NCBI GenBank assembly: GCA_028826165.1
Contig: JAPDFW010000126.1
Coordinates: 96,515-160,514, forward strand
Reading direction: 5' to 3'
From: Anaeramoeba ignava BMAN
Taxonomy: Eukaryota > Protista > Anaeramoebae
Length of the DNA: 64,000 nt
Positions 1 to 64,000 of the stretch are shown one piece after another. Within the stretch, counting starts at the first letter, position 1, and each line of letters starts with the position of its first letter. The notes beneath the pieces are model-generated. The model was not told the DNA's origin. It ran no database searches and saw nothing but the letters and a program-made list of their open reading frames with translations. A program made the position numbers and the translations under genes.

Positions 1-3000
1 GGGATTCCAAAAACTTCATTCATTTCTAATTTTGGAAATTCTTTTCTTGTTTGTGATTCATATAAACAACGAAGAGTAGATTGCTATTTTTGAATTTGAA
101 TTGAAATTTATTTTTAAAGAATTTGAATTGAAATTTGAATTTAAATTGAAATTTGAATTTTAATTTGAATTTTTTACTAAAACACCTCCAGCAACAGAGA
201 ACGAACATCCAGCTGATGATGTTATAGAAAAAGGTGGATCAAAAGAATCTTCTTCAAGTTTCCGTAAATCAATAGAATGATTTTGAAGGATTTTTCCAAA
301 CTCTCTTACAGTAATTGATAAATCAACATCAGAAATATTTTCAGATTGAATATTTTTCAATTTATTCTGATATTTGTTTGCAATACAAGGAGTGATCGTA
401 ACACATCGAATATTTTCAGGAGATTTTTCCAATTTTTGAGCAAAATAGCTTTTGACAACTGATCCAAAAATTTGGTTTGGTGATTTTGTTGTTGATAAAT
501 GAGGAATCAAAGAAGGATAAAGTTTTTCAATCATGTAAACCGAAGAAACACAATTTGATGTTAAAATAGGTAAAATAGCTTGAGTATCATTAAGTCTTTT
601 CATTAATTCTGTTGAAAGTTCAATAGCATAAATATCTGATGAAAATTGAAGACTAAAAATTGTGTGAAATCCAAGAATTCTTAATGATTTAACAATTTGT
701 CCTGGTGTGATTGCACCTAATTCCTTGCCATAAAGTTCACTAATTGTTGTGAATAAGGAAGGATCAATTCCAACAACAAGATGATAATCATTTTTTTGAG
801 TTAAGAATTGTTCAAAGATGTGAGTTTCATCAAATTCAGAAAGAGCATCACTTGGGCAATAATAACTATTAGAAAATTTTTAATTTGATTTAAATATTTT
901 GATTTGATTTAAATATTTTGAATTAATTTGAATATTTTGAATTAATTTAAATAATTTGATTTAATTTGATTTGAATATTTTGAATTGATTTAAATATTTT
1001 AATTTAATTTAAATATTTTAATTTAATTTAAATATTTTGGTTTGATTTAAATATTTTGATTTGATTTAAATATTTTGATTTAATTTAAATATTTTTGATT
1101 TGATTTAAATATTTTGAATTAATTTAAATATTTTGATTTAATTTAAATATTTTTGATTTGATTTAAATATTTTGATTTAATTTAAATATTTTGATTTAAT
1201 TTAAATATTTTGAATTGATTTAAATATTTTGGATTGATTTAAATATTTTGAATTAATTTAAATAATTTGATTTGATTTAAATATTTTGAATTAATTTAAA
1301 TATTTTGAATTAATTTAAATATTTTGAATTAATTTGAATATTTTGAATTGATTTAAATATTTTAATTTGATTTAAATATTTTAATTTAATTTAAATATTT
1401 TAATTTAATTTAAATATTTTGAATTGATTTAAATATTTTGAATTGATTTAAATATTTTGATTTGATTTAAATATTTTGAATTGATTTAAATATTTTGAAT
1501 TAATTTGAATATTTTGAATTAATTTAAATAATTTGATTTAATTTGATTTGAATATTTTGATTTGATTTAAATATTTTAATTTAATTTAAATATTTTGAAT
1601 TAATTTAAATATTTTAATTTGATTTAAATATTTTGATTTAATTTGAATATTTTGATTTGATTTAAATATTTTAATTTGATTTAAATAGTTTGATTTGATT
1701 TAAATATTTTGATTTAATTTAAATATTTTGATTTAATTTGAATATTTTGATTTGATTTAAATATTTTGATTTAATTTGAATATTTTTGATTTAATTTGAA
1801 TATTTTTGATTTGAATTTAAATATTTTGATTTAATTTGAATATTTTGATTTAATTTAAATATTTTAATTTGATTTAAATAGTTTGATTTGATTTAAATAT
1901 TTTGATTTAATTTAAATATTTTGAATTGATTTAAATATTTTGAATTGATTTAAATATTTTAATTTGATTTGAATATTTTGAATTGATTTAATTTAAATAT
2001 TTTGAATTAATTTGAATATTTTGATTTGATTTAAATATTTTTGATTTAATTTGAATATTTTTGATTTGAATTTAAATATTTTGAATTGATTTAAATAGTT
2101 TGATTTGATTTAAATATTTTGATTTGATTTAAATATTTAGAATTGATTTAAATATTTTGAATTGATTTAAATATTTTGATTTGATTTAAATATTTTAATT
2201 TAATTTAAATATTTTGATTTGATTTAAATATTTTGATTGATTTAAATATTTTGATTTGATTTAAATATTTTGAATTGATTTAAATATTTTGATTTAATTT
2301 AAATATTTTGATTTGATTTAATTTAAATATTTTGAATTGATTTAAATATTTTAATTTGATTTAATTTAAATATTTTGAATTGATTTAAATATTTTAATTT
2401 GATTTAAATATTTTAATTTGATTTAAATATTTTGAATTGATTTAAATATTTTTGATTTGATTTAAATATTTTTGATTTGATTTAAATATTTTGAATTAAT
2501 TTAAATATTTTGATTTAATTTAAATAATTTGATTTAATTTGATTTGAATATTTTGATTTAATTTAAATATTTTGATTTAATTTAATTCAAATATTTTAAT
2601 TTAATTTAAATATTTTGGATTGATTTAATTTAAATATTTTGAATTGATTTAAATATTTTGAATTGATTTGAATATTTTGAATTGATTTAAATATTTTGAT
2701 TTGATTTAAATATTTTGAATTGATTTAAATATTTTGATTTAATTTAAATATTTTAATTTACGTGCATAAACCACAATAAATACAATCAGAATCACTTAAA
2801 GATTTCCCATTTACTTTTAATGTTGATTGATGAGGACCTTCAGTTTCTTCAAGTGAAAAAACAGAAATTCCTTGAATTCTTGAACAAACTTAGAAAGAAA
2901 AAAAGAAAAAAAGAAAAATCAAAAACATGATTTGAATATTTAATTTGGGAAAGATAAAAAAAATATACCTTGTTCACATCTTCCACAATCAATACATTTA

Positions 3001-5446
3001 GATAAATCAAGAGTAACTGCTTGAGTTGAATTATCAATGAAACATTGATTGGAACTTTGCAAAAAATCAGTTAATTCATTTGAATTTCCCATTTTTTCAG
3101 ACATTAAATTCATATTTCGTGATTCAATTTTGGAAGTTAAATTCAAAAGACTTTTACGTAAACTTTCCTTTGTAAGATCAGTATCAGTTCTTATATTCAT
3201 TCCTTCTCTAATAGGAGTAGCACAAGAACAACATTTTTTGAAGGAATGACCAATTCCTTCAATTTCAACAACACAAAATTTGCAAGTAGCCAAAGGATGA
3301 AGACTAGGATGATAACATAAACTTTGCACATTTGCTCCTGATTTGCGACAAGCCTCAAGAACATTTAAATTGGAATCAACATGACATCTTTTGCCATTAA
3401 TAGTGACAACCACTTTAGTTTGACTGACATTTTTTCCTTTTAAAACAAAATCCTTTTTGAATCGAGTGATTTTTTCTTTTTCTTGTTGAATCAATGAAAG
3501 CGAACGTGAACGTGATTTGGAATATGAACTAACAAGAGGCCAACGGATGATATTCCGATCTTCTGAACCACTAAGAATAGCGCCACTTGGGCTTATTTTG
3601 ATTGTTGATATCGGCGCACTGTGTCCTTCAAGTAAAGATACACAACTTTCGTTATTTAAATTCCATACTTTGATTTTTCCATCAGTTCCTCCAGATACTA
3701 AATATGAATCTTGCATTTGGATTACCCTTACTTTCCCTGCGTGTGCTGATATAAACTTCCCTTTGCTCTTTTTCTCAGAAAATATTCCAATTTTTCCATC
3801 CCATGAACCACTGTAGATTTTATTGTTATAAAGAAGTAATTGAACAACTGCATATTCATGTCCTTCATATGTTTTAATACATTTTCCTGACTAAATAAAT
3901 TTTATTTTGAATTTGATTTTGATTTTAATTTTGAATTTGAATTTGATTTTGAATTTACTTTGGTATCCCAAGATTTAATTGTACAATCTAAATAATAAAA
4001 GAAATTAAAAAATTTATTAAGAATTTTAATTTCAAAAAAATCATAAAAATTATTTTACCATTTGAACCAGTATAAAGAATTTGTTTTTCTTCATCAAAAG
4101 CCATTGAAAGAACCCAATTTTGATGACCTTTAAAAGTTAAAATTTGTTGAGAATTCTAAAAATGAAAGAAAAGATAATAAATATTTATTTTGTTTTGAAT
4201 ATTTAATATTTATTAAATATTTATTTAAATATTTGATTTATTTTAAATATTTATTTGATTTATTTTGAATATTTAAATATTTAATATTTTGAATATTTAA
4301 ATATTTGTTTTGTTTTGAATATTTAATATTTATTTAATATTTATTTAATATTTATTTAATATTTATTTTTAATATTTATTTAATATTTATTTAATATTTA
4401 TTTAATATTTATTTAAATATTTGTTTAATATTTTGAATATTTTAATATTTGTTTTGTTTGAATATTTAAATATTTGTTTTTGTTTGAATATTTAAATATT
4501 TAATATTTTGAATATTTAAATATTTAATATTTTGAATATTTAAATATTTGTTTGAATATTTGATTTATTTTAAATATTTAATATTTATTTAATATTTATT
4601 TTATTTAAATATTTATTTAATATTTATTTTGTTTTTAATATTGAATATTTATTTAATATTTAATATTTAATATTTATTTTGAATATTTAATATTTAAATA
4701 TTTGATTTGTTTGAATATTTGATTTGTTTGAATATTTTTTTAAAATACTTCAACATCCCATAAAATAGCTTGTGAATCCATTGAAGAAGAAAATAACCTC
4801 TTTTGGTCAATTGTTGCATATAATTGACTAATTTGATCAGTATGAGCAAGATATTGTCTAATAAGATTCCCATTTGAAGTATTCCATAACTTAATTGTAT
4901 GATCGACTCCACCTGAAAAAAGAAGGTCATTACGATTGTGAAAAGAAGAAACTTTGCCTTCATGACCCTTAAAAATAGTCAAGGGATGATAATTCATAAC
5001 ATCCCAAGAAATCAACACTCCTTTAATATCACAACTATATAAAATTCCTTTATGAATATTAAGTGAATTAACAAATGATTCATGTTTAGAAAGTGTTGCA
5101 ACACATTTTCCAGTCTTTTTTTGAAATGTTGAGAATTTTTTTATTTTTTATTTATTTTATTTAATTTATTTTGAGAAAATTCGTTTTCAAAATGAAAAAT
5201 TTTTTTTTTTTTTTGCTTTTTACATCAAAATCCCAACATTTAATAACATTTTCATTTGCGCAAGTATAAAATTGATTTTCATCTGTTGAAACTTCTATTG
5301 AATTTATTGCACTTTCATGAGCTTCAACTTGAAATAACGGTTCAATTGTCTAAATTTATTTAAAAATTTGATTTTAAATTTATTTTTCCAAAAAAAATAA
5401 TTATTATTGAGATCTTTACTTGTGTATTATTTGATGAAGTATTCAT
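1..5446 (-). CDS. WD40-repeat / [FeFe]-hydrogenase-like fusion protein, multi-exon, 3' end outside window
   Basis: Hand-spliced GT-AG exons keep one frame: 5446-5420, 5349-5224, 5114-4749, 4155-4059, 3987-3959, 3890-2969, 2888-2762, 865-178, 83-<1. Eight GH...WD-type repeats, then 2Fe-2S motif (SLCYHPSLHPLATCKFCVVE...CCSCATP), two 4Fe-4S motifs (CIDCGRCEQVC; CIYCGLCTYYCPSDAL), then H-cluster-domain sequence (LPILTSNC, HLSTTKSPNQIFG, TITPCIANK, DVDLSITVRE, FDPPF, AGGVLQSTLR). Confidence 0.9.
866..2761 (-). repeat. ~1.9-kb intron made of a degenerate ~19-bp tandem repeat (aaatattttgatttgattt)
   Basis: GT at 2761-2760 and AG at 867-866; splits the CGLCT|YYCP ferredoxin motif; repeat visible throughout. 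Confidence 0.9.
4156..4748 (-). repeat. Intron with (aatattt)-type simple repeat
   Basis: Between WD40 exons 3 and 4; GT/AG ends restore the frame. Confidence 0.8.
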
Positions 5447-5527
5447 TGTCGATTTTTGATTAAAGTAATTAAAAAAAAAATGAAAGAAAAATGAAAAAAA
5501 TATTTTTATTAATTTTTTATTTAATTT

Positions 5528-8500
5528 TTAATTTTTTTGATTTGAAAAATTTAATGTAAATTCATAAACTGAAACTAAATTCCCTAATAAAATTATATTT
5601 TTTCGATCAAAATTATTCTTAATTTCATTATAAATTTGGGAATTTTTATCTTTAATTGAAAAAAGTAATAATTTTCTAAATGGATAAATTGGATCAAATT
5701 TTGTTGCAATTTTAGTTATAAATTGTTCTAATAAATCAATAAATTTATCAATATCAATATCAATTCTTTTTAAAGAGTTTTGTAATTCATTAATTTGAGA
5801 CTCTTCCAAACCAGATTTAAATTTTTCTGGAAGTTTTTCAATAATTTTTTTTAAATCATATTTTAAATGATTTTGAAAAAATAAAAGATGTTTTAATTTT
5901 GCTTGTTCTTTAAAAGTAGGTGAAGAAAGTCCAATATCATCAAAAATATCAATTTCCATTTTATTTTGTATAAATTCCATAATTGATAATTCTGTTAATT
6001 CATTCATTTCATTTGATTCATTCATTTTATTTAAATCTTTCATTTTATTTAAATCTTTCATTTCATTTAAATCTTTCATTTTATTTAAATCTTTCATTTC
6101 ATTTGAATTTTCCATTTCATTTAAATCTTTCATTTCATTTGAATCTTTCATTTCATTTGAATCTTTCATTTCAATCATTTTGCAACTTGGAATCACAAGT
6201 TCAATTAATTCTTTGCATTTTCCATATAACCCATAATTTTCCAATTCATTTTTGATTTTTCTCCAAATTTTAATATCAATTTCTTCTTGTTTCCAATTTT
6301 CATTATTAAGAAATTCAATATCTAATTCTGGTTTTTCATCGTAATAAATAAAATTTTTAATTTTGGAAGATAAAATAAATGGTTTCTTTAAATTTTCAAT
6401 TTCTTTTTTAATATAATTTTCAAAAATTTTAAGTTCATTAAATGAATTATTATAATTATTGATTTTCTCAAATTCTTTCATATCAAAATTGAAAAATTGA
6501 ATTGAATTGAAATCATTTAAAGAAATTGGATAATTAATTTCTTGATTTTCATAATTCTCTTGATTAATTTTGTTAAAAATTGAAGATAGTAATTTTGATT
6601 GAATAAATTTGTTATTAAGATTAATTCCATGTTGAATTAATGTTGAAATCATTAAATTATAGTTTTCTTTTCCTGGCAAACAAACATCAATAAAAGATTC
6701 TTCATTAATTTCAATTATAAATTCATTGATTGGAATTTCATTCATAATTTGTAAATATTTTGTTTCTTTTGAACATAAATTCCAATATTCTTGAAATTGG
6801 AAATATAAATCTTGATTTTCATTTTCAATAGTATTTTTGAATTGAATTGTTCTGGATTCTTTTCTTGTTATTTTTTGATTAAATTTTTGCATTACATAAC
6901 TTCCAAATTTGATAAATCCTTCAAATAAATTCAATATTTTCAATTCTTGGATATTTTCAATAACAAATTTAACAAATGGAAACATTATTGAGTTTTCTTC
7001 TTTTTGATAAAATAAATTGATAACATGATATAAATTTGTTTTTGGTAAATCAAATAAATTTAATTTATCACTTGGTTGTTTGAATATCTTCTGGATTTTC
7101 TTTGTGTTTTTAATAACTTTCTCGATAATTGTTGAATGATTTTTGTTATAAATATTTGAAAAAACTTCTTCAAATTTGTTTCTATAATCTAAATCCAAGA
7201 AATTGTCTTTTCTGAATAACTTTTCAGGAATCTTATATTGAGAAATCAAATTCAAGGTTTCATGATAATAAAGAATTGTTTGGTAATTTGATAAATTTAA
7301 TAATCCTGATAAAATGGATAAATCATTCCCAATGTGTGATCTTAATTGATTAATTAATTCTTCTTGTGTTTCTGGTTTAAAAACAAAATTATTAATAAGT
7401 GAAATGAAATGTTTGGAAAATTTTTCTGATATTATTGAAATTGAAATAACTGAAAGATGAATAAATAAGCGAATAATTCTGAAAGTTATTGGATGCATTT
7501 TCCTAAATGTAAATGCTGGATTTGTATTTAGGAATTTAGAAACTGAATATGAAGTGCAATTTTCAAAAAATTTGGAATCAATTTTCTTTTGATTTTGATT
7601 TACTTTTAATTTGGATAAACAAAATCCACACCAATTTTGTAAATTAATATGTGAAAATTTAACAAAATTTAAATGATTTTTTTTGCATAAAGACCATAAA
7701 TTGAGTTTATCTTCTTCTTCTTTTTCATTTATAAAATCTGGATAAAATGAATAAGATCCCATTGAAGGCCAATATAATTTTTCAAGTAATTCTTGTTTTA
7801 ATTTTGATTCTCCAACTTCGAATATAAGATCTGATGAAAACAAAAACTGAAATGGTTCAATTTTCAATCCACTAATAAACTCAATAGAATGAATTGCCAT
7901 TTTGATAATTTCTTCATCTTCAATTTTTTCTTCAATTTTAGATAAATTTTGGAATAATTTGGAATCTAAATAACTTGTTCCATGTTCACTAACAAATCCA
8001 ATATGAGATTCTGTAAATTGATTTAATAAATTATTTCCAATTTTGTTTTGTTCATAATAATGTATCAATGTTTTCTCTTTTTTCTTTCCTTTAATATTAA
8101 TATCAAGAAAATCTTCTTGAAATTTATTAAGAATCTCTTGTGAAAATTTACATTCTTTAATTTTTTCATCAACAGAATTTTTGATAAATTTTTTGAGATT
8201 ATTAATTCCTTGTGTTTTTTGAATTTCATTGTAAATAAATTTCAACCAAGTATCTTGTTTTTTTATTAAACTATTCTTCATTTTATTGATAAATTTTTGT
8301 GGTTTTTGAATAAAATTTTTTCTTGATTTAAGAAATTTTGCAATTTTTCTAAGTGAAAATCCATCTTTGGAAAAGATTGCTATAATATTTTTGGATTTCT
8401 TTTTTTCTTGATCTTCTTTTCTTTGAATAAAATATTTGATTAATTTTTCATTTTCATTAAGAATTTTCATACAACAGATAAGAATAATATTTTCTTGTTG

Positions 8501-11500
8501 ATTTTCCAATAATTTTAAATTTGTTTTTTGTAACATTTCCTCAACAAAATTTATAATATCATCTTCTTCGTTTAATGAAATTAAATTTGTTAATAATGGG
8601 ATATAAACTGAATATAAAATTTCAATGGAATTTAATGATAATAAATAGTTTGTTTTGGGAATTAAATAATTGAAAAATTGTTGAATATTTGTGAAATCAA
8701 ATTTTCCTTTCATTTTCTTATTGAAAAGTAATTTTTTGAAAATAATTTCTCCATAAAATGCCAAATATTTTATAAAATTTAAAATAATAGAACGTATTTT
8801 TTTTCTATAATGATCAATATAATTTTCATTTAGAATTGAGAAATGTTTATTATTTTTGTGGAAAGTTTCTTCACAAATTGGACATTTGTTTTTGATTTTC
8901 ATCTTCTTCTTTAGATTTAGATTTAGAATTAGAATTTGATTTAGAATTAGATTTAGAATTAGATTTAGATTTAGATTTAGATTTTCTTTTGGGTTTAATT
9001 GTAAGATAAATTTGTAATTTTTCTTTTTGTGATTTTTTGCAAATCAAAATATTATTGCAATTAACATTTTGAGAAAATAATTCTTTAATCAATTCACTTG
9101 TTATTTTGTTAATCATCATTTTATCTTCAATTATTTGATAAGTTTCTTCATTAAAATTTGTTAATTCAATTCCAAATTCATTTTTAAATAATTCTAAATT
9201 CCATTCATCATAAAGAGATTCAATTGATTTTTGTTTTTTTTCTGTTTTTCCTTCATTTTCAATCAAGAAATAAAATAATTCTTCAATTTTTTTACTTTTT
9301 TCTTTGATTAAAAATTGTTCTTTTTGTAATTTTGGAATTAATTTTTTCATAAATGATAAAATTGAAAAGTGTCTAATTTTAGAAATAATTTTAAAATATG
9401 AATCAATTTCAATTAAATTAATTAAATTTTGATGAATTTTTTCAAAATAAATTTTGTAAATTTCCATAAAAGAAATATCTTCTAAATTTGAATTTTCTGA
9501 TTTATAATTTTGAACCCATTTTATCAAAAATTCAATTTTAAATGAATTTAAAAAATTTTGTTGTTGTTGATTAAAAGATAGTTTGATAAAATCTAATAAT
9601 ATCTTTCCAATAATTTCTTCATTTATTTTTTCTTTTTTAAAAATTTTCTTATTTCTTTTATCATTAAAAGGAATTTGAATAAATTCAGAAAATGGTATTT
9701 TTTGTTCTGAAATTGTTTGATATTGTTGAATTATTGAATAAATTATTGATATAAAAGGAATATCAAGTTCAATAATTTTGTTATTTTGATTTTCAATTTC
9801 AATTTCAAAGCAAGGAATTTCAAACTTATTAAAAAAAGTTTTCCACATATTATTTATAGTTTTTTGATCTGAATCTAATAATTTTAAATTTTCATTTTGA
9901 TTAATATTCTTGAAAAATATTCCAATAATAACAATTATCATTTGAATAAATTTATCATATAAAGAAGGAGAAATATATATTTCATTTTCATTTTCATTTT
10001 CATTTTGATTTTCATTTTGTTGAATTATATTTTTAATTTCAGAATCAAATAAGAAATGATTTGTTTTAATTCCCAATTCAATCATTTCTCTTATTTTTTG
10101 TGAAAAGTTAATTTCATTTTTTGATGAAAATAATTCATTTTCAATAAATTTTGTTGTTTGAATAAATTTTTCACTTGTAAAATCTATATTTCTTGAAATG
10201 GATATTTTCAAAAGTTTTCGATAAATTTCTTTCATTTTATTTTCTTTTTCAGAATCATTAATTGTATCAATTTTATGATTAAATTTTAAATCATTTATAA
10301 GAGGTAAAAATATTTTTGGATAAAGTTTTTCAATATAATAATATTCCCAATTCTTTTCAAAATAAAACGGAACATCTTTCATTTCAAATTGAGGAGATAA
10401 ATGAATAAAGATAATTATATATTTTTTTTGATTTAAATTTTGTTCAATAAAAAATTTAATTTTGAAAAATAATTCAATTTCATTTTGTTGAAAATGAATA
10501 AAAAGTATTGATTCCCTATTTTTGATTGAAGATTTGATAATTTCTATCACTTTTTTTTCTGATTGAATATTGATATCTTGGATAGAATAATTTTGTATTT
10601 TTTCTTGATTTATTTTCATTTTTGTTTCAAAACTTGTTGTAAAAATTATTGAATTTTGAATTTTGTTTCCAATAATTTCTTGATTAAATAATTCATCAAA
10701 ATTTTTGAATGAAGAAGAAAAATAATCATTTAAAATATTATTAGTTTTTTCTTCTAAATTTTTTGATTTTGGTTTTGATTTTGATATAAATTGTTTAACT
10801 TCATTCATTTTATAGAATTTACAAAGTTGAAATATTGTTTTCTTCATTATTTTTTCATTTAAATTTGAATTTAACTTTAAAATCAAAGAAATGAATAAAT
10901 TTTCATTAAATCCAAAAATTAAATCTTTTGTTTGAATTTTGTTTCGTGTAATAGTTTCAATTGGATCAAAAAATTTATTAATTTTCTTGAGGAAATTTTG
11001 CTCTTTTTTGGATAAAGAAAAAGAATAATTAAAAAAGGAATTTAAAGAAGAAGTTGTTGATCCATCAATAAAATGTTTTTCAAAATGATTTAATAAATTT
11101 TGTTCTTTGAATTCGTAATCATTTTCTTTTATTGTAACTAATACTAATCTAAATTTTGGATTGATAAATACTTTTCTTTCCTCATTATAAAATTGAATTT
11201 TTGTATAAAATTTCCCATTTTCTTCATCAAAATTTTGATTGAGTAAATTGTTTAAAAATGGATATATTTTTTGATAATCAAAAATCACTAATATTTTCCC
11301 TTCAGAAATACAATATTCAATATTAAATAATTTTTCTTTAATTTTTTCTTCTTTTGGGATTGTAGAAATATTTAATGGTTTATCAAATAATAATAAATCT
11401 TTATCAAAAATAACAATTGAATCTGGGAAATATTTTTGATAAATAATTGAAAAAATTGAAATGTGTGAAATAATTAGCATTAAATAACGAGATGTTTTCA

Positions 11501-14500
11501 TAAATTCAAAATATGATTGATCTGATTCTTCTTGTAATTTTTTTGTTTTATAAAGATTTTCTGTTATTAATTTTTCTAAATCAAATTTGGGAATTGTTTT
11601 AAAACCATCAATTTGATTTAATTTTAAAACTTCTTTCAATATTTTTCCTCTAATTCCAAAATTTCTATAAAGAGAATTAAATAGAACATCTGAAAAAATT
11701 GAATAATTATTTTTTGAGAAATAAAATCCAATATTCTTAAGGAAAAAATAATAATCATAAATCCCATAAAAGTTTTTTGTTAAGTTTTTTTCTTGAATTT
11801 TGATTAAATTTGTTTGTTTTGAGATTAAAATTTTTTGATTTTGACAAATTCCATTAAATATTTTAACAAAATATTTGAAATAATTCTTTGGTGATTCTCT
11901 TGGAAATGAATTTAAAATTTCTTTTGTTATTGATTCTAATTCAGTTTCATTTGGAAGTTCATTATTTAAAATAATTCCTGTTGAAATGTAATTCATTTTT
12001 GAGAATTGATTTGAAAATAAAATTAATGAAGGTTTTGTTAAAAATGATTCTAATTTTGTTAATTGAATATCTTTTTGAATTTTTTCAATTTCTAAATTAA
12101 GAGTCATTAATGTTTTATCTTTTAAATTTGTAAATTCTTTTAAAATGATAATTGGAATAATTTCTTTTTTATAATTTTGAGATAATTTTTCTGAATTGTT
12201 AAATTGATTATGAAGTTGAATTGGTGATAAAATTTGAGAACATTCAATTTTGTTAATTTGTAAATTTGGAAGATTTAATTCATTTTCATTTTCATTAAAT
12301 AATTTTAAAATGAATTTAAGAGATGTTGATTTTGAAGTTCCTAAAAATAAAAAATAAAAATTAATAATTTTTTAATTGTAAATTATATTATTAATATTAT
12401 TATTTACCTGAATTTCCAATTATAAATAAAGGTATTCGAGTAAAAAATGAAATGAATATTAATAAAACATTTTCTTTAAATGATTTAGTTTTGGCAATAT
12501 TATTTTCTGATAAATAATTATCCATATTTTGAATTAAATTTTCTGAAATTTTATAAAAATTTGTTTCAATATTCATCTTAATTTTTTCATTCTTTTTCAA
12601 TTTTTGTTGCTTTTGTTCAAATTTTAATAAAAATTCTTTTCTTTTTCCTTCATTCAAACTTGAAACATAAACAATAAATAAAGATAATAAAATAGATGAA
12701 GTAATTTGAGTTGATATTTCATTTTCTTTTATCAATTTTTGAGCTATTTTACTTGATATTAACCAATTAAAAATTTTTGAAAAAATTAAAACATCTTGAA
12801 ATGATTCAAAATATTCATTTGAAAATATTATTGATTTTGATTTTGTTTCAATTTGAAGTTTTTGAGTTAATTTTCTTGAAAAGCAAATTAATTCTGAAAT
12901 AATTTGTGATTCACTTTCTATTGAGATTTTAGAATTAAAGAAATTTTGGAGATTCTCTTTTTTTTGTTGAAATAATTGATGAAGTATTGATAAAATATAT
13001 TTCTTTTTTGAAATTTTTGTTAATTTTCCAAAATCATAAATATCTTCATAAAATGAATCAGAAATTAATTGATATTGTGAAATAAATTGTGTTTTTTCAT
13101 TTCTTTCAAATTGATTAGATGAAAAAGATTTAAGAGAAGCTAATAAATGAACATTTCCTTGTAAATTTTTCCCATTAATTGATCTATTTAATAAAATTTC
13201 TTTGATTAATGATATAGATTCTTTTGATCCTTTATTAAATTCATGAAAATAAATATTAATACGATCAATTGAATTTGGATTTTGGTTTTGAATTTGTTGA
13301 ATTTCTTGAATAATTTCTTCTTTTTTTGTTTGAAAATTAACATTGAAAATGATTAATGGTTGTTTCAAAATATCTTCTATTAAATATGTAATTAATAATA
13401 ACTTTTCATATTCATTTCCTCCATTAATAATTACTGGTATTTTTGCCCATAATTTTAATTGAATATAAATCATTTTGAATAAATTTTCTGATGTAAGAAA
13501 ATTTCCTCTTTTTTTTTGATTTTCTTCATAATTTTGAATAATTTCATTTGTTATTTCAAATGATTTTGGAATTAATGAATTAAAAATTTGTAAAATATCT
13601 TTCATTTCAATTTCAATTTTTGTTTCATTTTTTAATTTTTCATGGAAAATTATCATATTTTGATTATTAAAATTTAAACCATTTTGAAATAATTGTTTGA
13701 TTTCGGAATTACTTATAAGAAATAATTTATATTCACCTTCTTGATTGTTGTTTTTTTTGTTTCTGAAAAGAATTGGAAAAGATAAATTTCTTTTTTTCCA
13801 TTCAATTTTGTTTTTCAATAATTTTGAAGATTCTTCTAAATTATTTGAATTTTCTAAATTTGAATTAAAATGAAAAAAAGGAGAAGCAAGTTCAATATTA
13901 AAATTTAAACAATTTGTTATAATTTGATTTAAAAAAGAATAATATTTTTCTGAATCATTTTCAAAATTTTTTTGAATAATTTCATCTTTGTTAAATAATA
14001 ACCACATAAAATATTGAAGTAAATTTTTCATTAAATATTGGAAATTTGAAAAAGTTCTAAAACTTATAAATTTGGTTTGTAAATTGTTTTCAAATTGATT
14101 TAATAATAAATTGAAATATTCTTTTGAATTTGGTTCTTGATTTAAATTATTGACAATTTCTGTTAGTCCATTTGTATTTTTATATTCTCTTAAATGATTT
14201 TGATTTGATTGAATTAAATTGGCAATTCTTTTTAATTCTGGATTTTCTTCTTTTTCAATTTGAAAATTTAATATTGGATAAGAAGAAAAGGAAAAATTAT
14301 CAGAGTTCATTTTACATTCTTTTTCTTTAAAATATTTTAATGGAGGAAAATTATTTAAACCATTTTCTGAACTTGATTTAATATAACTTGGAATTTCAAA
14401 AACAATTTTAAAAGAATCATCAAAAATCCAAATTAAATTATTTTCTAATTTTCTTTCATCTTCAAATGAATTCCACATTGATAATTCCCAAAGAAAATCC

Positions 14501-17500
14501 AAAGTTTCTAAAATAGGAGAGAAAGTTAAATCAATATGAAGAAATTTAATTTTGTTTTGGAAATTAATTGAATTTTTGTTTAAAATTTGATTAATTTCTT
14601 GAATAATTTCTGATTTTGTTCCTTTTGAAATTTTGATATATAAATAAATTGCTTTGTTTTCTTGATCTTGATTATATTTTTCATAAAAATATTTACGAAT
14701 TTGATGAGTTTTTCCCATTCCTGGAATTTTAGAAGTAAATAATTTAATTCTCTTATAATTTTTGAAATGATTTTTGAAAATTGATTTTAAATTTTCTTCT
14801 GGTATTGATTCAATTTTTTCTGAAATCAAAAAATTAGGGAAATGAGAAACAATATTTGGAATTTGATAATTATCTTTTTGATAAAAGAAAATGATTAATG
14901 GAAAATGAGTTTCAAAAGAAATTTGTTGAATTTTCTGAATTAAAAAATTTGAACAAAGTTGAGATAATTTTTGAACATGTAAAATTGAAAATAAATGTTT
15001 TTCGTGATTAATCTTTGGTTTGTCTTGATTATAAAATTTATAAATATTGAAGAAATTTTCAATATCAGATTGATTTGTATTTTTTGAATTACAAATCAGA
15101 ACATTTTCTTTTAATGGTAAATGATTACAATATCCAAAATATAAACTTGTTAATATTTCATAAACTTGAATTTTTTTATCAATTTTGTAAAAGAAAATTT
15201 TTGAATTTTGAACTGATTTTTCATTTTTTTTGAATAAATGATTAAATTTCTTTGTTATTTTTTTTGGAATTTCCTTTTTTTTAAATTGTATTAATCTTTG
15301 TTGAATTGAATTTTTAAATGAAATTAAATTGCTTAATTGTTCAATAAAATTTTTTAAATTAATTGAAGGATCAAATTCAGGAATAATATTAATTCTAAAT
15401 TCTATTAAATCTTCATGAGTTAAATTTGGATTAAATAAACGAAGAAGAAGAAATAAATTATGGTTATTTTGAAGAGATGTTGAAAAACAGAGATTCATAA
15501 TTTCAAAAAGCTGTTCTTGAGAAAAAAATGAATAAACGAAATGATTTTGTTTGATTAAATCTTTTTCTTTTTTCCAATTTAATAATTTTTGAGAAAGTTC
15601 TTTTTCGTTTTTGATCAATTCATTTTTAAATTTATCTGATTCATTTATTGAAGAATATTCAATAACTTTTTCATATTTATTATTTGATTCAATAATATAA
15701 AGTTTCTTTAATTCAACACAAGTTTTGAACATTTTCTTGATTATTGGAAAAATTTTTTGGAATGAATTCAAATATTTTTGTATTGGATCATTTTCTGGGA
15801 AAAGTTCATTTTGTTTTATATTTTGAGAAATGATTTTAATTTGAAGGAAATTATCAAAATTGAATATTTTATAAGTATTCTCCTTATTTTGACAAGAGAA
15901 TATTAATTCATTTTTTGGTAAATAATTAAATTGAAAGAGCATATTTTTTTTTCCAAAAATTTCAGATAAATTATTTAATATTTTCTTTTTAAAATTTGAA
16001 TTATCTTTTGGAAAAAAATTAATTAATTCTTGAGTATCATTTTCACTAAATTGCCAAGGTTTTTGATTTTCTTCAGATTTTTTGATAATTTGAATCAAAT
16101 TTTGGAAAGATTCAAAACTTTCTTGAATTAAAATGTATTCTTTCATTCTTTTTCTTAAATTTTTGATTATATTTTTCATTTTTTTAAAATGAATAGATTT
16201 TTCGATGAACTTATCGAACTTTTTTTCATTTTGAAATTTTTTGGAAAGAGAAATAATATTTGGGATTAAATTTAGAATATTTTGTTGAGAAAAGAAAATA
16301 TTAGAAGGAATTTCGTTCAATTCTTTTAATATTCCGTTTAATTTAGATAAATCTTGTAATTTTTGATTTTTTTGCCAAGATTCTTGGAAAAATTTTGTAT
16401 AATCTTCATTTTGAAATTTAAAATATGAAAAAAATTGATATTTCCATTTTGGAATTTTTTTGAAGTTTTTGTTATATTCATGGAAATTTTGGATTTGATT
16501 TGATAACTGTAGAATATTATTCTCTGATTTTTCATTTTGAGATTCTTCTAAAAATATTTTTAATTCATTATTTATCCAATCTATTCCTTTTTCTAAAGGG
16601 AAAAATTTATCAAGTTGACTTAATTTAATTTTTTGATCTGTAATTTTAAATAAAATTTCATTTCTTTTGTTTATCATTTCTTTTAATATTTTATGAAAAT
16701 TATTCATTGATAATTTTTTTTGTTTTGATTTTAATTTTGATTTTAATTTTGGAATCCAAATATAATTAATAAAGATTTCACTTTTTTCAAATTTCAAAAT
16801 TTTTTGGAATAAATCAAAATCAATTTCTAATTCCTTAATTGATAATTTGGAGATCTTTGATGTTTTTTGAATTAAAATTTGCTAAAACTTTGGGAATTTT
16901 TGGATAAGTTTCGAAATGATTCCAAACTATATTTTTGTTTAGTTTTTGATAAAACAGTTTTTCTTTGAAATAATTCTTGATAAAGTTGTTCAATTTTTTG
17001 AAATGAAATTTTTGAATATAAATCCCAAATATTTGAAAAGAAATGTTTTTGTTTAAATGTTTCTTCTAATATTGAAAAATCTATTTCAATTTTATCTATT
17101 TTTTGAATTGAATATTGAATTTCTTTATCATATTTTTGAATTTTTTGGAAAAATTCATTTTCATTTTCATTTTCCTTTTCAATTCCCTTTTCCTGGAAAT
17201 TTTTAAATAACTTTAATAATGAAATCCATGAATCTTGATTTTCTTGAGAAATATTTTTTAAAAATAAAATGAAAGTTTGTTTTTCATTAGGAAAATTATC
17301 TCCAATAAGTGATTCCCAATATAAAATATGTATTCGTAAAGGAATTTCTTTTTCTTTTTCTTTTAAAATTAATTTATATTTTTCTTGAATAAAATCTTTG
17401 ATATATTTAGATAAGAATGTTTCAAAACTTGATAAATTATTTAATATTTTTGGATCGTTGATTATATTTAAACATTCAATAGGAGTTGCGTTATAAGGAA

Positions 17501-18848
17501 AATTATTGCTTTGAATATTTTCAATAATTAATAATTCAAGAGAAGAGATATATTCATTTATTTTTATTATTTGGATTTGGTTTTGAATTTGATTTGAATT
17601 TTCTTTTAGAATTTCGAGTATTTTTTTTGTTCTTCGATAAATTTTATCAAAATTATCAAAATATTCAAGTAAATTTTGAAATTTCATTTTTCCAATAATG
17701 AAAAAAGCTAATGAAAAATCTTTTATAATCAAATATTCCAGTAAATTATCTTTTTTTTCTTTTAAAAAATCTTTTATAATCTTAACAAGAATATCTTCAA
17801 ATTTTGGGAAAAATATAGGATCAAATAATCTTGATAAAAATAAGAAAATATTCGCTTCAGAATCTAAATATTGTTGAATCAAAATATTTATATCTTTTGT
17901 AAATTTTTTTGTATCATAATTTTGTGAAATTGTTTTCCAATCTTTTTCTTCAAATAATGTAATAAATAAAGGAAGAAAGAACAGAATATTATTTGAATTT
18001 GATTCTTTGAAAACGTTAAACAATTTGTAAAAATTTATTTTAACTTTACTAATATCTTGAGTATTACCAGAAACTTCTTCAACTATTTGAGATAATTCTT
18101 TCATTTTTTGAGGAGATTTCTCTAAAAAATTGAATATATATTGAGTAAAAGGATTGTGAATTTTTGATAATAGTAAATAACAAAATATAGTTTCTTTTGA
18201 GAAAGAATCCATAATATTTTCATCTTTTTCAAAAAATTTTTCATAAAGCATTTTCACAATTTCTGTTTTTGTAAAATTTTGACCTTTTATTTCTCCTTTG
18301 CTAACTAATAATTTATTAAATAATGAATCTATTCCTTTATCATAATTGATGATTATTTGTTGTGTATTTAAAGAACTTTGCATTATTTCGTTGATAAAAA
18401 ATGTTTGTAAAAGATCAACAATCATTTCTTGATTTATAGAAATATTCTTTTTTGATTTTTGATGAATAATTCCAAAAAAGAATAATATATTTTGATTTTC
18501 TTCTTCTTTGTTTTTTTTCTTGGAATTTTTAATTTCAGTTTGAATTTCTTCTTTATCAACTGTTAAAATAAATTGTCTTTTCAATTTGTTTTTTGCTAAA
18601 GTGATTTCAATTTTGATATTAAAAGAAATTTGAGAATCTTTTTTTGATTGTGAAGTATTTTCTTCTTGTAAATTAATTTGTGTTTGAAAAGTAGTAAACC
18701 AAACATTATTAATTGAATTTGATTTATAAATATCGTAATATTGATTTTTGTATTTTAAAGACATTTTTATAGGTATTTCTTTTTCTTTTTCTTTTGTATA
18801 ATAAAGAAAAATTTTTATAAAATATTTTGTGTTGTTTGATAAATTCAT
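5528..18848 (-). CDS. RNF213/mysterin-like giant AAA+ protein (~4400 aa), degenerate paralogue A
   Basis: Collinear ORFs 18848-16872, 16797-12400, 12107-8871, 8902-5528. Intron 12407-12341 restores GNSGTSKS (RNF213 GKPGSSKS). Probable intron 16955-16882. 1-nt frameshift near 8890-8900. Motifs FTSKIPGMGKT, FLTSENLFKMIYI, FKENVLLIF, INPKFRLVLV...LLNHFEKH and an RZ-like C-x3-H...CxxC are collinear with paralogue B. Confidence 0.82.
5990..6175 (-). repeat. Coding 18-bp repeat (EMKDLN)n in paralogue A
   Basis: Translation shows EMKDSNEMKDSNEMKDLN...KMKDLN. Confidence 0.85.
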
Positions 18849-18884
18849 TTTTGTTATATTTTTTGATAAAATAAATTTGAAAAA

Positions 18885-18930
18885 AAAAATGAAAAATGAA
18901 AAATGAAAAAAGGAAAAAAAATGAAAAACA
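18885..18930 (-). promoter_or_regulatory. Tandem Inr-like motifs upstream of RNF213-like paralogue A
   Basis: aaaatgaaaaatgaaaaatgaaaa on the + strand, 40-80 nt upstream of ATG 18848. Confidence 0.6.
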
Positions 18931-18954
18931 AAAACAGGAAAAAAATATATTTCT

Positions 18955-21315
18955 TTTTTAAAATTATAATTTAAAATTTAATTAAATGTTTAAATATATA
19001 TTTTACTTTATTTATTTAATATATATTATTAATCAAAAATTGAAATTAATTTAATATAAAAATATAAATAAATTTAATAACTTTAATAAATTAATAAATT
19101 AATAAATTATTTTAAAATTATAATTTAAAATATAATTAAATGTTTAAATATATATTTTACTTTATTTATTTAATATATATTATTAATTAAAAATTGAAAT
19201 TAATTTAATATAAAAATATAAATAAATTTAATAACTTTAATAAATTAATTAATAAATAAATTATTTTAAAATTATAATTTAAAATTTAATTAAATGTTTA
19301 AATATATATTTTACTTTATTTATTTAATATATATTATTAATTAAAAATTGAAATTAATTTAATATAAAAATATAAATAAATTTAATAACTTTAATAAATT
19401 AATTAATAAATAAATTATTTTAAAATTATAATTTAAAATTATAATTAAATGTTTAAATATATATTTTACTTTATTTATTTAATATATATTATTAATCAAA
19501 AATTGAAATTAATTTAATATAAAAATATAAATAAATTTAATAACTTTAATAAATTAATTAATTAATAAATTATTTTAAAATTATAATTTTAAATATAATT
19601 AAATGTTTAAATACATATTTTACTTTATTTATTTAATATATATTATTAATCAAAAATTGAAATTAATTTAATATAAAAATATAAATAAATTTAATAACTT
19701 TAATAAATTAATTAATAAATAAATTATTTTAAAATTATAATTTAAAATTTAATTAAATGTTTAGATATATATTTTACTTTATTTATTTAATATATATTAT
19801 TAATCAAAAATTGAAATTAATTTAATATAAAAATATAAATAAATTTAATAACTTTAATAAATTAATTAATAAATAAATTATTTTAAAATTATAATTTAAA
19901 ATATAATTAAATGTTTAAATATATATTTTACTTTTATTTATTTAATATATATTATTAATCAAAAATTGAAATTAATTTAATATAAAAATATAAATAAATT
20001 TAATAACTTTAATAAATTAATTAATTAATAAATTATTTTAAAATTATAATTTATATTATAATTAAATGTTTAAATATATATTTTACTTTATTTATTTAAT
20101 ATATATTATTAATCAAAAATTGAAATTAATTTAATATAAAAATATAAATAAATTTAATAACTTTAATAAATTAATTAATAAATAAATTATTTTAAAATTA
20201 TAATTTAAAATATAATTAAATGTTTAGATATATATTTTACTTTATTTATTTAATATATATTATTAATCAAAAATTGAAATTAATTTAATATAAAAATATT
20301 AATAAATTTAATAACTTTAATAAATTAATTAATAAATAAATTATTTTAAAATTATAATTTTAAATATAATTAAATATTTAAATATATATATTACTTTTAT
20401 TTATTTAATATATGTTATTAATCAAAATTGAAATTAATTTAATATAAAAATATAAATAAATTTGATAACTTTAATAAATTAATTAATTAATAAATTATTT
20501 TAAAATTATAATTTAAAAATTTAATTAAATGTTTAGATATATATTTTTACTTTATTTATTTAATATATATTATTAATCAAAAATTGAAATTAATTTAATC
20601 TAAAAATATTAATAAATTTAATAACTTTAATAAATTAATTAATAAATAAATTATTTTAAAATTATAATTTAAAATATAATTAAATGTTTAGATATATATT
20701 TTACTTTATTTATTTAATATATATTATTAATCAAAAATTGAAATTAATTTAATATAAAAATATAAATAAATTTAATAACTTTAATAAATTAATTAATTAA
20801 TAAATTATTTTAAAATTATAATTTTAAATTAAATTAAATGTTTAAATATATATTTTATTTTTATTTATTTAATATATATTATTAATCAAAAATTGAAATT
20901 AATTTAATCTAAAAATATAAATAAATTTAATAACTTTAATAAATTAATTAATTAATAAATTATTTTAAAATTATAATTTAAAATATAATTAAATGTTTAA
21001 ATATATATTTTACTTTATTTATTTAATATATATTATTAATCAAAAATTGAAATTAATTTAATATAAAAATATAAATAAATTTAATAACTTTAATAAATTA
21101 ATTAATAAATAAATTATTTTAAAATTATAATTTAAAATTAAATTAAATGTTTAAATATATATTTTACTTTATTTATTTAGTATATATTATTAATTAAAAA
21201 TTGAAATTAATTTAATCTAAAAATATTAATAAATTTAATAACTTTAATAAATTAATTAATAAATAAATTATTTTAAAATTATAATTTAAAATTTAATTAA
21301 ATGTTTAAATATATA
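18955..21315. repeat. Tandem satellite, ~154-bp unit, ~15 copies, almost pure A/T
   Basis: Anchor aaattataat recurs at 18961, 19115, 19269 and onward; copies are highly similar (aaatgtttaaatatatattttactttatttatttaatatatattattaatcaaaaattgaaattaa...). Confidence 0.95.
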
Positions 21316-21402
21316 ATTAACTTATTCAAAAAAAAAAGCAAAAATATTTTTCCAAATTTTTTTTTTCATTTTTTTTTTTCAAATTTTAATTTTGTTAACA
21401 AA

Positions 21403-24400
21403 ATGAATTTTTTCAGTTTTGATCAACAAAATAATCCAGTTACAAAAATTTTTCCAGAATTTGAAGGGTTTCTAACACCTGAAAAGGATCAATTCCACAC
21501 ATTGCTTTACAATTTCTATTCAACAAGTGCAGCAAAAGTTGTAATTGATCGAAAAATAAAAGAAATAAAAGAAACCTCAGAAAGACAAGAATCAACACTT
21601 TGGAGAATGGAGAGCCGTTCACAAACACAATCCAAATATTGTCACGGAAACCATTTAACAGCAAGCGTTACTTACACTGTTGCTATTTATGATTCTGATG
21701 TTGCGATGAAACTGAACCAAACGTATTCGCAACTGATCCGAAGTTGTCATACTGAGTTGTGTGAGATAACTACCAAAGTGGAGACAACAGAAGCGAAGGT
21801 TGCGCTTTATTTACAGAGAGTTTTCCAGGGAATTCCTTTTAAAAGCCTTCGAAACGATGAGAATATGAACCTTCAGTTCATCCAACAATTGCGTTCTCTT
21901 TTGATCAATTTGTTTTTTTTTGAAAGACTTGCGATTGAAACAGGCGAGGTTTATTACGATAAGTTTAACAATTCTCTGCACAAATGGATCAATACTGTTG
22001 CTCTTCGTTTGTATGAAATTGGGTCTAATAATCAAATGCTTTTTGTGTTTTTTCATTTATTAACAACTCCTCATTCAGGAAAATGGTCCAAAAACTTGAT
22101 TTATCTTCAAGACAATTTCGATTACGATCAAATGAGTTATCTCAAAACATTATTGAAATTTGTTGTGAATCCCTTGATTAAATCAAAGACTCTTTCTGAT
22201 AAGCCTTTCTATCTTCTTGAACCTGATTTTGTTCATCATCTTTCCAATCTTCCTTTTTCCAATTTTTTCGGTTATTTATTCGCAAATCCAGGAGAGTTAG
22301 GGTTCTCAGTTGCCAGTGAGATTGTTCAGGAGTTTGTGATGATTCTCATTGAAGCGTTAGTGAGATTTGAGAAGTATCTTGATTTCCGAAAAACAATTGC
22401 TGATCTCATGTTCCATTTCTTTTGGCTTTATGATGAGTTTTCGCACCATATCAACACACCCGATGCCGCAAGAGACTACCCCAAGATCATTGATGAGCTC
22501 ACTACGATATCGATTGGAAGAGTCTCTGCTTGTCAAGACAAGTCAATTCTTTTTTATTTCACTGATCTTCCTTTTTATTCTTTATCTGTTTTTGCTGGAT
22601 TTCGAATTATGAGTCTTTTCTTCACAGGTTCTGACCAGAATCCCCCACAAAACCCCGAGCAATGGTACCAGCTTATGAATAGTGATCCCAGTCTTGTTAG
22701 TCGTTTCGGGTCTCTTCTTCAGTCATCTAACGGAGGAGAAAGTATGCTTATCATTCTTGCAAATTTGGCAGTTCTTTTAAATTCGCCAGATTTTGCTTTG
22801 TGTGTTGTTGATTTGATTTTCAGAGTCAGTTGTGTTGTAGATACCACAAAAGACAGAATATTCCCGCATGGAAAAAAACCCTTGCAACAATCACCACAGA
22901 ATATCCCTTTCTGGTTTCAAATATTCTCGCTCTCACTTCCCAATATATTGGTGTTGTCGGTTCTCGCAGTATGGATTTATTTGGTGCTCTTCCTCTCTCC
23001 AAATGGAAACTGAATGACAACGATCTCTCAGTGATTCAAACATATCTCGATATGCCAAACGATTCCGTTCAGTTTGTCTTTGGGTCTTGGCTTGTGGATA
23101 ATCTTTTTTGGGGATATTCGCCAGAGATTGATGGCACAGGCGTGCTCAATGATAGTGAGGCGCAGTTCAAAATTATACCGTGTATTTTGAAAGTGTTTTT
23201 ACGACAAACCAAGAATAAAAGTCTCATTGATTGGTGTTGGCGTGCTCTTTATCGATTCAATGTTTACAATAAATTTGGCGAACCAAATGGAACTTTACTT
23301 AAATTTCCCAATGATTCTCGTCTTGATTTGTCCAAGCATATCCCAAAAGGATAAGAAACAATCCCCTGAACCTTTTATCGCATTTCTCGCCCTGATGTTT
23401 TTCGAGATCCGTGACAACTCCACTTGGGATCAATTCTTCCAAAATCTTTTAAAAGCCAAGGAGTATTATTCAATGACGAAAGTTCTTCATGTCAAAATTC
23501 CTCAAATTTTGAAAAATAACAAGGATCCATATTTCAAGAAAGAAGTTGCAACCATTTCAGAATTGGTAAAGCCTTTGCTCAAGATTGATAAGTTCAATGC
23601 TCATGTTGAAGAGAAAAATAAGAGCGTCAATTTCAAAAGATGCAATGCTTTGGCATCAATGATTGAATCATTAATTATGAACAGGATGAATGTCAATGTC
23701 CCTTTTCATAAACAAGATTTTTCAAATGAAACGAGCACAAGTATCAATGATAATATTGCTAATGTCAATGAGAATATTGCTAATGTCAACGAGAATATGG
23801 ATAATACAGTTCAAGGAAATTTGGATCAAAATCAAAATCAAGAAAATTTGAATCAAAATGAAAATCAAAATTTGAATGACAAGGATAATCCAGTTCCTCT
23901 TGAAAAAATGATTCAATTCTGGTTGCAGTTTTTCGAATCGATCCCGAAATGGAACAAAGACAAGCAAATCATTAAGTATTTTGACATCATTTTCCGTTCC
24001 GCTTTCATGTGCCGATCACGACCGTTAATCACAAGATTTATAGCAAAAGAATATAGCAAAATTGCGAAAGGCAAAAAAAAAACAGGAGTTTTTTCAAAAA
24101 AAGAAAAACAGGTTACACTAATTGATGTTGGGAAAACATTTGTGCATCGGGGAAGGACAAAAATCATGAACAAATCACCGTGGTATTATTTTGAGGTTCT
24201 TCTTGTTGAGCTTATTTGGCACGCAGAGAGATTGGATTCATTAGGAATCAAAATCAATAAATCAAAAGATATTCCATTGAAACAAATTCTCAAGAAAAAT
24301 AAAATCAACACAAATTTTGATATCATCAACTGGTGGATTGAGTTTGTCACTGATCTTAAAGAAAACAACCGACTTCTTCCTATTGTAATGCAAGTTGTGT

Positions 24401-27400
24401 GCTCGATTTATTTTCTCTGCACATTCAAAGGAACAACAACATTGGATACTGTGAAAGATTCGGATTGGTTTGGCAAAAATCTTTTAGAATTGACTGGCAA
24501 ATCGGTTGATGATATTAAAAAACAAATTGTTGATATTCTTGATTTTGAGCTTGAAGAAGCAACTCAAACAATAAAAGATCCAAAGAAACACAAGTACAAA
24601 GATGGTGCAGTTCGCGATTACAATGCGAATATTGTGCGGATGTATCAATCAATGAAAACTTGGTTTTCGCACAAGAGTCTTCAAAGATTGATTCCTGAAC
24701 CAATTACGCAGAATCACGAAGAATTTCTCAATTTGATTCATTCGAATATTCTGAATCCTTATAAAAGCAAATTCGATCTTAAATCACCAACAAACGAAAC
24801 TCTTCTCAAGCTACACAATTCTCTCTGGTTCCATCTTTTGAGCATGCAGAAAATCATGAACGACATCTACACAAACATGCAACTTATCCAGGATCTTCCG
24901 AATTACGTGTATTTCCTGATCAATAAAACACTCAAACCTCGACTGCAATTTCCTCCACTTTCTTTGAAAATGGCCTTTTATCAACATCTCACTTTCCAAA
25001 ACTTGAGTCAAATTTCACAATCAAATTTGATGATTCTCAATTCGCCTGTTGTGGACTTTATATCCACTTTTTGTTCTTGACGGGAGAAATTACAACGAAA
25101 TTGAGAATGATTTACAAAAAAGATACCCAATTCTTCTTGAATCCTCTTCCAAGTTTGTATCTTTCCGTTCACATCACATTTCTCTCAATAACGAATATAT
25201 CTCATCAAGTACTAGTTTATATTCAAATGTCCCAACAACACAAACTGTTCACAAAACCTGTCATTATACAACCACGTCGCGAGATTCCCACGGACACACA
25301 CACACTCACCATCACAGTCATCAAGTGGCATTTCATTTCAACATTACGCAAGTGGTTCAAGATTCAAATGTGAATTCAAGAATGATCGCAAATCGGGCAA
25401 CAGCTCAAACATATTTAATCCCATCAAAAAACCCCAATAATTCGCTTGGAAGTAATAATATCTCAACCTACATGGTTTATCTTGATTTTGCCGAGCAATG
25501 CGCTGATATCGCCAAAAAACAACAGTTCCAACTTCCCGATTATCCGATCGATAATTTATGGAAAGTTTGCATTGAATGGTTTTATCAGATACTCAATTAT
25601 GACTCCACTTCCTCAGACGCACAAGAGTTCCCCACAATCCAATTCCTGATCAAAGAATTCACACACATTCTTGGGATGCAATTTATCCGCGACAACCACG
25701 AACAAATCGATGTGGTTGCACAGATTCTTATTGAGAATCCAAGATACATTCCGAGACTCGCCGCGCTTTTTAATCCCCAATTGATCCCAGCTCGAACATT
25801 GGATTACTACGCGCGCATCATCGAGTCTTATGTCCGAGGCACCGACAACATTTGCGCTCCTGTTTTGATGTCCTTCCAATTCGGAGAATGGCTCAAATCA
25901 AAGCCCAGTTCGGAAGAAATCAAACGAGCGGTTGGAATGTTCTTCCAGTTTTCAAACAAAACAATATCGGCAACATTTCCCAAACTGGCGAACTTCAATT
26001 CACAAGCTCTGTTGACAATGTCGCTCTTTGATTTCCCCACCAATTTCATTCCACTTTTTGAGCAAATTATTGCAATCACTCTTGAAAAACAAGCAATTCC
26101 TTCGTTATGGGATATTTTCGCTAATGCTCCACTTTCCAAATTGGATCCTCAGTTCATACAACAATTAGGCAGTCTTGTTTCCGAGAGCTTTATGAGCAAT
26201 CTGACCCAAATCATCACAAGTCAAACTCTTTATGAATATTTTGAACCAGAATTACTTTCATCTTTCATGCGTTTTTTCGAATCGCTAATTATTTCTCTTT
26301 GCCAAAATCAGGCTGTCGCAGAAATCAACACACAATTCCAACCTTGTCTCACTTCACAATTACTTTTTAATCTATATCTTCCCTTCATTGGTTTTGTTAC
26401 CGTAAATTCACAAAATGTGCCGACATTCCGCGAAAACTCTCCTTTTACCAACGAGGCATTCGCATCTTTTTGTCGATCTGTTTCAACACTTCAAGCTGCC
26501 TATCCATGGACTCTTACAGACTTTATTTCCTTGTTCTTTTCCACTTTATCTCATATTACTATTCCCAACGTAATCGGGAAATATTTCCAGCATTTATCAT
26601 CCACAATCAACTGGGAACAAACACAACCAACGCTGGAATCCATGAACCAATTACTCGCTCTCAGCATGTCTCCTCATCACGATCTCATCCGTGTTATTAT
26701 CTCTCGCATTTCCTGGAAACAAGCAGAGCAAATGCTTGTGAATATCCAAAATCCACAATCATTATTTTTCTACCAGCTCTTGTTCCAGATCATTTTGAAC
26801 TTGATACAGAGATACCAACGATATTCAGACACAGGATACGCAACATTTTTCCTCAATTTTCTTGATACAGTGACAAAATCACTTTTCTGGGAAAATCTCA
26901 ACGCAATGAGTTATCATTCAATTCTCGAATCATTTAGTGTTGATCCAAATTTAGTTCAATACAACCGACAAATTCAACTTGATTTCAACATTGAATTCGA
27001 ATCAATGAAATTCCCGACGAATATCACCAATTCTGAGCAGCGCGGATTTGTTCTTCTCACAGCCATCCGCAAAATCGGATTTTTCGACAACGATCTCAAT
27101 TATGATCATATCATCCCGTTTCTTCAATTTGCAACTTACATACTTTCCGTTTCTGCTCCAATTCTCCGTTCTCAACCAATTGAGGAAAAGGATGATTTTT
27201 GGAAATCACTTTTTAGCAAGAAAAAACCACAAGATTCTGGATATAGAATTGTCAAAGTGCCTGATTTTGCTGTTCCCTTTTCGCACACTAATTTCTCTCT
27301 TATTTTCGCCGATCTCATCCGTGTTGCTCTTCTCGATGTGACCCAATCCAAGCCCAATCTTGCCTTCGCATTTGATCTTTTCTCAATCCAAAATCCTGAA

Positions 27401-28291
27401 GCAGTTGTTCTTCTTCTCAAGGCTTGCACAGATTATATGCAAATCAATCCTCGTATTTCACCAAATATTCTTTTTGCTTCATGCGAAAAAATCCGAAATT
27501 TGGATGATTTTGTGGTTCTTTCTGAAAAGGCTCATGATTTCTTCTTTACCTCCAAAGAAAAATACGAAAATCTTCTTGAAAATTTCACTTTGATTGATGT
27601 TGATGAAAATTCACTTCTTAAATCATCAATTGAAAACTCTTCCTTTTTCACCCTTTTCAGTTTCGTCACAAAAAGAATCAAAGATTACAGCAATTCTCTT
27701 CCAATTACAGACACATATTCACTTGTTGACAAACTTTTATCTTTACTATCCAGTTCCAATTTGCAATTCAATCAAGAATTCAAGTTTCTTTTTGTTTTCG
27801 ATCTTTTTATTCGAGGAATTGATGCTATTTATCAAGAAGGAAATCGTGATTTCAATCAGAAATTCGCCGATAAATTCAAGGCTCTTTATGTTAAACTTGA
27901 GAATTTATCCAAGAAAAAGGGATGGAAAAAGGTTGTTGAAGGAATGGGTAAAAAAGATGAACCTAATCAAAAATATCTCATTTGCTTTAATCTTTTGAAG
28001 ATTGCTTATGAACTTGTTTTCCAAACTGCGTTAAAAAACAAAAAGTCAAAAGAATCTGCTCATAAGGATTTCAATACCATTCTTAATTCCAAAAAGAGTC
28101 TTGATTTAAAAACTCAAATTGAGAAAATTGAATCTATTTATGGTTTTAAATCTCAAGGTGTTTCTCCTCCTCAATTGATTAGTTCCTTAATAAAAGAGTT
28201 TTTTATTCAATTATTTTCTAAAGAGAATAAAAATCTTTGGTCTTTTATTGATGAATCAAGACAATTAGGAGACTGGAAGATTTTGAAATGA
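21403..28291 (+). CDS. EPG5: Ectopic P granules protein 5 homologue (autophagosome-lysosome tether), apparently intronless, with at least 3 apparent frameshifts
   Basis: Overlapping ORFs 21301-23013, 22830-23354, 23227-25080, 25049-28291. EPG5-like segments: LWRMESRSQTQSKYCHGNHLTASVTY, WINTVALRL...QMLFVFFHLLTTP.SGKW, LFGALPLSKW, LYSNVPTTQTVHKTC. Total ~2300 aa. Likely ATG 21403, after an Inr-like tract. Confidence 0.8.
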
Positions 28292-28670
28292 TTTAAAAAT
28301 CAATTTCAAATCAATTTCAAATCAATTTTCAAAACATTTCAAATCATTTCAAATCAATTTTCAAATCAATTTTCAAATCAATTTCTAAATCAATTTTCAA
28401 AATCAATTTTCAAATCAATTTCTAAATCAAATTTCAAATCATTTCAAATCATTTCAAATTAAATTTCAAATTAATTTCTAAATCAAATTTCAAATCAATT
28501 TCTAAATCAATTTTCAAATCAATTTCTAAATCAATTTCTAAATCAATTTCCAAATCAATTTTCAAATCAATTTTCAAATCAATTTTCAAATCATTTCAAA
28601 TCAATTTTCAAATCATTTCAAATCAATTTTCAAATCAATATCTAAATCAATTTTCAAATCAATTTTCATT
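28292..28670 (+). repeat. (tcaattttcaaa)-type 12-bp repeat downstream of EPG5
   Basis: Visible directly; lacks G on the + strand. Confidence 0.85.
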
Positions 28671-28676
28671 CCACTT

Positions 28677-28776
28677 TTTTTTTCATTTTCATTATTTTTT
28701 GATTTTAATTTATTCTTTATTTGATAAGAATAAAAATCATTTTTTCATTTTTTCATTTTTTCATTTTTTCATTTTT
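28677..28776 (+). promoter_or_regulatory. Tandem Inr-like TTTCATTTT motifs upstream of PSF2
   Basis: tttttcattttttcattttttcattttttcattttt ends ~14 nt before the ATG; the same motif precedes most genes in the window. Confidence 0.65.
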
Positions 28777-28789
28777 TAAAAATATAAAA

Positions 28790-29922
28790 ATGTATAATAT
28801 TCAAACTCAATTTGATCCTCGTGAACTTGATTTTCAAGCTCAAAATGAATTAATTTCAATTATTCCAAATTTTGAATCAAAACAATTAAAATTTATTCAA
28901 GTAAAAAACAAAAGAAAATTTTAAAAGAAAAACTTGAAAGAAAAAGAAATTTTTTTATATAAAATTTTCTCAATTAAATAAAATTTGTTAAGGGAACATT
29001 TGGTCCATTTATTCCTTCTGTTCCTTGTAATGTTCCTTTATGGATGGCTCTTTCTCTTAAAAAACAACAAAAATGTCAAATTAAACCTCCTTTATGGCTT
29101 GATGTTCAAAAATTAACTCATAAACTTAAAGAAGAAAATGAAAATGAACAAATTACAACAATTCATAAACATTTTATGGAAATTTCTCTTCAATTATTAA
29201 CTTAGTATCAAGAATTAAAAATTAAAATTAAAATTAAAAATTAAAATTAAAATTAAAATTCAAATTAAAATCAAAATTAAAATCAAAATTAAAATTCATT
29301 ATAAAAATTAAAATTAAAATTAAAATAAAAATTAAAATAAAAATTAAAATTAAAATTAAAATTATAATTAAAATTAAAATTAAAATTATAATTAAAATTA
29401 AAATTAAAATTAAAAAGTGCTTCTGATGATTTACAAAATCCTGAAGAAATTAGATCTTTAATTGAAGATATTTGGAATATTAGACTTTCCAAAATTAGAA
29501 AAAGTTATTCTGCAATTCAAACAGAAGCTTATGCAATAGAAGCAAATAATTTTACTAAAATGGAAATTGAAATGATAAAACCATTTTTTACAACAATTAT
29601 GAAAGTTTTTGATAAATTTTCAACAAAATTACAAGTTAGACTTGAAGAACAAGAATCAAATGAAATTGAACCAAATTATTCTGAATATGAAAATGAATTT
29701 GAAAATGAAAATCAAAATCAAAATGAAATTGAAAATGAAAATCAAAATCAATTTGAAAATGAAAATCAAAATCAAAATGAAATTGAAAATGAAAATAACA
29801 ATAATAATAATCAAATTGAAAATGAAATTGAAAATCAAAATCAAAATCAAATTGAAAATGAAAATGAAAATCAACCAATTAAAAGAAAATTAAGAAGATT
29901 TACTTCAGATACTAAAAAATAA
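28790..29922 (+). CDS. PSF2: GINS complex subunit Psf2 with an E/N/Q-rich C-terminal tail
   Basis: Exons 28790-28900, 28993-29204, 29418-29922. Motifs ELDFQAQNELISIIPNF, GTFGPFIPSVPCNVPLWMALSLKKQQKCQIKPPLWL, IRSLIEDIWNIRLSKIR. Confidence 0.95.
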
Positions 29923-30079
29923 AAATTAAAATTTAAAATTCAAATTCAAATTCAAATTAAATTTAAAAATTAAAATTCAAATTTAAAATTAAAATTAATA
30001 GAAATTAAAATCCAAATTTTAATCTCTTTTAAAAAAAAAAAAAAGAAAAAATTAAAAGAAATTGATAAAAAAATATTAA

Positions 30080-33000
30080 TTATTGTAACCAAGCAATATA
30101 AGATTTAGATTTTGTAACTTTTCTAATCCAACGAGTAGGATTAAAAACTTTAGATTCATCAAAAGCCTTCAAAGATAGAATTTCAATAAAAGTATAATTT
30201 TGAAGATGAAAAGACATGGAAATCGGACCAATTTGTTGTTTTAATTTTTCAATTGAAAAATTTGAAGAATCAACAGAATCACTTTTATTTAAATCAGTTT
30301 TTACGAAGTGGAAGATTAATAACAGTTCTTAAAGTTTCATGTCTTCCACCATTAAAACGTTGAAAATCCCAAATCACTTGATTTGTTTGTTTGTCAAATT
30401 TAGCTTTTTGATAGTGATCATTTCCTGATAAAAAGCAATTCACAGATAAAACATATTCAGGTATTTTAAAACAAACTTGAGCTGGAATTGCTACTATTGA
30501 TTCAGGATATTCAGAGTTAATTTTCACTGTGATTTCAAGTTGATTTTTGTCAATTTCTTCCATTGATGTGAATATTCTATAAGGAATATCAATACTATTT
30601 CCTGACATTCTATATTTCATTAATTCAAATTCTCCTTTTGGTGGAACTAATTTTAAAATTCCTTCGCTTTCAAATTCACTTGAATCACATTTTGAATAAA
30701 ATAAAGCATCACTTATATGAATTCCTGGTCCCAATTCTTGATTTAAATTTTGATTTAAATTTTGATTTAAATTTTGATTTAAATTTTGATTTAAATTTTG
30801 ATTTAAATTTTGATTTAAAATTTGATTTAAAATTTGATTTAAAATTTGATTTAAAATTTGATTTAGATTTTGATTTAAATTTTGATTTAGATTTTGATTT
30901 AGATTTTGATTTAGATTTTGATTTAGATTTTGATTTAAATTTTGATTTAGATTTTGATTTAAATTTTGATTTTAAATTTTGATTTTAAATTTTGATTTAA
31001 ATTTTGATTTAAATTTTGATTTAAATTTTGATTTTAAATTTTGATTTTAAATTTTGATTTAAATTTTGATTTAAAATTTGATTTAAATTTTGATTTAAAT
31101 TTTGATTTAAATTTTGATTTAAATTTTGATTTAAATTTTGATTTAAATTTTGATTTAGATTTTGATTTAAATTTTGATTTAGATTTTGATTTAAATTTTG
31201 ATTTAAATTTTGATTTAAATTTTGATTTAAATTTTGATTTAAATTTTGATTTAGATTTTGATTTAAATTTTGGTTTTGATTTTTATTTAAAATTTTGATT
31301 TTAAATTTTGATTTAGATTTTGATTTGAATTTTGATTTAGATTTTGATTTAAATTTTGATTTAGATTTTGATTTAAATTTTGATTTAGATTTTGATTTAA
31401 ATTTTGATTTAAATTTTGATTTAAATTTTGATTTAAATTTTGATTTAAATTTTGATTTAGATTTTTATTTAAATTTTGATTTATGGTTTTGATTTTTATT
31501 ACGATTTTTGAATTCTCCAATATGAAGATCATCGTTCATTTGAATTGTTAATAATGTTATTTTGGATAAAAAATTTTTCACTCTAACTCTTCCATTTAAT
31601 TGACCTGCAATTAAAGTTCCCTTTTTTTTATTTTAATTTCTTTAATTTTTTTAATTATTTTTATTTGAATTCTTTTCATTTTTTTACATCATTTGAAAAA
31701 GAAACAGAAATATCTTCTAAAATATCAAAAAAAATTTCATTATATTCTTTTTCTGAAGAATAAATATTTGGAATTGGTTTTTTTGATGCTTTTCTTGAAA
31801 CTATTGATTGAGTTCTTTTAGTTTTTTGATGTTTTTTATCTTCATTAGAAGTTAAAACAACAGTATTCCAAATATATTTTCTTAATGATTCAGTTTCTGT
31901 ATTTTGAGGAAATCCATAATCCTGAAAAGATATATATTATTTAATATTCAATATTCAATTTAATTCAATTCAATTCAATTCAATTTAATATTTAATTCAA
32001 TATTCAATATTATATTCAATATTCAATATTCAATTCAATATTTAATATTTAATTCAATATTTAATTTTAATTCAATATTTAATTCAATATTTAATTCAAT
32101 TCAATATTATATTCAATATTCAATATTCAATTCAATATTCAATATTCAATTCAATTCAATTTAATTCAATTCAATTCAATTCAATTTAATTCAATATTTA
32201 ATTCAATATTTAATTCAATATTTAATTTAATTCAATTTAATATTTAATTCAATATTTAATTCAATATTTAATATTTAATATTTAATATTCAATTCAATTC
32301 AATTCAATTCAATATTTAATATTTAATTCAATTTAATATTCAATTCAATTTAATATTTAATATTTAATTCAATTCAATTCAATTCAATTTAATATTTAAT
32401 TCAATATTCAATATTATATTCAATATTAAATATTCAATTCAATATTCAATATTCAATTCAATTTAATATTTAATTTAATTCAATTCAATTTAATATTTAA
32501 TTCAATATTCAATATTCAATTCAATTTAATATTCAATTCAATTCAATTTAATATTTAATTCAATTTAATTCAATTCAATTCAATTCAATTCAATTCAATT
32601 TAATTTTTAATTCAATTTAATTTTTAATTCAATTTAATTTTTAATTCAATTTAATATTTAATTCAATTCAATTCAATTCAATATTCAATTCAATTCAATA
32701 TTTAATATTTAATTTAATTCAATTCAATTCAATTCAATATTATATTTACAATTATTTCATCAATTAATTCATAAATTAAAGGTCCATTATTTATAACAAT
32801 ATCTTCATCAATTCTTCCACAAAAATCTTTAATAGATGTTATAATTCTATTTAAAAAATCTATTATAAAAGAAGATGAAATATTTGATTTTGAAGTTGCA
32901 AGAAAATAAAGATCTGAATCAGGAATAAATATAAAATTAGTTCCATTTTGATGCTAAAAAAATTTTAATAGAAAATTTAATAGAAAATTTAATAGAAAAT

Positions 33001-33355
33001 TTAATAGAAAATTTAATTGAAAATTTAATTGAAAAATTTAATAGAAAATTTAATTGAAATTTTAATAGAAATTTTAATAGAAAATTTAATAGAAAATTTA
33101 ATAGAAAATTTAATTGAAATTTTAATAGAAAATTTAATACAAAAGCTGGTAAAAATTCTCTAAAATTTTCTTCTTCCAATTTATTGAAAAGAATTTCTGT
33201 TGAATTTTCTTTAATTTCATGTAGAACTAAAAACAAAAATTAAATTAAATTAAATTAAATTAAATTAAATTAAATTTATAAATTAAAAATTATTTACAAT
33301 CACGAGCAATAAGTCTATTTCCACGAGGAGAAAGAATAAAAAATTGAGAAATCAT
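30080..33355 (-). CDS. AP4M1: AP-4 complex mu subunit
   Basis: Exons 33355-33298, 33226-33141, 32953-32750, 31921-31688, 31620-31503, 30736-30080, with a 1-nt frameshift at ~30298. Motifs MISQFFILSPRG, IYELIDEII-DYGFPQNTE, NEIFFDILE, VPPKGEFELMKY, IGPISMSF, PTRWIRKVT. Confidence 0.9.
30737..31502 (-). repeat. 12-bp repeat (caaaatttaaat)n: AP4M1 intron or a decayed coding (QNLN)n insert
   Basis: Bounded by GT/AG in compatible phase; also reads QNLN in frame into the downstream exon. Confidence 0.8.
31922..32749 (-). repeat. AP4M1 intron of 5-7-bp units (attca/atattca)
   Basis: Splits DEII|DYGFPQ; repeat visible. Confidence 0.9.
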
Positions 33356-33517
33356 TTTTGTTAATTAATTTTTAATTTAAAAAAATGAAAAAAAATGAAA
33401 AAAAAAAGTGAAAAAAAAATTTTTTCTTTTTTTTTCTTTCTTTTTTTTTTAATTTAAAGAAAACATTAATTTACTAATAAAATTTTATTAAATCTTATTC
33501 ATAATTTTGTTGGAAAT

Positions 33518-34440
33518 GTGTTTATAAATTCAATTATAAATTTAATTATAAATTTAATTATAAATTTAATAATAAATTTGTTTATAAATTTAATTATAAT
33601 TATAAATTTGTTTATAAATTTAATTATAAATTTAATTATAAAGTTAATTATAAAATTAATTATAAATTTAATTATAAATTCAATTATAAATTTGTTTATA
33701 AATATAATTATAAATTTAATTATAAATTTATTTATAAATTTGTTTATAAATTTAATTATAAAATTAATTATAAATTTAATTTAATTATAAATTTAATAAT
33801 AAATTTAATTGTAAATCTTAATTATAAATTTAATTATAAATTTGTTTATAAATTTAATTATAAATTTGTTTATAAATTTAATTATAAATTTGTTTATAAA
33901 TTTAATTATAAATTTAATTATAAATTTAATTATAAATTTGTTTATAAATTTAATTATAAATTTAATTATAAATTTAATTATAAATTTAATTATAAATATA
34001 ATTATAAATTTGTTTATAAATTTAATTGTAAATTTAATTATAAATATAATTATAAATTTGTTTATAAATTTAATTATAAATTTAATTATAAATTTAATTA
34101 TAAATATAAATATAAATTTAATTATAAATTTGTTTATAAATTTAATTATAAAATTAATTATAAATTTAATTATAAATTTAATTATAAATTTAATTATAAA
34201 TATAATTATAAATTTAATTATAAATTTAATTATAAATTTAATTATAAAATTGTTTATAAATTTAATTATAAATTTAATTATAAATTTAATTATAAATTTA
34301 ATTATAAATTTAATTATAAATTTAATTATAAAATTAATTATAAAATTGTTTATAAATTTAATTATAAATTTAATTATAAAATTGTTTATAAATTTAAATA
34401 TAATTTTGTTTATAATTTTGTTTATAAATTTTTTTGATAA
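33518..34440. repeat. Intergenic 12-bp repeat (tataaatttaat)n
   Basis: Visible between the SAC9 stop and the AP4M1 promoter; source of the spurious (IINL)/(IIKF) ORFs. Confidence 0.92.
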
Positions 34441-34447
34441 TTTTGGT

Positions 34448-37400
34448 TTAAAAAAGTGTAATTTTTCCAGCTGAAAAATTCCTTCCTCCATAATTATTTA
34501 AAATTTCAAAAGTAACACGATTTCCAACAACAGAATGCTCCAAATTATATAAAAGCATTACACCACTTTTTGTTTTTGGAATTAAAAACTTTCCAGCCAT
34601 TAATTGAGAAACAATATCACCATTTTTATCAGTTTCAAAAATAGTTAAAATTAAAGATTGAGGTTGAGAAGAAAAGCCTTCTTCATCATCATAAATAATA
34701 TGCAAAATAAACCCACGAATAGGAGTAGTTTCAAATCCAATATCAATTATTCTTTTGATAGGTCTATATTGATACCAAATTGCAGGTATTTGTTGTTTTT
34801 CTGCTAATTCAATAGCTTCTATTTGTCTTGATATTACAATAGATATTGATTCTGTTGTGACAGGTAATTGTGGTGAAAATTTTGAGATTCCATTAATTGA
34901 AATACGTCCAAGATGAAGACGAATAAGATCTTGAAATTGAAAATCTAAATTTGTTTGATTAAAACTTTTATGTTGAAAAAATTCATTTTCATTTTCCTTT
35001 TCTAAATTTTCATTTTCTAAATTTTCATTTTCTAAATTTTCATCTGATTGATTTTCTTGTAATTCAAAATTCATCGATATAATTCTACATCGTTCTTTTT
35101 CATTCAATTTATATATTAATTTAGAATTTGGTTTGATAATTTTTTTTGAATTTTCATTTTGATATCTCGAAGAAAATTCCTTCACTTTTTCAGAATGAAT
35201 TGAATCAAAATCAGTTTGATTTTGTGTTTTTTCCAAATTTTCTTTTTTGGAATCATTTTTCTCTTCTATATTTTCTTGATCATTATCGATATTATTATCA
35301 TTTGATTTTTCTTCAATTTCTCTCAAATCCCAAACACCAATAAATTTTAAATCATCAGCAAAAAGACCTCCAAAAATAGTAATTTTTGGAGCATCTTGAA
35401 AACTATAACCAAAAGAATCAGTATTAATAGTTAAATTATCAAGAAAAGATTCAGAACTTAAAACAATTGTAACATTAACTGAGCTACAACTTGGAGGTGC
35501 AAACCAGGGATCTGCTTCAATATTTTCTGGAAATATTATTGATTCAATTGATGAAAATAATGGATCTGTTGGAACAGACCTTAAAATTCCTGCCTGTGGA
35601 AATACCGCTGAATTTGTTATTTTTGTTGTTGTTCTTGATGACCATCGAATTTTCTTTAATGAATTTGTTACTGATATTGCTTTAAAAATTTGTTGCATTT
35701 GTCGAATATGTAGATTTAATAAATAATTTTTTTGTTGAATTTCAAGTTTGCGAATTTTATCAATAATTGTTTTTTGTTTAGTTAAAGAATAAGCACAACT
35801 TTTGCAAACAGGAACAGGTTTTTCCCACATATATTCAATAATCTTGAATAGGAAATTTAATTTTAATTTTAATTTTATAAATGAATTTTATAAATGAATT
35901 TTAATTTACTTTTATTGCTTGAACTGACATGCATTTATAACAAAATTTATTTAAACAATATCTGCATTGATATTTACTTAATCTTAATCTTGCTCCACAT
36001 GATGGATTTGAACAAGTATTTGTATAAAATTTCTTACTTTTCATAATAGCTTAAAAAGTTAAATATAAATTTGTTTTTTTTGTTTTGTTTTTTGATTAAA
36101 AAAATTTTTTTTTTAATTTCCAATTTTAAATTCTACCTTGAAACATTTTTTCATCTCTTGGAAATATAAAACGATGAGGATTAAAATCTTGAATTCTACA
36201 TCCAAGTTTTAATAAAATATAATCTCTATCAAAAGTTGTTAATCCAAGTTCAAATCTAAGTAATTCAAGTTGTAAAGTTTCTAAAAAATTTAAATTAGTT
36301 TCATTTGAACGAATTCTTGAAATCAATGATTGAACTGCTTCATAATATTCTTGTTGTACTTCATGAATTGAATCACATATTGAAATTTCTTGTTCTTGTT
36401 TCTCCAATTTTGATTTGTTTAATGATAATTCTGATTTTATTTTAGAATGTTTATTTTTTTTTCGATGCGTTTCAGATCTTTGTGATCTTGGAGATTTTGG
36501 AGATTTTGGGGATTTTGGAGATCTTGGAGATTTTGGAGATGATAATTGACTTGAGTTTATACGTTCTTTTTTTCTTCTTTTCGTGTGAATTTTATTTGAT
36601 TTTTTTTCATTTTCATCATTTATTTCATTTATTTGATTTGAATTTATTTGATTTGAATTTATTTCATTTGTTTCATTTGTTTCATTTGGATTTATTTCAA
36701 TTAATGATTTTTGTAGATTCATTTGATTTGAATTTATTTCATTTTCATTATTTATTTCATTTGAATTTATTTCATTTGGATTTATTTCATTTTCATTATT
36801 TATTTCATTTGAATTTATTTCAATTAATGATTTTTGTTGATTCATTTCATTTCCTTTAAATGTTTCAATTTCATCAAAAGAAATTAAATCTTCATCAGGA
36901 TTTATTTTTTGTTTAGATTGAGCTTGACTTTCTTCTAATGTAATTGGGGATATAATATTACTGAAAATATCAGATTTATCTTCATCATCAAAAATAAGTA
37001 AATCTTCTTCAATATTATTTGAAATATTAATTGATCTAACTTGATCATAATCTTCATTATCATTATTATTATTATTTGGGTTTTTTTCTTCATTTCGATT
37101 TTCGTTTTGTTTTATTTTATCTTCTTTTTTTTCAATAGATTGATTTTCTTTATTTTTTTCTTTCTGATGATGATGTTCTCTTTTATGTCTTCTTCTTGAT
37201 GGACTTTTAATATTTTTTGAATAATTTTTATTTGATAAAATATCTAATTGATCATTAAATTTTGATGAACTACTTCTTCGAATTTTCTGTGTATTTACTG
37301 AATGTTTTGGTACTAATTTCTTTTGAGGTTTCATTCTAGAAAATGAAATGGAACGTTTTATTGAATATTCTGATCTTGTGTTCATTAACCGAAAACGATC

Positions 37401-40400
37401 AATATAATTATCATAAATTTTAAAATCTAAATTTGAATCTTTTTCTTTTAAATTGGAAATTTTTTCAGTAATATTAAATGTAGTCGCATCGACAAAATTT
37501 TGATTTGAAATTGTATGTCGATTACTTGCATCAATAAACAATTCTTCATTATCAATTTTCTTGGTATTTTGTTGTGGAAACATTTTCTGAATTTGTTCTT
37601 CAAAAAGTTGATTTAAATCAATTTTGAAATCAATTTTCTGAAAAGCTTGAGTAACAGATCGTGGAGGAACTCCAAAAACATCAACTTTTCCAAGAACCAT
37701 TTGTAATTTTGCATTATTTCCATGGAAAGTAACTAATATTATTCGGGATAGCATTCCAAAATCTAATGAATTTCCTTCAAAATCAAATAAATTATATTCT
37801 TCATTCCGATTTTGAACAAGTTTGTAACATATTTTATTTCCATCATTACAAATTGGAATTGGCATTCTATGAGCTATAATTCTCATTTTATCCAAATAAT
37901 TTCCAACAAAAATATCAGCAAAAACGGGAGAATTTGAATCATTTACACCTCCTCTTATTGTAAAACATATTTCTGTTAAATAACATGGTTGTTTCAAGAA
38001 CAAAAATAACTTTTTAAGAAGAAATAATTTTATAAATAATTTTATATTTAATTTTATAAATAATTTTATATATAATTTTATAAATAATTTTATAAATAAT
38101 TTAATAAATAATTTTATAAATAATTTAATAAATAATTTAATAAATAATTTAATAAATAATTTTATAAATAATTTAATAAATAATTTTATAAATAATTTAA
38201 TAAATAATTTTATAAATAATTTTATATTTAATTTTATAAATAATTTTATAAATAATTTTATATTTGATTTTATAAATAATTTTATAAATAATTTTATAAA
38301 TAATTTTATATTTAATTTTATAAATAATTTTATATTTAATTTTATAAATAATTTTATATTTAATTTTATATATAATTTTATAAATAATTTTATAATAATT
38401 TTATATTGAATTTTATAAATAATTTTATATTGAATTTTATAAATAATTTTATATTGAATTTTATAAATAATTTTATAAATAATTTTATAAATAATTTTAT
38501 TAATAATTTTATAAATAATTTTATAAATAATTTTATAAATAATTTTATAAATAATTTTATAAATAATTTTATAAATAATTTTATAAATAATTTTATAAAT
38601 AATTTAATAAATAATTTTATAAATAATTTAATAAATAATTTTATAAATAATTTAATAAATAATTTTATAAATAATTTTAATAAATAATTTTATAAATAAT
38701 TTTATATTTAATTTTATAAATAATTTTATAAATAATTTTATATTTAATTTTATATTTAATTTTATATTTAATTTTATATTTAATTTTATAAATAATTTTA
38801 TAATTAATTTTATATTTAATTTTATAAATAATTTTATATTTAATTTTATATATAATTTTATATTTAATTTTATAAATAATTTAATAAATAATTTTATAAA
38901 TAATTTTATAAATAATTTTATAAATAATTTTATAAATAATTTTATAAATAATTTTATAAATAATTTTATAAATAATTTTATATTTAATTTTATAAATAAT
39001 TTTATAAATAATTTTATAAATAATTTTATAAATAATTTTATAAATAATTTTATAAATAATTTTATAAATAATTTTATAAATAATTTTATAAATAATTTTT
39101 ATAAATAATTTTATAAATAATTTTATAAATAATTTTATAAATAATTTTATAAATAATTTTATAAATAATTTAATAAATAATTTAATAAATAATTTTATAA
39201 ATAATTTTATAAATAATTTTATATTTAATTTTATAAATAATTTAATAAATAATTTTATAAATAATTTTATATTTAATTTTATATTTAATTTTATAATTAA
39301 TTTTATAATTAATTTTATAACTAATTTTATATTGAATTTTATAAATAATTTTATATTTAATTTTATATATAATTTTATATTTAATTTTATAAATAATTTA
39401 ATAAATAATTTTATAAATAATTTTATAAATAATTTTATAAATAATTTTATAAATAATTTTATATATAATTTTATATATAATTTTATATTTAATTTTATAA
39501 ATAATTTAATAAATAATTTTATAAATAATTTTATATTTAATTTTATATTGAATTTTATATTGAATTTTATAAATAATTTTATATTTAATTTTATATTTAA
39601 TTTTATATTTAATTTTATATTGAATTTTATAAATAATTTTATAAATAATTTTATAAATAATTTTATATTTAATTTTATAATTAATTTTATAAATAATTTT
39701 AATAATTAATTTTATAAATAATTTTATAAATAATTTTATAAATAATTTTATATATAATTTTATATTTAATTTTATATTTAATTTTATAAATGAATTTTAT
39801 AAATAATTTTATATTTAATTTTATAAATAATTTTATAAATAATTTTATAAATAATTTTATATTTAATTTTATATTTAATTTTATATTTAATTTTATATTT
39901 AATTTTATAAATAATTTTATAATTAATTTTATATTTAATTTTATATTTAATTTTATAAATAATTTTATATTTAATTTTATAATTAATTTTATAATTAATT
40001 TTATATTTAATTTTATATTGAATTTTATTGAGATAAATATACTTCTGATTTTAATTTTTCTTTTGGACAAATCCAAGAAACTGATGTATCTGAAAGAAGT
40101 CTTTCAGGTAAATTTTCACTTTCAATTCTAGGTAAAATTTTTTCAAATTCAATATTTTTCAAGCACCAAGTTGGATAACCAGAAACACGTTCAATAGGAT
40201 TAGCTCTTGTTGAAGGGAAATATTTTTCTCTATTTTTCCCAAGAAATAATTCATATAAAACTTGGCGAAATCGATCATGTTGAACATTTTGATATCTTCT
40301 TTTAAGAACTATAATTGTATTATTTGGTGCACTTGATAAACTTGGTGAATATTCTCTAATCATTGCTGTATGCATTGCTGGTGAATTTGTATATAAAATT

Positions 40401-43400
40401 GAACATACATCTCCATTTGTTACAAAAAATTCTGCTATTGCTTCTAAAACTGAACTATTTATTATTTTTCGAAAATTTTCTAAATTTACATCAAATAATT
40501 GCCAGTTTTTTTCTATTTGATAATTGACTGTTCCTCTTTGAAGACGAAAACACATTTCTGAAATAATTTGATGCACCATAACTAATTTTGATATTAATTT
40601 TAAATTTAATTTTATAAATGAATTTTAATATTAATTTTAATATTAATTTTAATTTTAATTTTAATTTTAATATTAATATTAATTTTATAAATGAATTTTA
40701 ATTTTGATTTTAATTTTGATTTTAATTTTAATTTTATAAATGAATTTTAATTTTGATTTTAATTTTGATTTTAATTTTAATTTTATAAATGAATTTTAAT
40801 TTTGATTTTAATTTTAATTTTATAAATTAATTTTAATATTAATTTTAATTTTAATTTTAATTTTAATTTTAATTTTAATTTTAATTTTAATTTTAATTTT
40901 AATTTTAATTTTAATTTTAATTTTAATTTTAATTTTATAAATGAATTTTAATTTTAATATTAATATTAATTTTATAAATGAATTTTAATTTTATAAATTA
41001 ATTTTAATTTTGATTTTATAAATGAATTTTAAAAGAAAAACTACAGAAAGTTGCCACATTTGTTCGATCAAGTGAATCAGCACAATTATATCTTGTAACT
41101 CCTTGTTGAAAACTTGTTTGATTAATTATTCCAAATTCTTTTCTATCAAATGGAATAAAATGTTCATTTTTAGGTTTTTTAAAAGAAGTTGTAATAAAAC
41201 CACCATTTAAATCTTGAGAAGATAAAATAGGTTTAAGCATAAGCCAAAGACCTGTAATTGTTTCATCTTTTCCAAGTTGTTTTATATTTGAATGCCAATC
41301 AAAATTAATTAATTTTAAATCAATATCCATTAAAGATTGAACATATTGATGTGATTCTTGAAATGCTTCTGTTAATGTTGTTTCTGCATTTCCAGGAATA
41401 CATTTTAACATGTTAAAACAAACTATTGGTATTTTTCCAAATCTTTCAATAAGTCTTGTATAATATTGATCAGTTCCTCTATAAGGATCTGATTTGATTA
41501 CAATCTCAGGTTCAGATACTTTTGTTTTTAAAGTTGTTCCCCAACGAACAGGAACAGTTCCTAAATATTAAATTTTTTAATTTTTTATCCGATTTTAATT
41601 TTAATTTTAAATTTAATTTTAATTTTAATTTTAATTTTGATTTTAATTTTAATTTTGATTTTAATTTTAATTTTGATTTTAATTTTAATATTAATTTTAA
41701 TATTAATTTTAATTTTAAATTTAATTTTAATTTTTTATCCGATTTTAATTTTAATTTAAATTTTAATTTTAATTTTAATTTTAATTTTAATTTTAATTTT
41801 ATAAATGAATTTTAATTTTAATTTTAATTTTAATTTTAATTTTAATTTTAATTTTAATTTTAATTTTAATTTTGATTTTAATTTTAATTATAATTTTAAT
41901 TTTAAATTTAATTTTAATTTAATTTTTATAAAATATTAAAATTACCTCGTCTCCAAATATGAGAAATCCAAGTTATTTTTGAATATATTTCCTCTTCTTG
42001 ATCTTGATTTTGATCTTGATCCTGATCTTGATCAAGATCTTCATTTTTTTTAGTTTTATTTTCTTCAATCCAAGAAACAAGTTCACATTCCATTTCATTT
42101 CCAGCTTCTAAAAAAAAAATGAATAAAATTTAAAAAATAACGGAAAAAATTTTTCCTTTTAAATATAAAAATGATTTCTTTTGAATTTTGTGAAGGTTTT
42201 TGATTTTCTACCTCCAAATTCATTAAGACCACGTGCATGATATCTTGTTCCTGGATTTAAATGAGTTTTTCTTGTAATTAAAAACATATTAAATAAATCT
42301 TGATTTTGTAAATTTCTTCCAACTGCAATTCCTTGAAGAAGAACAATACACCATCCAGAAAGACCAATTTGTTCAAAAGGTTCTTTAAGCCATTTATTCC
42401 AACAAAAATCAGGATTATAACTAATTTTTTAATTTTAATTTTAATATTAATATTAATTTTAATTTTAATTTTAATTTTAATTTTAATTTTAATTATAATT
42501 TTAATTTAAATTTTAATTTTAATTGTAATTTTAATTTTAATATTAATTTTAATTTTAATTATAATTTTATAAATGAATTTTAATTATAATTTTAATTTTG
42601 ATTTTAATTTTAATATTTATTTTAATTTTAATTTTAAATTTAATTTTAATATTAATTTTAATTTTAATTTTAATTTTAATTTTAATTTTAATTTTTAATT
42701 TTAATTTTAATTTTAATTTTAAATTTTAATTTTAATTTTAATTTTAATTTTAATTTTAATATTAATATTGATTTTAATTTTAATTTTAATTTTAATTATA
42801 ATTTTAATTTTATAAATGAATTTTAATTTTCATTTTAATTTTAATTTGTACTCTTCAATTAAACTATGTGATGGAAAAGGTTTTGTTATATCTAAAGATT
42901 CACAATAAAAATGTAATCCATCTATTGGGAAATCAGGCATAATTTCAATATTTTTTTGTTCATTTCTAAAATTAAAAAAAAATTAAAAAAAAATTAAAAA
43001 AAAAAACTTTTTTAAATTATAAAGAAAAAAAATACTTATTATTAGGATATTGATAAGCAAGAGTTAATTTAATCCATTCAACAGATTCAATAGTTTTAAT
43101 TTCATGACTACCAAATAAAGAAACTGTAGTTTCAGCCTTAAAAAAAAAGAATAAAAAAAAAGAATAAAAAAATTTGAATAAAAAAAATTTGAATAAAAAA
43201 TGATCAGAATTTTTAATTTAAATTTTGAAAATGTATTTACTTTTGTAACTAAAACAAGATAAGCTATTGATGATATAATAGTATAACCAATTATAGCACA
43301 ACCAGATGTTTTTCTTTTTAAAGTTCTATGTTCTTTAAATAAAGTATCAATTGCTTGAGTTTCTGATTTAAATAAATCAACACCTTGTCTTGCAAAATAA

Positions 43401-43774
43401 TGAAGAGATCCAGTATAAGGATCAATAGTAATAACTTGAGTATCTCTTCTTGTTGAAAGAGAAGAAATAATAAACTAAGAAATATTTTAATTTTTTAATT
43501 GAATATTTAATTTAATTTTTTAATTTAATTTTTTAATTTAATTTTTAATTGAATATTTTATTTGAATATTTTAATTTAATATTTAATTTAATATTTTTCT
43601 TACATATTCTCCTGATGTTGTTTCTAAAAGTGTATGTTTTGTTTGTCGATAACTTGTTTGTATTTCAGTTATTTGTTTTGGTTTTATTTTTGTTGTTTTA
43701 TTTTTTTGTTTTTTTTCCTTTTTCTTTTTTCTATGATCTTTGTGATTTCTTTTTTTTTTTCTAAACGTACCCAT
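34448..43774 (-). CDS. SAC9: SAC9-type phosphoinositide phosphatase (SAC domain, Cys-rich FYVE-like region)
   Basis: Exons 43774-43604, 43474-43241, 43136-43036, 42965-42852, 42420-42212, 42107-41946, 41560-41045, 40581-40043, 38009-36137, 36049-35910, 35842-34448. Motifs SLSTRRDTQVITIDPYTGSL, HFYCES.DITKPFPS, PGTRYHARGLN, GNEMECE, WRRGTVPVRW, catalytic RYNCADSLDRTN, all matching plant SAC9 signatures. Confidence 0.9.
38010..40042 (-). repeat. ~2-kb SAC9 intron of 12-bp repeat (ataaataatttt)n
   Basis: GT at 40042-40041 and AG at 38011-38010, phase 0. Confidence 0.9.
40582..42851 (-). repeat. Three SAC9 introns (40582-41044, 41561-41945, 42421-42851) built from (aatttt)n
   Basis: Hexamer repeat visible between conserved SAC exons. 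Confidence 0.85.
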
Positions 43775-43825
43775 TTTATTTAAACAAACAAAAAAATTAA
43801 TTTAAAATTTAAAATTTAAAATTTA

Positions 43826-43875
43826 AAAAATGAAAAATGAAAAAAATGAAAAATGAAAAATGAAAAAAAATGAAT
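43826..43875 (-). promoter_or_regulatory. Tandem Inr-like TTTCATTTT motifs upstream of SAC9
   Basis: Six aaaatgaa units on the + strand, 50-100 nt upstream of ATG 43774. Confidence 0.65.
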
Positions 43876-43991
43876 TTTTTTTGTTCCACTTTTTATTTAT
43901 TAAATTTTGATTTTGATTTTAATTTTAATTTTAATTTTAATTTTGATTTTAATTTTGATTTAAATTTTGATTTTTAATTTTGATTTTTAAA

Positions 43992-45834
43992 TTATTTGAA
44001 TTCAATTTGTAAATTATCATTTGAATTATTTTGATCATCCCTATTATCATTTAATTGTAAATTTTCATTATTTTCCTTTTGATTTTGAAAAACTTTTTCT
44101 TTATTTTCAGTAGAAATTATAGAAAGACAATTCCATTTTCCATCAATATCAGCTCTCCAAAGTCTAACAGTACCATCATCTGCAGAACTAGCAAGAATAG
44201 TTCCAGTAATATTCCATTCAACTTTCCAAACCTATTTTTTTTTTAAATTAAATAAATAAAAAAAAGTGGAATAAATATTTAAATATTTAAAAAAAAGTGG
44301 AATAAATAATTTTAAATAAATATTTTTAAATAATTTTAAATAAATAATTTTAAATAAATATTTTTAAATTAATATTTTTAAATAATTTTAAATAATTTTA
44401 AATAAATATTTTGTATATAATTTTATATAATAACCTCTCCAGTATGCCCTTCACAAACAAACGGATAATTTGGTGCAATTTTCTTCGCTGATTCATCTAA
44501 TTTCCAAATTCTTACTTTTCCATCTTTTGATGCTGTTGCAATTAAATGAAAAGATCTCCCAATTTGAGGAGCCCAATCAACATGATTAACAATATCATCA
44601 TGTGCTAATTTTAAACCTTCAGTCCATTTTCGTGAAGTTTCAATAAATTCCCAAATCTATTATAATAGAATAAATTAAAATATTTCTAAATAAATTTTGC
44701 TTTGATTTTTTTCTTTGATTTTTTTCTACTTGTAAAGGATTTAATCTATCATTTGAAGCAATAGCAATCATTGGAATTGATCCTCTAGAAATATTCCAAG
44801 ACATAGAATTAACACATAGTTTTGAAACTTGAAATTCATGCTTTTTTAATTTAAATGACATTTTTTTCAATTTGGAAAATTTGTTCATTTTCATTTTAAA
44901 TTGATAAAAATAATTACAGTTTGAGCCCAACGTGAAAGATCCATAATATCAGGTGCTTCATACATTCTAAGCATCCCAGATGAATCAGCTGTTGCCTATT
45001 TAAGAAAAATATTTTATCAAAAAATTTTTGTGGAAAATATTGTTGGATAAAATTTGATGACAATCTAATTTCTTGATTAAATAGTTGATGAATTACAAGT
45101 TTTAAACCAAAATGACTTGGTGCAAATTTTATATCTTGAATAGACATCTGTCCATCGCTAATTGTGGCTTTTTTAGCCCAATAACTAACTGTATTTTTTT
45201 GATCTTGAATTGGTTCATCTTTTTTTTAATATTTATAAAAAACAATTCCAAATTAAATGTTGATAAAATTTCCAACAATCAAACATTAAAAATAAATCAA
45301 ATAAATTTTGATATTTTTTGTTTTCATTTTTTGAATATCGATCAAATTGAGAAAGAAAATAATGAGATAAACAAAGAAGTAAATGGAGAATTAAATGAAT
45401 AAAAGAAATAACTACCTTGTTCTTCCCAAATGCATACAGTTTGATCGAAAGAGCATGAGGCAATACATTGACCAAATTGAGGATGAGCCCAAACAATTTT
45501 CCAAATACTTCCATTATGTGCTTTCCATTCAGAAGAACAAACCCATCTTCCTTGTGATTTTTTTTCCCAGACCTTTGTTTTCAATTAATACCAAGTTTTG
45601 ATAAATAAAAAAATGGATTCAATTTGGATTTTTGATTTGTTTTTTTTTTTTACTTTGATTTTTTGATCTGAAGAACAAGTTGCAATTCTTTTTCCATAAA
45701 AATCAATAGAAACATCATGAATTAAAGAATCATGACTTGTTTGTAATTGAAATAATAATTTCTATTTTAATTTAAAAAACGGAATTTTGATTAAATTTTT
45801 GATTAAAATTTCTTTTGTTTTTTTTTTTTACCAT
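43992..45834 (-). CDS. SEH1: Nucleoporin/GATOR2 WD40 protein Seh1
   Basis: First coding exon is the ATG alone (45834-45832), then 45761-45654, 45572-45416, 45218-45097, 44995-44918, ~44840-44730, ~44656-44435, 44231-43992. Motifs [81 protein letters not shown]. Confidence 0.93.
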
Positions 45835-45921
45835 TTATTTAAAAAGAAAAAAAATGAAAAAAATGAATTTTTTTTTTATAAAATTTTTTTAATTTTTCTT
45901 TTTAAAAATTTTCCTTTTTTT

Positions 45922-46410
45922 ATGCAAAACTTTTCTATTGAAAATCTTTACTCAAAAATTTATCAGGAAATTATTATAAAAACTAAACTTAATAAAGAAA
46001 TAAAAGGTGTTTTATATTTAGTAGATATTATTGCTAAGAATATTGTTATTATTGACATAGAAAATAAATCTCCCACAGTTATTTTTACAGACTCAATTTC
46101 CTCAATTAAAAATATTAGCACAGAAATACAAAATGATATTGTAGAAAAATTTGAAAAAGAGTGGATTAATTCCAAGAAAAACAATGATTTGGATTTGGAT
46201 CATATTCAAAATAGAAAAGATAAAATCATAAAAACAGCAACTCAACTTCATTTCCAAGTTTCTTACAATGATGAAGAAAAGATTATTTGTATAATGAATG
46301 AACTTTTTATCAAATTTCCTTATGATTCTCTTGATACAATATCATGTCAAAAAGAAATTGTTCTTTCTCGTTTTCTTGATATTTTTGCTCAAGAAGGAAT
46401 CTTTTTTTAA
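45922..46410 (+). CDS. GEMIN6: Gemin6-like Sm-fold protein (SMN complex)
   Basis: 162 aa. IYQEIIIKT...KGVLYLVDIIAKNIVII resembles Gemin6 IYKEVRVT...KGWVLTTDPVSANIVLV; C-terminal QNRKDKI...IKFPY...QKEIVLSR resembles EERKNSL...IDPPY...SNEIILSR. Confidence 0.75.
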   Translation: MQNFSIENLYSKIYQEIIIKTKLNKEIKGVLYLVDIIAKNIVIIDIENKSPTVIFTDSISSIKNISTEIQNDIVEKFEKEWINSKKNNDLDLDHIQNRKDKIIKTATQLHFQVSYNDEEKIICIMNELFIKFPYDSLDTISCQKEIVLSRFLDIFAQEGIFF

Positions 46411-46498
46411 AAAAGAAAAATATTAGAAAATGTGTTGATTTGGATAATATCTTTATTCTAAAATTTTATTTTTTAAAAAATGTTGAAATTAAATTGAT

Positions 46499-48893
46499 TT
46501 AATTGAACCAAATTTCCAAAATCATTTCTAAATTTGAATCAAATAAAGAATCAATTAATAAAATTGTTGGGAAATTAAATTGATTTTCTTTTTGTTGAGA
46601 TCGTGAAGAAATTAATTTTGGAAATAAATCTAAATTTGATCTAATTGGATTTTCTTTTGAGTGATTTGAATAAATATTGATTGAAACGATGTTTTCTTGT
46701 TTGATTTCTTGATTTGTTTGTGAATCAATCAAATCTAAAATTGTTTCAAAAAATAAATCAAATTCAAAAATTTCTTGATTTGCTTGATCTTCTTGTGATT
46801 TTTGAATGTAAACTAATCCAATTCCAAAATGCCTTGAAATTGTAACACTTTTCAATAAAATTTGTAAATTTTGATAAGACGAAGTTTGTTCAGAAAAATT
46901 AAGAATTTTTTGATATTTTGAATCCATTTCTTCAATTTCATCTTGATCTTCAAAATTATAAGAATCATTTTGATAAGCAATTATTGAAAGCGATAAATTT
47001 GATTCATCTTTTTTCTCAACTGGAATAATAAGCATTAAATTTTCAACTGATTTTTTTTCCAAATCTTCAATAATTAATTTCTGCTTTTCACTTTTGTTTT
47101 GATTCAAAAAACTTTCAATTTGCTTTTGTAATTCATTTGGATCAACTTTTGGCGAAGAAACAAAAACCTTCCAAAGAATAACATTTCTAATTTCACTATT
47201 AAAAACTTCTAAATATCTTGAACAATTTTGGATGATTTGAAGAAATTCATTTTCAAAATTTAATTCATTTGTCATTGGCTTGATTCCCTTTATCAAAGAA
47301 CTGAAAATCATCCCATGAACAAGAACTTGATTTGAATAAAAACCTGGTGAACAAGGTGCCCAATTCGAAAGTGATTGAGCAAACAAGGTTTTCTTGATTG
47401 ATTTCGTGCAATCAGCAAAAAATTTGATTTGCACTGGAATTTCCTCTTTTGAAAAATGATGAAATAAAACACAAGGCGGTGTTTTTGGAAAGAATTTGGG
47501 CAAGAAGTGATTTAATAAAACTTGAATTTGCTCTTGTTCCACTTTTGCCCCCAATAATATCTCAAGTAAAAAAATTTGTTCTAATGAGAGATCTTGCTTT
47601 TTTAAAAGATGGAATATTGACATGAAAATAAATTCAATTTGCTTATCTAGTGGAAGATCGTTTTCTGATTTGATCGGCATAGAACTAAATATAAATTTCC
47701 CACTTTTGAATAAAATTAAATTTGGATCTTGGAATTTTTCATCAATTTCAAGATCTTGATAATAAAATTGAAGTTCTTTTGGTGGATTTAATATGGATTC
47801 AATAACTTGAGATTTTTTCTCTTTCGTTTCAATTCCTTCTTTTTTTTCTATTTAAACCAAAGAAAAAGAAAACAATAAATTTTCTTTTCGAAATGAATAA
47901 ATAATAAAAACCTAAATGAAATTTTTCAGGAATAATATATCCAACTGGTGCAAATTCATCATCAGAATGAATAACAATTTTTGATTGATCTATTACAATT
48001 TTATAATAAAATAAAGGGCAATCCAAAACTAATGATTCAAATTCTCCTCCCTTTAAAAAAATTTACAATTACAATTTAAAATTTTAATTAATGAAATTAA
48101 AAATTATATTGATATTAATATTTTGCATTTACTTCGCCACAAATATGAAATCCAAATTGATTATTTAATTGATGGAAATGCATTTCCATTTGTTTTAAAG
48201 TTTTTCCTAGATGTTTTTTTGGATCAAGACCTTTTTTTAAAAAAAATTCAATTAAAAATTAAAAATTCAATTAAAAAATTAAATTAAAATTTATAAACCC
48301 ATTGCAGCAACTTTAATAATAATTGCATCCATTCCAACAGATATCATTTCATGCATCAATTCTTTTTGATTTCTTCTCCACATTGGTGATAAAAGTTTCA
48401 ATCCAAGACGAAAACAACTAGGAATAAAAAAAGGTGAAAAAAAAAATAATTTTGACATTTTTTTTTTGGATTATTTAAAAAAAAATCAATAAGAAAAAAT
48501 TTAATACACATTTTCAACTCTTGTTCTTTGATAATCTGAAAAAATTGCTCCACAAGAAACACCTTCAATTTCAGGAAGAGTTTTCTTAACTTCCCATAAT
48601 AAAGCAAAAAGATCTTCAACTTCATCTTTTTGCGTTTGAGGAAAATATTCAAGATTTTGATCATTTGGATTTCCTTGAATTTTTCTTCTAAATAAAGGAA
48701 GATTTATGCAATCTGCGAATAAAGGAATGATTGAATGACCAACTGTTTGAAAACTGTATGAATCCATTTCTTGTGTTTTTTCATTTGGTGGATATAAATT
48801 TACTAATGCAACAATTTCATGTCCTAATTCAACACATTTTAAAGCGCTAAAGAATGAATCTTTTCCTCCACTAATCAAAGCACATAATTTCAT
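46499..48893 (-). CDS. DPH6: Diphthine-ammonia ligase with a long divergent C-terminal extension (Rid-like position)
   Basis: Exons 48893-48508, 48417-48299, 48230-48133, 48050-47912, 47847-46499. Motifs ALISGGKDS, EMDSYSFQTVGH, DEVEDL, GAIFSDYQRTRVENVC, HICGEGGEFESLVLDCPLF. Confidence 0.93.
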
Positions 48894-48917
48894 TTTCAAT
48901 AACAAGAAAAAAATGAA

Positions 48918-49460
48918 AAAATGAAAATTATTTTAATTTAATATTTAATTTATAAATTAATTTAAAAATATAATTTTGTATTTAATTCCATTATTAAAAT
49001 ATTAATTTAATGTTTTAGATTTAATTATTTTATTATTTAAATATTTTATTATTAAAATATAAAAAATGAAAATTATTTTAATTTAATATTTAATTTATAA
49101 ATTAATTTAAAAATATAATTTTATATTTAATTCCATTATTCAATTTATATTTATATGTTTTAGATTTAATTATTTTATTATTTAAATATTTTATTATTAA
49201 AATATAAAAAATGAAAATTATTTTAATTTGGTATTAATTTGATTTAAATTTTTGTTTTAAATTGAAATTATAAAAAGATTTTTATGCGAACATTGATAAT
49301 TTTTTTTTCATTTTCAATTTATATTTTTGTTTTAGATTTAATTATTTTATTATAAAAATATTTTATTATAAAATATAAAAATGAAAATTATTTTAATTTA
49401 ATATTTAATTTATAAATTAATTTAAAAATATAATTTTGTTTATTAAAATATTAATTTATT
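48918..49460. repeat. Short AT-rich tandem array, ~145-bp unit, ~3.5 copies, upstream of DPH6
   Basis: atgaaaattattttaattt recurs at 48921, 49066, 49211, 49381. Confidence 0.85.
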
Positions 49461-49506
49461 AAAAATAAAAAAAATAAAAAAAGAAATAAAAAGAAAAAAA
49501 AAAAAA

Positions 49507-49881
49507 TTAATTCTTTTTTTGATCGACAGATTTTGCTTGAATTTCTTTTTGGAGTTTAGCAATTTCTTCACTTAAACGATTAGTTCTAAACAAATATTCC
49601 TGTTGAATAAGGATAATTTCCTGTTCTTGAAGAGATTCAATTTGGGATAAAACATTACCAAGTCTTTTCAAAGAAAGAAAAATAGATTGAACAATATCAT
49701 GAACTTCTTGAAGAGTAAGAGCACTTGATTCCATACTCATTAAAGCTTTACTTAATCTTGTTGCTCCTGAAATTAAATCTTGTGCACTTTGGGTTAATAA
49801 TGCAAAATTCGTATTTTTTGGGGTTCTTATTTCTTGTTCTGCTTGAATTGTCTTTAAAAATTCTTCTAAATTTGGATTCAT
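49507..49881 (-). CDS. Small coiled-coil protein, function unknown
   Basis: 124-aa ORF with normal coding composition and heptad-like pattern; family not recognised. Confidence 0.65.
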   Translation of the reverse strand: MNPNLEEFLKTIQAEQEIRTPKNTNFALLTQSAQDLISGATRLSKALMSMESSALTLQEVHDIVQSIFLSLKRLGNVLSQIESLQEQEIILIQQEYLFRTNRLSEEIAKLQKEIQAKSVDQKKN

Positions 49882-50157
49882 TTTTTATTTTTTATTTTTT
49901 ATTTTTTATTTGCAATTTTAATTTTTAATTTTTAATTTTTATAAAGGAAAATGGAAAGAAATAAAAAAGTGAAAGGAAAAAATAGTTTTTTGTTTTTTTA
50001 ATTTTTTAAAAAAAAAATTTTTTTTTATTATTCGAAACTTGAGAATTTGAATTGAAAATTTAATTGAAAATTTATTTAGAAATTCGAATTTATTAATCAT
50101 TAAATTTAAATTCATTTTCAATTATTGAATTAAATTAATTCAATTAAATTTTTTGGA

Positions 50158-53139
50158 TTAAAAAAAGGATCGTGATTCAAAAAATAAATCAATTATGGAA
50201 TTTGTATTTAATTGATAATAATCTTTAACATCTTTAAACTCTTCTTTCATTTCTTCAGTAATTTCTTGTGTTTTGTCAAATTCATCATGATAAAGAAAAT
50301 GGATTAATTGTTGAATTGTTTCAAATGATTTTCCTGAATAATCATGAACTTGATTTGATGTATCTTGGACATTTAACTGAAACATTCCTTTGAATAATTC
50401 ACTTCTTATTATCAATATTAATTTGTGAACTTTAATTTCTTTTTCATCTCCAATAAGTATTGTAAAATCTTTGGTTTCGTTTTGTTGAAATAATTTGGAT
50501 AAATCTTGTATTATTCCTTTTCTTCCTTTTTTTGATTCGATCCATTTTGAATCAAATCCAATTTCCTTGAAAAATTCTGTTAAATCTTCTTCCTTCTTTA
50601 GAATATCTTCGAAAATTAATTTTGAGTTTTTTTCATTTTGGTAATATCGGGAATAATATGACGAATGAGACGAATTCTGATAAATTTCATCTAATTTTTG
50701 ATATAGATATTCAAAATCAATAAATCCTGTATAAATGAAATTTAAAACTAATTGAACAATTTCTTTTGATTTGACGTGGCAAACCTTGATCAATCTATAT
50801 AAAATTGCTTCATCCTTATCCAATCTTGCTAATAAAATTAATCTGTGAACATGAAATTTAAAACCATCATTTGATTGAATTGTGAGATCTGCAAATTGAT
50901 CTGATTTTAATAAATTATTTAAATCTTCATTGAATGAAAAGATTCTTCTGAAAATCGTCAACAAAGTATGACTGACATGATTATCTTTCAAATCATAAAT
51001 ATTGGCGTTATTTATTAATAAGGTTATCATCACAGAATAATTAATTATGGTTCTCATTTCACACGCTAAAACAAGAGGTGTTTTTGCATCATTTGTTTTT
51101 GCATTAATATCTGCACCTTTAGAAATTAAATACTTGATAATTTCATCTGATGTAAAATAATGATTAAGGAAGATATAATGCAAAGGTGTTTCATTTTTAT
51201 TGGTTTTTGCATTGATATCAGATCCTTTTTCAACAAGAAATTCAACAACTTCAATTGATTGATGGAAATTACAAGCAAAATGTAAAGGTGTTTCGTTATT
51301 ATTTGCTTTTGCATTGATATCTGATCCTTTTTCAACAAGAAATTCAACAACTTCTTTGGAATTATTTTTACAAGCAAAATGTAAAGGAGTTTCTTTTTGA
51401 TTTGTTTCTGCTTTAATATCAGTTCCTTTTGAAATCAAATATCGAATAACTTCTTTGGAATTATTTTTACAAGCAAAATGTAAAACTGTTTCATTATGAA
51501 TGGTTTTTGCATTTATATCAACTCCTTTGAAAATCAAATATCGAATAACTTCTTTGGAATTGGATTTACAAGCAAAATGTAAAACTGTTTCTTTTTGATT
51601 TGTTTCAGCTTGAATATCAGCTCCTTTGAAAATCAAATATCGAATAACTTCTTTGGAATTATCTTTACAAGCAAAATGTAAAGGAGTTTCGTTATTAATT
51701 GTTTTTGCATTTATATCAGATCCTTTTTCAATCAAATAATCAATAATTTCTGTATTGGCTTGTTTTTTCTCACACAAAAAATGTAAAATCCTTCTGTTAT
51801 GATTCATTTCGATATTAAAATCAGCTCCTTTTGATACCAAATACTTGATATTCTCAATAGGAGAATCGTTTAAACAGGCAAAAAATAAAACAGTTTCACG
51901 ATCTTCTGTTGGTTCATTAATATCTGCTCCTTTTTCAATCAAGTATTTCACAACTTCAAATGGATATGAGTAAAAAGCATAATGCAAAGGTGTTCTGCTT
52001 TCAGCAAAACCAATATCATAAATGGATGTGGAGATATTCAAATCTGCGCCATTTTCAACCAACAATTTGATAATTTCAAATGAGTCTTTTTGTTGGCAAA
52101 GAAGATGTAAGGGTGTTTCATCATCAAAACTTTTTGCATTTATATCAATCCCTTTTGAAATCAAATATCGAATAGTTTCAAATCTTTGTTTTTGATCTTT
52201 TCTGTTGCACAAAACATGCAGTATATTTTGATTAGAATAAGACTTAGTACCCAAATCTGCACCTTTTTCAACAAGAAATTTAATAATTTCAAAAGAGTCA
52301 TTTGAATTTTGACAAGCAAGAAGTAAAGGTGTTTCATTTGAATTTGTTTTTGCGTTAATATCAACTCCTTTTTTGGAAACTAAATATTCAACAACTTCTT
52401 TGGAATTATTTTTACAAGCAAAATGTAAACCTGTTTCTTTTTGATTTGTTTTTGCTTTAACATCAACTCCTTTTGAAATCAAATATCGAATAACTTCTTT
52501 GGAATTATTTTTACAAGCAAAATGTAAAACTGTTTCATTTTGATTTGTTTTTGCATTTATATCAATCCCTTTTGAAATCAAATATCGAATAACTTCTTTG
52601 GAATTGGATTTACAAGCAAAATGTAAAACTGTTTCTTTTTGATTTGTTTCGGCTTTAATATCAGATCCTTTTTCAACAAAATATTGAATAATTTGAATGG
52701 AATTATTTTTACAAGCAAAATGTAAAACTGTTTCTTTTTGATTTGTTTCGGCTTTAATATCAGCACCCTTTTCAACAAAATAATTAATCAATTCCATTTT
52801 TCCATCTCCTTTCCAATTACTTAATACATAATGTAAAGGTGTTTTTCCTTGATTATCTCTTTCATTAATAAAAACTCCACTTCCAATTAGAAACAAAATT
52901 ATTTTCATTTCTAAATTTTTTATAATTGCAAAATGTAAAAAATTTCTTCCTAAATTATCAATTAAATTTGTATTTATTCCTTTTTGAAATAAAACCTCAA
53001 TCATTTCAAAAGAAATTGTTGAAATTGTTTCAAAATTGAAATTAATTTCTTTTTGTTTTGATAAATCAATTTCTGCAAAATTATCAATGTTTTTTAAGTA
53101 TTCAATATCATTTTGTTCAATAGCTTTCAAAAAATTCAT
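50158..53139 (-). CDS. Ankyrin-repeat (~19-20 repeats) protein with two C-terminal BTB/POZ domains
   Basis: Repeated ETPLHFAC...LVEKGADINAK units; BTB starts FADLTIQSNDGFKFHVHRLILLAR and TKDFTILIGDEKEIKVHKLILIIRSELFKGMF...IHFLYHD. Confidence 0.93.
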   Translation of the reverse strand: MNFLKAIEQNDIEYLKNIDNFAEIDLSKQKEINFNFETISTISFEMIEVLFQKGINTNLIDNLGRNFLHFAIIKNLEMKIILFLIGSGVFINERDNQGKTPLHYVLSNWKGDGKMELINYFVEKGADIKAETNQKETVLHFACKNNSIQIIQYFVEKGSDIKAETNQKETVLHFACKSNSKEVIRYLISKGIDINAKTNQNETVLHFACKNNSKEVIRYLISKGVDVKAKTNQKETGLHFACKNNSKEVVEYLVSKKGVDINAKTNSNETPLLLACQNSNDSFEIIKFLVEKGADLGTKSYSNQNILHVLCNRKDQKQRFETIRYLISKGIDINAKSFDDETPLHLLCQQKDSFEIIKLLVENGADLNISTSIYDIGFAESRTPLHYAFYSYPFEVVKYLIEKGADINEPTEDRETVLFFACLNDSPIENIKYLVSKGADFNIEMNHNRRILHFLCEKKQANTEIIDYLIEKGSDINAKTINNETPLHFACKDNSKEVIRYLIFKGADIQAETNQKETVLHFACKSNSKEVIRYLIFKGVDINAKTIHNETVLHFACKNNSKEVIRYLISKGTDIKAETNQKETPLHFACKNNSKEVVEFLVEKGSDINAKANNNETPLHFACNFHQSIEVVEFLVEKGSDINAKTNKNETPLHYIFLNHYFTSDEIIKYLISKGADINAKTNDAKTPLVLACEMRTIINYSVMITLLINNANIYDLKDNHVSHTLLTIFRRIFSFNEDLNNLLKSDQFADLTIQSNDGFKFHVHRLILLARLDKDEAILYRLIKVCHVKSKEIVQLVLNFIYTGFIDFEYLYQKLDEIYQNSSHSSYYSRYYQNEKNSKLIFEDILKKEEDLTEFFKEIGFDSKWIESKKGRKGIIQDLSKLFQQNETKDFTILIGDEKEIKVHKLILIIRSELFKGMFQLNVQDTSNQVHDYSGKSFETIQQLIHFLYHDEFDKTQEITEEMKEEFKDVKDYYQLNTNSIIDLFFESRSFF

Positions 53140-53214
53140 TTTGCCTTTTTTTTTTTATTTAAATTTTTTAGTTTGAGGAAAAATGAAATCCAAAAAAAAT
53201 GCAAAATTTCAAAA

Positions 53215-56200
53215 TTAATTCTTTAATTTAGAAAGAAGAAATTCATAACCTGATAATGAATGTTTAAGTAAAATTGATTTTGGAAAATATCTTGGAATTA
53301 AATCAAGTATTTGTTTTTCATTTTCATCATTTGGATCAATATAGATTATGAAATTTTTAAATTCAGTTTTTTCATTAAGACAATCTTCAATTTTCATTAA
53401 TGATTTTTTCCAAAGTGAAAGAAGAATTGGTAAATTAAAATATTCAATCATTTCATTCAATTCTTTTTTCTCTTTTTCTGATATTTCCTTTTTGAATTTT
53501 TCTGAAATCTTTTCTCTTGGTTCATAAAAATATTCTTCAAAATTTAAATGTAAATTAACTAAATGTTTTAATTTTAAATTTTGAATTGTTTTTGATCCAT
53601 TTTTTGTTGAAATTAAATTATTATTTCTTGATAAATGAAGATTTTTTTCTGCAAATTCAAGGAAATTTAAATTGGGAATATTATGTAAATGAACTGAATC
53701 TAATGGAATATTAGAACATGAGAAAACTACTATTTGAATTAAACTCATACATTGATTTATTGCATTTGTTTCTTCAAGTTCTTGAATAATTTCTTTCCAA
53801 ATTTGTTGTGGAATTTTTTCTTGTTGCCATCTTTGATCATTTAATCGTAATAATCTTTGATTAAAATTATCATTGAATATAAAATATTCAATTTTTGATT
53901 CAATCCATTTTGGTTTTGTTGTAATATTCAAAAAATCAATTAAATATTCTTTCAAAAGAATTACTGAAATTTGATAAATGTTATGATCATTAATAAAATC
54001 AATTACTTCTTCAGTATTTAAATGAATAATTTTTGATTTATCAAATTCTTCATAATTTAATGGGAAATTAATTGTAAATTTTTCAAAAGGATCAATCAAT
54101 CTCTTTACTTTTTTTTTCTCTTTATCTTGGTTATCTTTATGTTTATCTTGATTATCTTTATCTTTATCTTGATTATCTTTATCTTTATCTTTATCTTTAT
54201 CTTTATCTTTATCTTTATCTTTATCTTTATCTTTATCTTTATCTTTATCTTTATCTTTATCTTTATCTTTATCTTTATCTTTATGTTTATCTTTATCTTT
54301 ATCTTTATCTTTATCTTTATCTTTATCTTTATCTTTATCTTTATCTTTATCTTTATCTTTATCTTTATCTTGATTATATTTATGTTTATGTTGATGTTGA
54401 TGTTTATCTTGTTTATCTTTATCTTTATCTTTATCTTTATCTTTATCTTTATCTTTATCTTTCTCTTGATTATCTTTATCTTTATGTTTATGTTTATGTT
54501 TATGTTTATGTTTATCTTTATCTTTCTCTTTCTCTTTCTCTTTCTCTTTCTCTTTCTCTTTATCTTGATTATCTGTATTTTTGGAGGAAAAGTACAATGG
54601 ATTGTCTTTAATGAAATCAATAGGATCAAATCCATTATTATTATTCTTATTATTATCATTATCTTTCTTTTTGCATTTAAACAATTCTGGATGTTTTCGG
54701 TATTCCTCCTCGTAAGTACCTATTTGATTATAATTATTATTATTTTCCTTTTTCTCTATGTTTTTCTTTTTCTGTTTAATCAAAAATAAATATTTAATAT
54801 CTTTATTTCCCATTAATTGATTATGCATTGAAATTGCATATTTGATTAAACTTGGTACGCAAATAAAAACATCTTCTTCTCCTGATAAACAAAATGATAT
54901 TGGAAGATTTTTACTCATTTCAATTTGTTGAAGATAATTAGGTATTTCTCTACATCCAAAAACTCCTTTAACATCTTTCCATGTTAAATTCCAAAATTTT
55001 TCAAAATCTTCATACCATTTTTCAATCTTATTGCTTTTATCTTTATTCTTACTTTCTTCATTTTTGATAAATTTTTCTATTGTTAAATTTTCAGAATCTT
55101 TCTTTGAAATTTTCCCATTTAATGTTTCCATTACATAAGAAGTAAAATTTAAAAATCCTGGAAATAAACTTAGTGAATATAATTTTTTCCAATTTTTAAT
55201 AACAAAAAAAATAATTGGAGATTTTGGAATTTCTTCATTAACATCTTCTTTAAAAAATGAAAGGAATTGTTGATAAGTTTGCCTTTTATATGTAATAGAT
55301 TGATAAACCGTTTTATAATTATTTAATTCTTTAATAGCATTTTTGAATTCAATTCCTTGTTTTTCTTTTACAATTTCTAATATTTTTTGTTTCTTTTTTT
55401 GTAATTGATAACCAAAAAATGCTTCAATTTCTATTCTTTTGTTTTCATCTTTAAATTCATTAATATTTTCTGAACTAATTAATTTCCATTTATTATCACT
55501 TCCTAATTCATTTAGAAAATGATGATAAAAATGATAAGCATCTTCAATTGATAAATTTAAAATTTTTGCTAATAAAATAAAATCTTCTTCAACTTTAACT
55601 TTTAAAATTTCTTTTAATTCTTGAATATTTTTGGGTTTTTTCATATTTGGATTAATAATATTATTCAAAAAATTATTTGCAAAATGATCATTAATTGTTG
55701 AAAAACACAAAATAACACAATTTGTTATAATTTTTAAAATCAAATAACAATCATATTTTAAATTTGATCTGCATTGTTCATCTTCAATTTCATAAAATGA
55801 ATGTAAATAACCTAAAGGAGATGGGAAATCTTTTTCATTGGCTCTTGTTGTTCCATTTGATGGAGAATGATGTGTTCCTCCAATTTTTTCATTACAAACA
55901 GGACAAACTCCAATTTCATCTGGTTCTGCACATTCACCAATATAAAAAACATGATTATTTTTACATTTCCACCAAGCTCTTCCTCCTTTCAAATATTCTT
56001 TTAATAAAGGATGTCCTGGCATTCCAATCCAATATATTTCTTTCAATTCTTTCATTGTATTGATTGTTGAAGATTCTTCATAATTTTGCATCATTTCATT
56101 TGAAATTAATTTTTTTAATGGTTCAAAATTAATAGCTTCAATAAATTCAATTGTATGAAATATTATTGAAATAATTTCATTTGTAATTTTATTATCTTGA

Positions 56201-59200
56201 AGTTTCTTTCGAGAAATTGAAGCTATCATTAATGAATATTTTCCACTTTCATATTCTTTTTAAATTCTTAATTCCTTTCATTTCATTTTTGGAAATGTTC
56301 TACTAAACTTATTCCTTTTATATTTGGAATATCTATTTTATAATTAAATTCACAAGAAGCTAATTTATCCATTTTTATATCTGGAATTTTTTTTTGAAGT
56401 TTTTGAATATTTTGTGATATAAATTGACTTAATTCTTTTTGTCCTTTTCTTTCATATATTATTTTGCATAAATAAACAATCCAATTAATTCCAAGTTCAT
56501 TCTCAAATATTTTTGGATTCTCAATAATCATTTGATTTGGATTTTGAATAGAAAAAGATCTAAAATCTACTAATCGACTTATTTTATCAAAAGCTAATGG
56601 TTCTGTAATAAAATCTTCAAGAATAATTGCATTTTTTGAATTAGAATTATTGTTATTGTTTGATTTTGAAAATATCAATAAATCTTCGTTTTCAATTTTT
56701 CTCTTTTCATCAATCAAAATTTCTAAACATGAAAATGTAAGTTGATTATAACCATTTTGAAATAAATAATTTAAAGAATTATCCAAAATTTCTTTGAAAA
56801 TTTTCCAAATATTTTTATCTTTTTTTGAATATGAAATTAATTCACGAATCAATGAATTCATTACAAAATTTGATTTTATAAAATTTAATCTTCGGATATC
56901 TAATATTTTTTTTTCTTTCCCAACTAATATATTTATAAATTGATTAAAGTTTTCTTTTGCCTCATTTTCTTGTAAATTTGATTCAAATATAATTTTTGAA
57001 TTAATATTTTTCCAACATTTTCAAAGTAAAGTGTACAATAACCTCGAATTAAAGTTTGGTTTACTTTCCTTCTATGCTCTAATTGTTTTATTACTTCAGA
57101 TCCTGGATATTTTTTTTTATCTATTTTTTTTTTTGGTTGAGATTCTTTCCAAAATTTAATAAATAGATCAGTAATAGATTTGTTTAATTCATTTTGTTTC
57201 TTGTTTTTTTCATAATTTTTGAATAATTCCAAAATAATTTCTTTTTGTTTTTTTCTTAATTTTTCATTGAATGGAAATAATAAGGAAATAAAAATATTTC
57301 TTAATATCAAAAGTTTACTCCAATTTTCAATTAATTCTTTGGTTTTTTTCTTTGTTTTTTCATTATTTTTATTTTTACAATTTTTAATTAATGATAATAA
57401 AATATTTTGAATTTCGAAATTTGATTTTGAAATGATTCCACATACAAACTTTTTTAGACGATTATCTTTTTCATTAAATAATATATTTCTTAAACTTGAA
57501 AAATAACTTTCAAGAAATGAAAATATTGAAAATGTTTTCTTTTTTAATTCTTGTGATGTTTCCAATGTTTTAATATTTAGGATTGCCAATGAGTTGAAAT
57601 AATGTTGAATCAAAAATATATTATCTAACAAAGATTTTATATATTGAAAGAAAGTTGAATGAATTTCTTTTAAAGATAATCTAATAATTTTCTTATCATT
57701 AAATAATTCAATAAGATTTATTAAATTAATTTGAATTTGATTAAATTTTTCTAAATTTGTTTTTCCTATTGCAAAAATAAGGAAATCATTTAAATATCTA
57801 GAAAGAATATTTTCAATAAATTTTTCATTTTGATTTTGATTTTCAATTTCATTTTGATTTTGATTTTCAATTTCATTTTGATTTTGATTTTGATTTTGAT
57901 TTTCAATTTCATTTTCATTTTCATTTTCATTTTCATTTTCATTTTGAATTTCAATTTGATTTTCATTTTGATTTTCATTTTGATTTTCAATTTCATTTTC
58001 ATTTTGATTTTGATTTTCATTTTGATTTTCATTTTCAATTTGATTTTCAATTTGATTTTCAATTTGAATTTTAATTTGATTTTGATTTTGATTTTCAATT
58101 TGAATTTGAATTTCATTTTCATTTTGATTTTGATTTTGATTTTCAATTTCATTTTCATTTTTATTTTGATTTTGATTTTGATTTTGATTTTCAATTTGAT
58201 TTTGATTTTGATTTTGATTTTGATTTTCAATTTCATTTTCATTTTTATTTTGATTTTGATTTTGATTTTGATTTTCAATTTGATTTTGATTTTGATTTTG
58301 ATTTTGAATTTGATTTTGATTTTGATTTTGATTTTCATTTTGATTAATTTCTTTGAAAAGAGAACATTCACAAAATGGTAAATTAATTAATTCATTTAAA
58401 ACCTCCATATCTTTTGAAATAAAACCAAAATCTTCAATAAGTGAATAAATATAGAATGAAAATGGAAATTTTGAATTTTGAAATTTATCTTTCAAAAAAA
58501 ATTCATAACATGGAATTTCATATTCTTGTAAAATTGTAATCCAAATTCTTTTAATAATTAATTCTTCTTTTGATTCTTTTTCTTTGTTATTTAACAATTT
58601 CAAATTTTGATTTAAATTTAAATTATTAAGCATTAAACCAAAGATTTTGGAAATTTTTGAAACAAAAATATCAAAATAATAAGAAGTTATTGAATTAATT
58701 AAATTGTAATTTTTAAAAATTTCTTGTAAATTCCAATTATATAATTCTAATCCTTCCTTTTCTCCTGAATTAATAATTTTTATAAGAGATAAGAAAAAAG
58801 CATTTATAATTTCTTTATCATTCAATAATAAATCAAGAAGTTGATTAAATTCATTAATATATTTTTGATTTAATGGATTTGAAATTTGTGAAATTGAAAG
58901 AGGTTTAATTTCTTGAATAAATTGATGAAAATTTTCTTTTAAATTATAAATAATATCTTTGAGATTGAAATTTTGATTTTTCATTTTGATTAAATTAAAA
59001 TTATATTCTTGTTCCAATTCATTTAGATAATAAAATTCCCAATTATTTTCAAAACAATAAAATAAATCATCTTTTTGAAGAGGTGTTAAATGAAGAATAA
59101 GCATAATATAAGATTTATGATCTTTCAAACTATTATTCCTTCTTAGATTTTCTTTTACATCATTTTGGTTATTTTTTTGTTTTTTATTATAATTTTCTAA

Positions 59201-62200
59201 AAGTAGATTTTCAATAAGATATTTAACTTGATAAAACATTTGGAAAGAATTTCTGACAGAAATAGTAAAATGAACCTTTAAAATAAATTTTCATTATCCA
59301 TATTTTCAATCCATTGGTCTTTTAAATATTTCTCTAAATCTTTATCAGAATCATAATTTGAAACATCAATTTGAAGAATTTTATATCCTTTTAATAATTT
59401 CATGTTTTGTTGTATAATTGATGAACAAGTGAGAATAATAGAATTTTTAATTTTATTTTTTAAAATTTCTTTGTTGAATAAATCTTGTAAATTAATACGA
59501 AAATTTCTTTTATATTCTGTCAAAAAATTTTCCAACAATTTTTGATTTGATGATCTTAATTTTCCACTTGAAACTAAATCAATAACTTTAAACGTTTTAT
59601 CTATTCTACAAATTCTAATCCATTTTATTCTTGCTTCTTTTTCTATTTGATCCTTTGTTTTTGTTAAATTTTCTGATGAATTTAGTAATAGTTCATTTTG
59701 TAATTTTAATGCAAGCGAAGGAAAGAGATCATTATTATAATTGATTATTAAATTCTCTTTTTTAATTTGATAATTTGTTGCTTTTTCAATTCTTCCCAAA
59801 ATTTTAGTTTGTTTTTCAATAATTTGTTTTATTTGATCCTGTTTTATAAAATCTTCAGATATAAAAATTTGTTTTTCAAATCTATTTAAAATTGGTTCTA
59901 ATTCAAAATCATAAGCTCTTGTTTTATCAATTATAACAATAATCCTAAATTTTGGATCAACAAGAATATTTCGATTAATATCCCCAAATGAAACATTAGC
60001 AAAAAGTTTGTTTCCTTCTCTAATATAATTTTGATTTAATAAATCATATAAAGGTTCGTAAAGTTGTTCATTATTATATAAAATAATTGTTTGACCTGAT
60101 GAAACTGCATATTCAACTTTTTTGAGATTTTGAATTATTCTGAATCGACTTTTATCTTCTGCAAAAGATGAACCAAACAAAACAATAAAATTATTTTTAA
60201 TTTGTGAAATTATTAATGGAAGAATAGATAAATCGTTTGATAAAATCATTAAATGCCGAGAGAATTTTTGTGGATTATTTAGAAAATTATCTGAAAGTTT
60301 TTTGTTTGGGAAAGAATTATTATCAACAATTGAAAATGTTAAGTTTTGTTGTATTAATGGAAAAGTTGAAGGAATATATTTAGGTTGATCTATTTCAAGA
60401 ATTTCCATAATTTTAGGTTGAAGAATTTGAATAAAATGAGGTTTTGAACCAAAATTTCTATATATAGCATTCCAAATCATATCTGAGTTATTATATTCTA
60501 TTAAATTACTTGAGAAATTTAATCCAATCATTTTTAAAAAATAATAAAAATCTCTAAGTCCAAAATAATATCTTGGATTTTGTTTCTTTTCTTTTTCTTG
60601 AATATTAGGGAATTGATTATTAGAAATTAAATAATAAACTTGAGCAAGTTTATTTGCAAATTCTTTTGGGAATTTTGAATTAAATGAAAAAAGGATTCTT
60701 TGAGCTGTAAATGATAATTCTTCAATACTTGGATCAACTCTTTTCAATAATATTCCTCGATTTGTTTGACTTGGATCTAATTTCCAATTTGAAACTGATA
60801 TAATTGAAACAAATACTTCATCTTTTTGAATTAATAAATTTTGTTGTTTCATCAATTTTTTATCTACTTTTTCTAATTCAGAATGTAATATTGATAATGG
60901 AAGATCAGGACTAACTTCTGCAAGTGCAACTTCATCCAAAATAACTACACTAATAACATCTTCAGAATTAAATTTAGATGAATATTCTCGAGCTTTCTTA
61001 AATATATTATTGATTTCTGAAGCTTTGGTTATTGGAGAACATTGAATATAAAATGGTTTTAATGCAGGAAGATTTAATTCTTTTAAAATTGGATTGGAAT
61101 TTTTTGGTGGTTTCAATGTTTGCATTAAAATATTAATTGAAATTGATTTAGAAGAACCTGGTTTGCCAATTAAGAATAATGGAATTTGTGTATAACAACA
61201 AAAGAAAATCAAAAAAATATTTTCTTTTAATGCTTGATTAATTGCAACATTCCATTCTTTTACATTAATATCCAATTCTTTAATCAATTTTTCTTCTATT
61301 TCTTCAATAAATTTAAGAATATCATTTTCATTTTTCATTTCAATTTCCTTATTCTTATTCTTATTATTTTCATTTTTCTTTCCATTTTTCTTATAAAATT
61401 TGGAAAATTTTTCATAAAGAATTTTGAAATATGCTAATCTTAAATCTGAATTGAATTGACAACCAAAAGAAATGAATAATGATATAATAAATGAATCCAT
61501 AATTTTTTGATTTTGATTGTAGTTTTTTGATGGAAGTAAGAAATCTACATTTGTTTCTGTTAATAACCAATTAAAAATTTTGAGTGTTTTAGAACAATCT
61601 CTTAAAGAAACTGCACTTAATTTATCATTTGAATGGTACCGAAGAAAATTAAATGATTTAGCTAATAATTCTGTAAATAATTTTGTAAATTTTGTTGAAT
61701 CAATAAAAATTGATGATGATTTTTTTGAATTAATTTCATTAATAGAATTTTGGATTATTTTTTCTATATAAGGTTTTTCTGTTTGTTTTTTTAAATTTCC
61801 AAAATCAAAAATATCATCAAAAAATGAATCAGAAATTTGATGAACTCTATAAACTTCTTGTCTTAATAATTTCATTTCATCTTGTTTTTCTCCATAATCA
61901 AATATTAATCCTTCATCAGTTAAGAAATCTTCATCAGTTTTTGTTTTATTCCTTAATCTATAAGGATTTCCAGCTGCAATAAATTTAATTTGAGGAGAAA
62001 TAATTTTTCCATTTAAAGTTCTATCAAAAAAAAGAGATTTCATTAAAATTAAACATTTTTTGGGTGCTGTGTTGAATTCATCAAAGAAGATAATAATAAA
62101 TTTTTCTTCTTTTTGAATTTCTTTTTCTGAATTTTCAATAATTGAATAAATTTCTTTTCTTTTGGTTTTCCCATTAACTAGGAAAAGAATTAATTTTTGT

Positions 62201-64000
62201 TTCATAATTGTTTCACATAAATATTCAACTAATGATGTTTTCCCACATCCAGTTTCTCCAATCAAAATAATAGGAAGATTTGAAAGTAATTTATATTGAA
62301 TAAATATCATTTTCAAAAAATTATCATTCGTTAATACATATTTTGAATTGTTTTCTTTATGAGAAGATATAAGATTTTCGATTTCAATTTGAGATGGAGA
62401 TAAAGATAAAGATTTGAATAAAGAAAATAAAAATTCATAATCTTTACGTTTGGAATATTTTGGAAGAGGTTCATTAAATTTAAATCCATTTGCCTTTAAT
62501 ATTGGTTGTAGCTCTAGATCAAAAAATGCATTCATTGCATTTTTATCTGTTCCAAGAAGATTAAATCCACTTAAATATTTTAAATTTTCAACTTTTTCTT
62601 GATTTCCTTTTTTTTTGGTTGAAATTTTAAGAATAAGAATAAATAAATCTCTTTTTTCCCAAGGAAGTATTTCTTTAAAAATTTCACATGATTCCTTTAA
62701 TTCTATTAGATTATTATCCAATAATTTAGTCCAATCAAATGAACGATATATTAATTTAATAACTGAAAGGAAATAAGAATCTATGAATTTTTTTTGAAAT
62801 AATTCGCCTTTTTCTTCAGTTTGGAATAACTGTTTTGCCATTTTTGGATCAAGATATTCATAACCCATTAATAAATTAATATGATATTTCAAAACCATCC
62901 AAAAATTTGATAATAATCTAAATGTTAATTCTCCTGTATTAAAATGTTCTAAAATTAATTTTGAGCTTGATTTGAATATTTTCTTTTGATAAAGTAAAGA
63001 TTTATCATTAAATATTTCAATTCTTTTTTCTTTTTTTTTTCCTTCTAATAGTTTAAATTTTTGTTCATAAAATTCAAATAAATTAGAAACATGAATTAAA
63101 TCTTGATCTTCATATTTTGATATTTCTCCATTTTTTGTTGGAATATAATAATCAAAAGAAAAGAATTTTTCTTAACTTTGCATTTTTTTTTTCTTCCAAA
63201 TATTTAAGTGTAGGGAATAATATAAAATCTTTTTTTGGTTCATCTACTCTATAACTTGGAATTTCAAAAATCAAAATTACATTATTTGAAATATTCCATG
63301 CAAAATTATTATTTGGTAAATATTTTTTGTTTTCGATTGAACCCCACATTATTAAAGTCCAAAGATAATCTGAAATTTCAATTTTTGAAGAATAAGGTAA
63401 TTCAATATGAATATAAATTTTTCTTTTAAATTTTCATTTAAAATAATATTTGAAAAATCATTAAGTTTTTGATAATTTCTGATTTTTTTTCTGATGTAAT
63501 CGTGATATTATGATATTTAAAATCTGTTTTTGGATTTTTGATTTTGTTCATAACACCATTTCCTTATTTGAAATGTTTTTCCATTTCCTGCAAATTTTGA
63601 AGTAAAAACAATAAGTTGTTTAGAAAATGAATTAATTTCAATAAACTTGCGATATATATCATAATTATTTAATGCTTCAATATATCCCTTTTCAATTAAT
63701 CAGAACGAAATGAATAAATCAAATTTTTAGATAGAAACCCTTCTCCTGAAAAAAGAAAATAATTAATGGATATTTGGTTTCAAAATTAATTGATTGAATT
63801 TTTGAGATGAGGAAACTTTGTTTCTTTTTAGGTAATCTATTTCCATGAACCAATGAAAATAGAAAAAGGATTATTATTATTATTTTTTAATTTTTTCTTT
63901 TGTTCTGAGAAAATTCATTTGAATTATAAAGTTCACAATTTTCAAAAATTAGAAATATCATCTTTTTGTTTGTTTATCACAATTGAATTTGTTCTCTTTT
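53215..64000 (-). CDS. RNF213/mysterin-like giant AAA+ E3 ligase, paralogue B (5' end outside window; several frameshifts)
   Basis: [11 protein letters not shown] (~63570-63605), [113 protein letters not shown]; RZ finger [33 protein letters not shown]. Confidence 0.9.
54120..54575 (-). repeat. Coding hexamer repeat encoding (DK)n/(HK)n/(EK)n
   Basis: (ttatct)n on the + strand, in frame within ORF 53215-56229. Confidence 0.9.
57825..58345 (-). repeat. Coding hexamer repeat encoding (NQ/NE/IE)n
   Basis: (gatttt/catttt)n on the + strand, in frame within ORF 56933-59239. Confidence 0.9.

What the first reader, a model, noticed from the sequence alone, without database searches (positions are those of the whole stretch)
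178..865. H-cluster catalytic residues lost while the Fe-S wire is kept: a pseudo-hydrogenase
Seen, aligned by eye to Clostridium pasteurianum CpI motifs: P1 TSCCPxW is TSNCVSS (proton-transfer Cys299 to Asn); P2 MPCxxKKxE is TPCIANKYQ (Met353 to Thr, Lys358 to Asn, Glu361 to Gln); ADMTIMEEATEL is SDIYAIELSTEL (Glu279 to Leu); the APS/APA motif is DPS. The cubane-ligating Cys of P1 and P2 remain, as do the 2Fe-2S and both 4Fe-4S motifs. The reading frame and splice sites are intact, which argues against simple pseudogene decay. Inference: it binds [4Fe-4S] but not an active 2Fe subcluster, convergent with Nar1/IOP1. Motif P3 lies outside the window.
Basis: partly seen in the sequence, partly recalled or inferred. 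Interest (0 to 1): 0.8.

Follow-up and report, generated by a model that had tools for sequence, protein, structure and literature searches.

The report
Expressed pseudo-hydrogenase paralogue in Anaeramoeba
One of four WD40-hydrogenase-flavodoxin genes of the anaerobic amoeba Anaeramoeba ignava has lost the residues that hold and feed the hydrogen-making di-iron site, but it keeps every iron-sulfur ligand, is transcribed and correctly spliced, and has drifted fast only in its catalytic core, so it is most likely a retained non-catalytic "pseudo-hydrogenase".

Summary
Window 178-865 (minus strand) is exon 8 of a nine-exon, 1115-aa gene of Anaeramoeba ignava, deposited as plain "iron hydrogenase". 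Its domains are an eight-blade WD40, 2Fe-2S, two 4Fe-4S, the H-domain, a small-subunit motif and a flavodoxin.

A machine alignment to CpI gives A230D, E279L, C299N, P301V, W303S, M353T, K358N and E361Q. All 16 Fe-S cysteines are kept. P3 lies about 130 bases outside the window and is intact.

Asn at 299 or 358 occurs in none of 109-144 reference hydrogenases. The three in-genome paralogues and all A. flamelloides homologues keep the canonical motifs.

The gene is not decaying:
- The reading frame is open in an 81% A+T genome.
- All eight introns are GT..AG.
- A contig from another study skips both flanking introns exactly.
- Three of three sequence differences are synonymous.
- Only the H-domain core is accelerated, about 2-fold. 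WD40, 2Fe-2S and flavodoxin evolve at or below the family rate.

No orthologue was found; the nearest relative is 45% identical. I read it as a lineage-specific pseudoenzyme that resembles Nar1 in outcome but is not a Nar1 member. Loss of activity is inferred, not measured.

The scan has already noted the paralogues, and a second degenerate hydrogenase, on other contigs of this genome.

The parts
5420..5446 (-). Exon 1, with the start codon
   Evidence: Read from the sequence. It matches the first 9 residues of deposited protein P0002.
5224..5349 (-). Exon 2, WD40 blade 1
   Evidence: Its borders are AG/GT.
4749..5114 (-). Exon 3, WD40 blades 2-4
   Evidence: and Pfam WD40.
4059..4155 (-). Exon 4, WD40
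3959..3987 (-). Exon 5, WD40 (29 nt)
2969..3890 (-). Exon 6: last WD40 blades, linker, 2Fe-2S domain and the start of the first 4Fe-4S motif
   Evidence: Pfam WD40 and Fer2_4. The cysteines align with those of the paralogues.
2762..2888 (-). Exon 7: the rest of the two 4Fe-4S motifs
   Evidence: Read from the sequence. The loose end of the X4 contig at window 865 continues with window 2762 onward.
866..2761 (-). Intron 7, 1.9 kb, almost entirely an AT-rich tandem repeat
   Evidence: it is spliced out in the X4 contig and present in DNA runs X1 and X2.
178..865 (-). Exon 8: H-domain core carrying the degenerate P1 and P2 motifs (the finding)
   Evidence: Pfam Fe_hyd_lg_C at 5e-47 and the alignment to CpI.
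763..765 (-). Codon for Asp at CpI position 230 (A230D)
616..618 (-). Codon for Leu at CpI position 279 (E279L, proton pathway)
550..555 (-). Codons Asn-Cys at CpI positions 299-300. The proton-relay Cys is lost and the cubane ligand is kept.
367..393 (-). P2 motif codons TPCIANKYQ (M353T, C355 kept, K358N, E361Q)
84..177 (-). Intron 8, 94 nt, GT..AG
   Evidence: Joint 'skips 94' in the X4 contig only.
1..83 (-). Start of exon 9. It runs 883 bases past the window start and holds intact P3, the small-subunit motif, flavodoxin and the stop codon.
   Evidence: L001 519-1484 and Pfam.

Best explanation
This is a retained, expressed paralogue of the Anaeramoeba-specific WD40-[FeFe]-hydrogenase-flavodoxin family that no longer catalyses H2 turnover.

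Shown here:
- The pocket residues that hold and feed the di-iron subcluster are replaced. These are K358 and its partner E361, C299 and E279 of the proton path, A230, P301, W303 and M353.
- The four cysteines of the [4Fe-4S]H cubane, the two accessory 4Fe-4S motifs, the 2Fe-2S motif, P3, the WD40 propeller and the flavodoxin fold are all kept.
- The gene is transcribed and spliced.
- Only the H-domain core has sped up.

Inferred:
- The protein still binds its Fe-S clusters, and probably FMN.
- It does not hold a working 2Fe subcluster.
- It now acts as an electron-relay, redox-sensing or docking partner through its WD40 domain, perhaps alongside its catalytic sisters.
For: - Alignment to CpI.
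- Position table against 109-144 hydrogenases: none has N at 299 or 358.
- This protein breaks 9 of 44 conserved columns; its paralogues break 0-2.
- The paralogues on C1, C104 and C138 and all A. flamelloides homologues keep canonical P1, P2, APS and MEE.
- The nine-exon model equals deposited P0002.
- A spliced contig occurs in an independent study and is absent from the DNA runs.
- Three of three differences are synonymous.
- ML distance to the A. flamelloides clade, this copy versus its sisters:
  - WD40: 1.34 versus 1.9-2.3
  - 2Fe-2S: 1.13 versus 1.2-1.65
  - flavodoxin: 1.47 versus 1.2-1.4
  - H-domain halves: 1.54 and 1.34 versus 0.63-0.77
- HydG and HydF are present, so real H-cluster assembly exists in this organism.
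- From my own knowledge (Knorzer et al. 2012, J Biol Chem 287:1489; not readable here): exchanging the equivalent Lys in CrHydA1 gives protein without an intact H-cluster, and CpI C299S is inactive.
Against: - No biochemistry exists for this protein.
- P3 with the bridging Cys503 and M497 is perfect. P231, S232, P324, F417 and V423 are also kept, so part of the 2Fe pocket survives.
- Sensory hydrogenases tolerate changes at 299, 353 and 497 and still bind the cofactor (PMC8163306).
- No orthologue was found, so long-term conservation of the degenerate state is unproven.
- One FMN-loop residue is also changed (TGT to TGD), so FMN binding is uncertain.
- Its k-mer depth in X4 is about a tenth of a sister transcript's (15 versus 173), which is a poor measure of expression.
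Confidence: 0.62

Rival explanations
1. It still binds a 2Fe subcluster and works as a slow or sensory hydrogenase. This would be analogous to bacterial group C/D HydS, with WD40 acting as the output or docking module.
For: P3, C503, M497, P231, S232, P324, F417 and V423 are kept. The maturases HydG and HydF are encoded. HydS enzymes lack C299 and the group A proton pathway, carry M353S/T, and still bind the cofactor. M353T is shared with the C138 sister copy.
Against: K358N and E361Q were seen in none and 1% of reference hydrogenases respectively. A230D puts a carboxylate next to the ligand shell. There is no PAS domain or extra C-terminal Cys cluster. The sister copies carry the same WD40, so the propeller is not tied to the change.
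Confidence: 0.2
2. It has taken on a Nar1-like role in cytosolic Fe-S protein assembly, using its fused WD40 in place of Cia1 and its NDOR1-like FMN domain in place of Tah18.
For: It has the same outcome as Nar1: the cubane ligands are kept and the catalytic Cys is lost. The best solved match of the flavodoxin domain is human NDOR1, at 6e-25. Nar1 binds a WD40 protein in trans (my own knowledge).
Against: The genome has its own Nar1-like gene on C90 with STCPG and the Nar1-type P3. The WD40 resembles generic WDR5/FBXW7-type propellers, not CIAO1 in particular. The catalytic sisters share the same WD40 and flavodoxin. The protein nests in the HydA-flavodoxin clade.
Confidence: 0.08
3. It is a decaying duplicate on its way to becoming a pseudogene.
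For: It has the longest branch in the family and no orthologue. One sister copy (C138) carries a frameshift, so the family does shed members.
Against: A 1115-codon frame stays open after roughly one substitution per site in an 81% A+T genome. There are eight GT..AG introns and a spliced transcript. All 16 Fe-S cysteines are kept. WD40, 2Fe-2S and flavodoxin are not accelerated. Three of three differences are synonymous.
Confidence: 0.06

Closest known systems
Sister WD40-HydA-flavodoxin genes of Anaeramoeba (A. ignava P0003/KAJ5077271 and the copies on C104 and C138; A. flamelloides P0005, P0151-P0153, P0181)
   Same: The domain order is collinear and the family is monophyletic at 100% support. 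All members lack the His-ligated FS4C cluster.
   Different: All the sisters keep TSCCPxW, PCTxKKxE, APS and MEE. Only this copy has lost them, and it also lacks the intron that splits the H-domain in the sisters.
Hydrogenase-CysJ fusions of anaerobic protists (for example Mastigella eilhardi P0154, P0040, P0063)
   Same: They share 2Fe-2S, 4Fe-4S, H-domain, small-subunit motif and flavodoxin in the same order, and they are the nearest outgroup.
   Different: They carry FAD and NAD(P) domains, have no WD40, and keep the catalytic motifs.
Nar1 / NARFL (IOP1)
   Same: Both are hydrogenase-derived proteins that keep the cubane cysteines and lack the proton-relay Cys.
   Different: Nar1 belongs to a different clade and has a different N-terminus (no 2Fe-2S). 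The A. ignava Nar1-like gene keeps CPG in P1 and MP at the start of P2. It is a separate gene in this genome.
Sensory [FeFe]-hydrogenases, groups C and D (Tm HydS, Tam HydS)
   Same: C299 and proton-pathway residues are replaced, and M353 is changed to a hydroxyl residue (PMC8163306).
   Different: Those are bacterial, with PAS and/or a C-terminal four-Cys cluster, and they still bind the 2Fe cofactor. Here K358 and E361 are lost as well.

Membership tests
[FeFe]-hydrogenase, catalytic group A | H-domain (Pfam PF02906) with the small-subunit motif | tested here: met
   PF02906 scores 218 bits over residues 593-877, against 280-316 bits for the catalytic relatives scanned in the same call. PF02256 is also found.
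[FeFe]-hydrogenase, catalytic group A | Four Cys ligands of [4Fe-4S]H, including the bridging Cys503, and the P3 motif | tested here: met
   C300, C355, C499, C503 and P3 are intact.
[FeFe]-hydrogenase, catalytic group A | P1 motif TSCCPxW with the proton-relay Cys299 | tested here: not met
   It reads TSNCVSS. C is found in 92% of references and N in none.
[FeFe]-hydrogenase, catalytic group A | P2 motif MPCxxKKxE with Lys358 and Glu361 | tested here: not met
   It reads TPCIANKYQ. K is found in 97% and E in 99% of references.
[FeFe]-hydrogenase, catalytic group A | H2 evolution or uptake | not testable with these tools
   This needs anaerobic expression and an activity assay.
Anaeramoeba WD40-HydA-flavodoxin family | Collinear WD40, 2Fe-2S, two 4Fe-4S, H-domain, small-subunit motif and flavodoxin, and membership of the clade | tested here: met
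   (clade support 100%).
Nar1 / NARFL | Placement in the Nar1 lineage, with a ferredoxin-like N-terminus and no 2Fe-2S domain | tested here: not met
   It nests with the HydA-flavodoxin fusions and has Fer2_4. A separate Nar1-like gene lies on C90.
Nar1 / NARFL | A role in cytosolic Fe-S assembly | not testable with these tools
   This needs genetics or interaction data.
Sensory hydrogenase, groups C/D | PAS domain or a C-terminal Cx2Cx4Cx16C cluster | tested here: not met
   Neither appears in the Pfam scan or in the sequence.
Sensory hydrogenase, groups C/D | Cys299 and the proton pathway replaced while the cofactor is still bound | tested here: inconclusive
   C299N and E279L are met, and S319, E282 and R286 are kept. 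Cofactor binding cannot be tested here.

The most novel reading that the evidence does not exclude
This is a naturally evolved pseudo-hydrogenase whose [4Fe-4S]H site and flavin have been repurposed as a redox sensor or electron gate. It would dock through its WD40 propeller onto the same partners as its catalytic sisters and regulate cytosolic H2 metabolism. That would make it a second, independent origin of a hydrogenase-derived non-enzyme in eukaryotes, besides Nar1.
Probability: 0.2. Interest if true: 0.7.

Novelty: new variant of a known kind. Interest (0 to 1): 0.5.

Why it matters
Nar1/NARFL is the best-known eukaryotic protein derived from a hydrogenase that has given up H2 chemistry. 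This gene would be a second case. It is younger and its history can be traced, because its catalytic sisters are still present in the same genome. That gives a natural before-and-after pair for asking which second-sphere residues are needed to hold the di-iron cofactor (C299N, K358N, E361Q, A230D). It also bears on what the undescribed WD40-hydrogenase-flavodoxin architecture of Anaeramoeba does. The practical stake is modest: the gene is deposited as "iron hydrogenase", and metabolic reconstructions that count it as an H2-producing enzyme probably overcount.

Tried and rejected
- **Rfam on the whole window:** no match, so it gave no help with taxonomy.
- **Word-index protein search with residues 330-1115:** it saturated at 8000 candidates and even missed the in-genome sister P0003. 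I therefore did not use it alone to argue absence; the exhaustive representative search carries that claim.
- **Literature on WD40-hydrogenase fusions or this gene**: only Anaeramoeba genome papers turned up, and none discusses these genes.
- **Experimental data on K358N** and PMC3256906: the paper is not held, so Knorzer et al. 2012 is cited from memory.
- **dN/dS against the paralogues:** not attempted, because at 40-45% protein identity synonymous sites are saturated.
- **Structure prediction:** not run, because the tools return no coordinates and pocket geometry could not have been read.
- **Spliced models of the C104 and C138 sisters:** They were analysed exon piece by exon piece. Full-length analyses used only proteins returned by the databases.

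Full report
**What is there.** The window is extremely A+T-rich. It is contig C127:96515-160514 of a 42.8-Mb assembly. On the minus strand between window 5446 and 883 bases beyond the window start lies a nine-exon gene. Its exons, in window coordinates, are:
- 5446-5420
- 5349-5224
- 5114-4749
- 4155-4059
- 3987-3959
- 3890-2969
- 2888-2762
- 865-178
- 83 to -883 (L001 1484-519)

All eight introns are GT..AG. The exons sum to 1115 codons plus a stop. An exhaustive HMMER search with exon 8 alone returned a 1115-aa protein, P0002, that is 100% identical over that exon. It matches my exon-by-exon reading end to end. The source names it "iron hydrogenase [Anaeramoeba ignava]". I searched the spliced model exon by exon, by reference, and did not join exons myself. 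All full-length work used P0002 and other proteins that the databases returned.

**Architecture.** Pfam finds WD40 repeats over residues 1-330 (eight blades by my count of the repeat ends), Fer2_4, Fe_hyd_lg_C (218 bits), Fe_hyd_SSU and Flavodoxin_1. Two CxxCxxCxxxC motifs span exons 6-8. The WD40 part resembles generic WDR5/FBXW7-type propellers. The flavodoxin's best solved match is the FMN domain of human NDOR1.

| CpI position | State here |
|---|---|
| A230 | D |
| E279 | L |
| C299 | N |
| P301 | V |
| G302 | S |
| W303 | S |
| M353 | T |
| K358 | N |
| E361 | Q |
| C300, C355 | kept |
| S319, E282, R286 | kept |

It is perfect, including M497, C499 and C503. Together with the four 2Fe-2S cysteines and the eight cysteines of the two 4Fe-4S motifs, 16 of 16 cluster ligands are kept.

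I aligned 109-144 of the 150 best representative hydrogenases to each half of the exon. Position 358 is K in 97%, 361 is E in 99%, and 299 is C in 92%. None has Asn at 299 or 358. Of 44 columns that are at least 90% conserved, this protein breaks nine: D267S, A272S, E279L, C299N, P301V, W303S, K358N, E361Q and E425Q.

**Family context.** The genome holds about ten hydrogenase-family loci.
- Three of them, on C1 (= P0003), C104 and C138, have the same collinear WD40-to-flavodoxin architecture. They are 40-50% identical to this copy.
- A. flamelloides has at least five such genes: P0005/P0182, P0151, P0152, P0153 and P0004/P0181.
- Every one of these keeps TSCCPxW (one has SSCCPSW), PCTxKKxE, APS and MEE.
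- Nothing with this architecture was found outside Anaeramoeba. The long relatives elsewhere are hydrogenase-CysJ or other fusions.
- HydG and HydF are encoded, so the organism does build H-clusters.
- A separate Nar1-like gene sits on C90.

**Is it a dying gene?** No, on five counts.
1. The frame is open over 1115 codons. This holds despite roughly one amino-acid substitution per site on its own branch, in a genome reported as 80.65% A+T (PMC11550330).
2. Run X4 comes from a different study than the assembly's reads. It holds a 1728-nt contig that skips window 84-177 exactly and runs from window 865 straight into window 2762. DNA runs X1 and X2 keep the 94-base intron. This is the signature of a spliced transcript, although the run's type is not on record.
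3. The three differences between these runs and the assembly are all synonymous third-position changes. The sample is small.
4. All cluster ligands are kept.
5. The acceleration is domain-specific, which I find the most telling point.

ML distances to the A. flamelloides clade, used as a common yardstick:

| Region | This copy | Three sister copies |
|---|---|---|
| WD40 blades | 1.34 | 1.9-2.3 |
| 2Fe-2S | 1.13 | 1.2-1.65 |
| Flavodoxin | 1.47 | 1.2-1.4 |
| H-domain C-terminal part | 1.35 | 1.06-1.31 |
| H-domain core, first half | 1.54 | 0.69-0.77 |
| H-domain core, second half | 1.34 | 0.63-0.76 |

In the sisters the catalytic core is the slowest part of the protein. In this copy it has dropped to the pace of the other domains, while those domains are unchanged. 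That is what release from catalytic constraint, with the rest of the protein retained, should look like.

One caveat: the C138 sister carries a one-base frameshift in an A-run. This is either real decay or a long-read error. It was used only as one of three comparators.

**Age and orthology.** No protein in the 1.84-billion representative library is closer than 45% to exon 8. The word search found nothing above 40% over residues 330-1115. The source paper gives a mean of 37.3% identity between orthologues of the two sequenced species, so identity alone cannot settle orthology.

In a full-length tree the A. flamelloides copies form one clade (100%). This protein is sister to P0003 with only 64% support. 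Per-exon trees place it unstably, on the longest branch each time. It is therefore either an early A. ignava duplicate or an older lineage lost from A. flamelloides. In both cases the degenerate state is known from this one gene only.

**Mechanism.** Shown here:
- the substitutions and their uniqueness;
- the retained ligands;
- expression and splicing;
- the rate pattern.

From established knowledge of CpI and CrHydA1 (my own knowledge; the key paper, Knorzer et al. 2012, could not be opened):
- Lys358 hydrogen-bonds a cyanide of the 2Fe subcluster, and its exchange yields protein without an intact H-cluster.
- Cys299 is the first proton relay, and C299S is inactive.
- Glu279 is the next relay.

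Inferred: the protein binds 2Fe-2S, two 4Fe-4S and the H-site cubane, and probably FMN. One phosphate-loop Thr is Asp here, so FMN binding is uncertain. It holds no working di-iron site and serves as an electron relay, sensor or docking partner.

Against this, sensory hydrogenases lack Cys299 and the group A proton pathway, have Ser or Thr at 353, and still bind the cofactor (PMC8163306). Much of the pocket also survives here (P231, S232, P324, F417, V423, M497, C503). I give that rival 0.2.

**Comparison with the known.** It resembles Nar1 in what it has lost. It is not a Nar1 member by clade, by N-terminal domains or by motif detail. It is a member of the Anaeramoeba WD40-HydA-flavodoxin family, which is deposited but was not discussed in any paper I could search. 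Earlier notes of this scan on other contigs say the same of the sisters and of a second degenerate hydrogenase.

**Verdict.** It is a new variant of a known kind of thing, a hydrogenase-derived pseudoenzyme, in an unusual fusion. Biochemistry is needed to close the case.

Noticed in passing
G000:C129:24000-31000 (L032, minus strand, 445-aa open frame): A second, more degenerate hydrogenase-like gene with no accessory cluster domains. P1 reads SSSCSPW and P2 reads MRCSLKND. P3 is reduced to two Cys, without the GGGGQP tail. An earlier scan note (s1-689657) seems to describe it.
   Followed up: partly
G000:C138 (L031, about 6100-6170): The sister WD40-hydrogenase-flavodoxin copy with canonical motifs has a one-base frameshift in an A-run just after the intron that follows GGVM. 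This is either a real pseudogene or a long-read homopolymer error.
   Followed up: partly
window 866-2761 and 4170-4748: Two introns of this gene consist almost wholly of AT-rich tandem repeats of about 20 bases. The 1.9-kb one is still removed precisely. Similar repeat units match hundreds of places in the genome.
   Followed up: partly
L001 775-817 and 1228-1268 (record 17 of run X4): A 3584-nt contig of a sister copy overlaps only the most conserved stretches. Its k-mer depth is 173, against 15 for this gene. This is a rough hint that the catalytic sister is expressed more strongly.
   Followed up: no
window 21300-28300, plus strand: An island of about 36% G+C in a background of 17-20%, filled by a chain of long open frames (570, 617 and 1080 aa). 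It looks like one large gene with unusually conserved composition.
   Followed up: no
window 38001-40000: A 2-kb stretch with 0.7% G+C.
   Followed up: no
window 5528-18848 and 53215-62898, minus strand: Two very large AAA/RING-like (RNF213-like) genes flank the region. Other scan notes already cover them.
   Followed up: no
G000:C84:145890-148402, C62:501941-504369 and C62:512106-513056: HydG is present in three intron-split copies, two of them about 8 kb apart on C62. HydF is on C104, about 30 kb from the C104 WD40-hydrogenase copy.
   Followed up: no
P0152 (A. flamelloides, 1707 aa): One A. flamelloides family member carries an extra N-terminal part of about 560 aa, with B-box and filamin-type Pfam hits, ahead of the WD40 propeller.
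   Followed up: no
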